Part shown: positions 1 to 64,000 of the stretch, piece after piece | How the letters are laid out: each line of letters opens with the position of its first letter | How positions within the stretch are numbered: position 1 is the stretch's first letter | Assembly: GCA_049283735.1 (NCBI GenBank) | Contig: JBAPWO010000071.1 | Coordinates: 19,221-83,220, forward strand | Direction: 5' to 3' | Source: Candidatus Dormiibacterota bacterium | GTDB lineage: Bacteria; Chloroflexota; Dormibacteria; Aeolococcales; Aeolococcaceae | Length of the DNA: 64,000 nucleotides | Made by a program: the position numbers and the translations under genes | The notes under the pieces: model-generated | Database searches by the model: none | Seen by the model: only the letters and a program-made list of their open reading frames with translations | What the model was told of the DNA's origin: nothing

Positions 1-73
1 CGAGCGGATCATCAAGCACACCAAGAACTGCAAAGCCGCGTAGGGCAGCGCTGATGCGGGCGCGGACCGGCGC

Positions 74-727
74 GTGATGGCCATCGAAGTCCCGCTGTTT
101 CCGCTCGGCACCGTGCTCTTCCCGCACATGCCCATGTCGCTCCACATCTTCGAGGAGCGCTACAAGACGATGATGCGCGACTGCCGCAGGTCATCGACGA
201 CCTTCGGCATCGTGGCCATCCGCTCGGGTCAGGAGACGGGCGGCGGCGCGGTCCCGTTCGAGGTCGGCACCCTGGCGCAGCTCGACGAGATCGAGGAGCT
301 CCCGGACGGCGGGTACAACCTCGTGGTCGTGGGAGCATCTCGCTTTCACATCGATGCGCTCAGCCACAACCGGCCGTATCTCGTCGGAACGGTCCACTAC
401 CTTCAGGACGTCCCGGCACCGGCCGGCGACACCGAACGCCTCGCATCAGCGGTGACCTCGGCATTTCGTGGGTACGCCGGGCAGCTCCGCGGGATCGGTC
501 AGGAAGATGCGTTCGAGTTCGGTGTGCCCACCGACCCGGAGTTGCTCTCGTATCTCGTCGCCGCCGCGATGCAGGTCGAGACCGCGCAGCGGCAGCGGTT
601 GCTCGAGATCGACGGCACCGCAGAGCGGCTCGCGGCCTGTCTGCGCCTGCTCCGCCGTGAAGCGGCGCTCCTCGACCGCATGCTGGTTCGCTCGAAGGAC
701 CACGCCGGCACCTCCAGCCTCAACTGA
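74..727 (+). CDS. Lon N-terminal (substrate-binding, PUA-like) domain protein
   Basis: 217-aa ORF beginning MMAIEVPLFPLGTVLFPHMPMSLHIFEERY, the typical start of LON_substr_bdg-only proteins. No ATPase or protease domain follows. Confidence 0.8.
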   Translation: MMAIEVPLFPLGTVLFPHMPMSLHIFEERYKTMMRDCRRSSTTFGIVAIRSGQETGGGAVPFEVGTLAQLDEIEELPDGGYNLVVVGASRFHIDALSHNRPYLVGTVHYLQDVPAPAGDTERLASAVTSAFRGYAGQLRGIGQEDAFEFGVPTDPELLSYLVAAAMQVETAQRQRLLEIDGTAERLAACLRLLRREAALLDRMLVRSKDHAGTSSLN

Positions 728-729
728 CG

Positions 730-1497
730 GTGACGATCGCAGAGCGGTTCTCCCTCGACGGACGCGTCGCGCTGGTCACGGGTGGGAGCCGGGGCATTGG
801 ACTGGCGATCGCCACAGCGCTCGCCGAGGCGGGGGCAACCGTCGCCCTCAACGCCCGTCATGCGGATGCGTGCGAGGCCGGTGTGGCGCAGGTCATCGCC
901 GCCGGCGGCACCGCGATCGCCGTACCCGGACACGTCGGAGAGGCGGCGACCTGCGAGGCGATCGTCGCGGGTGTGATGCTTCAGTTGGGGCGGCTCGACA
1001 TTCTGGTGAACAACGCCGCCACCAACCCGCAGTACGGGCCGATCCTCGACGCAGACGAGGGGGCGATCAACAAGATCTGGGACGTCAACGTCATGGGTCC
1101 GATCCGGCTCACCCGCCATGCGGTCGCCGCGTGGATGCGCGAGCACGGTGGCAGCGTCATCAACATGGCGTCGGTCGCGGGGATACGCCCGGAGGCCTTG
1201 ACCGGCGCGTACAACGCGAGCAAGGCCGCGCTCATCACGCTCACTCGCACGCTCTCACGGGAACTGGGACCGCTCGGGATCCGGGTCAACGCGATCGCCC
1301 CGGGGCTCGTCGAAACCAAGCTCGCGCGCTACCTCGTGGAAACCCCCGAGATCCACGAGCATATCCTTGCGCAGACCGCGCTCGGCCGCCACGCCGTTCC
1401 CGACGAGATTGCAGGAGCCGCGCTGTTCCTCGCATCGGACGCGGCGTCGTTCGTGACCGGGTCCGTCCTGGTCGTCGACGGCGGATGGACCGCGTAG
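730..1497 (+). CDS. SDR-family oxidoreductase (3-oxoacyl-ACP-reductase-like)
   Basis: GTG start 2 nt after the Lon-domain stop. TGGSRGIG Rossmann motif, NNAA, and a YxxxK active site (YNASKAA). Confidence 0.85.
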   Translation: MTIAERFSLDGRVALVTGGSRGIGLAIATALAEAGATVALNARHADACEAGVAQVIAAGGTAIAVPGHVGEAATCEAIVAGVMLQLGRLDILVNNAATNPQYGPILDADEGAINKIWDVNVMGPIRLTRHAVAAWMREHGGSVINMASVAGIRPEALTGAYNASKAALITLTRTLSRELGPLGIRVNAIAPGLVETKLARYLVETPEIHEHILAQTALGRHAVPDEIAGAALFLASDAASFVTGSVLVVDGGWTA

Positions 1498-1566
1498 GCG
1501 AAACATTCCCATGTCGCGAATGGGAGAATCGCGAAGAGACGAGGGGCACTCGGAGGGTTATCAGCA

Positions 1567-3141
<1,575 letters not shown>

Positions 3142-3151
3142 GCCCGCAGAG

Positions 3152-5098
3152 CTACGTGACGTCGATGACGAGGCGAGCGCCCGATAGGTAGTAGGCGTCG
3201 AACGGCGCGTTCTTCCGCAGCGTGACCTTGAAGATCAGGCGACCGGTGTTACGCACCATCGGGAGCGGTACCACCGACGCGACCACCTGGCCCGGCGGCA
3301 TCACCGCGACGTTCGCCGCGCCGTTGACTCCGCTGAACTCGACGTACAGCGTCGTCGATCCCGCGTAGCCGATCACCGTCGCCGGGCTTCCCGTGACGGT
3401 GTCGGGGAACGCCATGTCGAAGACCAGACGGAAGTCGTTGGGATGCTCACCGTAGCGAACGTCGGCCACCGAGAACCCGCTGCTCCCGGTGCCGATGGTC
3501 TTGGCTCCGGTGAGTTGCTGCGGCGTCGGCGCCGCGGGGATGACGGCGGTGGGAGCGGGGGTCGCGACCGGAAGCGGCGCCGTCGTGGGCGGTGTGGTGG
3601 CGTGGAGCGTCGGTGTCGACCGGGGAATGTTGGAGGCGACCAGCGGTCCCGTGGTGGTGACCTGCCTGCCGATGAGCAGACCGACCAGCATCAGGAGCAC
3701 CGTCACGGCGCCAAACAGCCAGAGGCGCCGGTCGCGATCGGCTGCCCCGACCGCGGGACCACCCAACGGCAGCACGTGGCGACCGGTCACCGGTTGGGCC
3801 GGGTTCCATCCACGCCGATCCGACCGCTGCGAGTGGAGGCGGCGAACGTGACGTCCCGGAACCGGTGGAGACGCCGGCTCTGCGTCGACCCCGAACTGCG
3901 TCTCCTCCTCTGGGGAATCCGGGATGTCGATCTCGGGGATGGGCATCGGGGCGACGACGGCGCTGAGATCCTCGACCGTAACCGCAGCCGCCGCGTCCGC
4001 CGGGGAGGGGGTGCGTTCCAGTGGGGCCGCAAGGCTGGCCACCTCGTTGAGCACGTCGGCCAGCTCGAGCGGCGCCGTGGCTTCGGGCGTCTGGCCTGGG
4101 TCGTGCACCGCGGGCACGTCGGAATCCGGCGAGTCCTTCTCGACGACCGCCTCCTTCGACACCGGCTCCGCTGTGATGCGCGCCATGAACCGGTTGACTC
4201 GTTTCGATTTGACCGCTGGCGGCGGCGAGGCCTCGACGGCTTCAGGGGCGGTTTCGGCCACGATCGGCGCGGTGTCGCTCCAGTGCTGGGTGCGCGCGCG
4301 CTGATTCCATCTCGGTGCGCCCACGCCGCTGACGATCTCGACCCCCGAGTCGAACTTCGACCCGGCCCCACGCCGCAGCGCGAGGCGAACGGCGAGTGCG
4401 TCGCGGAGACGCTGGAACGCGCTCGGGCCCGCGGCCAGGCGCGGCGCCACCGGCCCACGTGCCGATGTGGACAGGTCGGGTGGTTGCGGCTCAGTTGAGG
4501 CCTGGGGCGGCTGCGGCGCGCCGAACTCGGGTTCATCCCGCCGGCGATCCACCGGCTGCGGCTCGGCGTCGAGATCGGCCATCGGCTGGGGGTCGGGCAT
4601 GATCATCGATTCGGGGGCGGAAAAGGCGTGCACCGGGGGCGGCGCGGGGACCGTGGTTGCGATCTGGTCGATGGTCTCGTCCCAGAGTAGGAGTTCGGGC
4701 GGATCGGCGACCGCGATGGTCGGCGTGCGTTCGCCGATCAGTTCACGGGGCTGCGCCTGGTCCTGCCCTTTGCGCGGCGACCATGGCAACGCGGCTCCGC
4801 GTTCCGCGCCGAACCACGGAGGAGCCTCGACTGAAGCCGGTCGGTCGTGGCGCACAGGTCCTTCGGGCAAGTCGTCCTCCTCGGCGATCAAACCGATCTG
4901 GCTGAACAGGTCGTGCACGGCGTCGTCGGGCACATGGACGCGGGCGAGATCCCCGATGCGCCCTGATTCCTCGCGGAGGTGGCCGACCGCCGTGCGGCAG
5001 CGTTCGCACGCGACGAGGTGCGCCTGGAGCTCACCGGTCGGCTCGGGGTCGAGCTCGGCGTCGATGTAGCTGCTGAGCGCGAGGAGGCTGCACCTCAT
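3152..5098 (-). CDS. zinc-finger (ZAS-type) anti-sigma factor with long Pro-rich linker, one TM helix and an extracytoplasmic C-terminal domain
   Basis: Starts MRCSLLALSSYIDAELDPEPTGELQAHLVACERCRTA (HxxxCxxC anti-sigma motif). ATGA start/stop overlap with the upstream sigma-factor gene. TM segment LWLFGAVTVLLMLVGLLIG. I trimmed the tracked ORF (to 5395) to the ATG at 5098. Confidence 0.7.
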   Translation of the reverse strand: MRCSLLALSSYIDAELDPEPTGELQAHLVACERCRTAVGHLREESGRIGDLARVHVPDDAVHDLFSQIGLIAEEDDLPEGPVRHDRPASVEAPPWFGAERGAALPWSPRKGQDQAQPRELIGERTPTIAVADPPELLLWDETIDQIATTVPAPPPVHAFSAPESMIMPDPQPMADLDAEPQPVDRRRDEPEFGAPQPPQASTEPQPPDLSTSARGPVAPRLAAGPSAFQRLRDALAVRLALRRGAGSKFDSGVEIVSGVGAPRWNQRARTQHWSDTAPIVAETAPEAVEASPPPAVKSKRVNRFMARITAEPVSKEAVVEKDSPDSDVPAVHDPGQTPEATAPLELADVLNEVASLAAPLERTPSPADAAAAVTVEDLSAVVAPMPIPEIDIPDSPEEETQFGVDAEPASPPVPGRHVRRLHSQRSDRRGWNPAQPVTGRHVLPLGGPAVGAADRDRRLWLFGAVTVLLMLVGLLIGRQVTTTGPLVASNIPRSTPTLHATTPPTTAPLPVATPAPTAVIPAAPTPQQLTGAKTIGTGSSGFSVADVRYGEHPNDFRLVFDMAFPDTVTGSPATVIGYAGSTTLYVEFSGVNGAANVAVMPPGQVVASVVPLPMVRNTGRLIFKVTLRKNAPFDAYYLSGARLVIDVT

Positions 5099-5616
5099 AG
5101 GGCGATCTCTCGATAGATCGAACCGAACTCGCGCCGCGCGGCTGCGACCAGCCGGGCTGCCGCCTCGGGTGAGCACTCGAGCGCCCTCGACATCTCGTTG
5201 TAGTCGAGACCGCACAGATCGCGGAGCAGCAGGGCCGCCCTTCGGTCGAAGCCGAGCATGGCAAGGGCGCGCTTGACGGTGTTGATGCGACCGGCGCTGA
5301 CGTCGTCGACCTCCACGCGAATCGATCCGGAGCCACGCCGGAACATCCGGCCGATGCCCTGAGGCCGGGGTGGAAAGCGCTGACCGTGCCGGCATGCGCG
5401 GGTCACCGCGCGATACAGGGCCGCCCGGCCGTCGACGCGCAGACGCGCGGGTGGGTAGCGGCTCGCGTGATGGATGCCGCCGGCGACGTACGCCACCGCG
5501 TCGGCCTGGTGATTCACCAGGTGGGTGGCAAACGTGACGAGATCATCGAGCTGCTCGCGTGCGGTAGCGGCAAGCTCGCGCGCCTCGGGAGCGATGTGTG
5601 CTGAGACGTTGATCAT
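5095..5616 (-). CDS. ECF (sigma-70 family) RNA polymerase sigma factor
   Basis: Region-4 HTH LRDLCGLDYNEMSRALECSPEAAARLV; region-2-like LYRAVTRACRHG. Start chosen at MINVSAH; the exact start is uncertain. Confidence 0.65.
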   Translation of the reverse strand: MINVSAHIAPEARELAATAREQLDDLVTFATHLVNHQADAVAYVAGGIHHASRYPPARLRVDGRAALYRAVTRACRHGQRFPPRPQGIGRMFRRGSGSIRVEVDDVSAGRINTVKRALAMLGFDRRAALLLRDLCGLDYNEMSRALECSPEAAARLVAAARREFGSIYREIAL

Positions 5617-5690
5617 GACGTTTGCGCTGTTGGGGCGCGGAGTACGGTCGAAGAATAGCCGGGACTCCGCTCTGCGGTCAAGGCGCGAGA

Positions 5691-6428
5691 TCAAGACGAA
5701 GTGTGCACCAACTCCCCACCGGTGATCCCGGACGCCCGGTCGAGCCCGGCTCGGAGCCACGCGGCCGCGGGCATGCCGATGTCGGCGACCCAGATGGCGC
5801 CGGCGTGACTCGCGCCGTCTCCTCGCTGCAGGCCGCGCTTCATCGCGGTCAGCGTGCAGGTCAGGGCGGCCTGCACGGTCGGGTCGAACGCCTCCCCGGT
5901 CGTGGCATCCAGACCGCTCGGAACGTCGACGCTGAGGACGGGAACGCCGGACTCGTTGAGCGTTCGGATCGCGCTCCCCTGGGGCTCGCGGGGCGCGCTG
6001 CGCAGCCCGGTGCCGAGGATGGCGTCAATCACCAGTTCGGCTCCCCTCACGACGCTGCGTGCGGCTGCTGGATCCGCGTCGACAACCACGTCGACGCCGC
6101 AGGACCGCGCCGACACGACGTGATCGCGCACGACACCGGTCACCCGCGCCTCATCGCCGAGCACGAGCGCCCGTACCGCACATCCCCAGGTGACGAGATG
6201 TCTCGCGGCGACCAGCCCGTCGCCTCCGTTGTTGCCATAGCCGGCGACAACGCCGACACCGGACGGCCGCCCCAGATGGCGCCACGCACACCGCGCAACC
6301 TGCCATCCGGCGATCTCCATGAGTTGAAGCGTGGACACGCCGCACTCCACGGCCGCGGCGTCGAGGCGCGCCACGTCCTCCGACGTCAGCTCGCCGAGCC
6401 CTCCGTCGATCCCGGGGCTCGCGCTCAC
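5691..6428 (-). CDS. nnrE: NAD(P)H-hydrate epimerase (YjeF N-terminal domain)
   Basis: GYGNNGGDG motif, about 245 aa, no carbohydrate-kinase half. ATGA overlap with the upstream gene. Confidence 0.8.
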   Translation of the reverse strand: MSASPGIDGGLGELTSEDVARLDAAAVECGVSTLQLMEIAGWQVARCAWRHLGRPSGVGVVAGYGNNGGDGLVAARHLVTWGCAVRALVLGDEARVTGVVRDHVVSARSCGVDVVVDADPAAARSVVRGAELVIDAILGTGLRSAPREPQGSAIRTLNESGVPVLSVDVPSGLDATTGEAFDPTVQAALTCTLTAMKRGLQRGDGASHAGAIWVADIGMPAAAWLRAGLDRASGITGGELVHTSS

Positions 6429-7195
6429 GCCAGCTCGACCTCCACCCTGTCACCCGCGCGCGGACCACCGGCAGCGGCGGCACCGGTACCGAGGCCGGCG
6501 ATCTCGAGGTGGCCGGCGCTGCCGATCAACGCGCCCGATCCGGTGGCGATCTGCGCGTATGTCGCAACCATGGCGGCCGAGCCGCCACCCGGCCAGATGA
6601 CCGAACGGACGGCTGCGCCACCGAAGTCGTCGGCGCGGATGGTTGTGATCGCGTTGCCGAAGTGGTCGACCACGACGACCCTCCCGGTGATGCGGGTGCC
6701 CACCCGCTCCGCGAAAGCGCCGGCGAGGACGACCGGGTCGTCGATCGGATCGCCGGCCACGTCGAACCGTTCCTTTGATGACAGCTCCGCCGCGAAGGGC
6801 GCGAAGACGTCGCGACCGTGGAACGTCGGCGACGCGTCCCGCGCGATGTCGATGCTCACGGCCCGACGATCGCCCGGCGGCGTCTCGTCCCAGAGGTACG
6901 AAACCAGACCGTTGTCCGGAGCGACGCAGCGGATGCTGCCCACCTTGATGGCAATTGCGCGCCGCTTCGTGCCGACGCCCGGGTCGACCACTGCGCAGAA
7001 CACCGCACCTCCGCTGAAGGCGCGCGCCAGCGCCTTGAGCTGGTACGCCCCCGCGAGCACATCTCCAAAAGGAATCCCATGCGTTCCCTCGACACAGATG
7101 GCGTGCGGGTCGACACGCATAGCAGCGCCGGTGAGCGCCGCCGCATATGCGTCGTCGCGTCCAAAGTCGGTGACGAAGACGATCGGCTGCCGCAT
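6425..7195 (-). CDS. SAM hydroxide adenosyltransferase family protein (DUF62, SAM hydrolase)
   Basis: MRQPIVFVTDFGRDDAYAAALTGA N-terminus typical of DUF62. The tracked ORF runs to 7381, but the 62-aa leader is Ser/Thr/Ala-rich and atypical for the family, so I start at 7195. Confidence 0.7.
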   Translation of the reverse strand: MRQPIVFVTDFGRDDAYAAALTGAAMRVDPHAICVEGTHGIPFGDVLAGAYQLKALARAFSGGAVFCAVVDPGVGTKRRAIAIKVGSIRCVAPDNGLVSYLWDETPPGDRRAVSIDIARDASPTFHGRDVFAPFAAELSSKERFDVAGDPIDDPVVLAGAFAERVGTRITGRVVVVDHFGNAITTIRADDFGGAAVRSVIWPGGGSAAMVATYAQIATGSGALIGSAGHLEIAGLGTGAAAAGGPRAGDRVEVELA

Positions 7196-7220
7196 GGCGG
7201 ACTTCGCTACCGTACCAGCG

Positions 7221-7613
7221 ATGGAGAATCCGCCGAGCGCTCCCGAGCAGGCACCGGTGGCGGCGGCCACCGAGGACCGCGCGCGCCGAAGCCGGCCGGT
7301 CTGGGGGATGCCGGTCGCGGTGATCGCGCTGGTTGTGATCGTGGTGCTGTTCGTTGTCGGCTTCACCGGGCTCTTCGCCAACCCGGTGCGATCGGTGAGC
7401 TCCGACGGGACTACGACGCTCTCAGGAAGCTTCGAGCCCTACCAGTGCAACCCGACGAGCTGCGACGGGTACATCTCCGCCGGGGCACGCAGCGTGTTCG
7501 TGGTCTTTCCGCACGGATGCGCACCGCCTCAGCGCGCCGCGACAATCACCGTCGCCGGCAAACCCGCGCCGGATCTCGGCAACGCCTCGTACCGGGCGAC
7601 CGCCTGCCCCTGA
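7221..7613 (+). CDS. putative small membrane protein (one TM helix, Cys-containing C-terminus)
   Basis: MENPPSAPEQ...PVWGMPVAVIALVVIVVLFVVGFTGLF...CNPTSCDGY, embedded in a long spurious + ORF. An alternative ATG at 7194 overlaps the divergent DUF62 start. Confidence 0.25.
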   Translation: MENPPSAPEQAPVAAATEDRARRSRPVWGMPVAVIALVVIVVLFVVGFTGLFANPVRSVSSDGTTTLSGSFEPYQCNPTSCDGYISAGARSVFVVFPHGCAPPQRAATITVAGKPAPDLGNASYRATACP

Positions 7614-7637
7614 ACGGCTACTCCCAGCGGAGGCTCT

Positions 7638-8180
7638 TCACGCGGCGGGTGCGATCCCTGTCAGGCGCCATCCACGATGGGCCACCAGCCAGCCCCCATC
7701 AGCCACCTCGTGAGCCTCGTCGTCCGCGGCCGTGTCGACCGCCGGGTCGCGCTCGAACGTCCAGTCCTGGGTACCCGAGGTGCTGCCGTTGATGCTGAAA
7801 CGCACGACCGCTCGCTCGCGACCGTTCGTGACCATTGCCGCGGTGACTTCCGCCGACGCGATGTCCGCATCCAGCCCGGGCGCGCCATCGGTGTACGCGT
7901 CCTGCAGCACCCGAAACGCATCTCTGGCGATCAGCAGAAAGCGATCGGGGCTGAATTCGGGGTCAACCCGAGTCACCGACGCGAGATCGAGGCCCGGTAC
8001 GGCTGCTTCGCCGCGTTCGTGAAACTCACGGTCGAGGTCGGTGAGCATCGTGGCGTCGAGCGCGTCGAGTTGCGCTGCGTCGGCGTCACGTTTGGCGAGA
8101 CGGCTCCCGATCCCGGTGACGTGCAGGAATCCGGAGCCGAGTGACTCCGCGAGGGAGTGGTCTGGCTGCGCGTCGCTCAT
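7638..8180 (-). CDS. hypothetical protein, Tim44-like-domain candidate
   Basis: 180-aa ORF with high GC3. The ARDAFRVLQDAYTDG segment resembles the conserved core of bacterial Tim44-like domains. Confidence 0.4.
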   Translation of the reverse strand: MSDAQPDHSLAESLGSGFLHVTGIGSRLAKRDADAAQLDALDATMLTDLDREFHERGEAAVPGLDLASVTRVDPEFSPDRFLLIARDAFRVLQDAYTDGAPGLDADIASAEVTAAMVTNGRERAVVRFSINGSTSGTQDWTFERDPAVDTAADDEAHEVADGGWLVAHRGWRLTGIAPAA

Positions 8181-8296
8181 GGAGATACCTCTGAAACCGG
8201 ATTCGAAGCTCGAATCTACTCAGGGCCGCTCCGTGCCAGTCCGGGTGTCGCCGGGTTGTAGCCGATCGTTGATCGAGTCATCGCGACTGTCAGATA

Positions 8297-8331
8297 TAGA
8301 AAAGAGCGGCCCGGGAACCCCGGACCGCCCT
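8297..8331 (-). terminator. intrinsic terminator downstream of groEL
   Basis: Minus-strand hairpin GGGCGGTCCGGGG-TTC-CCGGGCCGCTC followed by TTTTCTATAT, 25 nt past the groEL stop. Confidence 0.4.
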
Positions 8332-8355
8332 TTCAGGAATCGGATCAGTTACCGA

Positions 8356-9966
<1,611 letters not shown>

Positions 9967-10020
9967 GGTTCCTCCTGGTTTGATCCTCTAGCCTAGGGTT
10001 CCAGGAGCTAGTTTAGCACT

Positions 10021-10074
10021 CGGGTGGTCTGACTGCTAGCGGGTGACGGGGACGAGTGCTAAACGACGGCCGCC
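10021..10074. promoter_or_regulatory. CIRCE-like HrcA operator with atypical spacing
   Basis: Perfect inverted repeat GTTTAGCACTC ... GAGTGCTAAAC, whose core matches the CIRCE arms TTAGCACTC/GAGTGCTAA. It lies 55-110 nt upstream of the groEL start, but the spacer is 32 nt instead of 9. Confidence 0.45.
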
Positions 10075-10131
10075 GGATCGCACCACCGCTGGTGCGATCC
10101 GGAATGGCCGGCCATTCCTCTCGAAACCCGG

Positions 10132-10326
10132 TCAGCGACTAGGGTTCTTGACGTGGCCTTCGGTGTCGTCCTCGTCAGGCGTCGCCCGAGGGTAAACGGA
10201 GGGCTGCTCTGCGGGGTCGGCGCTCCTGTTTACGAACTTGTGTCCGGAGGTGTCCTCTTCGTCTTCGTCGGTCTCGCTGCCGTGGACCCCCGGGGCTGCC
10301 TGCTCGTCGGCCTTGTCCGTGCTCAT
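10132..10326 (-). CDS. small acidic hypothetical protein (64 aa)
   Basis: MSTDKADEQAAPGVHGSETDEDEEDTSGHKF...; high GC3; sits between crp and groEL on the same strand. Confidence 0.3.
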   Translation of the reverse strand: MSTDKADEQAAPGVHGSETDEDEEDTSGHKFVNRSADPAEQPSVYPRATPDEDDTEGHVKNPSR

Positions 10327-10479
10327 TGCCTGTCTCCTGTGGCGGCTGGGCCGCTGCTGTTGTGTTGCCCACATTCTGCGGAATCGAGATGGGGGAGTCA
10401 GTCGTCCAGCTGACAGCTTCCCTGTCGGCGTTCTGACACGGCGGGGCAGCGACGACGGCGCAGGCAGGAGCCGGCGATA

Positions 10480-11175
10480 TCAGTCGTGCTGGCCTGCTCT
10501 GCGTTGCAGCAGTTCCGGCTTCCGGATCACAATGCGCCGGCCGTCCAGCTCGACATACCCCAGCCGCTCAAAGGCGTTGAGGACCTGGTTGACGCTCTGG
10601 CGCGAACCGCCAACCATGTTGGCGAGGTCCGACTGGGTCAGATGCAGGTCCAGCGCCCGTCCCCCCGGTACGGGGGTGCCGCGCTCGTCCGCGAGGCGGA
10701 GCAGAAGTTTCGCGACGCGACCGTGCAGGTCCAGGAACACCAGGTCGGCGGCCTGGTCGGTAAGCCGGCGCACCATCGTTCCCAGCGACCGCAGGAGACG
10801 GTCGACCAGCTCGGGCGAACCCCGAAGCGCTTCCAGCAACGCAGTTCGGCTGATCAGCAACACTGTCGTGGCTTCAACCGCCGCGGCCGATGCCGACCTC
10901 AGGCCACCATCGACCGTGGGCAGCTCGCCGAACACCGATGACGGTTCCAGGGTCACGAGCAGCATCTCGTCGCCGTCAGGCGAGCTCCGGTACACCTTGA
11001 CCAGACCGGTGACGACAACACACAGTGCGTCACCGGCGTCGTCCTCACGGAAGATGACCTCTCCGCGCCCATACGACCGCCGGACCCCCTTCTCGGCAAG
11101 CCGCTGCACCGCGTCCGGCGGAAGCGTCCCAAAGAGGGAGGTGTTCTGCAGGAGCGCCTCATCGCCGCTGGTCAT
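10480..11175 (-). CDS. Crp/Fnr-family transcriptional regulator (cNMP-binding plus HTH)
   Basis: Starts MTSGDEALLQNTSLFGTLP with GGGAGG upstream. cNMP-binding beta-roll GEVIFREDDAGDALCVVVTGLVKV; C-terminal HTH SQSDLANMVGGSRQSVNQVL. Trimmed from the tracked ORF. Confidence 0.85.
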   Translation of the reverse strand: MTSGDEALLQNTSLFGTLPPDAVQRLAEKGVRRSYGRGEVIFREDDAGDALCVVVTGLVKVYRSSPDGDEMLLVTLEPSSVFGELPTVDGGLRSASAAAVEATTVLLISRTALLEALRGSPELVDRLLRSLGTMVRRLTDQAADLVFLDLHGRVAKLLLRLADERGTPVPGGRALDLHLTQSDLANMVGGSRQSVNQVLNAFERLGYVELDGRRIVIRKPELLQRRAGQHD

Positions 11176-11251
11176 TCGAGGTGCCTCCCTAGTCATCCCG
11201 TTTACGGGCGCGCTCCGATGGCGCCGGCGAATTGTAGAGTGCCGGAACACC

Positions 11252-12001
11252 ATGGGTGATCGCGATTCGACGAGAGACGTGCTGGCGGATCTGACGCAGC
11301 TCGCGGCCGACCTCGGTCCGGTGCTCCGCCCCCGCCGCGACGAGGAGTTTCTGCAGGCAATCGTCGAAACCGCGCGCCTCGTCTTCGACGCCGCCGCCTG
11401 CTCGATCGCGCTCTTCGACGAGCGCGAGGAGGAGCTCGAGTTCCGTGTCGCCGCTGGGAGTGGCGCCGAGGCGACCATCGGCCTGCGTATCCCCGCAGAT
11501 CGCGGGATCGCGGGCTGGGCGCTCATGTCCGGACAGTCGATCGCCGTCGACGACGTCCGCCAGGATCCGCGCTTCGCCGCAGATGTCGCCGAGCGCACCG
11601 GCTACGTGCCCAACGCGATCATGGCCATGCCGCTGGAGAGCGAGCGCCAGACCTTCGGCGTTATCGAGGTGCTCGACCGTCAGCGGCGTGGCGGCGAAGG
11701 CGTCGACGACATGGAGTTGCTCGCCCTGTTCGCGCGACAGGCGACCCTTGCGGTCGAGACATCGCGGATCTTCTCGGACCTCGGACAGGCGATCCTCGAG
11801 TCGGCCGCGCTCGCGACCCAGCGAGACGACCTTCGCACCGCCCTCGAGCAGCGAGCGCGTCAGGCACCGCGACCCCAGGCGGAGCTTGCCGAGCTGGCGC
11901 TGCTCTTCCACGATCTCGGCGTCCTCGGGCCGGAGGAACGGCGTGTCGCCGCGCGCATTGCGGACGACTTTCTCGCGTACGCACGCAAGCAGCGCCGTTG
12001 A
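11252..12001 (+). CDS. GAF-domain protein
   Basis: MGDRDSTRDVLADL..., then GAF core AACSIALFDEREEELEFRVAAG...IAGWALMSGQSIAVDDVRQDPRF. Divergent from crp; its stop overlaps the next start (ATGA). Confidence 0.75.
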   Translation: MGDRDSTRDVLADLTQLAADLGPVLRPRRDEEFLQAIVETARLVFDAAACSIALFDEREEELEFRVAAGSGAEATIGLRIPADRGIAGWALMSGQSIAVDDVRQDPRFAADVAERTGYVPNAIMAMPLESERQTFGVIEVLDRQRRGGEGVDDMELLALFARQATLAVETSRIFSDLGQAILESAALATQRDDLRTALEQRARQAPRPQAELAELALLFHDLGVLGPEERRVAARIADDFLAYARKQRR

Positions 12002-12804
12002 AACCGGCCTGGTCGTGGCAGTTCGACCGGGCGACCCTGCAGCGTGTGCAGGCATCGCTCCCCACGGCGATCACCCGCGAGTGGGCGTGGGAGGGCAGCA
12101 CCGGGGCAGGCGTCAAGGTGGCGGTCATCGACAGCGGGATCGATGCTGCTTATCCCGGAGTCGGGCCCCTCGCCGGTGGTGCGGTGGTCGTCGCCGATGC
12201 CGACGCGCCACGAGGCGCTCGTGTGATCGAAGGGCCGCACGAGGATCTGTTCGGCCACGGCACGGCGTGTGCCGCGATCATTCGCCAGGCCGCGCCGGAT
12301 GCCGAGCTGTACAGCATCAGGGTCCTTGGCGAACGGCTGACGGGACGCGGCATCGTGTTCGCCGAGGGTATGCGCTGGGCGCTCGCCGAGGGCATGCAGG
12401 TGCTCAATATGAGCCTGAGCACGTCGCGCGCAGACTACTTCGGGGTGTTCCATGAGATCGCCGACGACGCCTATTTCCAGGGAGCGATGGTCGTCTGCGC
12501 CGTCAACAACGTCCGGGCGCCAAGCTATCCGTCGCAGTACGCGTCGGTGTTTTCCGTCGCGGCCCACGAGGGTCGGGACCCATTTCGCCTGGACTACAAC
12601 CTGTCGCCGCCGGTTGAATTCGGAGCGCCTGGGATCGACCTCGAGGTGGGCTGGCTCGACGGGAGGACCATTCGCGCGACCGGCAACAGCTTCGCGGCGC
12701 CTCACATCGCCGGATTGATCGCTCGAATCCTCGGCAAGCACCCGGCGCTGACTCCGTTTCAGATGAAGACGGTCCTGATGGCGTTGGCGGACAACGCGAG
12801 CTAG
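11998..12804 (+). CDS. subtilisin-like serine peptidase (S8 family), no signal peptide
   Basis: Catalytic-triad motifs VAVIDSGID (Asp), HGTACAAII (His) and GNSFAAPHIAGL (Ser). Confidence 0.85.
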   Translation: MKPAWSWQFDRATLQRVQASLPTAITREWAWEGSTGAGVKVAVIDSGIDAAYPGVGPLAGGAVVVADADAPRGARVIEGPHEDLFGHGTACAAIIRQAAPDAELYSIRVLGERLTGRGIVFAEGMRWALAEGMQVLNMSLSTSRADYFGVFHEIADDAYFQGAMVVCAVNNVRAPSYPSQYASVFSVAAHEGRDPFRLDYNLSPPVEFGAPGIDLEVGWLDGRTIRATGNSFAAPHIAGLIARILGKHPALTPFQMKTVLMALADNAS

Positions 12805-12862
12805 GTCCGCGTCTGCCGCTTGTCGCCAGGCTGACAGACAATGCACCCCGTTTTCGCTGACA

Positions 12863-13297
12863 ATGCGCGTCATGACCGACAAGAAAACACTGGTCAACCT
12901 GCTGAGTCGCAATCGACTCTTCGACGAGCTCAACAAGAAGGATGTCCTCGCGCTGATCGACTCGGCGAAGGAAGTCGACCACCGCGAGGGTCAGATGATC
13001 GTGGTCGAGGGGCAGCCTGGAGTCGGTTTTCATCTGCTCCTTGAGGGCACGGCGATCGTGAGCAGAAATGGCCGAAAGCTCCGGACGCTGGGGCCTGGCG
13101 AGACGTTCGGCGATATCGCGGTCATCGACGGAGGACCTCGCAGTGCGTCGGTGCAAGCAGCGACCCAGCTCCGCACCCTGTCGCTGCCGCCATGGGAGTT
13201 CAAACCCCTCCTCCTGGAACATCCCCGGATCGCCTACAGGCTGCTCGTCAAGCTCTGCTCGCTGCTCCGAGAAGCCGAGAAGCGGCCGCCGCTCTAG
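12863..13297 (+). CDS. stand-alone cyclic-nucleotide-binding domain protein
   Basis: 144 aa. cNMP-binding beta-roll IVVEGQPGVGFHLLLEGTAIV...LGPGETFGDIAVIDGGPRSASV. Confidence 0.8.
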   Translation: MRVMTDKKTLVNLLSRNRLFDELNKKDVLALIDSAKEVDHREGQMIVVEGQPGVGFHLLLEGTAIVSRNGRKLRTLGPGETFGDIAVIDGGPRSASVQAATQLRTLSLPPWEFKPLLLEHPRIAYRLLVKLCSLLREAEKRPPL

Positions 13298-13410
13298 TCG
13301 CCTCGGGCTGCGTTGTGGTCATGCGCCGGTCGGCGAGGGCCCGGTCGAATTCAAGGTGAGCTCCACTTACCTATGATGCACCGCGTCCACTGTGGAGTTG
13401 GGAGAACGCC

Positions 13411-13836
13411 ATGACAAGTCGGAGCGCGCAGGTCAACTTGCTCAGCGGCGTCGCGCTCTTCGCCGGGCTGACCAAGAAGGAGGCAAGGTTCGTCCTCCAA
13501 TTCATGCGCGACTACGACTATCCGGCTGGGAAGGTCATTGTCGAAGAGGGCGAGATGGGTGGACGTTTCTTTCTCATCGTGTCGGGCACAGCAGTGGTAA
13601 CGCGACGCGGACGTCGTATTCGCAGACTCGGTCCCGGCGATTCGTTCGGAGACATCGCGCTCATCGATGGAGGTCCACGATCAGCGACGGTGGCGGCGGA
13701 AACACCCGTCAGCACCTTGTCGCTGGCAGTCTGGAATTTCAAGGCAACGCTGCTCGAGAGTCCGAGCATCACCTACAAGCTGCTGCTGGCCCTTTGCGGA
13801 AGACTGCGTGACGCGGAGTTGAGCGCGCCGATCTGA
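13411..13836 (+). CDS. stand-alone cyclic-nucleotide-binding domain protein (paralogue of 12863-13297)
   Basis: 141 aa. LGPGDSFGDIALIDGGPRSATV... and the same C-terminal LLLALCGRLRDAE as its neighbour. Confidence 0.8.
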   Translation: MTSRSAQVNLLSGVALFAGLTKKEARFVLQFMRDYDYPAGKVIVEEGEMGGRFFLIVSGTAVVTRRGRRIRRLGPGDSFGDIALIDGGPRSATVAAETPVSTLSLAVWNFKATLLESPSITYKLLLALCGRLRDAELSAPI

Positions 13837-13859
13837 TCCATCGAGCAACCCTCGGCTGG

Positions 13860-14550
13860 CTTGTCGCTGGGAGGCTGTCGCCGAGAAATGCCCGGGCAGC
13901 GCCGCGGACACCCAGCGCGCGGGGAGGTTCCGGAAGGCCCAAGCCGGCCGCGAGTTGAAGCGCCTGCTCGGCGAGCGTGATCGCCTCCGCGTAGGCGCTG
14001 TCATCGCCCTTCCGGCCTGCGAGTTCTACATACGCGGTGACGAGCTCTGCGCCCGGCTCCTCGGCTTCGAGCAACAGCAGCCCTCGGCGATGAGATCCCT
14101 CGAGGTCGGATCGCCGGCCATCTGAAGCACCGTCGACAGCGTGGTCAGCGTCCGCGCGACGGCCAGGGTGGCACCCGCATCCCGATACATCTCGAGCGCG
14201 GCCCTCGCCCCAGCCTGGCGTCCCGGTACGTGCGCCGCCTAGGCCCAGCGTTCCAGCAGGGCAGCCCGCTCGCGGTGGTTCTCAGGGGCGAGCTCGAGCG
14301 CCCGGGCGAAGCTTTCAGCTGGGGCCGCTCGAACTCCCGGCCCACGAGCGGCGTCGAACTCGTTCGGATGACGTCGGCGCCGAAGCGGGCCTGGGCGGCC
14401 AGTGGAGGTCAGACAGGGAGCGGCTCTGATTTCCCTTTGACTTGCACCGCCTCGGAGGCGATCGAAGATGAGCACGCGCTCGGTCTGGCGGTAGGTCGGC
14501 TCTGACACCGCCACACCGTTGATCGGGGCGATGCCCTGCAGGCGTGACAC
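13860..14550 (-). pseudogene. truncated remnant (C-terminal TPR region only) of a large transcriptional-regulator gene
   Basis: One continuous minus-strand frame gives TPR-like sequence (...ALELAPENHRERAALLERWA*GRHV...ARAALEMYRDAGATLAVARTLTTLSTVL...AYAEAITLAEQALQLAAGLG). It is interrupted by an in-frame TAG at 14239-14241 and has no N-terminal ATPase or DNA-binding part. Confidence 0.4.
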
Positions 14551-14921
14551 GGCAACTTTCCGCCGCCCTTCGCGCGCTCGGTGCGCGCGTCTACGTATCG
14601 TCGACCGAGACGCTTCGACTTGAACAAGACGGAACGTCTTTGGCCGATGCTTCGGTGTGGAACCCTGCGACGATGTTCGGCGGGCTGGACATCACGTTCA
14701 TCCCTGCTGGAACCACGGGATACGCCGACCTCGCTGAGCGTGCGCAGGGCATCGACATCGGCGGAGTGGTCGTCAGGGTGGCTGCTCTAGAGGACATCGT
14801 CAGGAGCAAGGAAGCAGCGAGCCGCGAGAAGGATCGCGTGGTCCTCCCGGCGCTTCGACGTCTTCTCGAGCGTACCGAGGACGAGCCCTACCAGAACACG
14901 CAAGGTGAAGCTTCGAAGTGA
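14544..14921 (+). CDS. hypothetical protein, possible nucleotidyltransferase-fold (MNT-like) protein
   Basis: 125 aa. The C-terminal VAALEDIVRSKEAASREKDRVVLPAL resembles the R-x-KD helix of minimal nucleotidyltransferases. No clear GS motif; weak call. Confidence 0.3.
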   Translation: MTRQLSAALRALGARVYVSSTETLRLEQDGTSLADASVWNPATMFGGLDITFIPAGTTGYADLAERAQGIDIGGVVVRVAALEDIVRSKEAASREKDRVVLPALRRLLERTEDEPYQNTQGEASK

Positions 14922-14927
14922 TGACAG

Positions 14928-15185
14928 TCAGGTCTGGATCTTCCTGCGCAGCCGCTCCACGGACTCGGCAAGGTCCCACACCATCTCGAGCGCAAGGTTG
15001 AGCTCGCTCGCCGTAGGCGGAAGCTCGTACACACGGTGATGACACGCGTTTGAAAGCGACTGCCAGGTCAGGGTCGCCCGGCCGCCAAGCTCTCGGTCGT
15101 TGAGCATGTCGCCGACGCAGAGCAGCTGACACCGCGTCGACGTTCGCTCCAGCCCCGGCGCCGTCACATCCCAGAGTCGCGCCAT
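14928..15185 (-). CDS. small hypothetical protein, last gene of the RloC-like operon
   Basis: MARLWDVTAPGLERTSTRCQLLCVGDMLNDRELGG... The reading frame stays open to 15422, overlapping the RloC-like 3' end, so the true start may lie upstream via a non-ATG codon. Confidence 0.3.
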   Translation of the reverse strand: MARLWDVTAPGLERTSTRCQLLCVGDMLNDRELGGRATLTWQSLSNACHHRVYELPPTASELNLALEMVWDLAESVERLRRKIQT

Positions 15186-15325
15186 GGCGAGTTCGAGTCC
15201 CTGTCGCGCGAGCAGCGCCGCTGCACGGGGCCAGAGGCCGGCGGTCGCAATGTCGTCGGCCCGGATGAGATCGCGCGCGGCTGAGACGAGCGCATGCGCG
15301 TCAGCGGTCGAGTTCGTGCGCGGCG

Positions 15326-17752
15326 TCAACGTTCGAGCACCTTCTTCGTCAACTGCTCGACGCTGCGTATGAAGTCCTTCGCGTCGCCGTACAGCTTCCC
15401 GCTGTGCGTTCCGCGATTGCACTCCCTGACCGCATCGACCGCCCAGGGGTGATGCTTCATCAGAAACGCGGTCACGTCGCCGCTTCGTTCCGGGTCATGC
15501 AAGAGCGCAAGTGCCAGCCACATGTTCAACGTCGTCGGCGTGGCGAGGATCGCGCGCACCGCCGCATACGTCTTGCCCTCGCGAAGCAGGCGCCGCGTGG
15601 CCGCAAGCGAGGACGCAGCCTCGAGTGCGAGCCTGCAGAACCCCGGGATAACGCGGAGCGCCTCTACGGGGACATCTCGGCTCATCGCAACCGCGAAGGC
15701 GTCGTCGATGTATCGCTGCACCGGATCCTGGATTCGGCGCAACTCGACGACCGACTGCTCACGCCGCACCACCTCGACAACGGTGGCGGCGATGTCGAGC
15801 GCACTCATCGCGTCGGCAAGACGCGTGTCGTGGGTGAGCACGACCACCTGCCGTTCCCGTGCGGCGCGCGCGAGCACGGTGGCGAGCCCGGCCACCTTGG
15901 ATGGATCCATCGCCTGCACCGGGTCATCGATGACCACGAACCGGAACGGCGACTCGGGCATCGATGCGCGGGGCAGGAACAACGACAGCGCCAGGCAGTT
16001 GAGCTCCCCCTGACTCATCACGCCGAGCGCCGAGCCATCCTCACCGTCGACCTTCACGTCGAGCGAGAGTCGGCGCTGCGTCTGAGCGCCCATCAGGCGC
16101 AGATCGCCGAGCGAGACGTTGCTGTCCTGGCGCAGCTCGGTCCAGTTCTCCTGCACGGCGCCTGCGATGGGACGAAACCGTTCCTCGCGCAGCTCGTCAT
16201 GCGCGTCCCTGAGCCATCGTTCCGCGTCTTTCAGGCGTAGGGCTTCGCCCTCGGCCTCCTTCGCCCTGCGCCCGAGCGGCAGCCACAACGCAATCGCATC
16301 GGCGGCGGGCCGCCAGGCGTGTTCCAACCGGTCGAGCTCGGCTGCGGCCGCCCTGCGCAGGTCGCCGACCGCGGCGATGAGGGGCGATCCGTGCGTCTCG
16401 AGGTGGCCGGCCAGCGCGAGCGCATCGTCGTCGTCGGCCACAGCAGCCCATCGCTCCCAGAGCTCGATCACGGGCGCGACATCGATGCCGGCGCCGGCGC
16501 CATCGCGAAGCGCAACCGGCGGCGCGGTCACCAGCTGCCGAGCCTGGCGCATCGCATTGGCGAGCATGTCGCGACCCTTGCGCACCGCATCCGCCGCTGC
16601 GCGCAGCGCGACCACCTGGTCGCGCGCCTGCACACGCCACTGGTAGGTCAGCACGCCCTCGGTGCCACAGACGGGACAGCCTTCTCCCTCCGCATGTGCG
16701 TGCACGTCGAGCGCCTGTTGCAGGAGTGAGGCGACCTCGTGCGCCCGGCCGGCGTCGGTACCTCGCAACCGCTCACCGGCCGCCTGCGCCTCGCGCAGGG
16801 CTGCGACCGCTTCGTTGAGTCGCTCTCGATCGAGCACGGGGAGCCCTGCCAGGTCGCGCAGCTTGCGAAGCACGCTGCGCTCGTCGCTCTCGGCCGCGCC
16901 GCCGATCGTACGCGCGACGGCGTCGAGATCCCAGGCCTTCGCGGAGAGCGAAGCAGCCACCAATCCCGCCCGTTCATCGGTGGTCCGGTCGAGCAGCGCG
17001 CGCAGCGCCGGCAGTGCGTCGCGCGCCTGCTTGACCAGATGCTCTCGATCGAGGCGCGTCCGCTGCAGCACCTGCTGCGCGGTTGCGAGGTCGCCGAGAC
17101 CGAGGATGCCGGCGAGCGCGTCGTAGAGCTTCGATTGCTCGCGATCGAGCGCGTGTTCGAGCTCGTTGTGTGAAAGGAGCGGCGGGTAGCCGGCCAGCTG
17201 CGGCGCCCAACCCAGCGCCTCGGCCGGCGCGGGCTTGCCATCAATGGTCAGTGTGGAGGCGTCAACCCCATCGGCTTCCTTCCAGATGCGGGCCACGTCG
17301 AGCGGCTGCTTGCGTCCGTCCACGATGAAGCGTGCGGCGACCCGCGTGTGCCGGTGGTGCAGGTTCTGCCAGCCGTCGCGCCACACCTTGACGCGCTGCT
17401 CCCAGCGCTGATTGGTGCCGAGCAGGACCATTTCGAGCGCCTCCGAGAACGAGGACTTCCCGGAGCCGTTGCGACCGACCACCAACGTGAGCCCCGGACC
17501 CGGGTCGATCGCGAGCGTCGTGGGCGGGCCGATCCCGCGGAAACCCTCGACCTCGATGGCGGTGAGATACACCCCACTGGGTGCCGCCCCCGCGCTACGG
17601 CTCGTCGGGGCGGAACCAGGCTCGCCGCGGAGCGCGGCCTCGACAGGCTCCGCGCCCTGGAAGGCGGCGAGGATCAGGTCCGCGGCCCCGCCCGCCGGCG
17701 GATTCGAGTCGATCCGATCAACCACCAGGCCGAGCAGCGCGGCGTCAGGCAT
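15326..17752 (-). CDS. RloC/PrrC-like protein: Rad50/SbcC-type ABC ATPase with CxxC zinc hook and C-terminal HEPN-like (anticodon-nuclease-like) domain
   Basis: 808 aa. Walker A LVVGRNGSGKSS, a long coiled coil containing EGEGCPVCGTEG, ABC signature MSQGELNCLALSLFL, Walker B FRFVVIDDP, H-loop LTHD. About 190 further residues carry R...N-x3-H (VRECNRGTH). Confidence 0.65.
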   Translation of the reverse strand: MPDAALLGLVVDRIDSNPPAGGAADLILAAFQGAEPVEAALRGEPGSAPTSRSAGAAPSGVYLTAIEVEGFRGIGPPTTLAIDPGPGLTLVVGRNGSGKSSFSEALEMVLLGTNQRWEQRVKVWRDGWQNLHHRHTRVAARFIVDGRKQPLDVARIWKEADGVDASTLTIDGKPAPAEALGWAPQLAGYPPLLSHNELEHALDREQSKLYDALAGILGLGDLATAQQVLQRTRLDREHLVKQARDALPALRALLDRTTDERAGLVAASLSAKAWDLDAVARTIGGAAESDERSVLRKLRDLAGLPVLDRERLNEAVAALREAQAAGERLRGTDAGRAHEVASLLQQALDVHAHAEGEGCPVCGTEGVLTYQWRVQARDQVVALRAAADAVRKGRDMLANAMRQARQLVTAPPVALRDGAGAGIDVAPVIELWERWAAVADDDDALALAGHLETHGSPLIAAVGDLRRAAAAELDRLEHAWRPAADAIALWLPLGRRAKEAEGEALRLKDAERWLRDAHDELREERFRPIAGAVQENWTELRQDSNVSLGDLRLMGAQTQRRLSLDVKVDGEDGSALGVMSQGELNCLALSLFLPRASMPESPFRFVVIDDPVQAMDPSKVAGLATVLARAARERQVVVLTHDTRLADAMSALDIAATVVEVVRREQSVVELRRIQDPVQRYIDDAFAVAMSRDVPVEALRVIPGFCRLALEAASSLAATRRLLREGKTYAAVRAILATPTTLNMWLALALLHDPERSGDVTAFLMKHHPWAVDAVRECNRGTHSGKLYGDAKDFIRSVEQLTKKVLER

Positions 17753-18251
17753 CCGGTGCCGATGGCGTGCTGGTCACACGTTTCAGGACGATCTCGTCGG
17801 GCGTCCTCCCGTGGTCGACGAAGTAGGTCGCGCGCCTCCCGTCCTTCTCGAGGTGGACGAGCGACCCGACCTTGAAGGTGTCGGCGGGCATGGTCAGCGG
17901 GGGCGTCCGCGACGGGCGGTCGACGTGAGGAGGTATGGCGGCCGGCGATTGCGGCGTCGCCACCGACGGCATGGGAACCATTGCGGCGCCGGGAGCGGCC
18001 GCGCCGCGCTGAACGTGCCGGCGGTGCACGGTCACGCCGACGGCGATCGCGGTGAGCACCAGCACCGGGACGCTGATGTACCAGTACGCGATACCGAGGG
18101 CGAGGACCACGACCAGGACGACGAAGCCCACGCAGCCGACACCGCCGGTCGCGTGGGCGGCCTGTCGGGCGGTGTGATGGGGTCGCCGCCCGTAGGTCGA
18201 AAGGCCCGCCCAGAATCCTCCCGGGAGACGATGGCCGAGGTAGAAGCGCAC
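17745..18251 (-). CDS. membrane protein (2 TM helices plus small C-terminal soluble domain), first gene of the RloC-like operon
   Basis: TM helices VGCVGFVVLVVVLALGIAYWY and ISVPVLVLTAIAVGVTV. C-terminal FKVGSLVHLEKDGRRATYFVDHGRTPDEIVLKRV. Its stop overlaps the RloC-like start by 8 nt (ATGCCTGA). Putative GTG start at 18251. Confidence 0.4.
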   Translation of the reverse strand: MRFYLGHRLPGGFWAGLSTYGRRPHHTARQAAHATGGVGCVGFVVLVVVLALGIAYWYISVPVLVLTAIAVGVTVHRRHVQRGAAAPGAAMVPMPSVATPQSPAAIPPHVDRPSRTPPLTMPADTFKVGSLVHLEKDGRRATYFVDHGRTPDEIVLKRVTSTPSAPDA

Positions 18252-18920
18252 GGCGCCATTCTGGCTCCCGCACGCCGTCACCTTCGCAGCCCGCCTTTGG
18301 CGACCGACAATGACCGTGTGCCCGAATCGACCGCCGCCCCGCCGCTGACAGAGCGCTTCGCTCACGCGTTGACCTTCTCCTGGCAGGTGCACGGCCGGCA
18401 GGTCCGGAAGAAGACCGGGATCCCGTATATGGCTCACGTCCTGGCCGTGTGCGCCCTGGCCCTCGAGCACGAGGCGGATGAGGACGTCGCCATCGCCGCG
18501 CTCCTCCACGACGCGGTGGAGGACTCGGAGGATGGCGCCGCGACCCGCGACCAGATCGAAGAACAGTTCGGCGACCGAGTGGCTCGGATCGTGATGGCCT
18601 GCAGCGACGCGATCGCCGTGCCCGGTCAGCCGAAACCGGACTGGCGGCAGCGCAAGGAGACGTATCTGCGCCACCTCGCCGACGCCGACGAGGACGCGCT
18701 GCTGGTGTCCGCCTGCGACAAGGTCCACAACGCCGGCTCGATCGTCGCCGATCTGCGCGCCGAGGGCGATGCCGTCTGGCAGCGATTCACGGTCAAGGAT
18801 CCGCGCCTCCAGCTCTGGTACTACGCCGGTGTCACGGAGATCCTCATGCGCAGGCTGCCCGGGCCGTTGACCGCGAAGCTCGGGCGCATCGTCGACGAAT
18901 TGAGCGCGCTGGCCGCCTGA
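18231..18920 (+). CDS. HD-domain phosphohydrolase (RelA/SpoT-like HD_4 family)
   Basis: YMAHVLAVCALALEHEADEDVAIAALLHDAVEDS, i.e. H...HD...D metal ligands. ATG at 18231 chosen; a GTG near 18316 is an alternative start. Confidence 0.7.
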   Translation: MAEVEAHGAILAPARRHLRSPPLATDNDRVPESTAAPPLTERFAHALTFSWQVHGRQVRKKTGIPYMAHVLAVCALALEHEADEDVAIAALLHDAVEDSEDGAATRDQIEEQFGDRVARIVMACSDAIAVPGQPKPDWRQRKETYLRHLADADEDALLVSACDKVHNAGSIVADLRAEGDAVWQRFTVKDPRLQLWYYAGVTEILMRRLPGPLTAKLGRIVDELSALAA

Positions 18921-18998
18921 CCAACCACGCTGGGGATCAGGCTCAGCCCGAGAATCGGGCGGCGCCGGTGGACGCGGCGACGCATATGATCCGCGCCA

Positions 18999-19844
18999 AT
19001 GAGCGCCCAACGCCCACTTGATGGCCGCGTCGCGGTGGTCACCGGATCGAGCCGCGGCATCGGGCGCGCGATGGCGCTCCGCCTGGCTCGTGAAGGCGCC
19101 GCGGTCGTGATCACCGGCAAGTCCGAGAGCGGCACCGAGAAGCTTCCCGGCAGCATCAACACGGTTGCCGCCGAGGTCGAGGCCGCCGGAGGGTCAGCGC
19201 TCGCCGTCCGCGTGGACGTGCGCCACGAGGACGAGGTCACGGCGATGGTCGACGCGACCGTCGAACACTTCGGCCGGCTCGACATCCTTATCAACAACGC
19301 GGGTGCGCTCTGGTGGAAACCCATCCTGCAGACCCCGCCCAAGCGCTATGACCTCATGTGGGAGATCAACGTTCGCGCCGCCTACCTCTGTGCCTACTAC
19401 GCGCTCCCCCATATGGTGCGCAATCGCTGGGGCCACGTGATCAACTGCTCGCCGCCGATCAGCACGCAGCCAAGCCCCGGCCACGTCGCCTACATGACCA
19501 CCAAGATGGGGATGACCCGCCTCGCCATCGGGATCGCGGCCGAGCATGCAAGCGACGGCATCGCCAGCAATTCCCTCTGGCCGGTGACCATCATCGAGAG
19601 CCTCGCGAGCATCAACTGGGGCCTCGGGGACCGCAGCCAGTGGCGGTCTCCGGAGATCCTCTGCGACGCGATGATGGAGATCGTCACCACCGAGCCGCCG
19701 TCGCTGACGGGACGGCAGATCCTCGACGAGCCATTCCTCCGCGAGCGGGGCTGGACCGACGAGCGCCTCGACGCTTACTGGCTGGAGGGCAAGCCTCCCG
19801 AGCACCCGGTCTACATCGACGGGCGCTCAGGCTCCTCGATGTAG
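18999..19844 (+). CDS. SDR-family oxidoreductase
   Basis: VAVVTGSSRGIGRAMA, NNAG, YMTTK active-site motif; 281 aa. Confidence 0.85.
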   Translation: MSAQRPLDGRVAVVTGSSRGIGRAMALRLAREGAAVVITGKSESGTEKLPGSINTVAAEVEAAGGSALAVRVDVRHEDEVTAMVDATVEHFGRLDILINNAGALWWKPILQTPPKRYDLMWEINVRAAYLCAYYALPHMVRNRWGHVINCSPPISTQPSPGHVAYMTTKMGMTRLAIGIAAEHASDGIASNSLWPVTIIESLASINWGLGDRSQWRSPEILCDAMMEIVTTEPPSLTGRQILDEPFLRERGWTDERLDAYWLEGKPPEHPVYIDGRSGSSM

Positions 19845-19882
19845 GTTCCGATCGGTCGGCGGTCCACCCGTATGATCGAATC

Positions 19883-21007
19883 ATGAGTCCTGCCAGTCGC
19901 GGAGACATGGTCCGGCGGTCGTTCGCGGTCGGGGCCGTCGGCGCGGGGGCCGTGCTGTCCGTGCGAGCGCTGCTTCGCCCGCAGCTCAAGACGCAGCGAC
20001 GCCTGGTGGACTGGGCCGACGTCCGCCGCATCGCCATGTCGCGGGCCGGCGACGCCGGCGGTGGCGTCGCGATCAATGCCGAGGCGCTCGAGGCGGCGTA
20101 CTCGGAGATGGCCGAGCGGGTCGCGCCACTCCTGACCGAGGTCTGCCAGGTCCCGCTCAACGCCTATCCGCAATTCGTCGCGCTCGATCGTCGCGGCTTC
20201 ATCGACGCCAATCTCGGCATGGTGCAGCGCCTGCTTGCCCCGGTCGAGCGAATCCGCGCGACCGTCCCCGAGTCGCTCGCCACCGGCATGAGCCGGCGCG
20301 TGCTCGACCGGTACGTCGGGGAGCTGTTCGGACTGATGTCGCGGCGGGTCCTCGGCCAGTACGACCCGGTCCTCGACCTCGAGGACGTCCCCGGCGCCGC
20401 ACGCCAGGCGAGCGCGCTCTACCTCGTCGAGCCGAACATCGCCGGGATCGAGCGCGACCTCTCCCTCACCGGCGCCGACCTCCGCCCCTGGCTGATCCTT
20501 CACGAGCTCACCCACGCCTGGCAGTTCGAGCTCCATCCATGGCTGGGGCAGCACCTCGAGACCGTCATGCGCGGGCTGATGCTTGACGCGCTGTCCGCGG
20601 ACGGGGAGACGCTCCTCCCCTCGCGCCAGATGGTTCGCAAGCTCCCCGATACGGTGCGTCATCAGGTTCAGACCATCCGCCACGTTCAGGCGGTTATGAG
20701 CGTGCTCGAGGGGTACAGCAATTTCGTGATGCATCGCGCCGGGCGCACCGCGATTCGCGGATCAGACCGTCTCGAGGCAGCGATGCAACAGCGCCGGCGC
20801 CAGCGCGGGCCCGTCGAGCGTCTCGTCCTTGCGATCACCGGCCTGGAGTTGAAGATGCGCCAGTACGAGGTCGGCGAACAGTTCGCCGTCGGCGTCGTTG
20901 ATCGGGCCGGGCTGAGCGCGCTCAACCGAGTGTGGGAGTCCGCGGACATGATGCCGACGCTCGACGAGCTCCGCCATCCCGAACGGTGGCTGGCGCGGGC
21001 GGCCTGA
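19883..21007 (+). CDS. zinc-dependent metalloprotease-like hydrolase (DUF2342 family)
   Basis: LILHELTHAWQF (HExxH) inside a roughly 370-aa protein. The tracked ORF start (19358) overlaps the SDR gene, so I trimmed to the ATG at 19883. Confidence 0.7.
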   Translation: MSPASRGDMVRRSFAVGAVGAGAVLSVRALLRPQLKTQRRLVDWADVRRIAMSRAGDAGGGVAINAEALEAAYSEMAERVAPLLTEVCQVPLNAYPQFVALDRRGFIDANLGMVQRLLAPVERIRATVPESLATGMSRRVLDRYVGELFGLMSRRVLGQYDPVLDLEDVPGAARQASALYLVEPNIAGIERDLSLTGADLRPWLILHELTHAWQFELHPWLGQHLETVMRGLMLDALSADGETLLPSRQMVRKLPDTVRHQVQTIRHVQAVMSVLEGYSNFVMHRAGRTAIRGSDRLEAAMQQRRRQRGPVERLVLAITGLELKMRQYEVGEQFAVGVVDRAGLSALNRVWESADMMPTLDELRHPERWLARAA

Positions 21008-21010
21008 ACG

Positions 21011-21454
21011 ATGCCCGCAGCAGCGCCCACCACGGTCAAGGATCGCCTCGCAGCCCACGGACATCGGCTGACCCTCCAGCGAATGATCGTCGCCAGCGAG
21101 CTTGCCCGGACGCCGCACACGGTGAGCGCCCAGGAGCTGTACGACTCGCTCCGGGTCGAGCACCCACTACTGGGTCGGGCCACCGTCTTCCGGACCCTGG
21201 ATTTCCTGGTCGAGAACGGTCTCGCCCAGCGATTCGAGGCGGAGGGGCACATCCACGTTTACACCTCGTGCGCGGACAACCATCATCATCACCTCGTGTG
21301 CCGCATCTGCGCGTCGACCACGGAGATCGACGACACGGCGGTCGATCAGCTCATCGACGCGGTGCGCGGCGGGTACGGCTTCGCCCTCGACCACGCCGCC
21401 CTCGACTTCTACGGCACCTGCGCGGCCTGCGCGGCAGCGATCACAGGCCCCTAA
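21011..21454 (+). CDS. Fur-family transcriptional regulator (Fur/Zur/PerR)
   Basis: 147 aa. N-terminal winged HTH; CADNHHHHLVCRIC with a C-terminal CAAC metal-site pair. Confidence 0.85.
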   Translation: MPAAAPTTVKDRLAAHGHRLTLQRMIVASELARTPHTVSAQELYDSLRVEHPLLGRATVFRTLDFLVENGLAQRFEAEGHIHVYTSCADNHHHHLVCRICASTTEIDDTAVDQLIDAVRGGYGFALDHAALDFYGTCAACAAAITGP

Positions 21455-21499
21455 TCTCTCGAAAACAGGGGGTTCACGGGGGATTCCCCCGTGTGGCTC

Positions 21500-22459
21500 C
21501 TAGTAGATCGGGGTGAGCCAGGCCGCGTATTTTGGATCGCGCCCGGTGACGACCTGGTGGTACGTGTCCTGGACGCGATTCGTGAGCGGACCGGGTTCGC
21601 CGTCGCCGATACGCCTGCGGTCGATCTCGATCACCGGTGCGACCTGCGCTCCGGTGCCGACCAGGAACACCTCGTCGGCGATGTAGAGCTCCGAGCGATC
21701 GATCGACCGTTCGCGCACGTCGAGGCCGAGTTCCTCCCGGACCAGGTGCATCACGATTGCGCGGGTGATGCCTTCGAGAATGTTGTCCGAGGGTGGCGGT
21801 GTGATGATCTCGCCCTTGCGCACGATGAAAATGTTCTCGGCGCTGCCCTCGCAGACATGGCCGTCGCCGGAGAGCATGATCGCCTCGTCGAATCCGCTTT
21901 GCAGCGCTTCGCTCTTCGCCAGCGCGGAGTTCACGTACAACCCGGTGCACTTGGTCCGCACCGGCGCCATCGCATCGTCGATGCGACGCCATGACGAGAC
22001 CATGCAACGGATACCGCCGTTGCCGACGTACAGGCCCATCGGAGCGGTCACGATCGCGAAGCTGTCGGGAACGTCGTGGAGTTTCACGCCGATGATTTCG
22101 GCCGACTTGAAGGAGAGCGGCCGCACGTAGGTGTCTTCGCGGTACTCGTTGCGGCGCAGCAGATCGATGGTCGTCGCGACCAATTCCTCGACACTCCACG
22201 GAATCGTCATCAGCAGGGCACGCGTGTTCTGATGCATGCGCTCGAAGTGCTCGGCAAGGCTCAGCGCGAAAAGCTGCTCGCGGTCCGCGTTCCAATACGC
22301 GCGAATGCCCTCGAAAACGCCGGTTCCGTAGTTGAGCCCGTGGGTGAGCAGGCCGACCTTGGCGTCGGCGTAATGAACGATCTCGCCGTTGAAGAACACC
22401 CAGGACTTCTCCCGGAGCGACGTGGCCTCAGCGATGGGAACGGAAGCGGTCTGAGTCAT
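21500..22459 (-). CDS. ilvE: branched-chain amino acid aminotransferase
   Basis: MTQTASVPI... 319 aa, with LNYGTGVFEGIRAY and VGTGAQVAPV motifs of class-IV PLP aminotransferases. Trimmed from the tracked 413-aa ORF. Confidence 0.9.
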   Translation of the reverse strand: MTQTASVPIAEATSLREKSWVFFNGEIVHYADAKVGLLTHGLNYGTGVFEGIRAYWNADREQLFALSLAEHFERMHQNTRALLMTIPWSVEELVATTIDLLRRNEYREDTYVRPLSFKSAEIIGVKLHDVPDSFAIVTAPMGLYVGNGGIRCMVSSWRRIDDAMAPVRTKCTGLYVNSALAKSEALQSGFDEAIMLSGDGHVCEGSAENIFIVRKGEIITPPPSDNILEGITRAIVMHLVREELGLDVRERSIDRSELYIADEVFLVGTGAQVAPVIEIDRRRIGDGEPGPLTNRVQDTYHQVVTGRDPKYAAWLTPIY

Positions 22460-22610
22460 CAGCCACAGCCTACAACCATGCGCGTGGGAAACCGTTGCTC
22501 CTGCCCACCTCGCGGAACCCTTTGCTATGCTCGCGAGGTCCGGAAAGCCTGCCTGGAACGACGATCGAGGTCGAGCGGGGGGATCGCGACCCAGGGATAT
22601 TGGAGGAGTC

Positions 22611-24170
22611 ATGACCGACGTCATCAAGACCCATGCGGGCGCCCTTCCCGCGGCTCGCAATATCCGCTGGAACCCCTCCCCCGCGGAGCTGCGCGAGTTG
22701 ACGTCGCGGATGCCCAATGCCCGGCACACTGAGTTTGACAACTACAACGTTCAGACGAGGGTCGTCTCCCGAAGCAAGGCGAGCACCTACGTGGTCACCG
22801 ACCGGCCCGAAGAGCACTCCGACCAGACGATGAGTCGCGCCGACGGCGCGAAGATCGCGGAGCGCCAGGATGCGTACATCCGCGACCGGGAGATGCTGGT
22901 GGTCGACGGGTACATCGGCAACGATCCCGCCCAGCGCGTCGCGGCGCGCCTCTACATCGAAGCAGCGAATGCCAACATCGCCGGCATGCAGCACTGGCTC
23001 TACTTCGACTCCGAGAATCCGGGCGCCGATTTCGCACCCGTTCTGACCGTCATCTACACGCCCAACCTGGCCGCTCCTGGATATCCCGACGACCGGGTGA
23101 TCGCAGTGGATCTGGAAGCCGGTGTCACCCGCGTCCTGAACAGCGACTACTTCGGTGAGTCGAAGAAGGGCGGCCTGCGTATGTGGAACAAGCTCACCTA
23201 CGACCAGGGGGGCCTCTCGTTGCACGCGGGCTGCAAGGTCGTCCCCACCGCTCGCGGGGATCAGGCGCTATTGATCATCGGCCTCTCCGGCACCGGCAAG
23301 ACGACCACGACATTCACTCGACAGAACGACAGCAAACCGGTGCAGGACGACTTCGTCGGGCTGTACCCGGGCGGCCGCATCGTCGCAACCGAGAACGGAT
23401 GCTTCGCGAAGACGTTCGCGCTCGATCCGGAATTCGAGCCCACCATCTACGGCGCGGTCTGCAAACCCGAGGCGTACCTCGAGAATGTTTCGCAGAACGA
23501 TGCCGGCGTCGTCGACTTCTTCGACACCGCCTACACCCCAAACGGGCGGGCCGTCTTCCGCATGGACGCGCTGGGCTGGCACAAGGATGCGCGCGAGGTG
23601 CAGGCGGTGGACCACTTCCTGATCCTGAATCGCAACGACAACCTCATCCCAGGCGTTGCACGCCTCAATCGTGAGCAGGCAGCCCTCTACTTCATGCTCG
23701 GCGAGACCCGCGGAACATCGGCGGGTGGCAAGGAGGAGGCGGGCAAGTTCCTGCGGGTTCCAGGCACCAACCCCTTCTTCCCGCTTCGGCACGAGCAGCA
23801 GGGCAACCGGTTTCTCGAGCTCATGGACAGCAGCAACTTCCAGGTCTATCTGCTCAACACGGGCCGCGTCGGCGGGACCGACGAGGATGAGCGCGGCAAG
23901 AAGGTCTCCATCCCGTACTCGAGCGCGATCGTCAAGGCGATTTCGGAGGGCACCATCGAGTGGGAGTTGGATCCGGATTTCGGCTACGAGGTCGCGTCGG
24001 TACTGCCCGGTCTCGACGACTCGGAGATCCTTCAGCCCCGCAAGCTGTACGAGCGACAGGGCCGCGTCGAGGAATACCGAGCGCTGGTGGGGAAGCTCAA
24101 GGCGGACCGCCGCGCGTACCTCGCCACCTTCCCCGGTCTGCGTCAGGAGATCGTCGACGCCGTCGCGTGA
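22611..24170 (+). CDS. pckA: phosphoenolpyruvate carboxykinase (ATP)
   Basis: MTDVIKT with GGAGGAG upstream. Kinase-1a motif GLSGTGKTT; 519 aa, typical of ATP-type PEPCK. Confidence 0.9.
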   Translation: MTDVIKTHAGALPAARNIRWNPSPAELRELTSRMPNARHTEFDNYNVQTRVVSRSKASTYVVTDRPEEHSDQTMSRADGAKIAERQDAYIRDREMLVVDGYIGNDPAQRVAARLYIEAANANIAGMQHWLYFDSENPGADFAPVLTVIYTPNLAAPGYPDDRVIAVDLEAGVTRVLNSDYFGESKKGGLRMWNKLTYDQGGLSLHAGCKVVPTARGDQALLIIGLSGTGKTTTTFTRQNDSKPVQDDFVGLYPGGRIVATENGCFAKTFALDPEFEPTIYGAVCKPEAYLENVSQNDAGVVDFFDTAYTPNGRAVFRMDALGWHKDAREVQAVDHFLILNRNDNLIPGVARLNREQAALYFMLGETRGTSAGGKEEAGKFLRVPGTNPFFPLRHEQQGNRFLELMDSSNFQVYLLNTGRVGGTDEDERGKKVSIPYSSAIVKAISEGTIEWELDPDFGYEVASVLPGLDDSEILQPRKLYERQGRVEEYRALVGKLKADRRAYLATFPGLRQEIVDAVA

Positions 24171-24204
24171 GGCACTGATCACCGAGCCGGTCACCGCCGC
24201 CGAC

Positions 24205-24795
24205 GTGGTCGCGACCCGTGACCGCGTGCTCGGGTTCCTCCGGCCGCTGCGCGGTCGCGACTGGCAAGCGCGGGTGCCGGACCTGGAGTGGAATTGCGAA
24301 GAGACGCTGCGCCACGCGATCCACACCCAGCTTTTTTACGCTGCGCACCTCGCAAGCCGGGCGACGCGGCGGCTTGCCGTCTGGTGGGAGGTCGACTCCC
24401 GGGGCGACGTGGATGGACTGCTCGACAACCTCGAGGCGCAGACCTCGATCCTCGCAGCGGTGATTCGAGATGCGCCATCCGAGGCGCGCTCCTGGCACAA
24501 CTCGGGCATGACCGACCCGTCGGGGTACAGCGCCATGGCGTGCAGCGAATTGCTCATCCACACCTGGGATATCGGTCGCGGGCTCGATGTCCGGTTCGTG
24601 CTGCCTGGCGACCTCTGCGGCCGCGTCGTGGAGCGTCTCTTCCCGATGTGGCTCCCGATCGACGCGGCCTCCGAGGACGCGCTGCTCTGGTGCAACGGTC
24701 GGATCGAGCTCCCGGATCGACCGCGGCTCGGCCCCGACTGGGGATGGTGGTCGAGGCCCCTCGACGAGTGGGACGGGACCGACCCGGACGCCTGA
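24205..24795 (+). CDS. mycothiol-dependent maleylpyruvate-isomerase-like N-terminal domain (DinB_2/TIGR03083) family protein
   Basis: Downstream of pckA in a long open frame with no in-frame ATG before MTDPSG. GTG at 24205 chosen as a nominal start (another candidate at 24175). WHNSGMTDPSGYSAMACSELLIHTWDIGRGL is typical of the family. Confidence 0.5.
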   Translation: MVATRDRVLGFLRPLRGRDWQARVPDLEWNCEETLRHAIHTQLFYAAHLASRATRRLAVWWEVDSRGDVDGLLDNLEAQTSILAAVIRDAPSEARSWHNSGMTDPSGYSAMACSELLIHTWDIGRGLDVRFVLPGDLCGRVVERLFPMWLPIDAASEDALLWCNGRIELPDRPRLGPDWGWWSRPLDEWDGTDPDA

Positions 24796-24811
24796 CCGGC
24801 TCCGACCGTCG

Positions 24812-25450
24812 TCAGCCGTCGTGGCAGAAATGCACCCTCACCGGCATCAGCGCCTTGAGGCCGGTGAGCGAGTCACGCCAGGCGTCGGCATCGGCGGCCT
24901 GACCGTCGGGCAGGTTCGCCATATCCGGGTGATTCCAGATCGCACGGGTGTATGCCGCGTCGCCGATGAACAGCTCGGTCCCCAGCTGCGTGGTCGCGAC
25001 CACCGACTGATGCCCCGAGGTATGCCCGGGCGTGGTCGCGATACGCAGGTCTGAGGCCAGCGCGAGGTCGCCATCCATGAGCTCGAACGCCATGCCCGAC
25101 GCTTCGATCCAGTCGGTGACTTCGTCGCGCTCCCGAAAGATCCGTTCGTGCTCGGAGCGCTGCACCATCAGCGGCGCGTGCGCGAATGCCGGGTTCTGCC
25201 CGCAGTGATCGAAGTGCAGGTGCGTGTTGATCACCATGGTCACGTCGATCGGCGCGAGCCCATGGTCGGCAAGAGCGTCGGCGACGGTGCGGTTGACCAC
25301 CTTGAAATATCGCAGCACCTCGTCAGGACCGCCGCATCCCGTGTCGACGAGGATGACGCCGAGCTGATCGTGCACGATGACGTAGCCGTGCACGGGCCAC
25401 TCATGGGTCGTGACCACAAGATGGCCAAGGTCGAGGCGCTTGATCTCCAT
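24812..25450 (-). CDS. MBL-fold metallo-hydrolase (AHL-lactonase-like)
   Basis: THLHFDHCG zinc-binding motif (HxHxDH); 212 aa. Confidence 0.8.
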   Translation of the reverse strand: MEIKRLDLGHLVVTTHEWPVHGYVIVHDQLGVILVDTGCGGPDEVLRYFKVVNRTVADALADHGLAPIDVTMVINTHLHFDHCGQNPAFAHAPLMVQRSEHERIFRERDEVTDWIEASGMAFELMDGDLALASDLRIATTPGHTSGHQSVVATTQLGTELFIGDAAYTRAIWNHPDMANLPDGQAADADAWRDSLTGLKALMPVRVHFCHDG

Positions 25451-25475
25451 GCCGTGCTCCTTTCGATGTGGTCGC

Positions 25476-26258
25476 TCAGGCCGCGATCCGTCCCCACAGC
25501 AGGATCCGCTTGAACGGGTAGAAGTACGGCCGCTGATCGCCGAGTGCCGCGTTCAACCGCTCGCGGTAGCGTGCGACAAACTCCGCGTACATCGCCTCCG
25601 GCATGCGCGACTCGTAATCGGTCAGGAGCGTGCCCCGGACCCACTCCACGACGGCGTCGGGCGATTCGAGCACGTGGCCGTACACCTGCAGGCGCACCGA
25701 TTGCCCGACGAACCCGAGCTCGTGGAGCAGCGCCGCATACTCCTCCGGCCGCAAGACCGCGAACGTCCGAACGTATCCCCGCATCGCGCCGGCGAACGGC
25801 TGCTCGCGAGCGGTCTCGGCCGCGAGCGTATGGGAGACGTGATCGAAATTGGCGGGCACCTGCACGGCGAGCTCGCCACCGGGCACGAGCATCGCTTTCA
25901 GGCGCGCAAACAGCGCCGGATGATCGCCAACCCACTGCAGCGCCGCGTTGGAGAAGACGACATCAAGAGGCGCGGTCGGCCGCCATGCACCGATGTCGCC
26001 GCGCTCGAACGCCAGCCCTTCGACCTCGAGCGTGCGCGCACGCTCGAGCATCGCCTCCGACGAATCGACACCGAGCGTCTCCTCCGCGCCGAGCTCGCGG
26101 TGCAGCGCCGCGGTGAGGACGCCGGTACCACATCCAAGGTCGACGATGCGACGATCTGGGCGTCTGGTGATGAGCGCGACCAGGTCGTGAAAAGGTTGCT
26201 CGCGTTCGGCGCGAAAACGCTCGTACTGCGTGGGGTTCCAGGTGTCGCGCGCGGTCAT
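25476..26258 (-). CDS. tam: trans-aconitate 2-methyltransferase-like SAM-dependent methyltransferase
   Basis: MTARDTWNPTQYERF..., with the SAM-binding motif VDLGCGTG. Trimmed from the 823-aa tracked ORF. Confidence 0.75.
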   Translation of the reverse strand: MTARDTWNPTQYERFRAEREQPFHDLVALITRRPDRRIVDLGCGTGVLTAALHRELGAEETLGVDSSEAMLERARTLEVEGLAFERGDIGAWRPTAPLDVVFSNAALQWVGDHPALFARLKAMLVPGGELAVQVPANFDHVSHTLAAETAREQPFAGAMRGYVRTFAVLRPEEYAALLHELGFVGQSVRLQVYGHVLESPDAVVEWVRGTLLTDYESRMPEAMYAEFVARYRERLNAALGDQRPYFYPFKRILLWGRIAA

Positions 26259-26278
26259 GCGACGAGCAGCGAGACAGG

Positions 26279-27848
26279 CATGGAAGTCGTGGACATCGGC
26301 GGACAGGATAGCGTTGCCCTGGTGCGATCCAGAGCGTGGACGGGGCTTGCCGTCGGCGTGGCGCTCGGTGCCGCCACCGGGTGCACCGCAACCCCAGCGG
26401 CTCCGACCACCGCTCCGCTCACCCCGGGACCGACCGCGACCACGCTCGCGGCTCCCGCGCCTCCACCGCTCACGCTCCCACCGGTGCGCCCGCTTGTCTT
26501 CAGATCCTGTGCAGGCGCTGATGGCATGCAGTGCTCGACGATGACCGTGCCGGTCGACTACGCGGAACCAAGCGGTTCGACCATCGCGATCGCGGTTGCG
26601 CGGCTGCCTGCCGTCGCCAGGCATTCGAGCGGCTCGATCATCGTGAACCCCGGGGGGCCGGGCGAGTCCGGTATCGACTACCTGGAAGCGGCGGCGAGCC
26701 AGTTCGCGGCGCTGCGCGCCTCCTACGACATCGTGTCGTTCGACCCACGCGGTACGGGCCGAAGCGAGCCGGCACGATGCCTGGCACCGTCGGACCTCGA
26801 CGCGTATTTCGCATTCGACCCCATCGACACGGCCGCTGCGAATCAGCAGGCCATCGAGACGCTCTCGCAGCGGTTCGCCGCGGGGTGCCTGGCCCGGAAC
26901 GGCCGGCGGCTGCTGTTCCTCGGCACCCAGTACGTCGCCCGCGACCTCGAGGAGTTGCGTCGCGCGCTCGGCGAGCCGAAGCTCACCTACCTCGGCTTGA
27001 GCTATGGCACCTACCTCGGCGAGGTGTACGCGTCGCTGTACCCCCAGAACGTGCGCGCGATGGTGCTCGACGGCGTCGTGAACCCAGCCCTCCCGCTCCT
27101 GACAGAGGGCGAACAGCAGGCCGCCGCGTTCGAGCGCGACCTCCGCGACTTCGACTCGGGGTGCGCACGAGACTGCGGATTCTCGGGCTCGCCCGGTTCG
27201 ACGATCGCGCAGGTGCTGGCCAAGGCTGCCGCGGATCCCCTGCAGGTGAACGGGCGGTCGCTCATCCGCGGTGAGGCGCTCACCGGCATCATCGCCTACC
27301 TCTACCAGCCTGCCGAAGACCGCAACCCGGAAAGCGCCCTCGCAAACGCGCTGACCCAGGCGGCGGGTGGCAACGCGGACCTGCTGCTCCGCTCCGCCGA
27401 CAGCTACGCGGGCCGCCTCGCCAACGGCACGTACTCCCCGGTCTCCGAGGCAAACGCATCGATTGCGTGCGCGGACAAGCCGGCTCCCACGACGACTGCC
27501 ACGTACGTGACCGAGGCAGCGCGAATGAACACCGTCGATCCGCACTTCGGCGCCGCTGTGGTGTGGGGCCTCCTCGTCTGCGCGTACTGGCCCTTCCAAC
27601 CGCCGCCTCCCACCTTCCACACGGTCGGCGCGGTGCCGCTGCTGCTGGTCGGCGCCACCGGCGACCCCGCCACACCCTACGCGTGGGCGAGCGGCACTCT
27701 GCCGTATTTCCCGGGATCGGTGCTCCTGACCCGCGACGGCGATGGGCACGTGTCCTTCGGCAAGAGTCGATGCGCCGACGCGTACGAGGCCGCGTACCTC
27801 ACGCGGCTCGTGCTGCCGCCACCCGACGCGATATGCCCGACGGACTGA
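26279..27848 (+). CDS. secreted/lipoprotein alpha/beta-hydrolase (tripeptidyl-aminopeptidase-like, S33)
   Basis: Signal peptide with a lipobox-like LGAATGC. GLSYGTYLG nucleophile elbow. Trimmed from the 812-aa tracked ORF. Confidence 0.7.
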
Positions 27849-27910
27849 CGCCCGAGCCGGGCATGCCCGACCCGGGGCTGATCCCCGAAGGCGACCCGAA
27901 GACCGCGCCG

Positions 27911-29161
27911 ATGCGCCGGCCGATCGCGACCCGAGCCTTTCGTTCACTCGCGGTCGACGCGCGGTCGCTGCGCGAGTCGCGACCGTTTCGCCGGCTCTGG
28001 ATCGGCCAGCTCATCTCCCTGGTCGGACGCCAGATCACCCTGGTCGCGGTGCCGTTCCAGGTGTACTCGCTGACTCGCTCCGCGCTGGATGTCGGCCTGC
28101 TGGGCATCGTCCAGGCGGTGCCGCTGATCTGCGGCTCCCTCGGCGGCGGAGCGATCGCCGACCGCTTCGACCGCCGTCGCGTTCTGATCGTGACCCAGCT
28201 CGGCCTCGCCTCGTGCTCCGGGCTGCTCGCCCTTGGGGCGTTCATCAGCAATCCCCCGCTCCTCGAGATCTACGCCGTCGTGGCGGTGGCGGCGCTGGTC
28301 GGGGCCGTCGACGCTCCGACTCGCACCGCGATCATTCCGAACCTCGTCGGCGTCGACCGGCTGGCCGGAGCGCTCTCGCTCAACATCGTGCTGTTTCAGA
28401 CCACCTTGGTTGCCGGCCCGGCGATCGGCGGGCTGGTGATCGCTCACCTGGGTCTTCCGGCAGCGTATGCCGTCGACGTGGTCACGTTCAGCGCGGCGCT
28501 CACCGCGGTTGCGCTGCTACCACCACAGGGTCGCTCGTCGTCGGAGCGTGAACGTCCGGTGGCGGCCATCGTGCGCGGCCTGAGCTTCGCGCGCCGCCAG
28601 CCGGTGATCCTCGGCGGGTTCGCGATGGATCTTGCCGCGATGATCTTCGGCCTCCCGCGCGCGGTGTTCCCGGTGCTCGCGGCGACCACGTTCCACGCCG
28701 GTCCGCAGGGTCTCGGTCTGCTCTACGCAGCCCCAGGATTGGGAGCGGTGATCGCCGCACTGGCGAGCGGGGCGGTGGCTCGGTCGAAGCGACTCGGGCG
28801 CATCATCGTGATCGCGATCGTGGCCTGGGGCCTGGTCATCATCGCCTTCGGATTCGCGCAGACGCTGTGGCTCGCGCTGCTGCTGCTCGCCGTCGCCGGT
28901 GGCGCGGACAGTCTCAGCGCGGTCTGCCGGACGACGATCATGCAAAGGATCGCTCCCGACGAACTGCGCGGCCGGCTGACCTCGCTGTACTTCATGGTGG
29001 TCGCCGGAGGTCCGTACCTCGGTGACGTCGAGACCGGCATCGTGGCGAACGCGCTCGGTGCCCAGGTTGCGATCGTGACCGGCGGAGCCCTGTGCCTCGT
29101 CGGGCTCGGCGCGGCGGCGGTCGCGTTCCCGTCGGTGTGGCGCTATCGGACCGACGCCTGA
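27911..29161 (+). CDS. MFS transporter (EntS/enterobactin-exporter-like)
   Basis: Twelve predicted TM segments; GxLaDRxGRR-type motif [14 protein letters not shown]. An alternative ATG at 27833 would add 26 aa. Confidence 0.8.
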
Positions 29162-29265
29162 CGGTTGTCGTATCGATCACATCCTTTCGCTCGGACGGCG
29201 AGGAAAAGGCGCTGTGCGCACGCGGTCCGCCCGGAGTGGGCGGCCCGTGTATCGTCCGAGGCCGC

Positions 29266-30507
29266 ATGCCAAATCCGGATCTGACCGACGTCGGCTCCAT
29301 GCCGCGCCTTGGCGAGGTCCCCGCACGGATGCACGCGCAGGTGATCCGACCCGAGCGCTACGGGGATCCTCAGACCGCGTTCGTCGTCGAATCGGTGGCG
29401 ACGCCGCGTCCGGGGCCCGGACAGGTTCTTGTCTACGTGATGGCCGCGGGCGTCAACTACAACAACGTCTGGGCCGCGCTCGGTCGACCGGTCGACGTCG
29501 TGGCCGCGCGCCGGAAGGCCGGTGAGAGCGAGGATTTCCACATCGGCGGCAGCGATGCCTCGGGCATCGTCTGGGCGGTCGGCGAGGGGGTTGACGGCGT
29601 TCGCGTCGGCGACCATGTCGTGGCCCATTGCGGGGTCTGGGACTCCGCCGACCCGTGGATAACCTCCGGCGGCGACCCGATCATCGCGCCGAGCGCGCGG
29701 ATCTGGGGGTACGAGACCAATTGGGGGAGTTTCGCCCAGTACACGCTCGTCCAGGCACACCAACTGCTCCCCAAGTCGGCACACCTGAGCTGGGCCGCAG
29801 CCGCCGCGTGCACGCTGGTCGGGGCGACCGCGTATCGCATGCTCTGCTCATGGCAGCCGCACACCGTCGCCGAGAACGACGTCGTCCTGATCTGGGGGGG
29901 CTCGGGCGGCCTCGGCTCACAGGCGATCCAGATCGCGAAGGCCAAGGGCGCGATCCCGATCGCGGTGACATCGGGTCCGGAGCGGGGCCGCTACTGCATC
30001 GACCTCGGGGCGCGCGGCTTCATCGACCGGCGCGAGTTCTCCCACTGGGGCGTGATCCCCGACTGGCGGGACGACGCGGCGTTCGCCACCTGGACCGCGG
30101 GCGCCCGAGCATTCGGCGCCGCCGTGTGGGACGTGCTGGGCGAACGCCGGAATCCGAGGATCGTTTTCGAGCACCCGGGTGAGGACACCATCCCGACATC
30201 GATCTTCGTCTGCGACAACGGCGGCATGGTGGTCATCTGCGCGGGTACGACCGGGTACCACGCGGCGGTGGATCTACGCTATCTCTGGATGCGGCAGAAG
30301 CGGCTCCAGGGCTCGCACTTCGCCAACGACAACGAGTGCGCCGAGTTCAACGCGATGGTGACCAGCGGCGAGGTCGACCCCTGCCTTTCGAGAACATTCG
30401 CGTTCGATGAGGTCGGTCTTGCGCATCAGCTGATGCGCGAGAACCGCCACCCGATGGGCAACATGTCGGTGCTGGTCGGCGCGCGCGACGCGGAGCAGCG
30501 CGACTGA
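29266..30507 (+). CDS. ccr: crotonyl-CoA carboxylase/reductase
   Basis: MPNPDLTD..., with the zinc-free MDR-superfamily fold: [28 protein letters not shown] (NADPH site), 413 aa. Confidence 0.75.
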
Positions 30508-30508
30508 T

Positions 30509-31216
30509 CTATCGCTGCGAGGCGAGGTACACGAGCGCGGCCTTGACACGACGATGCACGTCCGGCTCTTCGGAGAGGTCGAGCTTCGAGAAGATCGCGT
30601 TGATGTGCTTCTCGACCGCGCGCTCGGTGAGAAACAGCGCGGCCGCGATGCCCGCGTTGTTCTTGCCCATCGCAACCTGCTGGAGCACGTCACGCTCGCG
30701 CGGTGTGAGCTGCGCGATCGGCGAGTCGCGCACGGCGGTGCGGGCCGCGACCAGCACTTCGACGACCCGCGGGTCGATGACCGACCCACCGCGAGCCACC
30801 TCGCGGACCGCGCCGACGAGCTGATCGATGTCGGAAACGCGCTCCTTGAGCAGGTATGCTCGGCCGCTCGCGCCCTTCTCGAGCAGCGCGAGCGCGTACT
30901 CCGGCTCGGCGTACTGACTGAGCACGACAACCCCGACCTGGGGACGCTCGGCGCGAAGGCGCTCGGCGGCGCGCAGGCCCTCGTCGGTCCCGGTCGGTGG
31001 CATGCGGATATCGGTGATCACGACCGCCGGGCTATGCTCCTCGATGGCGTGCTCGAGTTCGGGAAGGTCGACGCAGGAGGCCACAAGCTCCACCTCGTCG
31101 GACGTTTCCAGAAGTTGCCGGATGCCCTCTCTGAGCAGGTAGTTGTCCTCGGCGAGGACCACGCGGATCGGCACACAGAGAGGATAGGGTGCGCCCGCGC
31201 CGGGTGCCTGCATCAC
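30509..31216 (-). CDS. NarL/FixJ (LuxR-type) response regulator
   Basis: REC domain VVLAEDNYLL...VVITDIRMPP and a C-terminal LuxR HTH LTPRERDVLQQVAMGKNNAGIAAALFLTERAVEKH. Confidence 0.85.
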   Translation of the reverse strand: MMQAPGAGAPYPLCVPIRVVLAEDNYLLREGIRQLLETSDEVELVASCVDLPELEHAIEEHSPAVVITDIRMPPTGTDEGLRAAERLRAERPQVGVVVLSQYAEPEYALALLEKGASGRAYLLKERVSDIDQLVGAVREVARGGSVIDPRVVEVLVAARTAVRDSPIAQLTPRERDVLQQVAMGKNNAGIAAALFLTERAVEKHINAIFSKLDLSEEPDVHRRVKAALVYLASQR

Positions 31217-31277
31217 CGCATCGGTGAGGCAAGTACGCTTGCCACTTCTCCGCCGCCGGGATACCGTGCGAGTTGCA

Positions 31278-31661
31278 ATGAGCGTGAGAGTGTTGATCGT
31301 CGACGATCAGGCGCCGTTTCGCGATGTCGCGCGAACCGTCGTAGAGCTGACCGACGGTTTCGAGGTGGTCGGTGAGGTCGAGACCGGCGAGGATTCGGTC
31401 ACCTCCGCCCGCGATCTTCGTCCCGACCTCGTGCTCATGGATGTGAACCTTCCGGGCATCAGCGGGCTCGACGCCACCCGCCAGATCCTCGCCGGCGTCG
31501 AGGCAACCCGGCCGGTGGTGGTGCTGGTGCTGTCGACCTATGAGGCCGACGAGTACGCGCCTCGCGCTACCGAGGCGGGGGCGGCCGGATTCATCTCCAA
31601 ATCCGACTTCAGCCCCGACCGGCTCGTCGAGGCCTGGGCCTCCGCGACCGCATCGGCATAG
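31278..31661 (+). CDS. single-domain response regulator (REC only)
   Basis: MSVRVLIVDDQAPFRDVAR...LVLMDVNLPGISGLDA; 127 aa. Confidence 0.7.
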   Translation: MSVRVLIVDDQAPFRDVARTVVELTDGFEVVGEVETGEDSVTSARDLRPDLVLMDVNLPGISGLDATRQILAGVEATRPVVVLVLSTYEADEYAPRATEAGAAGFISKSDFSPDRLVEAWASATASA

Positions 31662-31667
31662 GCGCTG

Positions 31668-33809
31668 TCAGGCGAGCACAGCCTCACGCACCGGCGCGGG
31701 AAGGTCGCCACGAACTCGAGTCCCCTCACCCGGATGCGAGATCACTTCGACAGTACCGCCGAGGGCCTCGACACGGTCGACCATGTTGGTGAGCCCTGAG
31801 CCAGGCTTCACGGTCGTGGTGTCGAACCCCGACCCGTCGTCGGCGACCTCGAAGGTCAGCAAGCCAGCGGCACCCCGGAGGCGAACCATGACGTGCAGCG
31901 CCCCGGCATATTTCTGGACGTTCTGCAGCGCTTCGAGGACACAGAAGTACACCGTCGCCTCGACGTCCTGCGGGTAGCGCTCCACGTCTTCCGCGTCGAC
32001 GGTGATTGGCGATATCGCTTTGCGCGCCTGCGACTCCAGCGCAACCACCAACCCCTTGTCGGCCAGCAGCGGTGGATAGATCCCGCGTGCGAGGTCGCGA
32101 AGCGTCTCCAGCACCTCGTCGGCGTCGGCCTTCAGCTTGGTCACGGCGGCCTTCGCCTGGTCCGGGTTCGAATCCACCAGCGACTGCGCAAGCCCGAGAT
32201 TGACCTTGAGCGCAACCAGGTGTCGCTGTGCTCCGTCGTGCAAGTTGCGTTCGAGACGGCGACGTTCCTCGTCCTGGGCCCGCACCAGCCGCTGGCGCGA
32301 GGCGAGCAGCTCGTCGAGGCGGTCTCGGAGCTCAGCAGCAAGACCCACGTTTCTCAAGACCAACCCCGCCTGGTGCGCGAGGTCGTCGATGAGCTTCTGC
32401 TCGGTGGGGCTCACCGGGTCACCCCTGCGCTTGACGATGCTGAGCGCGCCGAGCAAGCGGCCCTGATGCTCCACGGGAACTGAGGTCGTCGCGCCCGGGA
32501 TCTCGGGCAACGAGCGACTGGACATCGGTAGTGCCCCCACCAATGACGCCTCCGCGTGCGGGTACGTCGCAGCGGGGCGCAGGATCGCCGGGCCCGTCAG
32601 CCACACGGTTGCTGACTGAGCAGCGGTCGCCTCCTGGAGCACACGCGCCATGAGTGGCAATACCTCGTCCGCGGCATATGCCTCGGCGACCTGACCGGAG
32701 AAGGTGGTGAGCACCTCATATGGGGTGGCACGATTCCCGTACACGAGCCGGTTGGCAATCTTCTGCACACGCTCACGGACGGGCTGAAACCCAAGAGCGA
32801 CGATGATCGTCGCGACGATCGACAGCCAGAGATTCGGCTGGCCTCCGCTGCCAACGAGTGTGCCGATGCCGACTGCGATACCGATGTACACGGCGGTGAT
32901 GAATGCCGCTAGGACGCCATACACAAGGGTTCGGCTGATGATGATGTCGATGTCGTACAGGCGGTACTTCAGCACCGCAATTCCGATGGCGACTGGTAGC
33001 GCGACCCCAAACCCCAGGAGATTGACGAACAGCCAGGCGTCATTCGTTGCAACCGCGTCCTGGGGTGCTATCACCTGCGCGACGAGAACTGCGATGGTCG
33101 CCAACGCGGTGCACACAACGACATACGCGATCCACTTCAATTGCTCTCGTTCCTCGCCGCGGGCGCGACGCAGGCGCACGAACGGCGCTGTTGCCGCGAT
33201 GAACAGGACCGCCAGCGCGACCGCCCAAACAAGGCCAAGCGGACCCTGGACGAGCACCTCGAGACTTCTGACGCCGACCGGGTTGCGGAGCTGCGGCTGA
33301 TTCTCCGGACCCTGCAGTGGTGATGCGCCGAGCGCCTGGATCACGACCGCTACTACGAGCGTGACAACAACTGCCACAGGGATCAGGGGTCGCCATCGAC
33401 GGGAGGGGAGCCGTCCGTCCGGAATCAGTAGGAGGGTCATGCTCGCGCCCCCTGCTGGATAGACGAGTTGCTCCGACCAGACGTACCACCACAGCGCCCA
33501 TTGCGCTCCGGGCAGCCCGGGGTGCGTGATCGCAGCCAGACGGGCATATTGCGCGGACAGGCCGCCGGCACCCATGACGATCGCCATGAACAGGAAGAGC
33601 CAGCCGACCGGGTTGCGGGAGCGTTGCGAGGCGATCAGGCCGCCGACGACAGCAAACGTCAACGCCATCACGATCTCGAGCGGGTTGGCGGCGTCGAAGG
33701 CGTGAATCGAGGCGCCGTTCGCAAGCGCCAGCGCCGCACAACCGACACCGAGGGCGACGCCGAACCCGGCGATGCCCCAGGCCAGTCGCGACGCGCTTCG
33801 ATCGCTCAC
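31668..33809 (-). CDS. sensor histidine kinase (polytopic membrane N-terminus, GAF-like region, HisKA_3, HATPase_c)
   Basis: LERNLHDGAQRHLVALKVNLGLAQ (HisKA_3 H-box) plus an HATPase G-box. About 8 N-terminal TM helices. Confidence 0.85.
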   Translation of the reverse strand: MSDRSASRLAWGIAGFGVALGVGCAALALANGASIHAFDAANPLEIVMALTFAVVGGLIASQRSRNPVGWLFLFMAIVMGAGGLSAQYARLAAITHPGLPGAQWALWWYVWSEQLVYPAGGASMTLLLIPDGRLPSRRWRPLIPVAVVVTLVVAVVIQALGASPLQGPENQPQLRNPVGVRSLEVLVQGPLGLVWAVALAVLFIAATAPFVRLRRARGEEREQLKWIAYVVVCTALATIAVLVAQVIAPQDAVATNDAWLFVNLLGFGVALPVAIGIAVLKYRLYDIDIIISRTLVYGVLAAFITAVYIGIAVGIGTLVGSGGQPNLWLSIVATIIVALGFQPVRERVQKIANRLVYGNRATPYEVLTTFSGQVAEAYAADEVLPLMARVLQEATAAQSATVWLTGPAILRPAATYPHAEASLVGALPMSSRSLPEIPGATTSVPVEHQGRLLGALSIVKRRGDPVSPTEQKLIDDLAHQAGLVLRNVGLAAELRDRLDELLASRQRLVRAQDEERRRLERNLHDGAQRHLVALKVNLGLAQSLVDSNPDQAKAAVTKLKADADEVLETLRDLARGIYPPLLADKGLVVALESQARKAISPITVDAEDVERYPQDVEATVYFCVLEALQNVQKYAGALHVMVRLRGAAGLLTFEVADDGSGFDTTTVKPGSGLTNMVDRVEALGGTVEVISHPGEGTRVRGDLPAPVREAVLA

Positions 33810-35944
33810 ACTGCCGCCGCCACAATCGCCCGCACCTTGACGGGCAACGTGCCCCGAATGATCGTGCCGGTTCTCGGCTGAGAGGTCACCTCGAGAACCC
33901 CACCGAGCGCGTCCGCTCGGTCGTGCATGTTGGCCAGGCCGGCTCCCTGCTTCGCCGTCGTCGCGTCGAAGCCCCTGCCGTCGTCCCGAACGTCGAAGAT
34001 CAGCGCGTCGTCTTCGCCATGAAGGCGCACCACGACGCGGGACGCATCCGCGTATTTCTGCACGTTCTGCAACGCCTCGAGCACGCAGAAGTACACCGTG
34101 GCCTCCACGTCCTGCGTGTAGCGGCCGACGCTCTCGGCTTCGAGCGTCACCGGCACCGTCGCCTTGCGTGCCTGCGACTCCAGCGCCACCACCAAACCCT
34201 TGTCGGCAAGGAGGGGCGGATAGATGCCGCGAGCGAGATCTCGCAGCGTCTCCAGCGCCTCGTCAGCATCACCCTTGAGCTGCTCCAGGGTTGTCTTTGC
34301 CTTCTCGGCGTCTCGGGTGAGCAGCATCTCCGCAAGGCCCAGCTTCACCTTGAGCGCCACGAGGTGCTGCTGCGCACCATCATGGAGATTCCGTTCCAGG
34401 CGACGGCGTTCGAGATCCTGCGCATGCACCAACCGCTGGCGAGAGGCGCGCAGGTCGTCGAGGCGGGCCCGCAGGTCGGCACTGAGGCCGACGTTCTTGA
34501 GAACGAGTCCTGCCTGGTGGGCAAGATCATCGACGAGCTTCTCCTCGATCGGCGTCAACGCCTCCCCGCGACGCTTGGTCACGCTGAGAGCACCGAGCAG
34601 TTCCCCCTGGTGGCGCACCTCGACGGCATGCGTCGCTTCGAGGAGCGCGGGCAATGTCCCATTGCTCAGTGGCAATGAGCGGTGAGCCGCTTTGCTGTCT
34701 GGATGCGTGGCCGCTGGACGTAATTCGGTCAACCCTCGCAACCACACCGTCGCCGACTCGGATCCGGTTCCTTCCTGGAGGACACGCGCCATACGCGGCA
34801 GTACCTCATCAGCGGCATACGTCTCTGCCACGCGACCTGAGAACTCGCTGAGCACCTCGTAGGGTGTCGCGCGCTTCCCATAGACGAGTCGGTTCGCGAC
34901 CTTCTGGACGCGCTCGCGAACCGGCTGGAAGCCGATCGCAACGATCGCCGTGGCCAGGATCGACAGCGCCAGGTTGGGTTTCCCCCCACTCCCGACCAGC
35001 GTTCCGATCCCCACCGCGATGCCCACGTACGCCGCGGTGATGAACACCGCCAGCGACCCGTACACCAGCGTCCGGCTGATGACAATGTCGATGTCATAGA
35101 GCCGGTGCTTGAAGATCGCCACGCCGGCGGCGATCGGAAACAGGATGCCGAATCCGATCGCGAGGTCGGCGTTGGTGGTGGCCGTCGAAGCTGGCAGGAA
35201 CGTCAACGGGATGTACGCAACCGCTGTGACGGTGACCGCGTACGCGATCCACTTCAGCTGCTGGCGCTCGTCTCCCGCAGCCCGGCGCATGCGCACCAGC
35301 GGCGCGATCGCTGCGGCAAGGAAGAGCGCGAGGCACGGAAGCCAGAGCAGGCCGAGTGCCTGCACCGCGGCCTCGACGCCTCCGGTGACGGGAAGCCCGA
35401 CGGGGTTGTTCGGTGTCGCGAAATTGGTGTTCGTGCTCAACGGGCCCGGATAGAACATGCTGACCGGGATGAGCACAGCGGTGGCCACCACGCAGATGAC
35501 AGCGAGCGGCTTCCACCGACGGGACGGCAGATGTCCGTCGGGGAAGAGCAGCAGTACGAGCGCCACGGCGCCCGCGGGAAAGATCGCGCTGGTGACCCAG
35601 CCGTCGACCCACAATGCCCAGATCCCCGCCGGCGCCCCGGGGTGGGTCACGAAGGCAAAATGTGCATATCCATCCGCGACGCCTTGGATGCCACCCACCG
35701 CCGCGATGAAGAGGAAAAGCCAGCCGACCGGGTTCTGCCGCTGCCGCATGGCCACCAGCGCGCCGAGGATGCCGAACGTGATCGGGGTGTCGAACGCCGG
35801 CAGTTCAGCGTTGAGCAGTCCGTGAAACGACGGCGCGTTGGCGATCGCGAGCGCGATGCTTGCCGCAGCCGTCAGAAGGGCGAACACGCCCGCCGTCACC
35901 GCCAGCGCCCGAACGCCCGCGCCTCGCGACCCGGCGGCGTTCAT
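33806..35944 (-). CDS. sensor histidine kinase, tandem paralogue of 31668-33809
   Basis: LERNLHDGAQQHLVALKVKLGLAE and the same architecture as its neighbour. ATGA overlaps at both ends. Start trimmed to MNAAGSRG (35944). Confidence 0.85.
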   Translation of the reverse strand: MNAAGSRGAGVRALAVTAGVFALLTAAASIALAIANAPSFHGLLNAELPAFDTPITFGILGALVAMRQRQNPVGWLFLFIAAVGGIQGVADGYAHFAFVTHPGAPAGIWALWVDGWVTSAIFPAGAVALVLLLFPDGHLPSRRWKPLAVICVVATAVLIPVSMFYPGPLSTNTNFATPNNPVGLPVTGGVEAAVQALGLLWLPCLALFLAAAIAPLVRMRRAAGDERQQLKWIAYAVTVTAVAYIPLTFLPASTATTNADLAIGFGILFPIAAGVAIFKHRLYDIDIVISRTLVYGSLAVFITAAYVGIAVGIGTLVGSGGKPNLALSILATAIVAIGFQPVRERVQKVANRLVYGKRATPYEVLSEFSGRVAETYAADEVLPRMARVLQEGTGSESATVWLRGLTELRPAATHPDSKAAHRSLPLSNGTLPALLEATHAVEVRHQGELLGALSVTKRRGEALTPIEEKLVDDLAHQAGLVLKNVGLSADLRARLDDLRASRQRLVHAQDLERRRLERNLHDGAQQHLVALKVKLGLAEMLLTRDAEKAKTTLEQLKGDADEALETLRDLARGIYPPLLADKGLVVALESQARKATVPVTLEAESVGRYTQDVEATVYFCVLEALQNVQKYADASRVVVRLHGEDDALIFDVRDDGRGFDATTAKQGAGLANMHDRADALGGVLEVTSQPRTGTIIRGTLPVKVRAIVAAAV

Positions 35945-37257
35945 GCTGACGCCATGCCCATGCGGTACGCGCCGACCGGCGTCTGACGGCCCTTGACCAG
36001 CGCGGGCTCGATGCGTTCGGCATCGGGCTTCTCCATCAGTGCGTCGTAGGTCGGCTCGCTCAGCACCGTCTGCCCACCCTCGCCCCACTGCTGGAGGCGC
36101 TGCGCGAGGTTGACAGCGTCGCCCACCAGCGAATACTCGAGACGCTCCTCCGAGCCGAGCAGCGCAGCGGCGACATCACCGGTTGAGAGGCCGATACCGA
36201 GATGAAACGGCGGCAATCCTTCAGCCGCCCATGCTGCGTTCACCTCGTTTTGGGCATCGTGCATGGCGAGGGCCGCGGCCAGCGAACGCTCCGCATGGTC
36301 GAGTTGCGGGAACGGCGCACCGAACACCGCCATCACCGCGTCGCCAACGAACTGCATCACCGTTCCGTGCTCGGCGAGCACCGCGTGATTCATGGCGGCG
36401 CGATGCTCGTTGAGCTGGCCGGCGAGCACCGAGGGATCGGACTTCTCGGCGATCGTGGAGTACGCGCGTATGTCCGACATCAGCACCGTGACCGTGAGGC
36501 GCTCCGTCCTGCCCGGCTCGACGCCGTGCTCGCGCATCTGCTGGGCGATGCCACCGGGCAGCATCCTGCTCAGGCTCTCGCCCTGCTCCTCGCGATCGAT
36601 GATCACCTTGTGCAGGAGACGCAGCCGCTCGAGCGCGCCCTGGGTTCCGGCACTCGCCTGCTGCGCGAGCTTGAGGAAGAGCTGCTCCACATCGTCGGCA
36701 ACCGATGCCGGCGTGGAGTGCAGCGACGCGGCGATCGCCTTGATCGGTTTGCCCTCGGCAACCATGCGCAGCAGTCGCTCCTCGACCCCGGTTAAGCCAC
36801 CGGCGTCGCTCACCGGCCTGGTGAGCGCGTCGACGATGCGAGGGTCGAGCATCGATCCCCCGGTGCTGACCTCACGGACGGCTCGAGCCAGTTGATCGCC
36901 CTCCGCAACCCGATCCTTGAGCAGGTACGCGTACCCGGCGGCTCCCTCGCTGAGCAGCGAGATCGCGTACTCGGGTTCGTCGTACTGGGAAAGGATCACG
37001 ATCCCCGTCCCGGGATGCTGCTTGCGGACGATCCGCGCGGCGCGAATGCCTTCGTCGGTGAAGTCGGGGGGCATGCGGATATCGGTCACCACCACCTGGG
37101 GCAGGTGCTCGGCCGCTCCGGCCAGGAGCTCGTTGTAGTCACCCGCCACCCCGACGACCTCAACGTCTCCCGAGATGGCGAGCAGCGCGCGCACGCCTTC
37201 GCGGACTATCAGGTTGTCGTCGGCGAGCACGACGCGAATCGACTGCTCCAACGCCAT
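35941..37257 (-). CDS. response regulator with REC, LuxR-type HTH and class III adenylate/guanylate cyclase domains
   Basis: REC IRVVLADDNLIVREG...VVVTDIRMPP; HTH EERLLRMVAEGKPIKAIAASLHST; cyclase core TVLMSDIRAYSTIAEK...FVGDAVMAVFGAP...GIGLSTGDVAA. Confidence 0.8.
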   Translation of the reverse strand: MALEQSIRVVLADDNLIVREGVRALLAISGDVEVVGVAGDYNELLAGAAEHLPQVVVTDIRMPPDFTDEGIRAARIVRKQHPGTGIVILSQYDEPEYAISLLSEGAAGYAYLLKDRVAEGDQLARAVREVSTGGSMLDPRIVDALTRPVSDAGGLTGVEERLLRMVAEGKPIKAIAASLHSTPASVADDVEQLFLKLAQQASAGTQGALERLRLLHKVIIDREEQGESLSRMLPGGIAQQMREHGVEPGRTERLTVTVLMSDIRAYSTIAEKSDPSVLAGQLNEHRAAMNHAVLAEHGTVMQFVGDAVMAVFGAPFPQLDHAERSLAAALAMHDAQNEVNAAWAAEGLPPFHLGIGLSTGDVAAALLGSEERLEYSLVGDAVNLAQRLQQWGEGGQTVLSEPTYDALMEKPDAERIEPALVKGRQTPVGAYRMGMASA

Positions 37258-37401
37258 CGCTCAACTGTAGTCAGCGCAGCGCACTGCGAAAGGGGGCTGC
37301 CACCACGTTCTCAGGGGGTGACCATCACCCCCGACTTGTGGTCCGGGCACCCTCGACCACCCGCATCGGGAGCGCGATGATCCGCGCCACGGAGGTACGT
37401 C

Positions 37402-38403
37402 ATGCGCATCGAATCGTCGGTCACATCAATCTCGTGGATTCCATCCGAGGCCGTCCAGGGGCTCACCAAGGTCCCATTCGAGATGGGCCTGGCGCACTAC
37501 GACGATCCGCCGCCGGATCACGTCGATTCGCTCGCAGCGCTCCAGGAGGCGGATCGGTTTCGGTTCGCCAATCATCTGAGCGCGTGGATCGAGGTCGACG
37601 GGGGCCGGATCGTCGACCGCGGTCAGGCGGGCGGCGGGCAGATCGGCTCGACGACCATCAGACTGGGAGGCCGCGGCATGACCTTCGCGGCGGTGGCGTT
37701 CCCGGACAAGCGCCCGGTACCCGTCGCCGGCGACGGTTGGGTTCGGTTCACCCAGACCGCCGGCGGACGCACCGGGGTCCCGGCGCCTCGCAAGGTCAAT
37801 CGACCCCCCTTCATCCAGCTCGCGGCACCGCTCGCGTGGACGAGCCTGACGCTGACGCTCTTCTCCGACGGGAGGTCGCTGCACGAGCTCACCGGCGCCA
37901 GTCCGTTCCCGCGCCACTGGGTCTACGACCACGATCGGAATCTCGCTCAGAAATCGGGTTTGGTGGACTTCAAGCGCTGGTATCAGCACGCGTTCGGGAC
38001 GCACACGCCCTGGGGCGACGAGGACTCGCCGGCGCTGGTCACCGAGGTCGAGACGGCGTTGGAGCGCGAGCTCTCGCAGCGCATCATGCGCAGTGGCCTG
38101 AAACCTCGCATCCAGCAGATCAAGGCGGGCGCGACCCTCGTGGAGCAGGGCGATGAGGGGCGCGATATGTATGTGCTGCTCGACGGCGTGCTCACGGTCG
38201 AGGTTGACGGCGAGGCGGTGGCGCAGCTCGGACCGGGCGCGGTGGTCGGCGAGCGGGCGTTGCTCGAGGGTGGCCGGCGAACCGCCACCCTCCGCGCGGT
38301 CACGCCGTCGAAGGTCGCCGCCGCGTCAGGCGCCGAGCTGTCTCCCGAAATGCTCAGTGAGCTGGCTGCCGGGCATCGCCGGGAAGGGGCGCAGCCTGGC
38401 TGA
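37402..38403 (+). CDS. protein with unknown N-terminal domain and C-terminal cyclic-nucleotide-binding domain
   Basis: C-terminal 110 aa IKAGATLVEQGDEGRDMYVLLDGVLTVE...LGPGAVVGERALLEGGRRTATLRA (CAP_ED). Transcribed divergently from the cyclase regulator. Confidence 0.75.
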   Translation: MRIESSVTSISWIPSEAVQGLTKVPFEMGLAHYDDPPPDHVDSLAALQEADRFRFANHLSAWIEVDGGRIVDRGQAGGGQIGSTTIRLGGRGMTFAAVAFPDKRPVPVAGDGWVRFTQTAGGRTGVPAPRKVNRPPFIQLAAPLAWTSLTLTLFSDGRSLHELTGASPFPRHWVYDHDRNLAQKSGLVDFKRWYQHAFGTHTPWGDEDSPALVTEVETALERELSQRIMRSGLKPRIQQIKAGATLVEQGDEGRDMYVLLDGVLTVEVDGEAVAQLGPGAVVGERALLEGGRRTATLRAVTPSKVAAASGAELSPEMLSELAAGHRREGAQPG

Positions 38404-39199
38404 TCGCAGCACGGACTCGATCCAGGGCGACCTCCGGCGGCAAGGTGGCGAGCTCCACCCGCCGGCCGCTCAGCAGCCAGTCGATCTCGGCGCCGTCCAA
38501 GAGCATGCTGAGGTCGCGGGGAAGGCGCGCCGGGGCACCTTCGATGACCTGATGCGAAGCCCCGGCGACCTCTCGAGGGCGCAGTCCGCCATCCACGACC
38601 TCAACACCCGAATCGCGGAGATCCTGGACGAGCGCCACGCCGCGCGGCGACGCGTCGTGGAGCACGACCACCCGGGTGCCGGGTCCGGGCATCCCGTCCT
38701 GGCTCGCAGGGATCACCCTGACCGAGCCAAGCTCCGCTCGCTCGGCGTTCGCGGCGATCATCGCCGCGGTATCCGGCGTGTCGCTGACGATCGTGACCGG
38801 CGCTGCGGCGCTCTGCGCCGAGGCGGGACCGGTATCGGGCGAGATCAACCCTTCCAGGCGAAGGGGCCCGAAGCGGCTGCGGAATTCGTCAAATGAGACG
38901 GCGAGAAGCCGCCCGGTCAAGTTCGGACGCCGCATCCGCCCGAGGATTCCGGCAAGCACGAGAGCCACTCCGAGGGTCACGAACAGCGCGAAGACGACCC
39001 TGACGGCGATGAAGGTCAGTCCCACCAGGATCAGCAGCACACCGAGGCCGATCTCGCCGTTGGATGCCGCGTCCGAGGATCCGATTTCGGCGCGGGCGCA
39101 CGTGGCGTAGTACAGCTGCCGCTGCGTATATCGCCAACCACCGGCGGCAAGCCCGGCCGCCGAGTCCTCGACGAGCGACGTGGTCACCGGAAGCGCCAT
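38354..39199 (-). CDS. hypothetical membrane protein
   Basis: MALPVTTSLVED... with 2-3 TM helices (IGLGVLLILVGLTFIAVRVVFALFVTLGVALVLAGIL). Start trimmed to 39199. Confidence 0.4.
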   Translation of the reverse strand: MALPVTTSLVEDSAAGLAAGGWRYTQRQLYYATCARAEIGSSDAASNGEIGLGVLLILVGLTFIAVRVVFALFVTLGVALVLAGILGRMRRPNLTGRLLAVSFDEFRSRFGPLRLEGLISPDTGPASAQSAAAPVTIVSDTPDTAAMIAANAERAELGSVRVIPASQDGMPGPGTRVVVLHDASPRGVALVQDLRDSGVEVVDGGLRPREVAGASHQVIEGAPARLPRDLSMLLDGAEIDWLLSGRRVELATLPPEVALDRVRAAISQAAPLPGDARQPAH

Positions 39200-39275
39200 C
39201 GCGCGGAGTGTGGCACAGGTTCCGGACGCCTGCGGACGAGTTCGCGAGCTCGCGACACAGCGATATGCTGCGGCC

Positions 39276-40985
39276 ATGGCCACCGAGCGGGATGATGCCG
39301 CGTCCGTCACGGTGGAGGAAGGAGAACCGGACTTCATCGAGGCACTCCTCGACTGGCAGGACAAGGTTCTCGAGCCGGCTCGGACGCGCGGCGAGCGAAA
39401 GGACCGCTTCGAGACCGGGAGCGGCATCCCGGTGACCCCGCTCTACACCGAAGCCGACCTCACGAGCCACGATCCGCTTCGCGACGAGGGATTTCCGGGA
39501 GTGCCGCCGTTCACGCGCGGCATTCAACCGACGATGTATCGAGGTCGCCTCTGGAGCATCCGCCAGTACGCGGGATATGGAACCGCCGGAGACGCCAACG
39601 CGCGGTTCCGCTACCTGCTCGCCCAGGGCCAACCCGGACTGTCCGTGGCGTTCGACCTCCCGACCCAGATGGGGCTGGACAGCGACGATCCCCGCAGCCT
39701 GGGCGAGGTGGGGCAGGTCGGCGTCGCCATCGACTCGGTGCGCGACATGGAGGATCTCTTCGAAGGCATTCCGCTCAGCGCAGTGAGCACCTCGATGACC
39801 ATCAACGCACCGGCGCCGGTGCTCGTGGCGATGTATGTCGTCGCCGCCGAGCGCCAGGGCCTCGACGCCGCCGCGGTCATGGGGACGGTCCAGAACGACG
39901 TGCTCAAGGAGTACATCGCTCGGGGCACCTTCATCTATCCGCCACGGCCGTCGTTGCGACTCGCGGCCGATCTGATCGTCTGGTGCACCCAGAGCGCACC
40001 GAAGTTCAATCCGATCTCGCTTTCCGGCTACCACATCCGCGAAGCGGGGAGCACCGCCGCGCAGGAGATGGCGTTTGCCCTGGCAAATGCGTGCGCCTAT
40101 GTGCAGGCGTCGGTCGATCGCGGGGCCGGTGTTGACGACTTCGCGCCCAAGCTCTCCTGGATCTTCAACACCCACATCGACTTTTTCGAGGAGATCGCAA
40201 AGTACCGAGCGCTGCGGCGGATGTGGTCGCGCATCATGGCCCACCGCTTCGGCGCACGTGATCCACGGTCCCTGATGCTCCGAACCCACACGCAGACGGG
40301 TGGTTCGACGCTGACCGCGCAGCAGCCGGAGAACAACATCGTGCGTGCCGCCATCGAGGCACTCGCCGCGGTGCTCGGCGGCGTCCAGTCTCTCGCGCTG
40401 TCGTGCTACGACGAGGCGCTCTCGATTCCGACGGAGAAGGCGCAGCGCATCGCGGTGCGGACGCAGCAGATCATCGCCGAGGAGACCGCGGTCACCAACA
40501 CCGTCGACCCATTGGGCGGCTCGTACTACGTCGAGTGGCTCACCGACGAGCTCGAACGCGAGGCGATCCGGCTCCTCGACGAGATCGACAGCCTCGGCGG
40601 CGCCGTGGCGTGCATCGAGTCCGGCTGGATGCAGCAGCACATCCAGGACGAGGCATACCGCACCGAGCGGGCGATCGCCGCCGGCGAAAAGGTGATCGTC
40701 GGCGTCAACCGCTACACCGAGACCGAGGAGGGCGGGGCGCCACTGCTCTTCCGGCCCGACGAACGGGCGATGGCCGAACAGGCCGCGCGCCTGGCCCGGC
40801 ATCGCGCCCAGCGCCATCCGGCAGCTGTCGAAGCGGCGCTCGGTGCGGTCAAGCGGGCGGCCACCTCCGACGACGCGCTGATGCCCCGCATCCTCGACGC
40901 GGTGCGAGCGGAGGCGACCCTCGGGGAGATCTGCGGCACCCTCAGATCCGTGTTCGGCGACTACCAGCCGCCGGCCACGATCTGA
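39276..40985 (+). CDS. methylmalonyl-CoA mutase-family large (catalytic) subunit, no B12-binding domain
   Basis: GFPGVPPFTRGIQPTMYRGRLWSIRQYAGYGTA...AFDLPTQMGLDSD, the MCM/ICM catalytic TIM barrel. 569 aa, ending before a cobalamin-binding domain. Confidence 0.8.
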   Translation: MATERDDAASVTVEEGEPDFIEALLDWQDKVLEPARTRGERKDRFETGSGIPVTPLYTEADLTSHDPLRDEGFPGVPPFTRGIQPTMYRGRLWSIRQYAGYGTAGDANARFRYLLAQGQPGLSVAFDLPTQMGLDSDDPRSLGEVGQVGVAIDSVRDMEDLFEGIPLSAVSTSMTINAPAPVLVAMYVVAAERQGLDAAAVMGTVQNDVLKEYIARGTFIYPPRPSLRLAADLIVWCTQSAPKFNPISLSGYHIREAGSTAAQEMAFALANACAYVQASVDRGAGVDDFAPKLSWIFNTHIDFFEEIAKYRALRRMWSRIMAHRFGARDPRSLMLRTHTQTGGSTLTAQQPENNIVRAAIEALAAVLGGVQSLALSCYDEALSIPTEKAQRIAVRTQQIIAEETAVTNTVDPLGGSYYVEWLTDELEREAIRLLDEIDSLGGAVACIESGWMQQHIQDEAYRTERAIAAGEKVIVGVNRYTETEEGGAPLLFRPDERAMAEQAARLARHRAQRHPAAVEAALGAVKRAATSDDALMPRILDAVRAEATLGEICGTLRSVFGDYQPPATI

Positions 40986-40993
40986 AGCGAGGC

Positions 40994-41485
40994 GTGCTCG
41001 CTTCCATCCGCCGTTGGTTCAAAGCCAACCCGCGAACCGTCTTCCTGGTCGTGGTGGGCGTGGTCATCCTCGGTCTCTTCCTCGGAGTCATCACCCCATT
41101 GTTTGCGACATCAGGGCGCGCCACCGCGGACCTGAGCGGGACCCTTCCGAGCGCGGCGACCGCCGGCAAACGACTCGAGATCGACGTTTCCATCGACAAC
41201 ACCGGCGACTCGGTCATCGGCCAGGTCTGCGTCGGAGCGCTCGTCCAGGGGCCGCTGACGCCGGTTGAGGCCATCTTCCAGAACGTTGACAAGGAGCCGT
41301 TCATCGACGATCGCGGGGCGTGGAAAGCGTGTGGCGGCGAGCTGACCAGCCAGTCGAGCGCCCCGGCGCAGCTGTTCTTCGACACGGGACCGGCGGGTCC
41401 CGCCCAGGTGGTGCTGTCACCGATGAACGGCAAGCAGGTGATCGGCCAGGCGCTGACCGGGTCGCTGTCCGTGCACAACCCCTGA
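40994..41485 (+). CDS. small N-terminally anchored hypothetical protein
   Basis: GTG start 9 nt after the mutase stop. VLASIRRWFKANPRTVFLVVVGVVILGLFLGVITPLF (TM), then a soluble domain. Confidence 0.35.
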   Translation: MLASIRRWFKANPRTVFLVVVGVVILGLFLGVITPLFATSGRATADLSGTLPSAATAGKRLEIDVSIDNTGDSVIGQVCVGALVQGPLTPVEAIFQNVDKEPFIDDRGAWKACGGELTSQSSAPAQLFFDTGPAGPAQVVLSPMNGKQVIGQALTGSLSVHNP

Positions 41486-41531
41486 TCTCTGAGGAACCGG
41501 ACACAAGGCTGTCACGCCCATCTCCCGCGGC

Positions 41532-43877
41532 ATGGCTCCATCTACGCTTTCCATCGAGAGGGTTATGCATAACGAGAGCGCCGCGCGGCGCTGGCTGCCG
41601 ATCTTCGCGACCGCAGTGCTTCTCGGGATCACCAGCTGGCAGCTGGTCGGCTCCACACTGCAGACGCGCATGATGCTCGTGGAGATCGAGATCGTGGTGG
41701 TCGGCGCCGTGATGCTCGAGATCCCGATTCGCCTACGTCGCACGGCGCGTGTCAGCCCGTCGATCGCGACGCTGGTGCAGGGACTGACCAGCGTCGGGTT
41801 GTGCACCCTGGTCCTGGGTTTCTCGGCTCCGAAGTATCCGCTGCCGCTCATCGTGCTCGGATTTGTCGGCGTGCTGCTCACCGTCGATCCCTCGGCCCGC
41901 CCGGTGGCGCTCTGGACCATCCTCATGGCGTCATGCGCAGGCATGGCCGCGGTCTGGTGGTGGGCGAAGTTGTTTCCGATATACGGGGTCAACGAGCTGC
42001 TCCAGGTCGATGCGCTGATGGTGGGCGTCGTGGTGCTGGCGTACTCAAACTGGTCGTTGACCGATCGCCATTACCAGGCGCAGACGCGACGGTTGCGCGC
42101 CGTCGCCGACGTGGCCCGGCGACTGGGGCTCACCACCGACTCGAGCGAGGTCGCGGCCGCGGTGCTCGGGGGCTGCCACGAGACCTACCCGGACGCGACC
42201 TGGGGGCGAGTCCTGCTCTTCGAGGCAGGGTCCGACGGCCTCGCGACGCTCCCGCTGATCCTCGGACCCGCCGGCGTGTCGGCGGCAGCGGGGCCGATGG
42301 TTGTCATGGCGCCCGGCGAGGGGGTGATCGGCCGCGTGTACTCGACGGGCGAGGCGTGCCTGCTCCGGACGCCGCGCGAGATCAAGCAGGCCTACGCGTC
42401 GATGCCGGATTCACACCTCGACGAGCTCGAGAGTCTCGGCGGCGGGCGACGCTCGAGACGCGTCGTCGCCGCGCCGTTGCGTGCGGCGGGCGGACGCGTG
42501 ATCGGGGTTCTGGTGCTGATCTCACATGCGCGCCGGGGCGCCTGGGACGCCCACGACCTGACCGTCGTGCAGGCGATCGCCGACGAGGCCGCGGTGGCGG
42601 TCGCGCGAGCCGGCCTCTTCGAGGAGCGGGCGCTGCACGCCACCACAGATCCCCTGACCAAGGTCGGCAACCGGCGCGCGTTCGATGAGCGCCTCGGCGA
42701 GATGACCGGCGCGAGCGCGGTGATCGCCATCGACGTGGACCACCTCAAGCCGATCAACGATGAGTTCGGCCATGAGGCCGGCGACATGCTGCTCATCGAG
42801 GTGGCGCGCACCTTGCGCGCGTTGCTCCGGGTCGGCGACCAGCTGCTGCGTATCGGCGGCGACGAGTTTGTGTCAATCATGGATGCAACTACCGAAGCCG
42901 AGGCGGTCGCGATCGCCGAGCGGATGCGCGTCTCGCTGCACGGGGTCGCCTTGCCGCACGGCAAGGCGCGGATCAGCGCAGGCGTCGCCGCCGGCGGTGG
43001 CGGTGTGCACGCCCTGTGGCTGGCCGCCGACGAGGCCCTGTCGGCGGCGAAGAAGGACGGTCGCGATCGGGTCGTCGTCGCCGGCGACCGGTCGCTGCCC
43101 AGCCTCGTGCGCGGCGGCGGGGACGCCGGCGCGATGCTGGACGCGATCCTCAGCAAGCGGCGCGTCATCCAGGCGGTGTTCCAGCCGATCGTGCTGCTGA
43201 ACGACCACCGGGTGATCGGATGGGAGGCGCTCGCGCGGGTTCCCGGCCTCCGGGATCCGGGCGACGGCGTCGAGGACGTGTTCGCCCTGGCGCACCGCCG
43301 TGGCGTCACCAAGGAGATCGACTGGATCTGCAGGCGGATCGGCATGGCCGCGGCGTCCGGGTTGCCGGAGTCGGATCCACTCTTTCTCAATGTCTCGGCG
43401 GCGATGCTCCTCGATCCGCTCCACCCGGTCGATCACATGCTGCTGCTCGCTCGGTGGGCGGAGCGCGACCCCGAGACCATCGTTCTCGAGATCACCGAGC
43501 GCGAATCGATCGCCGACCAGCAACGCCTTCGGTTGGTGCTTGCCAGTTATCGCGAGCACGGCTTCAAGTTCGCGCTCGACGACATCGGCGAGGGCCACTC
43601 CACGCTCGAGCTGCTCGCCGCTGCCGTCCCCGAGTTCCTGAAGGTCGCCAAGAGCATCACCCAGGGCTGCGTCGAGCGCGGACCCCGCGCGGTCATCGAG
43701 GCAACCGTCGCCTACGCGCGCAGCTCGGGGTCGACGGTCATCGCCGAGGGCATCGAGGACGAGGCGACCGCCGACCGTCTCGCCGCACTTGGGGTCACCG
43801 CCGGTCAGGGCTACTGGCTCGGCCGCCCGCGGGAGATGGAGCTCGATCACGAAGCGCGCGGCGAGGCAACGGCCTGA
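41532..43877 (+). CDS. membrane sensor protein with GAF, GGDEF and EAL domains (c-di-GMP turnover)
   Basis: N-terminal TM block; GAF (VIGRVYSTGEACLL); GGDEF (RIGGDEFVSIM); EAL (FQPIVLLNDHRVIGWEALARV). Confidence 0.85.
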   Translation: MAPSTLSIERVMHNESAARRWLPIFATAVLLGITSWQLVGSTLQTRMMLVEIEIVVVGAVMLEIPIRLRRTARVSPSIATLVQGLTSVGLCTLVLGFSAPKYPLPLIVLGFVGVLLTVDPSARPVALWTILMASCAGMAAVWWWAKLFPIYGVNELLQVDALMVGVVVLAYSNWSLTDRHYQAQTRRLRAVADVARRLGLTTDSSEVAAAVLGGCHETYPDATWGRVLLFEAGSDGLATLPLILGPAGVSAAAGPMVVMAPGEGVIGRVYSTGEACLLRTPREIKQAYASMPDSHLDELESLGGGRRSRRVVAAPLRAAGGRVIGVLVLISHARRGAWDAHDLTVVQAIADEAAVAVARAGLFEERALHATTDPLTKVGNRRAFDERLGEMTGASAVIAIDVDHLKPINDEFGHEAGDMLLIEVARTLRALLRVGDQLLRIGGDEFVSIMDATTEAEAVAIAERMRVSLHGVALPHGKARISAGVAAGGGGVHALWLAADEALSAAKKDGRDRVVVAGDRSLPSLVRGGGDAGAMLDAILSKRRVIQAVFQPIVLLNDHRVIGWEALARVPGLRDPGDGVEDVFALAHRRGVTKEIDWICRRIGMAAASGLPESDPLFLNVSAAMLLDPLHPVDHMLLLARWAERDPETIVLEITERESIADQQRLRLVLASYREHGFKFALDDIGEGHSTLELLAAAVPEFLKVAKSITQGCVERGPRAVIEATVAYARSSGSTVIAEGIEDEATADRLAALGVTAGQGYWLGRPREMELDHEARGEATA

Positions 43878-43891
43878 GGGCGAACTCGCGT

Positions 43892-45193
43892 CTACTCGCT
43901 GGGCGCTGAAACGAGATCCCACGTCGAGCCGGCCGGCGTGTCGTGCACCTCGACCCCCGCATCGACCAGCACATCGCGGAGCTTGTCGGCGAGCCCGTAC
44001 TCCCCCGCACCTCGCATCTGCACGCGCAGGTCGAGGATCCGGTCGACGACCGGACCGATGAGGTCGCGGGGATCGGCCGTGCCGTTGCGGGCAAGGTCGC
44101 CGAGGCGCACCACGTACCGCCGCAGGGTTTCACGCGCCCGGTCCTGCTCATCGGAGTCCAGGGTGTCGGCAGCCCAGTTGTGGATCTGCGAGTCGATCGC
44201 CAGCACCGCGCCGACGGCGCCGTCGACATCGCGCGACGCCAGTGCCGTGTCAGCGGCGTCGGACTGCCGGGCCACCTCCTCAAGAAACGGCGACACACCT
44301 CCGATGGGGATTGGAATCTCTCGATCCGAGCGGATGTCGGCGCCGGCGCTCCCCGGCGCGGGAGGGCCCACCGGTCCGAGCCCGGTGGCGAGGGCGCGGA
44401 GGGGGACCGTCGTGCCGTTCTCAAATCGTTGTGATGCACCCTTGCGGCGCCACGTCAAACCGCCCCGCCCGCGTATCGACACCGTCCCCGCGTCGATGTC
44501 GAAGATTGCCGCCGTGTGCTCGTCGACACCGAGGACATCGACGCCATCGGGCAGGAGTTCCTCGAGGATGCGCAACCGGCGCTCGCCCATGTAGCAGTAC
44601 CGGGTGTCGTGGGTCCCGCCCTCCGCATTGTTGTAGTGGGGGATGACCGCGGCGCGCAGCCCGGTGGCGCCGAGCAGGTCGAGACCGTCCAGCCAGCGCG
44701 GCTCCTCGCCGACCTTGTAGATCTCGTACACCGGGAGCGAGCACACCCCGAGACCGACGGCTGCGGCACTCGCGAAGGTCACGCAGCCGCCCTCGCGCAG
44801 CTTGGCGGCAAGCAGGTCGGGAACGGCCGTTCCGAGCCACTGGCGAAGCGCGTAGCTCGGGCTCCCCGGGCCGGCAAACACGTAGCGCGCCTCGGCGATC
44901 CGGGCCAGCATGGTCTCGTACTCGAGGGCAGTGGCCTGCTCGCGATTCCGAAACGAGACCACGCTGATGGGGAACCCGACGTGATCGCGGAAGTACGCGA
45001 CGGTCCGCTCGCTGATGTCCGCGGCATTCTCCTGGAAGCCGAACGGTGTGTCGAGCAGCACCGCAGGCACCGGTCGCGGGCCGAGTCGCGAGAGCAGGTC
45101 GGCGTGCACCGACACCATCGTCGGCGTGGTCTCGCCCGACCCCATGATGCAGAGCAGCCGCTGCATTCGAGCAGCGCCGCCGGTGGCGTTCAT
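43892..45193 (-). CDS. hypothetical protein: peptidase-S51/class-I-glutamine-amidotransferase-like N-terminal domain plus C-terminal segment resembling the CysRS C-terminus
   Basis: 433 aa. N-terminal LLCIMGSGETTP...VFAGPGSP. C-terminal YGLADKLRDVLVDAGVEVHDTPAGSTWDL resembles the CysRS C-terminal helix-strand motif. Confidence 0.4.
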   Translation of the reverse strand: MNATGGAARMQRLLCIMGSGETTPTMVSVHADLLSRLGPRPVPAVLLDTPFGFQENAADISERTVAYFRDHVGFPISVVSFRNREQATALEYETMLARIAEARYVFAGPGSPSYALRQWLGTAVPDLLAAKLREGGCVTFASAAAVGLGVCSLPVYEIYKVGEEPRWLDGLDLLGATGLRAAVIPHYNNAEGGTHDTRYCYMGERRLRILEELLPDGVDVLGVDEHTAAIFDIDAGTVSIRGRGGLTWRRKGASQRFENGTTVPLRALATGLGPVGPPAPGSAGADIRSDREIPIPIGGVSPFLEEVARQSDAADTALASRDVDGAVGAVLAIDSQIHNWAADTLDSDEQDRARETLRRYVVRLGDLARNGTADPRDLIGPVVDRILDLRVQMRGAGEYGLADKLRDVLVDAGVEVHDTPAGSTWDLVSAPSE

Positions 45194-45228
45194 GCCTCGA
45201 TCCTACGGCGTGCGGCCCGTGCAACCAT

Positions 45229-46359
45229 GTGGCCCAAACCATGGACCGGGCGGCACTCAAGGCGGCACTGGGCGACGAAGCGCGGCGCCTCGGATTCGCG
45301 GCGTGCGGCGTGACGTCGGTGCGCCCCTTCACGGAGGCGCGCACGCGGGCGCTCGCCGCGATCGACGCCGGACGCATGGACGGGATGCCGTGGTACAAGC
45401 GGGAAAGGGTGGAGGCATCCGCGGACATCGGCGGTCGCTATCCATGGGCACGGTCGATCGTCGCGCTTGCCTGGCCGTACCGGCCGGCGCCGGGGCAGAA
45501 CCCGCGCGACGCTGTGCCGGGGGTTGTCCGGGGTCGCTGCTCCGCCTACGCGTGCACCGAGGACGGCGGCCGCGCCGTCGACTACCACGACCTGCTCGCG
45601 CAGCGCTGCGACTCCCTGGTCGACTGGCTCCGCGAACGGATCGATGGGGTCGGCGCAAAGCGCTTCGTCGATCACGGATGGGCGCTCGACCGCGCCATCG
45701 CCGAACGAGCCGGGATCGGATTCGCCGGCAAGCACGCGTCGGTGATCACGCTCGAAGCCGGCTCGTATGTGCTCCTTGCGAGCATCGCGATATCGGTCCC
45801 GCTGCCGGCCGACTCACCCTCGCGACGCGGATGCGGGAGTTGCACCGCCTGCATCCCGTCGTGTCCCACCGGGGCGATCGTGGCGGCCGGCGTCATCGAC
45901 GCCCGGCGCTGCATCTCCTATCTCACCATCGAGCACCGAGGCGCGATTCCCCTCGAGCTGCGCCCGCTGATGGGAACGTGGGCATTCGGGTGCGACCTCT
46001 GCCAGGAGGCGTGCCCCATCAATCACCGGCTCGCTCCGGACCCGCTCGACATCGAGAGCGCGACCACGGTGCGCGGTCCGGTCCCGTATCCCGACCTGGT
46101 GGAGTGCCTCGAGCTCAGCGACGACGAGTTCAGAGCGCGCTTCCGCGCCACGGCGGTCTGGCGTACGGGGCGCGCCGGTCTGGCTCGGAATTGCGCGATC
46201 GCGCTCGGGAATGCCGGTGATCGAGCCGCGCTGCCGGCACTGCGCAACAGCGCGGAGCACGATCCGGACGCGGTCGTTCGCGATGCTGCTCGCTGGGGCA
46301 TCGCGCAGCTGACACACGAGGGAATCCCCCGTGAGCCCCCTGTCCATGGGAGCTCCTAG
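45229..46359 (+). CDS. queG: epoxyqueuosine reductase
   Basis: Two 4Fe-4S motifs (CGSCTACIPSCP, CDLCQEACP) followed by C-terminal HEAT-like repeats (DPDAVVRDAARWGI). Confidence 0.8.
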   Translation: MAQTMDRAALKAALGDEARRLGFAACGVTSVRPFTEARTRALAAIDAGRMDGMPWYKRERVEASADIGGRYPWARSIVALAWPYRPAPGQNPRDAVPGVVRGRCSAYACTEDGGRAVDYHDLLAQRCDSLVDWLRERIDGVGAKRFVDHGWALDRAIAERAGIGFAGKHASVITLEAGSYVLLASIAISVPLPADSPSRRGCGSCTACIPSCPTGAIVAAGVIDARRCISYLTIEHRGAIPLELRPLMGTWAFGCDLCQEACPINHRLAPDPLDIESATTVRGPVPYPDLVECLELSDDEFRARFRATAVWRTGRAGLARNCAIALGNAGDRAALPALRNSAEHDPDAVVRDAARWGIAQLTHEGIPREPPVHGSS

Positions 46360-46709
46360 CGGAAGAGCAGGACCGCGGCCCCCGCGCCGACAACCAGCGG
46401 AGCGCCGACGCACGCCGCCAACAGCGAGACGGGATCGGGATCGCGCGGCCACCACGCCGGCGGCAGGGCGCGGTTGATCGGCACTCTTGCGCCGCGCAGG
46501 CGGGTGTTTCCGTCAAAGAGCGCGAAAGCCGCGACGCATGCCAGCGCGATGAGCAGCGCAGCCTCGGCGAGGAGCGCGGCCGCGCCGGAGGCACCGAGGG
46601 CATGCAGCCAGGCGCAGAGGACGAAGGTGACGATGCCGAGACCGGCGCCCGAGGTCGCGGCCAGGAAAGTGGTCGGCAGCGAGGTGCGCGGCAGGCTCGG
46701 GAGTCGCAT
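46356..46709 (-). CDS. small hypothetical membrane protein (3 TM helices)
   Basis: MRLPSLPRTSLPTTFLAATSGAGLGIVTFVLCAWL... Stop/start overlap with queG. Trimmed start at 46709. Confidence 0.35.
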   Translation of the reverse strand: MRLPSLPRTSLPTTFLAATSGAGLGIVTFVLCAWLHALGASGAAALLAEAALLIALACVAAFALFDGNTRLRGARVPINRALPPAWWPRDPDPVSLLAACVGAPLVVGAGAAVLLFR

Positions 46710-46739
46710 GGCTTTCGATGGCAGCGTAGCACTCGGGCC

Positions 46740-46895
46740 GAATCGATGACCGTTCACCGGGAGGCGACTCGGTTGTGACGAAACCGTTACGGCGAAGGGC
46801 AACGCTTGACGCGCGCGATCTACTGTGCCTACGCTGCTGCGGTCGCCAGCGGGGCGGCCGGTTCCCACTCTCTCCCAACGTCCCACCACACGAGG
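46740..46895 (+). ncRNA. candidate ydaO-type (cyclic-di-AMP) riboswitch in the 5' leader of the LysM/SLT gene
   Basis: The leader contains AATCGATGACCG, CCGGGAGG and GGCGAAGGGCAACGC, reminiscent of ydaO conserved blocks (GAAUC, CGGGGA, CCGAAGGGGCAA). The genomic context (cell-wall hydrolase) is typical. Not verified by a covariance model. Confidence 0.3.
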
Positions 46896-46900
46896 AACCC

Positions 46901-47701
46901 ATGCCGACAAGGTCTCGTCTTGCCGCTGCCGCGCTCGGCGCCACCGCCGTGGCCACCATCCCGTCCGCCGTATTCGCGACCTCCTACGTGGTGCGCCCGG
47001 GCGACACCGCGTCGGACATCGCGGTTCGTCACGGCACCACCGTGGCCGCGCTGCTCGACGCCAACCGCATGGCCGCGCCCGAGCTCATCCGGGTCGGTCA
47101 GATGCTGCAGATCCCGGACGCGTCACTCGCGCTGCCCGCCTACGCGCGCGGCGCGGACGACTCCGAGACCTACCGGGTCGGCCATGGTGAAGGCGTTTTC
47201 GAGGCGGCCCGGCGTTTCGGTGTCGACCCCACGGCGCTCGCGCGCACCAACGGAATCGGCGTCAACGCGCCGATCGCTGAAGGTGACGAGCTTGTGGTTC
47301 CCGGCCGCCTCACGCGGATGAATGCGCTGGTGAGCTTCGTGGCCGCCGACGTCGGGGTCGACGCGCGGCTGCTCCGGGGCGTCGCCTGGGCGGAGTCCCA
47401 ATGGCGGCAGGAACGTGTCTCTCCGACCGGGGCCGTGGGCGTCATGCAGATCGAGCCCTTCACGGGCGAATGGGTCTCGCGCCACCTCGCCGGGTCACAT
47501 CTCGACATCTGGCGCGCGCAGGACAACGTGGTCGCAGGCGCGATGCTGCTCCGTCACCTGATGACCAAGCACGAGGCCGACATCTCCGCCACCCTCGCCG
47601 GGTACTACCAGGGTGATTCGAGCGTCGCCAGTCACGGTGTGTACGACGACACGCGTCGGTACCAGCGCGAAGTCCAGGATCTGATCGCTCAGGACGTCTG
47701 A
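46901..47701 (+). CDS. secreted LysM-domain lytic transglycosylase (SLT domain)
   Basis: Signal peptide MPTRSRLAAAALGATAVATIPSAVFA; two LysM repeats (YVVRPGDTASDIAVRHG, YRVGHGEGVFEAARRFG); SLT motif AVGVMQIEPFT. Confidence 0.8.
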   Translation: MPTRSRLAAAALGATAVATIPSAVFATSYVVRPGDTASDIAVRHGTTVAALLDANRMAAPELIRVGQMLQIPDASLALPAYARGADDSETYRVGHGEGVFEAARRFGVDPTALARTNGIGVNAPIAEGDELVVPGRLTRMNALVSFVAADVGVDARLLRGVAWAESQWRQERVSPTGAVGVMQIEPFTGEWVSRHLAGSHLDIWRAQDNVVAGAMLLRHLMTKHEADISATLAGYYQGDSSVASHGVYDDTRRYQREVQDLIAQDV

Positions 47702-48624
47702 GCGATCGGGGCCGGCCAGCCGCCCACTCGCGTCATCGCGCCGCTTCGGTCGACGAGCCGCGCGGGAAGCCCGGCCTTGTCGAGCCATGACGCTGCCGTG
47801 GCACCCCGGACGATCGCCGCGGTGGCGGCGATATTGGCGTCGACGCAACTTCCGGCGACGACGCTGACCGTCCGCCACGGCCCCGCAGCGGGAAGCCCGG
47901 TGGCCGGGTCGATGATGTGATGCAACTCAACCCCGCCACGCCGCCAGCGGCGCACGGTCGTGCTCGAGGTGGCGACGCCGCCGGCGCGGATCGCGATCGT
48001 CTCGCCGTCCGGCGTGATCGCGGCGCGGCTGTCCTCGGCGATCTGGATGTGCCATCCCTCGTCTGGAGGATCGCCGGCCACCGAAACGTCTCCACCCAGG
48101 CTGACGAGCACCCCACCGCCGTGCATCGCATCGATCGCCGCGGCGGCGGCCAGGTCGGCGGCGAGTGCTTTGGCGGTTGCGCCGAGGTCGATCTCGACGC
48201 CGGCGTCGATCTCCACACGTCGTGTGATCGGAAAGAGGCGGATCCGCCGCCACCCGGGCACCGGGGACACCGCGAGGGTCAGCGGCGCGCCGTCGGCAGG
48301 CACCGCGTCGAAGTCGACACTGTACCCGGCGCTGCGGACCGCCTCGCCAACCGTGGGATCGACCGCGCCCTCGGTGAGCTCCGCCGCGCGGATCGCGGTG
48401 GCGAGCGCCTGCGCCAGCAGCGGTGACACGGTGCCCTCCCGCCGCCCCGCGCCGGCCTGGAGGCGGCTCAGCTCGCTGTCCTCGCGGAATCGGCTGCACG
48501 CCAGGTCGATGGCGCCAACCACCGACTCGACCGCGGCGGTCGCGGCGTCGAGGGTGTGCGGGTCGGTGACGACCACGTCCATCGATGTGCCGAGAGCGCT
48601 CCCTCGGTACGCGGCAAGGGTCAT
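47689..48624 (-). CDS. apbE: FAD:protein FMN transferase
   Basis: MTLAAYRGSALGTSMDVVVT... with the ApbE motif IDLGATAKA. Trimmed from the 439-aa tracked ORF. Confidence 0.8.
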   Translation of the reverse strand: MTLAAYRGSALGTSMDVVVTDPHTLDAATAAVESVVGAIDLACSRFREDSELSRLQAGAGRREGTVSPLLAQALATAIRAAELTEGAVDPTVGEAVRSAGYSVDFDAVPADGAPLTLAVSPVPGWRRIRLFPITRRVEIDAGVEIDLGATAKALAADLAAAAAIDAMHGGGVLVSLGGDVSVAGDPPDEGWHIQIAEDSRAAITPDGETIAIRAGGVATSSTTVRRWRRGGVELHHIIDPATGLPAAGPWRTVSVVAGSCVDANIAATAAIVRGATAASWLDKAGLPARLVDRSGAMTRVGGWPAPIAQTS

Positions 48625-48941
48625 GAGCCGCCGCTGACGGTACTCGCTGACGATGAGCTTCCGGTGCTCGCGGCTCCGGTGGAGAGTGACGACGACCCGG
48701 TGCTCGATGAGGAAGACGATGGAGTCGTGGTCGCGGCTGTCCCCGAGGACGATGTCACCGTGGTGCTCGACCCGCTGGTTGTCGTCGTCGACGTTCCCGC
48801 ATGCGTGTGCGCAGCCAGGATGGCGAGCGCGGCGACGGCCGCGGTTCCAACCACCCCGAACGACGTCGTGAGCTTGCCGCGCAGACGGAGCGCCCGGTCC
48901 CGCTCGGCCACCGTAATGGGTCGCTTCGGCGCGGGCATCAC
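48621..48941 (-). CDS. small membrane-anchored Ser/Thr-rich protein upstream of apbE
   Basis: One TM helix (VVGTAAVAALAILAA), then a low-complexity S/T tail. ATGA overlap with apbE. Confidence 0.3.
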   Translation of the reverse strand: MMPAPKRPITVAERDRALRLRGKLTTSFGVVGTAAVAALAILAAHTHAGTSTTTTSGSSTTVTSSSGTAATTTPSSSSSSTGSSSLSTGAASTGSSSSASTVSGGS

Positions 48942-49161
48942 CGAGCCCCCTGAAAAGGAGTCCGACGTGGAATATCCAGAACCGGAGCGCTGGTTGTGCG
49001 CAGATCATTCATGACACCAAGCGTGCGGCCGGGGCCTTGACGCGAGCCACGAAGAAGCTGGGAGGCATCTGTGAAGTCCCGGGGATCTCTGAGCAGAGTC
49101 ACAGCGATCTCCGGCAGGTCTCCAAGCCGGCATCCCTACAGTCGCGAGCGAAGGAGTCCTC

Positions 49162-49905
49162 ATGCCGAACCCCCAGCGCCGTTCGTTTCCCCGCCCACGG
49201 AGCGGCCGCGCATGGCTGTTCAGCGCGGTCGTCGCGGTGATCGCCGCCGGCGCCGCGGGCGTGCTCTTCGTCTATTTCGTGCTCTTCAGCCACTCGGCGC
49301 CGGCGCCCCTCGCGCTGGCGGCGCCATCAGCAACCACACAATCGCCGGAACTGACCTCGACCGCGATTCCGGGCAGCTGGACCGTCGCATCGAAGTCGGT
49401 TGCGGGATACCGCGTTCGCGAGCAGCTCGCCTTTCTCTCGGCGCCGAGCGATGCGGTGGGACGCACGTCGCAGATCACCGGTACCGCGACGATCACCGGG
49501 TCCGGGACCGCCCTGACCCTGAGCGCCGCTGCATTCAGCGTTGACGTGCAATCCCTGACCAGCGATCAGTCGATGCGCGACAGCCACCTCCAGACGCTCG
49601 GGCTCGAGAGCGCGCAATTCCCGGATGCGACGTTCGTGCTGTCGGCACCGGTGACCTTGCCCGCAACCGCGACATCGGGGGCCGAGGTGCAAGTGCCTTT
49701 GCAGGGTGCGCTGACCATCCATGGGACGACAAAGACCGTCACGATTCATGCGCAGGCACGGCTCTCGGGTTCGGAGATCGAAGTGGTGGGCTCGATCTCG
49801 TTCGCGTGGGGCGAGTTCAACATGCAGGCGCCGAACATCGGCGGGTTCGTCACCGTCGACGGTACGGCCACGATGGAGTTCGATCCCTTCCTCAAGCACG
49901 GCTGA
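49162..49905 (+). CDS. YceI-family periplasmic protein
   Basis: N-terminal TM/signal, then YceI core (...SMRDSHLQTLGLES...TIHGTTKTVTI...). Confidence 0.85.
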   Translation: MPNPQRRSFPRPRSGRAWLFSAVVAVIAAGAAGVLFVYFVLFSHSAPAPLALAAPSATTQSPELTSTAIPGSWTVASKSVAGYRVREQLAFLSAPSDAVGRTSQITGTATITGSGTALTLSAAAFSVDVQSLTSDQSMRDSHLQTLGLESAQFPDATFVLSAPVTLPATATSGAEVQVPLQGALTIHGTTKTVTIHAQARLSGSEIEVVGSISFAWGEFNMQAPNIGGFVTVDGTATMEFDPFLKHG

Positions 49906-49917
49906 CGCGGAAGAGCG

Positions 49918-50136
49918 TCAGTGGCGCGAAGCGAGCGCCTGCAGGCGCAGCGCGAGTGTGGGGCAGCCGGACACCGCGCGCTTTGCGTGCGGCAACACCG
50001 AGTCGGGGACCGCACCGGGACGGATGATCGGGTAGCCCCAGTCGTCGAGCTCGATGAGCTCGGGCACCAGGTCGGCGCACACACCGTGGCCATCGCACTT
50101 GATGCGATCGATGCCGAGCGTGACGCGCTTGGTCAT
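49918..50136 (-). CDS. 3Fe-4S-type ferredoxin
   Basis: MTKRVTLGIDRIKCDGHGVCADLVPE...SGCP, the CxxHxxC...CP pattern of actinobacterial single-cluster ferredoxins. ATGA overlap with the upstream gene. Confidence 0.7.
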   Translation of the reverse strand: MTKRVTLGIDRIKCDGHGVCADLVPELIELDDWGYPIIRPGAVPDSVLPHAKRAVSGCPTLALRLQALASRH

Positions 50137-51359
50137 GATGCCGCCGCCACTGCGCGTGCGGCGCCGCATCGCCGGTCGAGGTCATGGAGCTCGAATTCCC
50201 CGGCAAACACTCGGAGCGCCGACCCGAGCAGACCGGCCGCGCCGTCGGGGTGGCGGCAGGCGCCGCGTCCCGCCAGCAAGCCGGCCCAGCGCTGGATGCG
50301 CTCGAGGTCACCCGGGGTCGACGCCAGAGCGGCGACGCGCCCCGCGGACGCGGAGATGGCGCGCAGGCCGAAGGTGCACGGCCCGCACTGGCGGGCGCTC
50401 TCGTGGGCGAGATACGCCAGGATCCTCGCGGTCTCGACGACACCGCATCGTTCTGACGGCAGCACGGCGATCACTCCGCAGCCGAGCGAATAGCCGCCTT
50501 CGCGCAGCGGCTCGGTGTCAAGTGGCAGACCCCATGCGGTGCCGGACTCGACCCATCCGCCGAAATATCCGCCGAGCAGCACCGCGTCGCTGTCCGATGT
50601 GATGCCGCCCGCGGCATTGACCGCATCGGCGAGTGCCAGGCCCATCGGGATCTCGATCAGGACCGTCTGGGGAACCGCTCCGCCCACCGTGACCAGCGTG
50701 GTCCCCGACGCGTTCCCGACGCCGAGTGAGCGAAACCACTCATCGCCGAATCGCGCGATCAGCGCGACGTGCGCGAGCGTCTCGACATTCTGTACGAGCG
50801 TCGGACGTCCATCGATCCCGCGCTCGTACGGACGCGGCGGAATCGACGTGGGAAGCGCGATCCCCGCGTTCACGAAGTGCACCGCGGCGGTCTCCTCTCC
50901 GGAGACATAGCGGACCGGTGAGCTCACCAGACGCATCCGCTTTCGCTCAGACGCGGTACGTTCGGTCACCGCGCGTTGCATCGCCTGGATGGCGCCGGTG
51001 TGGTCGGCGCCGACGTAGAGGACGATCTCATCGGCACCGACGGCGCCCGCGGCCAGCAGCGCTCCGTCGATGATCAGGTGGGGACGCTGTTCCATGAGCA
51101 TGCGGTCCTTGCGGCTCAGCGGCTCTCCCTCACCACCGTTGGCGAGCACGACAGGGCGTCCCGCCCTCTGCGCGGCGACCGATCGCCACTTGGTCGCCAC
51201 CGGGAAGCCGGCCCCGCCCTTGCCGCGGAGGCTGCTTCGCTCGATCGAGTCGACGAGCGCCCGGGTCGCCTTCGGCAGCGCGCCGAGACGGTGCTGATGC
51301 TCGGCAAACGACTCCATGCCCAGGGCGGCGGGCGGCCCGGCGAGCAGCGCGATGCTCAT
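50133..51359 (-). CDS. NuoF-like (NADH dehydrogenase 51-kDa subunit family) FMN/4Fe-4S flavoprotein, stand-alone
   Basis: GKGGAGFPVATKW (FMN site), VSGEETA, and the C-terminal Fe-S motif CGPCTFG. Trimmed start MSIALLAG (51359). Confidence 0.7.
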   Translation of the reverse strand: MSIALLAGPPAALGMESFAEHQHRLGALPKATRALVDSIERSSLRGKGGAGFPVATKWRSVAAQRAGRPVVLANGGEGEPLSRKDRMLMEQRPHLIIDGALLAAGAVGADEIVLYVGADHTGAIQAMQRAVTERTASERKRMRLVSSPVRYVSGEETAAVHFVNAGIALPTSIPPRPYERGIDGRPTLVQNVETLAHVALIARFGDEWFRSLGVGNASGTTLVTVGGAVPQTVLIEIPMGLALADAVNAAGGITSDSDAVLLGGYFGGWVESGTAWGLPLDTEPLREGGYSLGCGVIAVLPSERCGVVETARILAYLAHESARQCGPCTFGLRAISASAGRVAALASTPGDLERIQRWAGLLAGRGACRHPDGAAGLLGSALRVFAGEFELHDLDRRCGAARAVAAAS

Positions 51360-51940
51360 TGTCCCGGTCCGAACGACGCACGCTCCGCGGCGACGCGACG
51401 TTCGTCCGCGAGCGGGTCCGGCGGCGCCCCGACCATGCGCCAGACGAGAGCCACCCCGACGGAACCGACGCACACAACATCGATCACGATCATCCAGAGC
51501 GCCGCGCTGTCGGTGCCGGTGCCGATGCCGTGGAGCACGGCCACCGGCCAGCTCGCATAGGCGAGCCAGTGAATTCCGCGCCACACGCGAGCGCCGATGT
51601 ACCGGCGGAGCAGGCTGGTCGCGACGATCGCGAGCAGCAGCTCAAACGCGACCGCCCCGAGGCCGAGCCACAAGGTCCGGTAGGACGAGCCGAACGGAAC
51701 CAGTGCGGTCAGGCCGAGGTGGGTGAACGGGTCGACGACCGCGGTGACGATGTGGAGCACCAGGAACACGAGCGTCATCAGGGCGAGGTCGCCGTGCACC
51801 GCCGCGCTGAGGAATCGCGGCCAGCCATGCGTTTCAAACCGCACCCGCGCGAGTAATCCGAGGACGACCACGGCACTCAGCAGCACGAGGCTCACCGCGC
51901 CTGCGCCGCGCGTGGTGTACCAGAGCAATTGGTCAGACAT
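51356..51940 (-). CDS. polytopic membrane protein with conserved His in TM helices (ferric-reductase-like/heme-binding candidate)
   Basis: Five or six TM helices with His residues (VLHIVTAVV, AVLHGIG). Start overlaps the histidine-kinase stop and its stop overlaps the NuoF-like start. Confidence 0.45.
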   Translation of the reverse strand: MSDQLLWYTTRGAGAVSLVLLSAVVVLGLLARVRFETHGWPRFLSAAVHGDLALMTLVFLVLHIVTAVVDPFTHLGLTALVPFGSSYRTLWLGLGAVAFELLLAIVATSLLRRYIGARVWRGIHWLAYASWPVAVLHGIGTGTDSAALWMIVIDVVCVGSVGVALVWRMVGAPPDPLADERRVAAERASFGPGQ

Positions 51941-53352
51941 CAGGCCGGAAGCTCGATGCGGAAGGTCGCGCCGCCGCCGGGCGTGTCGGTGACGCTGATC
52001 CTGCCGCCGTGTGCAGTCACGACTGCGGTGGCGATGCTCAAGCCCAGACCGCTGCCGCCCTGGTCGCGACTGCGCGTCGGATCGGCGCGGTGGAAACGCT
52101 CGAAGATCCGCTCGCGCTGTGCCGCCGGAACGCCGGGCCCGTGGTCGATGACGTCGATGTCGACGTGTCCGGTCTGCGCCTTCAGGGCTACCTCGACGGG
52201 GCTTCCCGCCGGCGTGTGCACGAGCGCATTGCGCACGAGGTTGGCGACCGCCTGACGCAGCCGCAGGTCATCGCCGGTCACCACGACGGGCGCGTCGATG
52301 TGGGCGGTCACCGCTCGATCCGGGTCGGCGGCGCGCGCGTCACTCACTGCGTCGTTGACCATCGACGTGAGGTCGACGGGCGCCCTGTCCAGCGGGCGTC
52401 CCTGGTCGAGTCGGGCGAGCAGCAGCAGGTCGTCGACGAGCACGCCCATGCGCCGGGTCTCGTCCTCGATGCGCCGGACCGCGAGCAGCACGTCGTCGCG
52501 TGCCATGTCGGGGTTGCGTTGCAGCAGCTCCGCGTAGCCGCGCATCGACGTGAGTGGGGTGCGCAATTCGTGCGACGCGTCGGAGACGAAGTGACGGAGT
52601 TTCTGCTCGGTCACATCGCGTTCCGCGAAGGCTCGCTCGATCTGCCCGAGCATCGCATTCAGCGCGAGCCCGAGTCTGCCGACTTCCGTGCGTTCGTTCG
52701 ACGGCGATACACGCCGACCGAGGCCACTCGCGGCGATCGATCGTGCGGTCGCGCCCATGCGCTCGAGCGGACGCATGCCGCTGCGAACGAGCAACCACGT
52801 GACCACCAGGACGATGATCGTGATCCCGCTACCGATGGCGATCTCGAAGAGCAGCAGAGTGCTGAGCGTGCTGTTGACGCCGTCAAGAGGAACCGCGACC
52901 ACCACCGTGGATTGGCCGGCACCCGGGAATTGCGATGACTGCGAGCTGACCAGCACCCTGTACGACTCCCATGAGCCGTCCCCGGGAACGGTCAGCGTCG
53001 TGCCGGCGTATGTGGCGATATTTGAAGGAAAGACCGGATGTGACGACGAGCTGGAGGCCACGGTTCCACCGTACGCGTAGCCCGACGCCGTGGCCACGCC
53101 GGACGCGTTGACAAGTTCGCCGTATGTTCCCGGCGGAAATGCGTCCTCCTGTCCATATCCGCCATCCGGTGGTCCAGCCTGGTTGCTCGAATGCAGCACG
53201 TTCTGCACGCCGGGTTCGATCACCACGAGTTGTTTGTCAACGCCCTGGAGCAGCGAGCTCTGCACCGCAACATACGTCCCGACGAACGCTGCCGCGAGTC
53301 CGAGAATGAACAGCGGCGCCAATGTCAACAGCAGGCGCAGTCGAAGGGACAT
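51940..53352 (-). CDS. sensor histidine kinase (TM, HAMP, HisKA, HATPase_c)
   Basis: H-box SHELRTPLTSMRGYAELL; G-boxes GGSGLGLSIA. Confidence 0.85.
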   Translation of the reverse strand: MSLRLRLLLTLAPLFILGLAAAFVGTYVAVQSSLLQGVDKQLVVIEPGVQNVLHSSNQAGPPDGGYGQEDAFPPGTYGELVNASGVATASGYAYGGTVASSSSSHPVFPSNIATYAGTTLTVPGDGSWESYRVLVSSQSSQFPGAGQSTVVVAVPLDGVNSTLSTLLLFEIAIGSGITIIVLVVTWLLVRSGMRPLERMGATARSIAASGLGRRVSPSNERTEVGRLGLALNAMLGQIERAFAERDVTEQKLRHFVSDASHELRTPLTSMRGYAELLQRNPDMARDDVLLAVRRIEDETRRMGVLVDDLLLLARLDQGRPLDRAPVDLTSMVNDAVSDARAADPDRAVTAHIDAPVVVTGDDLRLRQAVANLVRNALVHTPAGSPVEVALKAQTGHVDIDVIDHGPGVPAAQRERIFERFHRADPTRSRDQGGSGLGLSIATAVVTAHGGRISVTDTPGGGATFRIELPA

Positions 53353-53384
53353 CTACGGTCCTGAGCACATGGTGGGCGCGCCGC

Positions 53385-54098
53385 TCACGCGTGCGCCGAT
53401 GTGGTGCGCGGAACGCGTATGACGTATCCCACTCCACGGACCGTGTGAATCAGCGGCGGGGTGACCGTGTCGACCTTGCGGCGGAGGTAGCTGATGTACG
53501 TCTCAAGGACGCTCGCGTCGCCGCCGAAGTCGTAATCCCAGACATGGTCGAGGATCTGCGAGCGCGAGAGCACCCGGCCGGTGTTCATCATCAGGTAACG
53601 GAGCAGGCGGAACTCCGTGCGCGTCAACTCGATCGGCGACCCGGCGCGGAAGACCTCGTGGGTCTCGTCGTCGAGCTCGAGGTCGTGGAGCACCAGCTTG
53701 CCGCTCGCGGCGGCGCCGTCAGGATTGTGACGCCGGAGCACCACCCGGATCCTCGCCACCAGCTCCTCGATGCTGAACGGCTTGGTCACGTAGTCGTCGC
53801 CGCCGATGGTCAGCCCGTGGACCTTTTCCTCGGTTGCGTCGCGGGCGGTCAGGAAGATCACCGGGACCTTGACGCCGTCGCTGATCAGACGCTGCACGAG
53901 CGTGAAACCGTCGTCGTCCGGCAGCCCGACGTCGAGGATCATGAGGTCGGGGCGGAAGTCCATCACGGCGTGGCGGGCCTGTTTCGCGGTGCCCGCGGTC
54001 TGCACCGAGAAGCCCTCGTACTTGAGCGCCATCGCCACGAGATCGGTGATCGCACGCTCATCGTCGACGACCAGGATTCGGTTCGGCTCTGTGGTCAC
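53385..54098 (-). CDS. OmpR-family response regulator
   Basis: GTG start (VTTEPNRILVVDDE). REC domain plus winged-helix C-terminus (VHTVRGVGYVI). Trimmed from the 619-aa tracked ORF. Confidence 0.85.
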   Translation of the reverse strand: MTTEPNRILVVDDERAITDLVAMALKYEGFSVQTAGTAKQARHAVMDFRPDLMILDVGLPDDDGFTLVQRLISDGVKVPVIFLTARDATEEKVHGLTIGGDDYVTKPFSIEELVARIRVVLRRHNPDGAAASGKLVLHDLELDDETHEVFRAGSPIELTRTEFRLLRYLMMNTGRVLSRSQILDHVWDYDFGGDASVLETYISYLRRKVDTVTPPLIHTVRGVGYVIRVPRTTSAHA

Positions 54099-54148
54099 CG
54101 GGCCATCTTCGCGCGGAAGTCTGGGAAAAGGCTCAGAGGTTGTTGGGG

Positions 54149-54970
54149 CTACGCCGGGCGTTGCACCGCATCGCGCGCCCGCCCGCGCTCCCCGTCGCCG
54201 AGCGGCAGCGAGAGACAGCGCACCCCGCCGCCGGCCTTGAGGAACTCCCCCATGGCGTGGGGGATCGGCGTGTAACCCGCGTCCCGGAGCGGTGCCTCCA
54301 GCTGCGAGATGGTCAGCGACGAGAGCACGTGCCGGCCGAGCGGCATCGCGTTGCAGGCAAAGCCCGCGGCCACCTCGACGGGCACCTCGATCAGATTCGG
54401 CACCAGCTCGCGGATCACTTGCAGGGAGGCCGGAGCGAACGCGTCCGGCGCCGCCAGGACGTTGGTGGCATCGAGCGGACAGAAGCAGGTGTCCAGGTGA
54501 TAGAAACGCGGGTCGACCAGCTCCAGGGACACGACGTCGACCTCGAGGATCCGCGCCACCGGGTGGTGGGCTTCGCGATCGGTTCGGAACCCATGGCCGC
54601 AGAAGAGTCGGTCGCCGACGAACAGTGCATCTCCAGCGCCTTCGAACGACAGCGATCGTGGCAGTTCGTGGACATCGAAGCCGAGCCGCTCCAGCTCCTG
54701 GCGCCAGTGCACCTCCTCCCCCTGCCGCTCGGGGTGATGGAAGTTGCTCAGGACGGCGCGGTTGTCCCACAGCACAGCCGCATTGGCGGTGAAGACCATG
54801 TCGGGCAGACCCGCCACCGGTGCAGCCAGTTCGATCTCGACGCCGAGGTCGACATAGGTGCGATAGAGGGCGTCCCACTGTGCCGTGGCCAGCTCGTGGT
54901 CGACCTTGACCGCGACGTGCATCCACGGGTTGATCTCGTATTCGATGCCGAAGTGGTCCGGCCGGCACAT
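54149..54970 (-). CDS. amidinotransferase/dimethylarginine-dimethylaminohydrolase-like (arginine-deiminase superfamily) protein
   Basis: MCRPDHFGIEYEINPWMH start typical of DDAH/amidinotransferase enzymes. C-terminal Cys nucleophile region GGGVRCLSL. Confidence 0.65.
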   Translation of the reverse strand: MCRPDHFGIEYEINPWMHVAVKVDHELATAQWDALYRTYVDLGVEIELAAPVAGLPDMVFTANAAVLWDNRAVLSNFHHPERQGEEVHWRQELERLGFDVHELPRSLSFEGAGDALFVGDRLFCGHGFRTDREAHHPVARILEVDVVSLELVDPRFYHLDTCFCPLDATNVLAAPDAFAPASLQVIRELVPNLIEVPVEVAAGFACNAMPLGRHVLSSLTISQLEAPLRDAGYTPIPHAMGEFLKAGGGVRCLSLPLGDGERGRARDAVQRPA

Positions 54971-54984
54971 GAGGACCGTGGCGG

Positions 54985-56097
54985 TCACGGAGTCGCCCGG
55001 GGCAGCGCGGCTCCGTCGCCGAGCGGTAGCGGCATGAGGAGTGTCGGCGAGAACCGCGTCCCCGCGTGCAGCTCGATCGGGCCCGCCACCGCGGGTCGCT
55101 GCACGCACCAGCGAGGATCGACGTCGTCGCGAACCGCAAGCAGCGCCGGCCGGAGCAGCGACCCCGCGGAGCTCCGACCCTGATGCCGGACGGTCGCCGT
55201 GAGCGCGGGACGCAGCCAGGTCGCGGTGACCGGCTGCACGCCATCCAGGGGCGCGCCGCTGACGGTCAGGTCGGCAACGCGTTGCGCCAGCCAGCCGGCC
55301 ACGAGTCGATCGTTCGGCCCGTCCACATGCCCCGCGAACGTCAGGCGGCCGGCGACATGCTCGCCAAGGATGAGCCGGGTGCCGCCACGCCGGCGCGAGA
55401 CGACGCCCGCGACGACGCAGGTGGTCTGATCCGTCAGCCCGATGCGCAGACGATCGGGCGAGGCGACCCCGGGGCGGTACGGAGCGCCCGCGCGCCGCGC
55501 GAGCAGGGCCGCCAGACCCCTTCCCATTGCGGCGGCCGCGAGCGCCTCTCCACGCCCACGAACGTGGTCCGGTACCTGGAGGGCATCGCTCTGCCCGGTC
55601 AGGTCGCCGAGGGCATCGAGGCGACGATCGAGGGGCCAGCCGAGGGTCGAGCGTCCATCGAGATGCAGGAGGTCAGAGCCCAGGTATACGGCCGGTAGCT
55701 CGTGCGCCGCAGCGGGTCCGGCGGCAAGGCGCCGGCCGAACCCCGCCAGGTCGGGACGTCCGTCGGGGTCGAGGACGGTGATGACACCGTCAAGCACCGC
55801 GCCCCGGCCACCCCGCACCGCTGCGGGCGCCGCAACGTCGGGGAAACGCCGTGCGAGATCGCCTGGCATCTCACCCTGGATCCGGACGGCCCCGCCGGGG
55901 TCGAGGAAGAGCAGCGCCCGGGCTCCATCCCAGTCGACGCTGAACAGCCAGTCCCGATCGTCGAACGGCGCGGCGCAGGGAACCGACGCCTCGATCGCGA
56001 TGTACCCGGGGAGTTTGGGCGTGGTCGGGGATCGAAAGGGCAGAGGATCGCCGGACGCAGCCAGGGCGGCACGAGACAGGCCTGCTCTCCCGGCCAC
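54985..56097 (-). CDS. ATP-dependent DNA ligase (stand-alone, LigC-type, NHEJ-associated)
   Basis: Immediately downstream of ku. WLFSVDWDGARAL (K replaced?) adenylation-motif region and OB-fold. Putative GTG start at 56097, since there is no in-frame ATG after the Ku stop. The ligase motif I lysine is not obvious, so a decayed or atypical ligase is possible. Confidence 0.6.
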   Translation of the reverse strand: MAGRAGLSRAALAASGDPLPFRSPTTPKLPGYIAIEASVPCAAPFDDRDWLFSVDWDGARALLFLDPGGAVRIQGEMPGDLARRFPDVAAPAAVRGGRGAVLDGVITVLDPDGRPDLAGFGRRLAAGPAAAHELPAVYLGSDLLHLDGRSTLGWPLDRRLDALGDLTGQSDALQVPDHVRGRGEALAAAAMGRGLAALLARRAGAPYRPGVASPDRLRIGLTDQTTCVVAGVVSRRRGGTRLILGEHVAGRLTFAGHVDGPNDRLVAGWLAQRVADLTVSGAPLDGVQPVTATWLRPALTATVRHQGRSSAGSLLRPALLAVRDDVDPRWCVQRPAVAGPIELHAGTRFSPTLLMPLPLGDGAALPRATP

Positions 56098-56114
56098 GCC
56101 CGACCCGCGGAGCC

Positions 56115-56975
56115 TCAGGAGGCCCGGCGACGGCGGGCCGGTTCCAGCGTGGAGACGTCGTCGGCGGCGGATTCCTCTGCGTCGGCGCCCTCGGCTCGGC
56201 GCGATTTCGCCGCCTCGACCGACGCTTTGAGCGCGGCCATGAGGTCGGTGACCTTGCCGGGCTCGCGCACCTCGGGCCGCTCGAGCGGCTGGTTGGTCAG
56301 CTTGGATTCCACGACCTGGATCAACGCCTCGCGGTAGTCGTCGTGGTAGCGCGCCGGGTCGAAGTGGGCGCTCATGTTCTCCACCAGCATCACGGCCATG
56401 TCCAGCTCTTTCTTGGGGACCTGGGGACTTTGCTCGGGAATCGCCAGCTCGCCTGCCGCGCGGATCTCGTCCGGCCAGTGCAGGGTGTTGAGCAGCAGAC
56501 CCTGGTCGTGGAGCGCCAGGCGGCAGAGATGCTCGCGATCGCGCAGGGCGATCTTCCCGATGGCCACGGTGCCGGTCTTCTCGAGCGCCTGGCGAAGCAG
56601 CGCGTACGGCTTGACTCCCACCGGCTCGGGTTCGAGGTAATAGGCGCTCTTCAGGTAGACGCCCGCCTCGATCTCCGAGTCCGGGCAGAACTCGACGATG
56701 TCGATGGTGTGCGTCGTGGTCAGGGGCAGGTTGTCGAGGTCCGAGTCGGTGACGATCACGTACTCGTCCTTGCCGACTTCGTAGCCGCGGAGCGCTTCGC
56801 TCCAGCCGATCTCGCGATCCTCCTCGGGGCACCAGCGCTTGTTGCGGACCGGAGTCTGGTCGTTCGGGCAGAGCAACCGGAACGAAACGCTCTTCGATTC
56901 GGTCGCCAGGTAGAGCCGCACGGGGATCGCCACCATGCCGAAGCTGATGGCACCCCGCCACATGGATCGAGGCAT
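56115..56975 (-). CDS. ku: Ku protein (NHEJ DNA-end-binding)
   Basis: MPRSMWRGAISFGMVAIPVRLYLATESKSVSFRLL, the canonical Ku N-terminus; 286 aa with a basic C-terminal tail. Confidence 0.9.
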   Translation of the reverse strand: MPRSMWRGAISFGMVAIPVRLYLATESKSVSFRLLCPNDQTPVRNKRWCPEEDREIGWSEALRGYEVGKDEYVIVTDSDLDNLPLTTTHTIDIVEFCPDSEIEAGVYLKSAYYLEPEPVGVKPYALLRQALEKTGTVAIGKIALRDREHLCRLALHDQGLLLNTLHWPDEIRAAGELAIPEQSPQVPKKELDMAVMLVENMSAHFDPARYHDDYREALIQVVESKLTNQPLERPEVREPGKVTDLMAALKASVEAAKSRRAEGADAEESAADDVSTLEPARRRRAS

Positions 56976-57047
56976 CGCCGTTCGAGTATAGAGGCGCGGG
57001 ATCGCAGTGCATGCGGCTCCGCGGGAGCTCGCCGGGTGCTCCGTGCG

Positions 57048-57569
57048 TCAGGCGGCGGCGAGCATCCGGTCGTATGCGGCTTTCAGCTCCGGGTAGCGCA
57101 GGAAGATGATGTGCGCGTACTCCTGCGTCAGCGGTACGGGTTTGCGCCGCAGTGAGAGCCCGACCTCTTCGGGCCGGTGGTTCGCCTTGCGCCAGTTGCA
57201 CTTCCGGCACGCGATCACCACGTTCTCCCAGCGATCCGGCGCGCCGCCACGAGACACCGGGACCACGTGGTCGACGGTGAGCTCGGCCGCGTTGCCGAGA
57301 CGACCGCAGTACTGACAGGTGTGATCGTCCCGGAGGAGGAGGTTGCGACGGTTGGGCCGGAGCAGGCGGCGCGGCACGTGGATGGTGCGCAGCAGACGGA
57401 CGATGACGACTCCTTCCGGCAGCCTTCGCCCGGCCAGCGCCTCGGCTGCCGCTCGCTCTGCCGCCGCATCGACGAACGCCACCCGCTCCTTGGTGAGGAG
57501 CACAACCAGCCGCCGGTGACTGATCACGTTGAGGGGCTGCATCGAGGCGTTGAGCAGCAGCACTGCCAT
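57048..57569 (-). CDS. HNH endonuclease
   Basis: CQYCGRLGNAAELTVDHVVPVSRGG...NVVIACRKCNWRKAN (HNH motif with two Cys pairs). Confidence 0.8.
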   Translation of the reverse strand: MAVLLLNASMQPLNVISHRRLVVLLTKERVAFVDAAAERAAAEALAGRRLPEGVVIVRLLRTIHVPRRLLRPNRRNLLLRDDHTCQYCGRLGNAAELTVDHVVPVSRGGAPDRWENVVIACRKCNWRKANHRPEEVGLSLRRKPVPLTQEYAHIIFLRYPELKAAYDRMLAAA

Positions 57570-57608
57570 TGCCGGAATTCTATTGGGAAGGGGGGATCTT
57601 CGCGTTGA

Positions 57609-58238
57609 TCACGGGTAGGGGGCCGGCTTGATGGGGCCGACCTTGATCGCACCGCCGCACACCATGCTCGACTGGACGTCGGTCACGTCGGTCTGGAAGC
57701 GCGACGTCGGCAGCGTCACCCGCCAGAATCGCGGCCTCTCCGCCTGCGCCGCGGTACACGTGGCATCGGTCCAGGAGACGAGGAAATAGCCGTGCCCCGT
57801 CGCGCCGACAGCGCCGAGGGGTTCGGTGCCGGGCGGAAGATGGACCGGCCCGGGGGACGCAAGCGAGTTGTCGTTGGTCCAGCCGGTGTTCAGCAGACCG
57901 CCGCTCGACGAGAGCATCTGCAGCCTGGCGTAGCCGTTCTCGGTGCAGTCGCTCGTCGACGTGTTGCGAACCTCGAAGGTCGCGTAGATGGTGCCTGCCG
58001 CGCCCTGGGTGTTCAGGATGTCGATCTCGAACTGTCCAGGCATGCATGCAATCGGTGGGGTCGCAGTGGGGATCGGCGTCGAGGTCGGGGTCGATACGGG
58101 CGTCGGGGTCACAACCGGTGTCGGGGTCACCGGGATCGCAGTCGGCGAGGTGCTCGGCGCCGGCGGAGACGACGACCCGCAGGCGGCGAGCAGGCCTGCG
58201 ACCACGAGCAGCACAGGCGGAACCAACACCCGTCGCAT
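57609..58238 (-). CDS. lipoprotein with Pro/Thr-rich linker (DUF4232-like)
   Basis: MRRVLVPPVLLVVAGLLAACGSS (lipobox), a PT-rich linker, then a Cys-containing beta domain. Confidence 0.6.
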   Translation of the reverse strand: MRRVLVPPVLLVVAGLLAACGSSSPPAPSTSPTAIPVTPTPVVTPTPVSTPTSTPIPTATPPIACMPGQFEIDILNTQGAAGTIYATFEVRNTSTSDCTENGYARLQMLSSSGGLLNTGWTNDNSLASPGPVHLPPGTEPLGAVGATGHGYFLVSWTDATCTAAQAERPRFWRVTLPTSRFQTDVTDVQSSMVCGGAIKVGPIKPAPYP

Positions 58239-58276
58239 CGCGACGCAGGGTACCCGCAAACCGCGCTCGGCGCGCG

Positions 58277-61200
58277 TCAGGGATGGCTCGGAATGTCCTG
58301 GTCAGCGTGCAGCACCGGGGCGAAGAGATCGCCCGTCTCGGCCACGCGCGCGGCGATGGTCGCGATGTTCCAGCGATCGGGCCGCAGGTCGGGATCGTCG
58401 AGCTCCGTCCATTCGATGGGGGTCGATACCGGGGCACCCGGCGCGGGTCGGAGCGAGTAGGGAGCCGCAAGTGTCTTGTTGATGATGTTCTGGGTGTAGT
58501 CGATCCGGATCCGGCCCGTCCGCTTCGCCACCGCCCATTCCCAGCTCACGCGCCCCGGCGCAGCCTGGTCGATGGCTCTGCCGACCTCCTCCACCCAATG
58601 GCGCACGGCCGCGTAGTCCGGGCCGCGACGAACCGGCACGTAGATCTGCAGCCCGGTCTGCCCGCTGGTCTTGATCACCCCGTGCATGCCGTAGTGATCC
58701 AGGGCCGCCTTGACGAGCTTGGCAATGTTGACGACGTCCTGGAACGTCGCCGGTTCGAACGGATCGAGGTCGAACACCGCCCAGTCGGGCTCATTGGGCG
58801 CGTCGATCCGCGAATGCCACGGGTGCAGATCGATGACCCCCGCGTTGGCCACCCATGCCAGGGTCGCGACCTCGTTGACGACGATGTACGTCTTGGTCTT
58901 CTCGCCGTGATACGTCCAGGACTCGATCCACGCCGGGGCGTGGGCCGGTTTATCCTTGCGCCAGAAGGACTTTCCATCGATGCCGTCGGGAAACACCTGC
59001 ATCGACAAGGGACGGTCGCGCAGGTACGGCAACATGTACCGCGCCATCCGGACGTAGTACTCGATCATGTCGCGCTTGGTGATGCCGTCGGCGGGCCACA
59101 GCACCTTATCGAGATTCGTGAGGGGAAGTCTGCGTCCTGCTATTTCCCAGTGGGCGTTGCCGTGTAGCGTCCGTAGTGCCGCTAGTGCCGCGTGATCCTC
59201 CGGGTCCTGTCGCGGTGGGGGCCCCTCGCCACCTGCGGGTCGGGTCTCCTGTGGCGAGTCGGCTTTTCTGGTGGGTGACGCATCCTTGGAGCCTGGCCCT
59301 CCGGTGGCGCTGCCCCCCACCGCGCCACCCGGAGGTCGCTGTGCCATAGCGGGCGTCTGCGCGCCCTGTGCTCTGCTCCTCGTGCGAGGGGTGGCCGCAG
59401 CCCCATCCCTTGGTGGCCGGCGCGTTTTGGCCGGCGCTGCGTTGGACGGTCCGGTGCTCGGTCGTGGGCGGGCTGACTTCTTGTCCTGGGTACCGGCTTC
59501 CCTTGCTGAGTTCTCGCTGGGCGTTGCATGGGCTATGGGCGGGGCATTCCTGGCCGGGATGGCGGCGCGGGAAGGGGTCGGGCCGTCTGCGGGCTCGGTC
59601 TTTAGAATCGTTTCGCGGGTGCAGTCTTCGGGGCGTTGGTCGGGGCGGAGGGTGCGGAAGGCGGGGTGGCGGAGGATGCCGTCGCGCGTCCAGCCGGCGA
59701 AGCGGACTTCGCAGACGAGCTCTGGTCTGACCCAGTTCGCGGGTTCCGAGGTTTTTGGGGTGACGTCGAGCGGGCAGGTCTTCACCTCCAGGGGGCGGAG
59801 ACGGTCCCTGAGGTCGCGCAGGGTCTTGTCGTCGAACCCGGTGCCGACCTGCCCGCAGTGGACGAGGCGGGTGCCGTCGAGCACGGCGAGGATGAGCGCG
59901 CCGAGCTGGCTGGTCCGGCGCCCGCGGCCGGCCGTGTAGCCGGCGATGACGCACGACTGGCTGAGCCAGGACTTGATCTTCACCCAGTCGGGCGTGCGCA
60001 CTCCGGGGCGGTAGAGAGAATCGGCTCGCTTCCCGACGATGCCTTCGATGCCGGACTCGCGCGCGATCTCGAAGAGCGATGCGCCGTCTCGCTCGACGTG
60101 CTCGGCAAAGAGGATGTACGGCGAGTCGACGATGGTCTCGCGCAGCGTCTTCTTGCGAATGCGCAGCTCGGTGCTGAGCAGGTCGCGGCCCTCGAGCTCG
60201 AGCAGGTCGACTGCGATGAACGTCACCGGGTGTTCGGCGGCGACCCGGCGCACATCCGCATCGCGCACCACGTTGATTCGCTGCTGCATGCGCTCGAACG
60301 ACGGCCGGCCGTCGGCGTCGAGGACCACGAGCTCGCCGTCGACGATTGCCTGGCGGGCGCGGATGCCTGCCCGTATCGCCGAGGCCTCCGGGTAGTGCCT
60401 GGTCTCGTCACCGCCACGCCTGCCGGTGAGGCGCACGAGGTCCCCGGCGACGCTGACCATCGCGCGGATGCCGTCGTACTTCAGCTCGAACAGCCAGCCA
60501 TCCCTTGAAAACGCGTGATCCATGGGCGTCGCGAGCATGGGTGGCGGCGCCTCGGCGAGGGCCGGGGCAGCGACCGTCGGAGTAGCCGCCGTGGTCGTGG
60601 CAGCCCCCGTCGTGGCGACGGCTGGGGCGTTTCGAGCATGAGCGGCGCGGCGCATCTCCCGGGGGTCGCCGCCGCCCTCACTGGCAATCTGCGCCAGGCT
60701 TCTGCCGGTTTTGACTGAAACGTCCAGGTCAATGGCCTCGAACCCTTCCACCACCGAGGCGTCGCGCTTCTTGATCATCAGCCAGTTCTTGTCACCGTCG
60801 CTGCTGCCGCCGTATCGGCGGCCGCGCTCACCGATATGAACGAGCGCGAACTCGCCCGAGAGCTTGGTGCCCTGGAGGAGGAATTTGACGTCACCTTTCA
60901 GCCGGGAACGCTCGAAATTCTCTGCGGACTCCTTCACCCACTCGAAGGTGCCGATGTCCCAGAGCATCACCGTCCCGGCGCCGTACCCAGACGGGATGAC
61001 GCCCTCGAACTCACCGTAATCGATCGGATGGTCCTCGGTCTGCACTGCGAGGCGCTTCTTGGCCGGGTCCAGGCTCGGGCCCCTTGGAATCGCCCACGAC
61101 AGCAGCACCCCGTCGTGCTCCAGCCGGAAGTCGAAATGCATGCGTGTGGCTCGATGTTTCTGGACGCAGAACCGCTTCCCGTGGGGCAGCTGCTCCCAGG

Positions 61201-61303
61201 TCGAGCGCTCCGCCTCGGCACGCGGAGTCGGGTCGCCGCTGGGCTCCGGCGTCTGATTGAAATCACGCTTGCGGCGGTACTCTTCAAGGGTGGGTATTGG
61301 CAT
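58277..61303 (-). CDS. ligD: multidomain DNA ligase D (phosphoesterase, ligase, polymerase/primase)
   Basis: 1008 aa. N-terminal PE domain (RFCVQKHRATRMHFDFRLE), central ligase (WLFELKYDGIRAM, adenylation lysine), C-terminal LigD polymerase (KRDMIEYYVRMARYMLPYLRDRPLSMQVFPDG). Confidence 0.9.
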   Translation of the reverse strand: MPIPTLEEYRRKRDFNQTPEPSGDPTPRAEAERSTWEQLPHGKRFCVQKHRATRMHFDFRLEHDGVLLSWAIPRGPSLDPAKKRLAVQTEDHPIDYGEFEGVIPSGYGAGTVMLWDIGTFEWVKESAENFERSRLKGDVKFLLQGTKLSGEFALVHIGERGRRYGGSSDGDKNWLMIKKRDASVVEGFEAIDLDVSVKTGRSLAQIASEGGGDPREMRRAAHARNAPAVATTGAATTTAATPTVAAPALAEAPPPMLATPMDHAFSRDGWLFELKYDGIRAMVSVAGDLVRLTGRRGGDETRHYPEASAIRAGIRARQAIVDGELVVLDADGRPSFERMQQRINVVRDADVRRVAAEHPVTFIAVDLLELEGRDLLSTELRIRKKTLRETIVDSPYILFAEHVERDGASLFEIARESGIEGIVGKRADSLYRPGVRTPDWVKIKSWLSQSCVIAGYTAGRGRRTSQLGALILAVLDGTRLVHCGQVGTGFDDKTLRDLRDRLRPLEVKTCPLDVTPKTSEPANWVRPELVCEVRFAGWTRDGILRHPAFRTLRPDQRPEDCTRETILKTEPADGPTPSRAAIPARNAPPIAHATPSENSAREAGTQDKKSARPRPSTGPSNAAPAKTRRPPRDGAAATPRTRSRAQGAQTPAMAQRPPGGAVGGSATGGPGSKDASPTRKADSPQETRPAGGEGPPPRQDPEDHAALAALRTLHGNAHWEIAGRRLPLTNLDKVLWPADGITKRDMIEYYVRMARYMLPYLRDRPLSMQVFPDGIDGKSFWRKDKPAHAPAWIESWTYHGEKTKTYIVVNEVATLAWVANAGVIDLHPWHSRIDAPNEPDWAVFDLDPFEPATFQDVVNIAKLVKAALDHYGMHGVIKTSGQTGLQIYVPVRRGPDYAAVRHWVEEVGRAIDQAAPGRVSWEWAVAKRTGRIRIDYTQNIINKTLAAPYSLRPAPGAPVSTPIEWTELDDPDLRPDRWNIATIAARVAETGDLFAPVLHADQDIPSHP

Positions 61304-61564
61304 GATTAACGACCCTCTCGACGAGGACGGCGTGGGGCGGAACGGACAGCGTCCTTCACGCTTCTGATGCTAGTGCAGCGCACTGCGCGAAACGAGCGAA
61401 ATGATGCGCTGGGCTGGTAGAATAGACGTACGTGGAACGGCCGATTTGAGCGGTCCCCGCTGGAACAGTCGAGCGGTTTCACCATTGGCCCCCTCTCCCA
61501 CACTCACGTCACAACCGGAGCAGCACAGATAACCGACACCGCACGCCCCGAACGCCCCGATGAG

Positions 61565-63556
61565 GTGGCGATCGAGCCAGAGACGAGCCCAACGACCAGC
61601 GTTGGAAACGGCAATCCGGATCCGCGCCCCGCAGGCGCCGGCCGGGTCGGCAAGGACACGTACTCGGCCGACCAGATCCAGATCCTGGAGGGTCTCGAGC
61701 CGGTTCGCCGCCGCCCCGGGATGTACATCGGGTCCACGGATCTCCGTGGTCTGCACCACCTCGTGGTCGAGCTCGTCGACAACAGCATCGACGAGGCCCT
61801 CGCCGGTTGGTGCGACACCATCAGGGTCGTCCTCCACGCGGACAAATCCGTGTCGGTTCTGGACAATGGTCGCGGCATCCCGGTGGGGATGCACCCGACC
61901 GCCAGGAAGTCCGCGCTCGAGGTTGTGCTGACCACCCTCCACGCGGGTGGAAAGTTCGGCGGAGGAGGCTACAAGGTCTCCGGCGGACTCCACGGTGTCG
62001 GCCTCTCGGTCGTCAATGCACTCAGTGAGCGTCTGCTGGTCGAGGTGTACCTCGATGGCGAGACGCATCGCCAGGAGTACACCCGAGGCGTGCCCGACGG
62101 CCCCGTGGCCGTGGTCGGCAAGACCGATCGCCGCGGCACCTTCGTGCGCTTCTGGCCCGACCCCGAGATCTTCCCGGAGATCGATTTCTCGTGGGACACG
62201 GTCTGTGATTCGCTGCGCAGCTACGCGTTCCTCAACAAGGGCATCACCATCCAGCTGGGCGACGAACGCGACGACCGTGCGTACACATTCCATTTCGAGG
62301 GCGGCATCCAGTCGTTCGTCAGGTATCTCAACGCCAACCGCAACGTGATCAACCAGAAGCCGATGTACGTGGAGCGGGAGATCGATGGCAATGTCGTCGA
62401 GATCGCGCTCCAGTATCAGAACACGGTGTTCACCGAGCACGTCCTCGCGTTCGCCAACAACGTCCACACCGAGGAAGGTGGCGCGCACGTCACCGGGTTC
62501 CGCAGTGCGTTGACCGCGACGCTCAACAAGTACGCGCGCAAGGCCGCCATCCTCAAGGAGCAGGACCCCAACCTCAGTGGTGACGACGTGCGCGACGGAT
62601 TGACTGCGGTGATCAGCGTGAAGCTGCGCGAGCCCCAGTTCGAGGGTCAGACCAAGACCAAGCTGGGAAACAGTGAAGTCGCGGGCCAGGTCTCGACGGT
62701 GCTGAGCGAGGCCCTCATGCAATACCTCGAGGAGAATCCGACCGACGGCCGCAAGATCATCGACCAGTCGCTGACGGCTGCGCGAGCGCGCCAGGCGGCC
62801 GCCAAGGCGCGCGACCTCGTCCAGCGCAAGTCGCTCCTCGAGTCGGCAACGCTGCCGGGGAAGCTCGTGGACTGCAGTGAGCGTGACCCGGCGCACTGCG
62901 AGATCTTCATCGTTGAGGGATTGTCCGCCGGCGGCACCGCCAAGGAGGCGCGCGAGCGCCGCAACCAGGCGATCCTTCCGCTGCGCGGCAAGATCCTCAA
63001 TGTCGAGAAGGCGCGAGCCGACAAGATCCTGGGCAACGAACAGATCAAGGACCTGATCATGGCGCTCGGCGGTGGATTCGGCGAGACCTTCAGCGTCGAC
63101 AAGCTGCGTTATCACCGCATCGTGCTCATGGCTGACGCCGATGTCGACGGCTCGCACATCCGCACCCTGTTGCTCACGTTCTTCTGGCGTCACCTGCGTC
63201 CGCTGGTCGACGGTGGGTTCCTCTACCTCGCCCAGCCACCGCTGTACAAGCTCGAGAAGGGCAAGGGTCGAAACCGGCAGACCGAGTACGCCTTCAGCGA
63301 CGACCAGCGTGACGACAAGGTCAAATCCATGGGACGCGATACCGAGGTGTCCCGCTACAAGGGACTCGGCGAGATGATGTCCGAGGAGCTGTGGGCAACC
63401 ACCATGGATCCGGATCGCAGGGTCCTGCTCCAGGTCGGCGTTGCGGATGCGCTCAAGGCCGATGACATCTTCGACCGCCTGATGGGGTCGGACGTCGAAC
63501 CTCGCAAGCGTTTCATCCAGACCCACGCCACGAGCGTGCGCAACCTCGATATCTGA
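61565..63556 (+). CDS. gyrB: DNA topoisomerase (ATP-hydrolysing) subunit B, GyrB/ParE family
   Basis: 663 aa. GHKL ATPase (LHHLVVELVDNSIDEALAG, GLHGVGLSVVNALS), Toprim (EIFIVEGLSAGG), C-terminal tail. No gyrA follows in the window. Confidence 0.9.
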   Translation: MAIEPETSPTTSVGNGNPDPRPAGAGRVGKDTYSADQIQILEGLEPVRRRPGMYIGSTDLRGLHHLVVELVDNSIDEALAGWCDTIRVVLHADKSVSVLDNGRGIPVGMHPTARKSALEVVLTTLHAGGKFGGGGYKVSGGLHGVGLSVVNALSERLLVEVYLDGETHRQEYTRGVPDGPVAVVGKTDRRGTFVRFWPDPEIFPEIDFSWDTVCDSLRSYAFLNKGITIQLGDERDDRAYTFHFEGGIQSFVRYLNANRNVINQKPMYVEREIDGNVVEIALQYQNTVFTEHVLAFANNVHTEEGGAHVTGFRSALTATLNKYARKAAILKEQDPNLSGDDVRDGLTAVISVKLREPQFEGQTKTKLGNSEVAGQVSTVLSEALMQYLEENPTDGRKIIDQSLTAARARQAAAKARDLVQRKSLLESATLPGKLVDCSERDPAHCEIFIVEGLSAGGTAKEARERRNQAILPLRGKILNVEKARADKILGNEQIKDLIMALGGGFGETFSVDKLRYHRIVLMADADVDGSHIRTLLLTFFWRHLRPLVDGGFLYLAQPPLYKLEKGKGRNRQTEYAFSDDQRDDKVKSMGRDTEVSRYKGLGEMMSEELWATTMDPDRRVLLQVGVADALKADDIFDRLMGSDVEPRKRFIQTHATSVRNLDI

Positions 63557-64000
63557 TGCCGCTTCCGATCGCGGTCGACGCGATGGGCGGCGACCATGCC
63601 CCAACCGAGATCGTCCGCGGCGCGCTCCGCGCCGTCAACGAGCACGGCATCCTAGTGACCCTGGTCGGCCGGCGCGAAGTGGTCGAACACGAGCTTCGCG
63701 CATCGGGGGCCTCCACTCCGGGTGGGATCGACATCGTCGACGCGCGCGACGTCATCGAGATGAACGAGCACCCGGCGAACGCGGTGCGTGCGAAGCGCGA
63801 CTCATCCCTGGTGAGCAGCTGCGCCCTGGTCGCCGGCGGCCGGGCGGGTGCGGTCGTCAGTGCGGGCAACAGCGGGGCGATGCTCGCCGCCGCGCTCTTC
63901 ACCATCAGGCGGATTCCCGGGATTGCCCGGCCCGCGATCGGCGCCTCCTTCCCCAGCGAGGCCGGGCAGACCTTCATCCTGGATGTTGGTGCCAACACCG
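63556..64000 (+). CDS. plsX: phosphate acyltransferase PlsX (5' partial, runs off the window)
   Basis: MPLPIAVDAMGGDHAPTEIVRGAL..., the canonical PlsX N-terminus. Start overlaps the gyrB stop (TGATG). Confidence 0.8.
   Translation, partial: MPLPIAVDAMGGDHAPTEIVRGALRAVNEHGILVTLVGRREVVEHELRASGASTPGGIDIVDARDVIEMNEHPANAVRAKRDSSLVSSCALVAGGRAGAVVSAGNSGAMLAAALFTIRRIPGIARPAIGASFPSEAGQTFILDVGANT

Follow-up and report, generated by a model that had tools for sequence, protein, structure and literature searches.

A putatively active subtilase of peptidase family S8 and a GAF-domain protein are encoded side by side in the window (the whole 64,000-nucleotide stretch of DNA analysed here), within a locus that we read as a reduced version of a module, conserved across several phyla, for cyclic-nucleotide-controlled cytoplasmic peptide processing; sequence comparison leaves this reading about evenly balanced. 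The gene content and domain identities of the locus, the co-conservation and coupling of the GAF and S8 genes, and the linkage in both directions between this pair and a small motif-bearing peptide are established here. No family model or paper describing the module was found.

Organization of the locus

The five genes that an earlier note had reported, encoding a Crp/Fnr-family regulator, a GAF protein, an S8 peptidase and two stand-alone cyclic nucleotide (cNMP)-binding CAP_ED proteins, are all present, and Pfam confirms their domains as named (Table 1). The gene for a small acidic protein with DDxEG(H/Q) repeats had been missed; its ATG is preceded at 7 nt by AGGAGA and the gene is followed by a hairpin at 10075–10100. 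GGGAGG is found upstream of the Crp ATG at 11175, and the CAP_ED2 ATG has GGGAGA 6 nt upstream. CAP_ED1 probably starts at its second ATG, which would yield a protein of 141 aa, since its alignment with CAP_ED2 and the homologues begins at residue 4.

Table 1. Features of the cluster in window coordinates
Feature	Position	Strand	Description
Small acidic repeat protein	10132–10326	-	64 aa, two motif copies
Crp/Fnr-family regulator	10480–11175	-	231 aa; divergent from GAF-S8
Extended -10-like element TGTAGAGT	11233–11240	+	conserved 5' of GAF
GAF protein	11252–12001	+	249 aa; Pfam GAF 67 bits
S8 peptidase	11998–12804	+	268 aa; Peptidase_S8 87 bits
CAP_ED1, stand-alone cNMP-binding	12863–13297	+	Pfam 58 bits; probable start 12872
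CAP_ED2, stand-alone cNMP-binding	13411–13836	+	141 aa; Pfam 62 bits
Degenerate stretch, no intact gene	13840–14540	-	fragmented ORFs only

The CAP_ED genes had been described as lying in visibly lower-GC DNA, which holds in direction, although the difference is modest (GC 0.623 for CAP_ED1 and 0.606 for CAP_ED2 versus 0.680 for the window; GC3 0.79 and 0.71 versus 0.81–0.83 for the neighbours) and insufficient for claiming horizontal transfer. At the position of the degenerate stretch that follows CAP_ED2, the relatives L003–L006 carry one or two genes for cyclase-STAND-TPR proteins, and the stretch may be a remnant of the gene of this type found 3' of CAP_ED in close relatives. Marginal tblastn matches (E 0.03 and 0.15) connect it with the TPR part of the cyclase-STAND protein of locus L086. 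The nearest cyclase in the window is a REC-cyclase at 35941–37257, and a defence-like ABC ATPase is located 1.5 kb downstream of the cluster.

The S8 peptidase is a minimal subtilase

With a score of 87.3 bits against Pfam PF00082 (gathering cutoff, 21.8), the protease is assigned to peptidase family S8. Its triad D45/H87/S231 and the oxyanion residue N171 align to D32, H64, S221 and N155 of subtilisin BPN' and are invariant in the homologue alignment; a set of 114 sequences retains H, S and N without exception. The match covers the mature core only, residue 32 of S8 being aligned to residue 19 of mature subtilisin BPN', and neither a signal peptide, an I9 propeptide or a Ca-A loop nor a hydrophobic N-terminal segment was found in S8, for which an upstream extension of the reading frame is impossible. 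The N-terminus harbours KPAWSWQF, which is conserved among homologues as (K/R)PAWSWQF, and the closest PDB matches are calcium-independent delta75-83 variants of subtilisin BPN'. The protein is best read as a minimal cytoplasmic, putatively active subtilase without a pro-domain, and the earlier claim that it lacks a secretion signal withstands the search for a cryptic signal or pro-peptide. A classical secreted subtilisin is rejected on the same absence of signal peptide and I9 pro-domain; a mycosin is likewise rejected, with 96.6 bits to TIGR03921 (cutoff, 278.75) and no ESX genes in the neighbourhoods examined.

Homologues of S8 number in the thousands, span 268–286 aa and share 67–90% identity, the value between phyla being 67%. 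Cultured carriers include Geodermatophilus, Motilibacter, Lentzea and Quadrisphaera. Such conservation is unusually high for a peptide-maturation protease and counts against a role in peptide processing. The substrate cleft is near-invariant among the 114 sequences, and a basic residue (K or R) occupies position 103 in 112 of them, which fits the invariant acidic motif of the peptide described below. No S8 column separates loci with H-type from those with Q-type peptides, so covariation lends no support to direct recognition. S8 and GAF show high conservation and a broad chromosomal distribution that spans phyla. A match to S8 was found in no phage record, and plasmid matches were confined to five large, non-mobilizable replicons, all below 50% identity.

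GAF and S8 are coupled across phyla

Among the compared loci, many of which derive from metagenome-assembled genomes (MAGs) and a few of which are mutual duplicates, GAF immediately precedes S8 in 78 of 80 genomes counted at species level, which come from Dormibacterota, Actinomycetota, Chloroflexota and other groups, so that the arrangement is far beyond chance. The two genes mostly overlap by 4 nt, with an NTGA overlap in 38 of 63 scorable loci and a spacing between -13 and +17 nt in most others. The overlap in the window, previously given as ATGA, is in fact TTGA (TTG at 11998, TGA at 11999–12001); the S8 start codon is TTG in close relatives too, and ATG or GTG at the same position in others. 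In a sister clade (45–46% identity for S8 and 47–50% for GAF) the order is reversed to S8-GAF, again with a 4-nt overlap. Co-conservation with start/stop overlap thus extends over at least four phyla and both gene orders, and the earlier pairing of the two proteins survives this check.

The TGTAGAGT element lies 11 nt upstream of the GAF ATG, for which a Shine-Dalgarno sequence is absent. At the same distance, TGTAGAGT, TGTACAGT or nnTAGAGT is present in 10 of 10 Dormibacterota-type relatives with intergenic regions of 64–162 bp, a comparison that left out locus L008 (spacer of ~340 bp). The proximity of this -10-like element to the ATG, together with the missing Shine-Dalgarno sequence, suggests that the GAF-S8 transcript may be leaderless or near-leaderless.

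The GAF protein comprises a cNMP-type GAF core (approximately residues 30–170) followed by a four-helix C-terminal tail, which can be aligned to the initial helices of HD-GYP domains (LFHDLG). Profile searches against the PDB yield CyaB2 (1ykd, 7.9e-34) as the best match, followed by PmGH (4mcw, 2.3e-25), where the alignment extends into the HD motif, as well as Lcd1-cAMP (5w10) and PDE2/5/10/6 (including 1mc0 and 2zmf). The AF2 model (pLDDT 83) is most similar in Foldseek to 5w10 (with cAMP), 4mcw and 1ykd. By sequence and modelled fold, the protein belongs to the cAMP/cGMP-binding GAF group, and a cyclic nucleotide is the predicted ligand. The classic NKFDE motif is not kept, the residues aligned to it in CyaB2 being D-R-x-D-M, and binding is therefore not assured. 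With the HD domain reduced to a few helices, phosphodiesterase activity is not expected.

A small acidic repeat protein is linked to the pair

The 64-aa acidic protein contains two motif copies, EEDTSGH29 and DDTEGH58. The same protein, at 100% identity, is annotated in a Dormibacterota MAG (P0121), and no match to a Pfam or NCBIfam family was found. In this type of peptide the motif, DD(T/V/A)EG(H/Q), is present in 2 to 10 copies with a period of ~15 residues and a consensus of D98%-[TVA]-E82%-G100%-[HQM], followed by basic residues. In 55 of 88 loci, small ORFs bearing the motif are found no further than 4 kb from S8, where their density is 0.096 per kb compared with 0.010 per kb further away (~10-fold), and an HMM scan for the peptide gives matches in 39 of 83 sources. 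The linkage also holds in reverse: 73 of 80 metagenome loci picked by the peptide alone carry a cluster gene, and the peptide-picked contigs of at least 8 kb contain GAF (10 of 13), S8 (9 of 13) and Crp (12 of 13).

The peptides show the layout of a multi-copy precursor cut at repeated sites by cyanobactin-like logic, a short motif in tandem that is separated by variable segments and has a dedicated protease alongside; the cleavage itself is predicted, and the acidic protein is a putative substrate or precursor for S8. As the most informative partner, it points to peptide processing rather than to general regulated proteolysis; from the earlier proposal of a regulated-proteolysis or effector module we retain the intracellular protease with a sensor partner and set general proteolysis aside. 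Dormibacterota-type orthologues of the peptide also have conserved non-motif segments, and the window peptide, with such segments and only two motifs, could be a folded or binding partner and not a precursor.

At locus L085 the motif, as DDDVAGH, is situated at the leader/core junction, with an NHLP-type leader on one side and an aromatic/basic core on the other, and the same locus encodes a LanL-like enzyme together with an ABC exporter that carries a cNMP-binding domain. Precursors of the RiPP type also flank S8-GAF in the sister loci of Streptomyces and Miltoncostaea. Modification enzymes are present in some relatives (LanL-like in L085, radical SAM in L170); in the window, the precursor-like peptide has none in its vicinity, and the locus does not qualify as a RiPP biosynthetic cluster, which requires at least one such enzyme besides the precursor.

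cNMP-binding and cyclase partners in relatives

The Crp protein has a cNMP_binding domain (78.2 bits) followed by HTH_Crp_2 (66.5 bits), which identifies it as a Crp/Fnr transcription factor, and carries the canonical FGE...RSA residues of the phosphate-binding cassette. It is not an equivalog of E. coli CRP (79.7 bits; cutoff, 266), scores below other equivalog cutoffs too, and no E. coli-type CRP site was found within the cluster. Of 47 well-flanked loci, 40 have a Crp homologue no more than 8 kb away from S8.

CAP_ED1 and CAP_ED2 are 50% identical (pairwise BLASTP, 7e-45). CAP_ED1 contains the phosphate-binding cassette FGDIAVIDGGPRSAS, and its orthologues (43–79% identity) are found near S8 in many loci; overall, stand-alone CAP_EDs are the least conserved partner, present in 19 of 47 well-flanked loci. 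The proposal that they act as decoys finds no support, and the existence of two proteins in which a cNMP-binding domain is fused to a full-length orthologous GAF suggests that the CAP_EDs work with GAF rather than as sinks. In PADLOC they match Pycsar TIR effectors (1e-13). Membership in Pycsar is rejected, since the matches cover only the cNMP-binding part of the effectors and the CAP_EDs are single-domain proteins of 141 aa.

An MFS-CNB exporter, in which the transporter is fused to a cNMP-binding domain, is encoded in 34 of 47 well-flanked loci and a cyclase-STAND protein in 22 of 47, the relatives having one to three tandem, diversified Zn-ribbon-cyclase-AAA_16-TPR proteins. Both the MFS-CNB and the cyclase-STAND-TPR genes are absent from the window, which has lost or never had these parts. 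Along with the acidic repeat protein, they are recurrent partners that the earlier note overlooked.

Proposed mechanism and alternative explanations

As a comparative-genomic inference, a cytoplasmic protease with a ligand-sensing partner in a cNMP neighbourhood is well supported, and the interpretation given in the earlier note is, as a whole, partly supported. Beyond this, we infer the identity of the ligand and how it gates S8, as well as the cleavage site, peptide export and the biological role. Translational coupling would ensure that S8 and GAF are made in fixed stoichiometry, and GAF and the stand-alone CAP_EDs would gate S8 on a cyclic nucleotide. S8 would then cut the acidic protein, with DD(T/V/A)EG(H/Q) as the recognition site, T/V/A occupying the S4 pocket and H/Q/M the S1 pocket, and cleavage predicted after H29 and H58. 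The Crp-family regulator would constitute the transcriptional arm, while the MFS-CNB and cyclase-AAA_16-TPR genes in most relatives suggest that the processed product may be exported and the signal made locally. The lack of an exporter and of a nearby cyclase in the window, and of an E. coli-type CRP site in the cluster, speaks against this reading.

A gated S8 could instead degrade or clip endogenous regulatory proteins, with the acidic protein as a pseudosubstrate inhibitor, adaptor or buffer. This accounts equally well for the coupled genes, for a protease located in the cytoplasm and for the cNMP context, and the very strong conservation of S8 suits a housekeeping regulatory protease. The absence of an exporter from the window copy and the conserved non-motif segments of the Dormibacterota-type peptide also favour this alternative. 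PDE6 GAF domains bind a disordered inhibitory subunit, and PDE6 structures are among the fold matches of GAF. We nevertheless consider general proteolysis rather unlikely, given the efflux MFS-CNB or ABC-CNB transporter in most loci, the leader/core position of the motif in L085, the RiPP-type precursors flanking the sister-clade pairs and a repeat number of 2 to 10 that is typical of multi-copy precursors. It is also conceivable, if quite unlikely, that GAF is a trans-acting folding chaperone or inhibitor that replaces the I9 pro-domain, with no small-molecule gating and the cNMP genes acting only in transcription. An S8 without any pro-domain, strict coupling whichever the gene order and the unconserved NKFDE motif would fit such a role. 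However, removal of the Ca-A loop from subtilisin BPN' (delta75-83) makes folding independent of the pro-domain, and S8 naturally has no such loop; moreover, GAF is nearest to ligand-binding cNMP GAFs, and its fusions with cNMP-binding domains exist.

An anti-phage or conflict system, in which STAND-type cyclases sense the invader and a cyclic nucleotide activates the protease effector, possibly freeing toxic peptides, would have parallels in Pycsar, CBASS or the protease effectors of type III CRISPR. The diversified cyclase paralogues beside GAF-S8, the CAP_ED matches to Pycsar effectors and the defence-like ATPase are in keeping with this, but the PADLOC matches are to generic domains, a TIR or TM effector is absent, and the ATPase is not conserved with the module. 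With the chromosomal, highly conserved distribution of S8 and GAF across phyla and the scarcity of mobile-element matches, we regard defence as very unlikely. Hardly credible is an ordinary secreted or housekeeping subtilisin that lies near cNMP genes by accident: high-GC soil bacteria commonly carry S8 peptidases as well as cNMP-binding genes, yet S8 has neither signal peptide nor pro-domain, and a chance neighbour is already refuted by the GAF adjacency, the overlap and the loci selected through the peptide.

Comparison with known systems

Controlled peptide processing, the reading that we prefer, shares features with several described systems. In cyanobactin clusters (PatA/PatG and PatE), a subtilase processes a small ribosomal precursor by cutting at conserved short sequences, which are repeated and flank variable segments. 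In contrast, the module has no heterocyclase, macrocyclase or DUF domains, its recognition motif is not alike, and the GAF partner and cNMP context are not known from cyanobactin clusters; the window S8 fails the PatA/PatG model, for which the sister clade reaches 33 bits (cutoff, 421). The intracellular subtilisin protease (ISP) of Bacillus resembles S8 in being a cytoplasmic enzyme without signal peptide or classical I9 pro-domain and with a short conserved N-terminal extension. The extension differs, however (PAWSWQF in the window, LIPY/F in ISP), which sets S8 apart from ISP, as do the obligate GAF partner, the dedicated peptide neighbour and the missing Ca-A loop. The best NCBIfam match of S8 is QhpE, the leader peptidase of quinohemoprotein amine dehydrogenase and a minimal cytoplasmic subtilase of ~220 aa that trims a small ribosomal peptide leader; assignment to QhpE (NF049966) is rejected at 106.8 bits (cutoff, 165) with qhp genes absent, and QhpE has no GAF partner.

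The top sequence and fold matches of GAF, namely CyaB2, Lcd1, the PDE2/5/6/10 GAFs and PmGH, differ from it in that the window GAF stands alone, has a separate protease as output and lacks NKFDE. In PmGH (GAF-HD-GYP), the start of the HD-GYP domain aligns with the GAF tail, including the H-D dipeptide, although little of this domain is left in the window protein. The proposed logic of the module is shared with cyclic-oligonucleotide-activated defence proteases such as the SAVED-Lon protease CalpL and SAVED-CHAT, where a nucleotide second messenger switches on a cytoplasmic protease. Those systems employ SAVED/CARF sensors, other protease folds and messengers and defence-island genes, whereas the module has GAF and CAP_ED sensors, an S8 protease and class III cyclases.

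Clusters of the NHLP/Nif11 type include cNMP-binding, transport-associated proteins (NCBIfam TIGR03896), and L085 shares the NHLP-type leader. CRP-linked peptide-processing systems with a zincin metallopeptidase and FxSxx-type peptides have been described in actinobacteria (Kaur et al. 2020, PMC7159879, section 24). As in the module, these clusters and systems combine a rapidly evolving small peptide and its own peptidase with an exporter, STAND/TPR proteins and a CRP-like regulator, but the module uses S8 and GAF with DDxEG(H/Q)-repeat peptides, and the window has no modification enzyme.

The module is widespread in soil bacteria, yet undescribed. We tentatively suggest, as an improbable but consequential extension, that it forms a peptide-signalling circuit, in which the gated S8 would chop an unmodified tandem-repeat precursor into ~15-residue peptides, each ending in DD(T/V/A)EG(H/Q). 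The cNMP-binding domain of the MFS transporter would gate their release, the TPR arms of the STAND adenylyl cyclases would sense them, and feedback would close through cAMP and Crp. If true, such a circuit would represent a previously unrecognised class of pheromone or autoinducer in Dormibacterota, Actinomycetota and Chloroflexota.

Conservation of the GAF-S8 pair

The earlier note, working from sequence alone, had read the locus as a cNMP module with a ligand-gated intracellular protease, and the five genes to which it assigned domains are all present in the window (Table). The DNA has a GC content of 68%, and the nearest relatives are MAGs of Candidatus Dormibacterota, with S8 identities of 82-92% in the relatives' loci L001-L006. 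The overlap between the GAF and S8 genes is TTGA, with TTG as the S8 start codon, and not ATGA as had been proposed. The lower GC content reported over the CAP_ED genes exists, but amounts to only 6-7 points; horizontal transfer of these genes was rejected because this difference is too small. The true start of CAP_ED1 is probably at 12872. No E. coli-type CRP box is found in the cluster, and a scan of the whole window for TGTGA-N6-TCACA with up to two mismatches gave 9 matches against 15 expected.

Relatives of S8 are encoded in at least 543 species-level genomes. Among the closest 80 of these, found with the S8 alignment, an orthologous GAF gene lies directly upstream in 78; of the other two, one is truncated where its contig stops. 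The genes share an NTGA overlap in 38 of 63 scorable loci, with most others spaced by -13 to +17 nt. In a sister clade, which resides on large Miltoncostaea and Streptomyces replicons (identities of 45-46% for S8 and 47-50% for GAF), S8 precedes GAF with an overlap of 4 nt, such that the co-conservation that the earlier note had named as its own test is borne out in both gene orders. Together, co-conservation and overlap argue for a stoichiometric complex. An extended -10-like element (TGTAGAGT) is conserved 11 nt before the GAF ATG and is accompanied by no Shine-Dalgarno sequence, which suggests that the GAF transcript may be leaderless.

Coordinates of features in the window and in two sister-clade loci
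Feature	Position	Strand	Remarks
SAM hydroxide adenosyltransferase	6425-7381	-	no evident tie to module
groEL	8356-9966	-	
CIRCE-like inverted repeat	10013-10062		upstream of groEL; TTAGCACTC...GAGTGCTAA, spacer 32 nt
Perfect 10-bp inverted repeat	10075-10100		just 3' of motif peptide gene; GGATCGCACC/GGTGCGATCC
Acidic motif peptide, 64 aa	10132-10326	-	between Crp and groEL; good ribosome-binding site
Crp-family regulator	10480-11175	-	cNMP_binding and HTH_Crp_2 domains
GAF protein, 249 aa	11252-12001	+	GAF domain
S8 peptidase	11998-12804	+	Peptidase S8 domain
CAP_ED1, single-domain cNMP-binding	12863-13297	+	50% identical to CAP_ED2
CAP_ED2, single-domain cNMP-binding	13411-13836	+	50% identical to CAP_ED1
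Degenerate stretch	13840-14540		downstream of CAP_ED2; marginal similarity to TPR part of cyclase-STAND
Small ORF	14544-14921	+	next to 808-aa ATPase
Small ORF	14928-15422	-	next to 808-aa ATPase
ABC-type ATPase, 808 aa	15326-17752	-	SMC_N/AAA_21/AAA_15; PADLOC mad3, LmuB, HEC-01A, AriA, GajA
HD_4 domain protein	17412-18920	+	no evident tie to module
Zincin_2 metallopeptidase	19358-21007	+	no evident tie to module
Two HisKA_3 histidine kinases, then REC-class III cyclase	31668-37257	-	cyclase 35941-37257
GAF-GGDEF-EAL protein	41532-43877	+	second GAF-based second-messenger protein of the window
LigD (NHEJ ligase), full length	58277-61303	-	phosphoesterase, ligase, primase-polymerase domains
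L170, Streptomyces sp. NBC_00184 plasmid	834-7388		S8->GAF, radical SAM enzyme, 'aroma-sacti' peptide (8.6e-21), 1052-aa cyclase
L169, Miltoncostaea oceani	5408-10336		S8->GAF, sigma factor, NHLP-like peptide, MBL hydrolase, MFS transporter

The S8 protease and its GAF partner

The alignment of S8 to subtilisin BPN' spans the full length of S8 but covers only the mature enzyme; residue 32 of S8 corresponds to residue 19 of BPN'. Upstream extension of the reading frame is impossible and no hydrophobic N-terminus was found, which together uphold the claim that S8 has no signal peptide. Moreover, the N-terminus (K/R)PAWSWQF is kept in homologues of several phyla, and the annotated start, without signal peptide or I9 pro-domain, is therefore taken to be right. 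The catalytic residues D45, H87 and S231 and the oxyanion residue N171 are invariant. S8 belongs to a very large family with tight conservation: the best 120 homologues share 67-92% identity with it, the full-length ones spanning 268-286 aa and the few shorter ones being truncated gene calls. The best PDB matches, by sequence and by fold, are engineered calcium-independent delta75-83 subtilisins, and alignment to BPN' reveals that the natural S8 is devoid of exactly this loop (Ca-A). Removal of the Ca-A loop in the delta75-83 mutants renders folding independent of the pro-domain, and its absence here would fit a cytoplasmic enzyme.

When the GAF family profile (249 aa) is compared with the PDB, cNMP-binding GAF domains rank first, led by Anabaena CyaB2 (7.9e-34) and followed by the GAF-HD-GYP protein PmGH, the Lcd1 GAF (cAMP complex), PDE2, PDE5, PDE10 and PDE6; a Foldseek search with the AF2 model (pLDDT 83) returned the same list. 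The NKFDE signature is not kept in the profile alignment. Ligand binding by this GAF is probable. Long helices make up the C-terminal 80 residues and align with the first HD-GYP helices, including LFHDLG, and the protein thus looks like a GAF-HD-GYP relative cut down to the sensor and a stump. No GAF-S8 fusion was present among the best 150 matches from a search of 1.84 billion representatives, in which multi-GAF giants dominate. Two database proteins, P0293 (590 aa) and P0373 (791 aa), carry a cNMP-binding domain N-terminal to a full-length orthologous GAF with its tail, and thereby tie the function of CAP_ED to that of the GAF; Pfam gives no match for the 220-430 residues at their own N-termini.

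Recurrent partners of the pair

Called-gene contexts and tblastn identified further genes that recur near GAF-S8: a Crp-family regulator, an EntS/Mef-type efflux MFS transporter with a C-terminal cNMP-binding domain (MFS-CNB), usually directly upstream of GAF, and one to three Zn-ribbon-class III cyclase-AAA_16-TPR proteins (cyclase-STAND). Counts within 8 kb of S8 were taken in the 47 loci whose flanks each extend for at least 8 kb: GAF is found in 45, Crp in 40, the MFS-CNB exporter and the motif peptide in 34 each, cyclase-STAND in 22 and a stand-alone CAP_ED in 19.

Neither the exporter nor an adjoining cyclase-STAND gene was found in the window. The degenerate stretch downstream of CAP_ED2 gives marginal tblastn matches to the cyclase-STAND protein (E 0.03 and 0.15) and might conceivably be a remnant of such a gene; beyond it lie unrelated, defence-like genes. 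Among these, the 808-aa ATPase is probably a defence gene and is not co-conserved with GAF-S8. The REC-cyclase is the sole cyclase of the window and a possible source of cNMP for the module. On the other side of the cluster, the inverted repeat following the peptide gene is likely a terminator that parts it from groEL, and the usual spacer of a CIRCE element is 9 nt.

A motif peptide adjoining the pair

The 64-aa ORF between Crp and groEL contains two motif copies, EEDTSGH and DDTEGH, and has a 100% identical counterpart in a Dormibacterota MAG (P0121). In Dormibacterota, Actinomycetota and Chloroflexota, GAF-S8 is adjoined by small ORFs in which DD(T/V/A)EG(H/Q), with basic residues after it, is repeated 2-10 times in tandem at a period of ~15; their site and orientation differ by lineage. 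With a loose motif, such an ORF lies within 4 kb of S8 in 55 of 88 S8-centred loci, and its density is 0.096 per kb within this distance versus 0.010 per kb further out. In the reverse test, 80 metagenome loci were chosen by the repeat peptide alone, with an in-register repeat alignment; 73 hold at least one cluster gene, even though most contigs are 1-5 kb, and the 13 contigs of at least 8 kb contain GAF in 10, S8 in 9, and Crp and CAP_ED in 12 each. A protein search with the 64-aa peptide gave 5 matches, the query being short and the database very large, and the breadth of the family comes from DNA-level scans. Pfam and NCBIfam models gave no match to the peptide, and literature searches with the motif strings found only unrelated papers.

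Several MAG loci (L024 8498-9378, L028 8431-9378, L017 6868-7438 and L054 11565-11962) have the repeat-peptide gene divided between two frames, probably through assembly or frameshift errors in tandem DNA repeats, and the peptide counts are therefore underestimates. In one Actinomycetota lineage (L083/L084, 6218-7384), an HTH_23/rve_3 transposase-like gene sits between S8 and the repeat-peptide gene.

The motif as a candidate cleavage site

The third motif position is T, V or A and the last is H, Q or rarely M, whereas G is invariant at the putative P2. In the register that we infer, the variable positions would behave like subtilase P4 and P1 residues. The substrate cleft of S8 is nearly invariant among 114 sequences, with K or R at position 103 in 112 of them, which fits a motif that is invariantly acidic. 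Locus L085 has one copy of the motif, DDDVAGH, placed precisely where an NHLP-type leader meets an aromatic/basic core (HWAHATYYRTCRWWQQRIYWHRK). With scores of 1e-7 (TIGR04509) and 2.4e-6 (TIGR03793), this leader falls just short of both cutoffs. Also encoded in L085 are a LanL-like lyase/kinase, two methyltransferases and an ABC exporter that carries a cNMP-binding domain. The sister-clade S8-GAF pairs likewise sit beside RiPP-type precursors (Table). Among the 315 columns of the S8 alignment, none tells H-type from Q-type peptide loci, which counts against the motif being a cleavage site, yet this lack of covariation neither supports nor refutes direct recognition of the peptide by S8.

Discussion

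Gene content, linkage and domain assignments are observed, and we propose a mechanism to connect them. A cyclic nucleotide, probably cAMP, would be produced by dedicated cyclases and would control transcription through Crp, gate the protease through GAF and CAP_ED and, where the exporter is present, act on the cNMP-binding domain of the exporter itself. In the cytoplasm, the complex of GAF and S8 would cut small proteins that bear DD(T/V/A)EG(H/Q), each time after the final H/Q, with predicted cuts after H29 and H58 in the 64-aa protein of the window. This cNMP-gated picture as a whole, in which the ligand, gating, cleavage, export and biological role are presumptive, seems to us about evenly balanced between right and wrong.

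An ordinary subtilisin that adjoins cNMP genes by chance is refuted by the GAF adjacency, the overlap and the peptide-selected loci. Alternatively, the regulated proteolysis may be directed at cellular proteins, the repeat protein then serving as pseudosubstrate or inhibitor; we regard this alternative as unlikely. That GAF is a surrogate pro-domain without ligand gating appears somewhat less likely again. A defence system built on STAND cyclases, with the protease as effector, is improbable, since PADLOC returns generic domain matches only, phages yield no match to S8 and conservation of the proteins is unusually high.

The logic of the GAF-S8 module resembles that of cyanobactin PatA/PatG-PatE processing, QhpE, Bacillus intracellular subtilisins and nucleotide-activated defence proteases. 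Similar in logic, too, are the systems for peptide processing described by Kaur et al. (PMC7159879), in which CRP and STAND/TPR proteins take part. The window genes pass none of the corresponding family models. Our literature search found nothing on GAF-coupled S8, DDxEG(H/Q) peptides or the module. We class the module as a putative peptide-processing cassette under second-messenger control.

Soil Actinomycetota, Chloroflexota and uncultured Dormibacterota possess many adenylyl cyclases and cNMP-binding proteins, the outputs of which are mostly unknown. If the proposal is true, cAMP would gain a proteolytic, peptide-producing output beyond Crp-dependent transcription, and DD(T/V/A)EG(H/Q) would be defined as a protease recognition motif, usable to mine genomes for a class of small peptides. 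The GAF-S8 pair also occurs within RiPP-like clusters and may therefore serve as a portable leader peptidase under second-messenger control, which would be of interest for natural-product discovery and for the engineering of ligand-switchable subtilisins.

What the first reader, a model, noticed from the sequence alone, without database searches (positions are those of the whole stretch)
15326..17752. RloC/PrrC-like anticodon-nuclease candidate: Rad50-type ABC ATPase with CPVCG zinc hook and C-terminal HEPN-like R...NxxxH tail
The 808-aa product has an ABC head (Walker A GRNGSGKSS, signature SQGE, Walker B VVIDDP, H-loop LTHD) split by a long coiled coil. The coiled coil carries a CxxC hook (CPVCG, nt 16664-16678), as in Rad50/SbcC. 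About 190 residues follow the H-loop and end in VRECNRGTH, an Arg plus N-x3-H arrangement like the PrrC/RloC ACNase active site (nt about 15404-15427). This single-polypeptide architecture is the definition of RloC, a tRNA-cleaving abortive-infection/defence protein. Its upstream and downstream partners (a membrane protein and a small unknown protein) are not part of described RloC loci, which are usually linked to type I/III RM. The gene has host-like GC content and no RM genes are nearby.
Basis: partly seen in the sequence, partly recalled or inferred. Interest (0 to 1): 0.8.

Follow-up and report, generated by a model that had tools for sequence, protein, structure and literature searches.

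The report
Zinc-hook ATPase with paired HEPN modules
This is a conserved two-gene unit: a Rad50-like ATPase ending in a HEPN-type (RNase-like) domain, always followed by a small second HEPN protein; it resembles the tRNA-cutting defence protein RloC but belongs to a separate, undescribed family.

Summary
CPVC and the ABC motifs are at least 95% conserved in 77 homologues from several phyla.

- It carries an R707-x3-E711...H783 set (Arg and Glu invariant, His 95%), like the PrrC/RloC triad.
- It fails RloC membership. Pfam AAA_13 scores 29 bits against a cut-off of 36 and matches ATPase segments only. The tail matches no Pfam or PADLOC model. Glu-His spacing is 71, not 36-52.

The main new result is the "small unknown protein" downstream (14928-15329, 133 aa).
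- It follows the ATPase on the same strand in 76 of 77 loci, usually with overlapping stop and start codons.
- It is probably a paralogue of the tail.

The upstream membrane protein occurs only in close relatives. The host is Dormibacterota, not Actinobacteria. Copies also occur on Streptomyces plasmids and near defence genes.

Most likely this is an ATPase-gated heteromeric HEPN RNase. Its activity, RNA target and trigger are untested.

The parts
15326..17752 (-). Gene for the 808-aa ABC/Rad50-like ATPase with a hook and a C-terminal HEPN-fold tail.
   Evidence: ORF. Pfam SMC_N E=1.7e-17 over residues 62-652. About 900 homologues of about 810 aa. At least 562 genomic loci.
17573..17752 (-). 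N-terminal extension of about 60 residues before the ABC head. Function unknown.
   Evidence: It is conserved in alignment A1, and tblastn matches start at residue 1-3 in other phyla. No Pfam or PADLOC hit.
17450..17476 (-). Walker A motif GRNGSGKSS (residues 93-101).
   Evidence: At least 95% conserved in 77 sequences.
16664..16678 (-). CPVCG putative zinc hook (residues 359-363) at the midpoint of the helical insert (about residues 200-520).
   Evidence: C359, P360, V361 and C362 are at least 95% conserved across phyla. A weak NCBIfam Rad50 match covers residues 307-365. Zinc binding is not tested.
15827..16015 (-). C-terminal ABC lobe: signature SQGE (580-583), Walker B/D-loop VVIDDPVQAMD (606-616) and H-loop LTHD (639-642).
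   Evidence: Conserved in at least 95% of sequences. This is the only part matched by Pfam AAA_13, the PrrC/RloC model (residues 575-645).
15329..15724 (-). HEPN-fold tail domain (residues 677-808), preceded by a beta-hairpin linker (652-676).
15620..15634 (-). R707-x3-E711 in helix 2 of the tail.
   Evidence: 100% invariant in 77 sequences. This is the same pattern as PrrC R320/E324 and RloC R692/E696 (PMC2610378).
15404..15427 (-). R776...N779-x3-H783 at the end of helix 3 of the tail (an Rx6H arrangement).
   Evidence: H783 95%, N779 79%, R or K at 776 77%. H783 is the last residue of helix 769-783 in the model, the canonical HEPN His position (PMC3710099).
14928..15329 (-). Gene for the 133-aa free-standing HEPN-fold partner. 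The likely TTG start at 15327-15329 overlaps the ATPase TGA stop.
15192..15206 (-). R42-x3-E46 of the partner (helix 2).
   Evidence: E46 76/76 and R42 73/76; invariant in A2.
15039..15041 (-). H97 of the partner, the last residue of helix 3.
   Evidence: 76/76 invariant. Helix 79-97 in the model. Glu-to-His spacing is 50, inside RloC's published 36-52 range (PMC2610378).
17745..18251 (-). Upstream membrane-protein gene (about 128-168 aa) whose end overlaps the ATPase start by 8 nt. It is lineage-specific and not part of the core module.
   Evidence: tblastn finds it only in close Dormibacterota loci (L001-L024) and in no other phylum. Upstream genes differ or lie on the other strand elsewhere.

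Best explanation
This is a two-gene module.

Gene 1 encodes a Rad50-like ABC ATPase. Its head is split by a helical insert that carries an invariant CPVC hook. Its C-terminus is a HEPN-fold domain with conserved R707, E711 and H783.

Gene 2 is translationally coupled to gene 1. It encodes a free-standing HEPN-fold protein with its own R42, E46 and H97, and is probably a paralogue of the tail.

Inferred mechanism: the tail and the partner pair into a heteromeric HEPN ribonuclease with a composite active site, as in other HEPN dimers. The ATPase and hook hold this RNase off until a signal is sensed. By analogy with RloC, that signal may be DNA ends or DNA damage during infection. RNA cleavage (possibly of tRNA) then shuts down translation, giving an abortive-infection or stress response.

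Shown here: the architecture, the motif conservation, the predicted HEPN folds and the obligate linkage of the two genes.

Inferred only: heterodimer formation, RNase activity, the RNA target, the trigger and the defence role.
For: Architecture and conservation:
- ABC and hook motifs are at least 95% conserved in 77 homologues across phyla.

Folds:

Active-site geometry:
- Both His residues end helix 3 and both Glu residues lie in helix 2. These are the positions PMC3710099 gives for the HEPN active site.
- Both domains carry the R-x3-E...H triad that PMC2610378 showed to be essential in RloC and PrrC.

Linkage of the two genes:
- The partner gene follows the ATPase gene on the same strand in 76 of 77 loci. 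In 72 of them its start lies within -22 to +7 nt of the ATPase stop, commonly overlapping it by 4 nt.
- Profile-profile alignment of the tail and partner families aligns R/E with R/E and H with H over 105 columns (P=9e-4).
- In one Vicinamibacteria clade, tail H783 and partner R42 are lost together while the other residues are kept.

Mobility and context:
- Distribution is patchy across Dormibacterota, Actinomycetota, Acidobacteriota, Gemmatimonadota and Chloroflexota.
- Copies lie on two Streptomyces plasmids next to NB-ARC/TPR and DUF6119 genes.
- Flanking genes vary between loci, with GmrSD, type IV restriction enzymes and transposases among the commonest families.
- One locus holds a decayed ATPase copy in an island rich in toxin-antitoxin genes.
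- One variant has lost both His residues and gained a fused nucleotidyl cyclase.
Against: - No sequence profile (Pfam, NCBIfam, PADLOC, PDB) recognises the tail or the partner as HEPN.
- The canonical Rx4-6H Arg is only partly conserved in the tail (R or K in 77%) and is absent from the partner.
- The tail-partner homology signal is weak (hhalign probability 23%).
- No complex was modelled.
- In the window and its Dormibacterota relatives the pair sits in conserved synteny among housekeeping genes, with host-like GC. This looks vertically inherited and is not typical of a defence island.
- There are no hits in 50,697 phage records.
- The co-loss of H783 and R42 is a single evolutionary event.
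Confidence: 0.55

Rival explanations
1. It is a true RloC orthologue: a single-polypeptide, wobble-nucleotide-excising anticodon nuclease. The downstream gene would be incidental.
For: - The domain order and size match RloC, with an invariant CxxC and R-x3-E...H (PMC2610378).
- The DDP-type Walker B/D-loop region gives a partial AAA_13 hit.
Against: - AAA_13 scores 29.4 bits against a cut-off of 36 and matches only ATPase segments. The tail matches no Pfam or PADLOC model, and no RloC or PrrC model is among the 25 best PADLOC hits to the full protein.
- Glu-His spacing in the tail is 71, against the published 36-52.
- The partner gene is present in 76 of 77 loci, usually with overlapping stop and start codons, so it is not incidental.
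Confidence: 0.12
2. It is a housekeeping SMC/Rad50-like DNA-maintenance ATPase. The helical tail and the small partner would be non-catalytic adaptor or regulatory modules (kleisin-like, or nucleotide- or RNA-binding HEPN as in MtlR and sacsin).
For: - The best Pfam hit is SMC_N.
- PGAP assigns the GO term double-strand break repair.
- Synteny is conserved, GC is host-like and neighbours are housekeeping genes in Dormibacterota.
- Non-catalytic HEPN domains exist (PMC3710099).
- Foldseek is not significant.
Against: - No Mre11/SbcD or kleisin gene was recognised among the genes flanking 43 non-redundant loci.
- Distribution is patchy: at least 562 loci among 185,579 species.
- The pair occurs on plasmids and as a decayed copy in a toxin-antitoxin island.
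- R, E and His are invariant or nearly so at canonical HEPN catalytic positions in both proteins.
- Scores against Rad50, SMC and RecF equivalog models are far below their cut-offs.
Confidence: 0.15
3. It is a toxin-antitoxin-like arrangement. The small HEPN protein is the only active RNase (the toxin). The HEPN-like tail of the ATPase is a catalytically silent decoy that sequesters it until the ATPase senses a trigger and releases it.
For: - Some clades lose the tail His but keep the partner His.
- HEPN toxins are typically held in check by a bound protein (PMC3710099).
Against: - Tail R707 and E711 are 100% invariant and H783 is 95% conserved across phyla, which is hard to explain for a pure decoy.
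- The clade that lost H783 also lost partner R42, which suggests shared rather than independent sites.
Confidence: 0.15

Closest known systems
RloC (Rad50-like anticodon nuclease; Pfam AAA_13; PMC2610378, PMC3458546)
   Same: - Size of about 800 aa.
- ABC head split by a helical insert with a central CxxC hook.
- DDP-type Walker B.
- C-terminal HEPN-class domain with an R-x3-E...H triad.
- Usually not linked to RM genes.
   Different: - Below the AAA_13 cut-off, with no profile match over the nuclease domain.
- Glu-His spacing of 71 in the tail.
- An obligate, translationally coupled second HEPN protein that RloC lacks.
- An extra N-terminal extension of about 60 residues.
- Found mainly in soil phyla (Dormibacterota, Actinomycetota, Acidobacteriota), whereas RloC was described mainly from Proteobacteria, Firmicutes and Bacteroidetes.
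PrrC (anticodon nuclease linked to the EcoprrI type Ic RM system)
   Same: ABC ATPase followed by a C-terminal HEPN RNase with the Arg-Glu-His triad (R320/E324/H356).
   Different: PrrC has no coiled-coil or hook insert, is embedded in an hsd locus and is about 400 aa. Here there is no RM linkage, and a hook and a partner are present.
Other ABC-HEPN fusions listed by Anantharaman et al. 2013 (APECO1_4465; ERFG_01251, which has a 'classical' MNT-type HEPN)
   Different: I could not compare sequences because they are not available in the tools. No second HEPN partner or zinc hook is described for those families in PMC3710099.
Rad50/SbcC and defence SMC-like ATPases (Lamassu LmuB, MADS MAD3, HEC-01A)
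   Same: Split ABC head. The CPVCG hook is Rad50-like (my recollection of the Pyrococcus Rad50 CPVC hook, not checked here). The best PADLOC hits are mad3, HEC-01A and LmuB, over the ATPase parts only.
   Different: No Mre11/SbcD, LmuA/LmuC, TOPRIM or MADS partner genes are present. The effector here is a HEPN pair. All equivalog scores are far below their cut-offs.
HEPN RNases that act as dimers with composite sites (Csm6, Las1, HepT toxins; two unlike HEPN domains in Cas13)
   Same: [quoted passage not shown] Two unlike HEPN modules are encoded together, as in Cas13.
   Different: The two modules lie on separate polypeptides, one of them tethered to a hook-bearing ABC ATPase. The canonical Rx4-6H Arg is weak or absent, and an Arg from helix 2 (R-x3-E) is invariant instead.

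Membership tests
RloC (as defined in PMC2610378) | ABC ATPase motifs: Walker A, signature, Walker B/D-loop and switch His. | tested here: met
   GRNGSGKSS, SQGE, VVIDDPVQAMD and LTHD are present and at least 95% conserved. SMC_N E=1.7e-17.
RloC (as defined in PMC2610378) | Helical insert with a central CxxC zinc hook between the two ABC halves. | tested here: met
   CPVC 359-362 is at least 95% conserved and lies at the midpoint of the insert at residues 200-520. The antiparallel coiled coil and zinc binding were not modelled or tested.
RloC (as defined in PMC2610378) | C-terminal Arg-X3-Glu-X36-52-His triad. | tested here: inconclusive
   The tail has R707-x3-E711 (invariant) and H783 (95%), but the spacing is 71, outside 36-52. 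The separate partner has R42-x3-E46-x50-H97, inside the range.
RloC (as defined in PMC2610378) | Sequence-family membership: Pfam AAA_13 (PF13166) at or above its gathering score, including the nuclease region. | tested here: not met
   29.4 bits against a cut-off of 36. The best stretch, residues 575-645, matches model positions 496-573 of 713. The tail alone gives no hit at E<=10 in Pfam or PADLOC.
RloC (as defined in PMC2610378) | The nuclease function is contained in a single polypeptide. | tested here: not met
   A second HEPN-fold gene is coupled to the ATPase gene in 76 of 77 loci. This is genomic evidence only.
RloC (as defined in PMC2610378) | tRNA anticodon cleavage with wobble-nucleotide excision. 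| not testable with these tools
   Needs biochemistry.
HEPN superfamily (PMC3710099) | Four-helix up-down core fold. | tested here: met
HEPN superfamily (PMC3710099) | Rx4-6H motif at the end of helix 3. | tested here: inconclusive
   The His is at the end of helix 3 in both proteins. The tail has R776-x6-H783 in the window, but position 776 is R or K in only 77% of sequences. The partner has no Arg at positions -5 to -7, only a variable R or N at -3.
HEPN superfamily (PMC3710099) | Conserved acidic residue in helix 2, close to the His. | tested here: met
   E711 (100%) lies in helix 696-724, and E46 (100%) lies in helix 32-56.
HEPN superfamily (PMC3710099) | Profile match to a described HEPN family. 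| tested here: not met
   No Pfam, NCBIfam, PADLOC or PDB-sequence hit for the tail or the partner. One homologue carries a UniRef name beginning 'HEPN domai'.
Rad50/SbcC DNA-repair ATPases | Adjacent Mre11/SbcD nuclease gene, and a score above the family cut-off. | tested here: not met
   No recurrent flanking family in 43 loci. Rad50 models score 16-20 bits against cut-offs of 454-1000.
Lamassu (LmuB), MADS (MAD3) and HEC-01 | The system's partner genes (LmuA/LmuC; MAD genes; a TOPRIM protein). | tested here: not met
   PADLOC hits cover only ATPase segments. The neighbouring genes give no PADLOC hits in the window, and no such partner recurs in other loci.

The most novel reading that the evidence does not exclude
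This is a previously undescribed defence family, widespread in soil phyla. A zinc-hook Rad50-like ATPase senses a DNA signal and switches on a heteromeric HEPN RNase. That RNase is built from the ATPase's own tail plus a paralogous free-standing subunit, with an asymmetric composite active site (helix-2 Arg/Glu plus helix-3 His from each). The family also has effector-swapped variants, such as the cyclase fusion in L050.
Probability: 0.4. Interest if true: 0.7.

Novelty: new variant of a known kind. Interest (0 to 1): 0.6.

Why it matters
ABC-ATPase-gated HEPN RNases (PrrC, RloC) are classic abortive-infection tools. How the ATPase controls the nuclease is still unclear, and no solved structure of either turned up in the PDB sequence search made with this ATPase.

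This family splits the nuclease into a tethered HEPN module and a free one. If they form a composite site, assembly and release of the free subunit would be a simple, testable switching mechanism.

The family is large: about 890 clusters at 50% identity for the tail, and more than 1,250 partner proteins. It matches no Pfam or PADLOC family over the tail or the partner. It occurs in poorly studied phyla (Dormibacterota, Vicinamibacteria) as well as in tractable Streptomyces, including on plasmids, so experiments are feasible.

Tried and rejected
- Three-gene operon with the membrane protein: rejected, because the upstream gene is conserved only in close Dormibacterota relatives.
- A conserved third partner gene: a census of 146 flanking ORFs from 43 loci found no family in more than 3 of them.
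- Sequence-profile assignment of the tail and partner (Pfam, NCBIfam, PADLOC, PDB hmmsearch, single sequences and profiles): nothing found.
- Foldseek of the tail against PDB: not significant.
- AFDB50 fold search: the library was unavailable.
- HMMER search of 1.84 billion representatives with the tail profile: the 150 listed hits were all from the same family. This shows the domain is family-specific, but the weak end of the hit list, where partner proteins might appear, was not visible.
- Direct profile comparison with RloC/PrrC HEPN domains: not possible. No RloC or PrrC sequence could be obtained, the supplement of PMC3710099 holds only links, and Krishnan et al. 2020 is not held.
- The NTase-like ORF at 14544-14921 as an MNT-type antitoxin for the HEPN partner: rejected as a core component, because it is present in only 3 of 80 loci.
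Full report
**1. The observation**

The minus-strand ORF 15326..17752 encodes 808 aa.
- GRNGSGKSS (residues 93-101)
- CPVCG (359-363, nt 16664-16678)
- SQGE (580-583)
- VVIDDP (606-611)
- LTHD (639-642)
- VRECNRGTH (775-783)

Pfam SMC_N matches residues 62-652 (E=1.7e-17, above its cut-off), so this is an ABC head split by an insert of about 320 residues. GC is host-like.

A database search gave about 900 homologues, and the best 120 are nearly all about 810 aa. A scan of one genome per species found at least 562 loci. In 77 full-length homologues at 41-87% identity, CPVC, the Walker A Lys, SQGE, DDP and THD are each at least 95% conserved. The motifs are therefore real.

The named sources are Dormibacterota MAGs, not Actinobacteria.

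The insert is rich in helix-forming residues but is broken by several Pro/Gly stretches. I did not model the whole protein, so the coiled coil is inferred.

**2. The tail**

Residues 652-808 match no Pfam, NCBIfam, PADLOC or PDB sequence, as a single sequence or as a profile.

An AF2 model from a 16-sequence alignment is confident (pLDDT 83, pTM 0.78). It shows a beta-hairpin linker followed by an all-helical domain.

Foldseek against PDB gives nothing significant (best E 0.44), although many sub-threshold hits are HEPN toxins. The fold call for the tail is therefore moderate, not strong.

Across phyla the invariant tail residues are R663, S667, D684, A685, C706, R707 and E711, with H783 at 95%.

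H783 ends the helix at 769-783, and R707 and E711 lie in the long helix at 696-724. PMC3710099 assigns exactly these positions to the HEPN catalytic His (end of helix 3) and the conserved acidic residue (helix 2). R-x3-E...H is also the triad shown by mutagenesis to be essential in PrrC (R320/E324/H356) and RloC (R692/E696/H737) (PMC2610378).

**3. The downstream gene is the key finding**

tblastn and ORF mapping show a gene of about 120-135 aa downstream on the same strand in 76 of the 77 loci that have downstream DNA. In 72 of them its start lies within -22 to +7 nt of the ATPase stop, commonly overlapping it by 4 nt. In the remaining locus (L050) the gene lies upstream on the opposite strand.

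In the window the usual ATG is ACG. A TTG at 15327-15329, overlapping the ATPase TGA, is the likely start, giving a 133-aa product from 14928-15329.

The family has no Pfam hit and is annotated "hypothetical", except for one UniRef name beginning "HEPN domai".

Its invariant residues are R42, E46 (RQALE, helix 2), W89, H97 (last residue of helix 3) and E109. Its Glu-to-His spacing of 50 falls within RloC's published 36-52.

**4. What is not part of the module**

The upstream membrane protein (17745-18251) and the divergent HD_4 gene are found only in close Dormibacterota relatives. In other phyla the upstream gene differs or lies on the other strand.

A census of 146 flanking ORFs from 43 non-redundant loci found no family in more than 3 ORFs. 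The commonest families were:
- GmrSD_N and GmrSD_C (3 ORFs)
- ResIII plus Helicase_C (3)
- DUF3427 plus PLDc_2 (2)
- DDE transposases (2)
- Peptidase_M78 plus HTH_31 (2)
- Type IV restriction enzymes (mREase_IV)

The core is therefore two genes, sitting in variable neighbourhoods that are sometimes defence-like.

**5. Mobility and variants**

- The pair lies on two Streptomyces plasmids, one of them conjugative, next to DUF6119, NB-ARC/TPR and a large ATPase or helicase. PGAP names the genes "AAA family ATPase" and "hypothetical protein".
- There are no hits in phage records.
- L081 keeps the partner gene behind an ATPase remnant in an island rich in toxin-antitoxin genes.
- In L049, L055 and L056 the tail has lost H783 and the partner has lost R42, while tail R707/E711 and partner E46/H97 remain. 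This co-loss hints that residues from the two proteins work in one site. It comes from one clade, so it counts as one event.
- In L050 both His residues are gone and a class III nucleotidyl-cyclase-like domain is fused to the ATPase. I identified that domain by eye from the sequence; the 3 Guanylate_cyc Pfam hits are on flanking ORFs, and this fusion itself was not scanned. It looks like an effector swap.

**6. Context in the window**

Within about 7 kb lie the following genes:
- A Crp-type regulator
- A GAF protein
- An S8 peptidase
- Two cNMP-binding proteins
- An HD_4 protein
- An SDR
- A zincin peptidase
- Fur

There are no RM, integrase or recognisable defence genes. In Dormibacterota the locus is syntenic from 64% to 87% identity. 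That looks vertically inherited and is the main argument against a typical mobile defence island in this lineage.

**7. Mechanism**

Shown: a hook-bearing ABC ATPase fused to a predicted HEPN fold, an obligately linked second predicted HEPN fold, and catalytic-type residues conserved in both.

Inferred: the tail and the partner form a heteromeric HEPN RNase with a composite site, as in other HEPN dimers. The ATPase and hook gate this RNase as in RloC, where the zinc hook and a DNA-dependent ATPase govern the nuclease (PMC3458546). Activation leads to RNA cleavage and translation arrest. The RNA target and the trigger are unknown.

Rival explanations are a true RloC orthologue (0.12), a housekeeping SMC-like protein with non-catalytic HEPN modules (0.15), and a toxin-decoy arrangement in which only the partner is catalytic (0.15).

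**8. Comparison with known families**

It works like RloC but fails RloC membership:
- AAA_13 scores 29.4 bits against a cut-off of 36, over ATPase segments only.
- The tail has no profile match.
- The tail's Glu-His spacing is outside the published range.
- A second subunit is required by genomic evidence.

No paper in the searchable library describes an ABC/Rad50-HEPN protein with a separate HEPN partner.

**9. Verdict**

This is a new variant of the ABC-HEPN kind: a large, unannotated two-gene family with a tethered HEPN module and a free one. Interest is moderate to high (0.6). The biochemistry is entirely untested, and the tail's fold assignment rests on predicted structure.

Noticed in passing
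window 15317-15329 (minus strand): The ATG start used by close relatives of the small HEPN gene is ACG in this window. A TTG that overlaps the ATPase TGA stop is the only nearby in-frame start codon, so translation probably depends on coupling to the ATPase gene.
   Followed up: partly
L050:5881-8871 (+) and L050:5390-5872 (-): In an Acidimicrobiaceae MAG the ATPase is 996 aa. Its HEPN-like tail has lost the His, and a class III nucleotidyl-cyclase-like domain (identified by eye, not scanned) is fused after it. The HEPN partner lies upstream on the other strand and has Arg at the H97 position. This looks like an effector swap.
   Followed up: partly
L049, L055, L056 (Vicinamibacteria loci): The tail lacks H783 and the partner lacks R42 (Leu, Leu, Gly), while tail R707/E711 and partner E46/H97 are kept. 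The co-loss suggests a shared site. It comes from a single clade, so it counts as one event.
   Followed up: partly
L081:5589-8399: An intact partner gene follows a remnant of the ATPase (only residues about 506-745, then a frameshift). The region also holds an HNH_2 gene and a small ORF that looks PIN-like by eye (no Pfam hit). The island is rich in toxin-antitoxin-type genes (HicAB, UPF0175, DUF433, Uma2).
   Followed up: partly
L085 (Streptomyces sp. M92 plasmid pM92) and L086 (S. anthocyanicus conjugative plasmid): The gene pair is plasmid-borne. It is flanked by DUF6119, NB-ARC/TPR (STAND-like) genes and a roughly 1185-aa AAA ATPase/helicase. The same arrangement occurs on both plasmids, so this may be a larger conflict island.
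   Followed up: no
window 14544-14921 (+): A 125-aa ORF with weak nucleotidyltransferase-like hits (DUF2204 E=0.05, DUF6036 E=0.07) lies convergent to the HEPN partner gene. It recalls MNT-HEPN pairs, but it is found in only 3 of 80 related loci.
   Followed up: partly
window 10480-13836: A cluster of cyclic-nucleotide-related genes: a Crp-type cNMP regulator, a GAF protein, an S8 subtilase and two small cNMP-binding proteins. Any link to the cyclase-fused variant of the ATPase is unknown.
   Followed up: no
window 17745-18251 (-) and 18231-18920 (+): A small membrane-protein gene overlaps the ATPase start by 8 nt, and a divergent HD_4 (RelA/SpoT-type HD) gene lies beside it. Both are syntenic only within close Dormibacterota relatives.
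   Followed up: partly
L011 and L021: Contigs labelled Candidatus Acidiferrales and Saccharimonadales carry copies 82-86% identical to the Dormibacterota genes. These are probably binning or labelling errors in the MAGs.
   Followed up: no

Follow-up and report, generated by a model that had tools for sequence, protein, structure and literature searches.

The window analysed here, a stretch of 64,000 nucleotides, carries a conserved six-gene signalling cluster of an uncultured soil bacterium (Dormibacterota). Its features are the following.

30509..31216, minus strand: NarL/LuxR-type response regulator, REC plus intact GerE HTH, 235 aa (Pfam)
31278..31661, plus strand: stand-alone receiver (REC-only), about 127 aa (Pfam Response_reg, 81.5 bits)
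31668..33809, minus strand: histidine kinase 1, polytopic, with a weak GAF-like segment, HisKA_3 and HATPase_c; GTG start
33806..35944, minus strand: histidine kinase 2, HisKA_3 and HATPase_c, paralogue of kinase 1; ATG at 35944
35941..37257, minus strand: fusion of REC, probably vestigial LuxR-type HTH, helical linker and class III cyclase, 438 aa
36883..37239, minus strand: receiver domain of the fusion, aa 7-125 (invariant alignment columns)
36658..36795, minus strand: LuxR-type HTH of the fusion, probably vestigial, aa 155-200 (sub-threshold GerE, per-position profile, alignment to the neighbouring regulator)
36508..36657, minus strand: conserved helical linker into the cyclase, aa 201-250 (...RLLHKxIxDREEQGESLSRMLP...; AF2, Foldseek)
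35959..36507, minus strand: class III (IIIb-like) nucleotidyl cyclase domain, aa 251-433 (Pfam, structure-homologue alignments)
37258..37401, no strand: divergent intergenic region, 144 bp
37402..38403, plus strand: cNMP-binding protein, 333 aa, with N-terminal all-beta domain, helical linker and C-terminal CNB

All genes claimed in the first-pass annotation were recovered as open reading frames at their places, and every peptide string quoted there was found. It had put ATGA overlaps at both junctions; the one between the fusion and kinase 2 is indeed ATGA (35944-35941), but kinase 2 and kinase 1 overlap by GTGA, with the GTG start at 33809. The REC-only protein and the LuxR regulator, described as flanking the kinases, both sit on one side of them. 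The REC-only gene is on the plus strand, convergent with kinase 1 (the stops are 6 bp apart) and divergent from the regulator. For this gene ATG 31278 was preferred over GTG 31224, where the ORF opens, because its homologues are 125-127 aa long. The start codon of the regulator (Response_reg 61 bits, GerE 50.5 bits) is uncertain, being either GTG 31216 or ATG 31213.

Both kinases were HisKA_3 sensor histidine kinases (PF07730, 51 and 58 bits; PF02518, 36 and 43 bits) with the H-box LHDGAQ. They are clear paralogues, as had been noted, with 61% identity over 667 aa; a crude Kyte-Doolittle scan gave about 9-10 hydrophobic segments in each instead of the roughly eight TM helices proposed. The cluster had also been regarded as a phospho-relay. 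However, it contains no Hpt domain and is thus better described as a branched two-component system than as a His-Asp-His-Asp phosphorelay. A membrane and GAF-like sensor module of the same type was also fused directly to Gln-type cyclase domains (see below), which suggests that the route from kinase to REC to cyclase carries out with two components what such fusions do with one.

The N-terminal part of the fusion (residues 7-205) aligned end to end with DevR (3c3w), VraR and NarL, and residues 7-197 were 51% identical to the neighbouring NarL-type regulator, recognition helix included. Its receiver (PF00072, 53.7 bits) has the features expected of NarL/FixJ regulators: the acidic pocket D13/D14, the phospho-acceptor D59 (37081-37083), S90 and K114 are conserved. 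The partner kinases are likewise of the HisKA_3 type found in NarL-family systems. The internal LuxR HTH reported earlier was recognisable as a fold remnant, but its GerE score was 14.3 bits (E 0.032) against a Pfam cut-off of 23.5, and it was detectable only via full-length NarL-type models, the DevR alignment and its similarity to the neighbouring regulator. The combination that marks a NarL/FixJ HTH, a GerE match above threshold with basic or polar recognition-helix contacts, was not found in the fusion. In the per-position profile the hydrophobic core is conserved, and acidic or neutral residues occupy the places of DNA contact. Within the recognition helix, residues 187-189 and 192 read A/D/D/Q in the window and D/A/E/S/Q/K across the clade of the fusion; across 85 sequences, positions 187-189 were mostly D/A/E/S and position 192 was mixed (Q/A/K/R). 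Moreover, K/H/N in the recognition helix of the neighbouring regulator align with D/D/E in the window fusion. Judged from these residues, the HTH is probably a degenerate vestige that does not bind DNA. Unlike NarL, DevR and VraR, the fusion combines a sub-threshold HTH that has no basic DNA-contact residues with an appended cyclase.

In the linker, AF2 placed helices at 208-224 and 237-243, and the Foldseek alignment to 6fht, an engineered phytochrome-Cya2 cyclase, took in this segment as well, extending N-terminally from the catalytic core by about 55 residues. AF2 confidence was modest (two models, pLDDT 71 and 66), so the geometry of REC, HTH and cyclase is tentative. In the intergenic region (37258..37401), the CNB gene has its SD, and a TACAGT ends 6 nt ahead of the ATG of the fusion; there are also conserved blocks, recurrent GTGGTG motifs and a perfect palindrome (8+3+8) at 37314-37332. 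A promoter and terminator consensus scan of 30400-38500 gave nothing above the shuffled expectation, as expected at 67% GC. The palindrome and the recurrent motifs, together with the conserved tetra-helical core and the weak recognition of 12/18 fusion members by GerE, could fit a bifunctional regulator whose internal HTH still binds DNA, for example at the palindrome of its own promoter, with the cyclase as an addition. We consider this decidedly unlikely given the acidic or neutral recognition helix and the GerE score below cut-off; furthermore, the equivalent of the last HTH helix continues into the cyclase linker, and the intact NarL-type regulator of the same cluster is the likelier binder of the promoter motifs.

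The cyclase domain matched Guanylate_cyc (PF00211) over residues 255-426 with 83 bits against a cut-off of 21.9. The metal residues D262 and D306 and the transition-state residues N383 and R387 were present in 100/100 clade members, so the catalytic Asp, Asn and Arg, whose loss would have spoken against a cyclase, are all retained. Cya2, CyaC and CyaB, all of them active enzymes, are its nearest homologues of solved structure (including the 2w01 and 3r5g alignments), and the fusion cyclase is predicted to be active, its metal and transition-state residues being intact. Its assignment as an adenylate/guanylate cyclase holds for the class III profile and the catalytic residues, but Gln takes the place of the Lys that specifies the substrate. 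In class III enzymes, an adenylyl cyclase has Lys plus Asp (Thr in class IIIb), and a guanylyl cyclase has Glu first and Cys, Ser, Thr, Gly or the like second (PMC4215837). The window cyclase has Q302 (36352-36354) and S376 (36130-36132), which is not the adenylyl pair; nor is it the guanylyl pair, the first position being Gln and not Glu, though Ser/Thr at the second is compatible. Among the 100 clade members the pairs were QS in 38, QT in 61 and MT in one, i.e., Gln at the first position in 99/100, and a sister clade with less than 50% identity retains a Lys-Thr pocket. With Gln-Ser/Thr in place of the adenine-specifying Lys-Asp/Thr, the enzyme may make cAMP, cGMP or both.

The Lys-to-Gln change could also reduce or abolish cyclase activity. 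The general rule (PMC4215837), under which Gln302 stands where adenylyl cyclases have Lys and Ser/Thr where they have Asp, would even allow a catalytically dead or purely regulatory domain, the protein then acting as a phospho-sink or scaffold. This seems improbable to us: the invariance of the metal Asp and Asn/Arg residues and the near-invariance of the Gln point to selection on a working pocket, and a dedicated CNB partner co-occurs with exactly the Gln clade. There is also a precedent in Rv0386 of M. tuberculosis, an active cyclase with a Gln-Asn pair. An alternative substrate-binding mechanism was described for that enzyme (PMC3466318).

This CNB partner is the divergently encoded 333-aa protein, in which a C-terminal CAP_ED had been named as the sole recognisable domain. 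Pfam agreed: its sole match was cNMP_binding (PF00027) over residues 238-313, with 59.9 bits where the cut-off is 27.5 (CNB domain aa ~233-320). The phosphate-binding cassette, tested with the pattern GE..AL......R[ST]A, is intact (GERALLEGGRRTATLRA), with G283, E284, R293, T294 and A295 invariant. The RTAT motif occurs in cGMP- as well as cAMP-preferring CNB domains, so no nucleotide specificity was concluded from the cassette. Pfam found no HTH in the protein and a Kyte-Doolittle scan no TM or hydrophobic segments. A CRP/FNR transcription factor was considered and rejected, as the protein stops about 13 residues past the CNB C-helix with no HTH_Crp match. Its N-terminal domain is all-beta (aa 1-185) and is followed by a helical linker. 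Residues 1-232 had no Pfam or NCBIfam match at E<=10 and none in the PDB by phmmer or a 12-sequence profile (E<=10); the N-terminal domain had no tblastn match in PLSDB plasmids, and the top 50 Foldseek-PDB matches of the full AF2 model covered the CNB domain only.

Homologues of the fusion were abundant. More than 200 independent ones of the same length were found in Dormibacterota and Acidimicrobiia MAGs, among them 120 protein clusters of 433-443 aa with 73-97% identity (JGI, ENA and NCBI assemblies) and homologues in 80 species genomes, and the full-length gene was carried by 140 loci. An assembly or frameshift artefact that joins separate response regulator and cyclase genes, which the first-pass annotation had kept in mind, is refuted by these same-length homologues and the continuous 438-aa ORF; no evidence in its support was found, and we give it practically no chance. 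The same counts show that the domain order REC-HTH-cyclase, thought to be unusual, is not rare, as hundreds of such protein clusters are known and JGI auto-annotation already labels them 'class 3 adenylate cyclase/NarL-FixJ response regulator'. Among plasmids of cultured bacteria there were no close relatives, the nearest full-length matches being generic REC-cyclases with 27% identity. In our literature search, neither the fusion family nor signalling in Dormibacterota was the subject of any paper found, and Rv0386 was the only Gln-type cyclase covered.

The neighbouring genes were conserved as well. Of the 47 clade loci whose flanks reach 6 kb or more in each direction, 44 had the CNB gene, 42 one or more HisKA_3 kinases, 42 the REC-only gene and 40 the NarL-type regulator; an adjacent kinase was missing at five. 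The earlier reading of the cluster as a cyclic-nucleotide module gains from this co-occurrence of CNB and kinase genes, but has to be modified in that the HTH is degenerate and the pocket Lys is replaced by Gln. Over the Gln clade, the CNB gene was nearby in 79/91 loci and directly divergent from the fusion in 59/91, with a spacer of 130-260 bp in nearly all. In the Lys-Thr sister clade it was found in 0/26, the divergent neighbour being a NarL regulator in 26/26. The Fisher test of clade against neighbour (p = 4e-17) overstates independence, since essentially one evolutionary split lies behind the association. It could be argued that the CNB protein is not the receptor of the fusion cyclase and that the adjacency reflects shared regulation or a global cAMP pool, as about 13% of clade loci have no CNB gene within 8 kb and the same organisms encode further Gln-type cyclases. 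We regard this as unlikely, because the divergent adjacency is kept across two phyla at 50-85% protein identity and the CNB gene is absent beside the Lys-type sister clade.

A cyclase gene adjoining a gene for a protein with CNB plus another domain is also the layout of Pycsar anti-phage systems, and the PADLOC models PycC and PycTIR matched the cyclase and CNB domains. However, these matches are at the domain level only, with scores similar to those of generic Pfam models, and only the CNB part of the 333-aa protein matches PycTIR. Unlike a Pycsar effector, this protein has neither a TIR domain nor TM or hydrophobic segments; the cyclase is receiver-gated, and the module lies at a conserved locus with housekeeping flanks in most genomes of the two lineages, a core-genome-like distribution that differs from sporadic defence islands. 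Pycsar membership was rejected on these grounds, and an anti-phage role of this kind appears very improbable.

Taken from sequence, the reading that we favour, and hold to be reasonably probable, is that phosphorylation in a branched two-component system triggers cNMP synthesis and that a dedicated receptor reads the product. A cue, probably membrane-associated, would be sensed by the paralogous pair of polytopic HisKA_3 kinases, which would autophosphorylate and pass phosphate to up to three NarL-type receivers of the cluster: the canonical DNA-binding regulator, the receiver within the fusion, and the stand-alone REC, which may be a competitor or a sink for phosphate. Which kinase partners with which REC is not readable from the sequence. 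In the fusion, the former LuxR HTH would keep its fold without the DNA-contacting residues and continue into the conserved helix toward the cyclase. Phosphorylation of REC would lead to dimerisation or rearrangement, and the homodimeric class III site would be assembled or activated via the vestigial HTH and the linker; we infer this transmission by analogy to NarL-family activation and to helix-coupled class III cyclases. The product would be bound by the C-terminal CNB of the 333-aa protein, whose gene co-occurs with that of the fusion, and binding would control the N-terminal beta domain as the actual output.

The cluster is a variant built from known signalling parts and not a new kind of system. 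For CyaC of Spirulina/Anabaena, an adenylyl cyclase of class IIIb, regulation via phosphotransfer to the receiver is reported (Kasahara & Ohmori 1999, via PMC1183210). Like CyaC (structures 1wc0 etc.; E 1e-19, TM ~0.8), the fusion has a class IIIb-type catalytic domain under a two-component receiver. However, CyaC carries kinase and GAF domains of its own in one hybrid protein and has a Lys-Thr pocket, whereas here the polytopic kinases are separate, the pocket is Gln-Ser/Thr, and the receiver is of the NarL type, followed by a probably vestigial HTH. Among solved structures, the Synechocystis guanylyl cyclase Cya2 (2w01, E 1.5e-28) matches the catalytic domain best; it differs in its Glu-Gly pocket (PMC4215837) and in its input domain. 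Rv0386 is likewise a class III cyclase that has no canonical Lys and is combined with a LuxR-type module, but its order is reversed (cyclase-ATPase-LuxR HTH), with no receiver and a bona fide C-terminal LuxR HTH, and it has no close sequence relationship to the fusion. The receiver of REC-GGDEF regulators such as PleD and WspR also gates synthesis of a nucleotide second messenger, and WspR (3bre) was among the fold matches; these proteins make c-di-GMP and have a different linker and no vestigial HTH.

A bolder interpretation, possible but doubtful in our judgement, is that the Gln-Ser/Thr cyclases make cGMP or another cNMP, rather than plain cAMP, as a private channel to a dedicated receptor family, with the receptor beta domain as a novel type of cNMP-controlled effector and the HTH as a latch or transducer. 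It would extend to the Gln-Ser/Thr cyclases of Dormibacterota and Acidimicrobiia in both the receiver-gated form and the membrane-anchored paralogues, and the LuxR HTH would have been re-used as an autoinhibitory latch or a transducer between receiver and cyclase.

To our knowledge, receiver-gated class III cyclases are known but only few have been studied. The fusion would be a naturally evolved case in which an output domain for DNA binding has come to relay a signal within one molecule. Its cyclase clade is large and strongly conserved and has Gln where the choice between ATP and GTP is normally made. This change is linked evolutionarily to the acquisition of a dedicated candidate cNMP receptor with an uncharacterised output domain, and nearly all sampled loci of Dormibacterota and Acidimicrobiia have the module. 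The phosphorylation-gated cyclase and the orthogonal receptor are possible parts for synthetic signalling. Both lineages are, as far as we know, abundant in soil and mostly uncultured, with signalling that is essentially unstudied; the nucleotide and the receptor output, once worked out, would define a major regulatory pathway in both.

The signalling cluster (window GC about 67%) sits between ethylmalonyl-CoA-pathway-like genes and comprises the following features, flanks included:

29092-30507: crotonyl-CoA carboxylase/reductase, one flank (TIGR01751, 556 bits)
30509-31216, minus strand: NarL-type response regulator, REC plus GerE (ORF and domain matches)
31278-31661, plus strand: stand-alone receiver, REC-only (ORF opens at 31224; homologues are 125-127 aa)
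31668-33809, minus strand: polytopic HisKA_3/HATPase_c kinase 1 (domain matches)
33806-35944, minus strand: polytopic HisKA_3/HATPase_c kinase 2 (domain matches)
35941-37257, minus strand: fusion of 438 aa, Response_reg plus Guanylate_cyc (domain matches)
37402-38403, plus strand: putative receptor of 333 aa, with a C-terminal cNMP_binding domain as the only one recognised, across a 144-bp spacer from the fusion
39180-40985: acyl-CoA mutase large-subunit gene, the other flank

The first-pass annotation had described a two-component cluster writing a cyclic-nucleotide signal for its neighbour. This was largely right, with some details to be corrected. ATGA, which it gave for both junctions, was found between the fusion and kinase 2 whereas the kinase-2/kinase-1 junction is GTGA, and a crude hydropathy scan gave about 9-10 hydrophobic segments per kinase instead of about 8 helices, and none in the four non-kinase proteins. 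The two kinases are 61% identical. No Hpt domain was found in the cluster, indicating a branched two-component system and not a multi-step phosphorelay. The NarL-type regulator and the REC-only gene diverge from starts only about 60 bp apart (window 31217-31277), which implies overlapping or leaderless promoters. A possible gene, an ORF of 357 aa without family match (38354-39427, minus strand), shares 50 nt with the 3' end of the cNMP-binding gene, and a 286-aa gene call occupies the equivalent place in L002 (ENA contig_34274), a homologous locus in which both metabolic flanks are also present.

The possibility that the fusion is an assembly frameshift artefact was excluded. Among 5.8 billion proteins searched, 120 fusion clusters came up at 73-97% identity. 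They derive from JGI, ENA and NCBI assemblies, nearly all are 433-443 aa long, and many bear the automatic name 'class 3 adenylate cyclase/DNA-binding NarL/FixJ family response regulator'. When each GTDB species was represented by one genome, 80 full-length matches (65-92% identity) were found, in Dormibacterota and likewise in MAGs of Acidimicrobiia, Microthrixaceae and Nitriliruptorales. The nearest full-length relatives on plasmids of cultured bacteria were generic REC-cyclases with 27% identity. Dormibacterota and Actinomycetota copies share 65-72% identity, which is high for two phyla. On three contigs labelled Kiloniellales, Gammaproteobacteria and Acidobacteriota (loci L055, L057 and L075), the fusion shares 65-66% identity with the window protein, a level resembling that of the Acidimicrobiia copies; either binning contamination or horizontal transfer could explain them.

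The internal LuxR-type HTH reported earlier is indeed homologous to NarL-type regulators, but it has the marks of a vestige. Residues 7-197 of the fusion, through the recognition helix, are 51% identical to the cluster's own NarL-type regulator, and NCBIfam MctR/MadR/NarL models and DevR (3c3w) span residues 7-204 and 7-205, respectively. GerE scored 14.3 bits against a Pfam cut-off of 23.5 (E 0.032) and was even weakly matched in only 12 of 18 family members. Across 85 sequences the tetra-helical hydrophobic core was kept (L162, L163, V166, A167, G169, I172, I175, A176, V186, V190, L193, F194 and L197), positions 187-189 were mostly D/A/E/S and position 192 was mixed Q/A/K/R; K/H/N in the recognition helix of the neighbouring regulator aligns with acidic D/D/E in the window protein. 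The fusion might act as a bifunctional DNA-binding regulator, a possible reading that the recognition-helix chemistry disfavours. The AF2 model (pLDDT 71) placed helices at 157-167, 172-178, 183-202 and then 208-224, the last passing via the strongly conserved REEQGESLSRMLP into the cyclase. Furthermore, Foldseek aligned the helical stretch and catalytic core with the linker and cyclase of the phytochrome-Cya2 chimera 6fht. The vestigial domain would now form a mechanical link between receiver and cyclase, and possibly also an autoinhibitory latch.

The best solved relatives of the cyclase were Cya2 (2w01, E 1.5e-28), CyaB (3r5g) and CyaC (1wc0), class IIIb-type enzymes which it resembles in the catalytic domain. 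The first-pass annotation took a loss of the catalytic Asp/Asn/Arg residues as its refuting case, but metal-binding D262 and D306 and transition-state N383 and R387 were invariant, and were present in 100 of 100 clade loci. This invariance disfavours a dead cyclase, and so does the conservation of a glutamine in the substrate pocket: Gln302 replaces the substrate-specifying Lys, with Ser376 as partner, and the corresponding stretch reads MQFVGD in the fusion, KFVGD in CyaB and EFMGD in Cya2. The clade pairs were QS (38), QT (61) and MT (1), and all 120 metagenomic clusters had a Q-S/T pair. In adenylyl cyclases Lys-Asp is conserved, whereas guanylyl cyclases have Glu with Cys, Ser, Thr, Gly or others (PMC4215837). 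The predicted pocket is of neither type and the product nucleotide is therefore not predictable from it. Rv0386, with a Gln-Asn pair, is active as an adenylyl cyclase and has a guanylyl side activity. It uses an alternative substrate-binding mode (PMC3466318).

The same Gln-S/T catalytic domain was found by representative search in membrane-anchored cyclases of about 600 aa (homologous proteins P0270, P0280, P0296, P0310, P0316, P0333 and others). At their N-terminus, a polytopic and GAF-like region can be aligned to the sensor part of the two kinases, with loop motifs including PDGRLPSRRW and RRAxxERxQLKW common to both. In hmmsearch, against a database of six sequences and under a strong bias from TM composition, the sensor region reached E 1e-11. 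The strongest pairwise score (blastp E 7e-16, kinase 2 against P0381) ties the kinases to a membrane cyclase of the Lys type, because P0381 carries Lys-Thr and not Gln. The membrane-cyclase N-terminus thus appears homologous to the kinase sensor region, suggesting that the same sensor may couple to this cyclase type either directly or via a kinase and receiver.

Among 1.84 billion representatives, a profile search turned up only about four clusters that were full-length at the 50% level. Two of these, P0250 and P0254 (43-46% identity), have the same REC/vestigial-HTH/cyclase layout with a canonical Lys-Thr pocket. They represent a sister clade (Lys clade), likewise abundant and present in Actinomycetota MAGs. 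For comparison, loci were pooled from the genome scan, the metagenome scan and contig look-ups, neighbours were classed by tblastn with six window proteins, and the Gln clade was defined as at least 60% identity to the window protein. In the Gln clade, 79 of 91 loci with enough upstream sequence had a homologue of the 333-aa protein, immediately divergent in 59 of the 91; among the first 52 immediately divergent loci to be measured, nearly all had a spacer of 130-260 bp. A NarL regulator was the divergent neighbour in 0/91 Gln-clade but 26/26 Lys-clade loci, and tblastn of neighbours found no cNMP-binding protein beside the fusion in any of these 26. The association between clade and neighbour (Fisher p = 4e-17) reflects essentially one phylogenetic split, so that its independence is overstated. 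The reading that the neighbouring protein is not the receptor of the fusion's product is disfavoured by this clade-specific co-occurrence. Tandem 700-aa HisKA_3 kinases are kept in the Lys clade too, indicating that the kinase/regulator/REC-cyclase core is older, with the Gln pocket and the dedicated receptor gained at the same time. The Lys clade also includes one member with a Glu-Thr (guanylyl-cyclase-like) pair and two with Gln-Thr (L115, L120, L121), which makes the first specificity position evolutionarily labile in the superfamily. No cNMP-binding neighbour was detected at these three loci; L120 and L121 have the divergent NarL regulator and the L115 upstream sequence is too short to tell. 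A Usp plus ABC1/UbiB-type kinase gene recurs beside Lys-Thr fusions (L085-L088).

The phosphate-binding cassette in the CNB domain of the putative receptor, GERALLEGGRRTATLRA, is intact, with G283, E284, R293, T294 and A295 invariant; by sequence, the domain is best matched by the regulatory domains of PKG and PKA. The whole protein is 100% identical to one from an NCBI 'Candidatus Dormiibacterota' MAG, which places the window in an uncultured Dormibacterota genome. Neither HTH nor TM segment was found in the 333-aa protein, so it is not a CRP-type factor and not a channel. Residues 1-232 had no match in Pfam, NCBIfam or PDB, even by profile at E<=10. AF2 (pLDDT 66, strand blocks above 90) placed about 12 beta strands over residues 1-185 and helices at 190-228, followed by the CNB barrel. 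Many His/Asp/Arg/Trp are invariant, including those in SWIPSEA, HYD, GGRTG and FPRHW, a pattern that would suit an enzyme or a module for specific binding.

Conservation of the module was counted over 47 Gln-clade loci whose flanks reach 6 kb or more on each side. Of these, 44 have the cNMP-binding gene, 42 one or more kinases, 42 the REC-only gene and 40 the NarL regulator. The number of kinase copies ranged from 0 to 4, most commonly 1, indicating that the tandem pair of the window is a lineage-specific duplication of a variable element. In L002 (1.06 Mb), the closest long contig, the second kinase is split in two gene calls and the cNMP-binding gene gave a partial tblastn match only, which look like indel errors of long-read assembly and not biology.

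In the 144-bp spacer, the Shine-Dalgarno GGAGGT lies 6 nt ahead of the receptor ATG and is present among close relatives. TACAGT ends 6 nt ahead of the fusion ATG in the window (37258-37275) and in eight related loci, a distance suggesting that the fusion-kinase mRNA may be leaderless. GGTCGAGGGTGC and GTGGTGGCWGCCCCATTTCG are blocks shared by close relatives. At 37314-37332 lies a perfect 8+3+8 palindrome, GGGGGTGA-CCA-TCACCCCC, which is partly conserved in the closest loci, and GTGGTG(GC) recurs in 32 of 56 homologous spacers, with clusters around -49 and -106 relative to the start of the fusion. Both are possible operator sites, and the intact NarL-type regulator would be the most plausible protein to bind them. 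The stretch 37293-37306 belongs to the same set of candidate sites.

A Pycsar-like defence role was rejected: PADLOC matches were domain-level only, the effector lacks TIR and TM, the cyclase is receiver-gated, and a conserved locus with housekeeping flanks speaks against it. Comparative genomics gives good support to the proposed two-component control of a cyclase with a product that the neighbour would read. What sets the system apart is the vestigial HTH as a putative linker, a Gln-type substrate pocket that is conserved and a co-evolving putative receptor whose output domain is uncharacterised; a product other than cAMP would make it more interesting.
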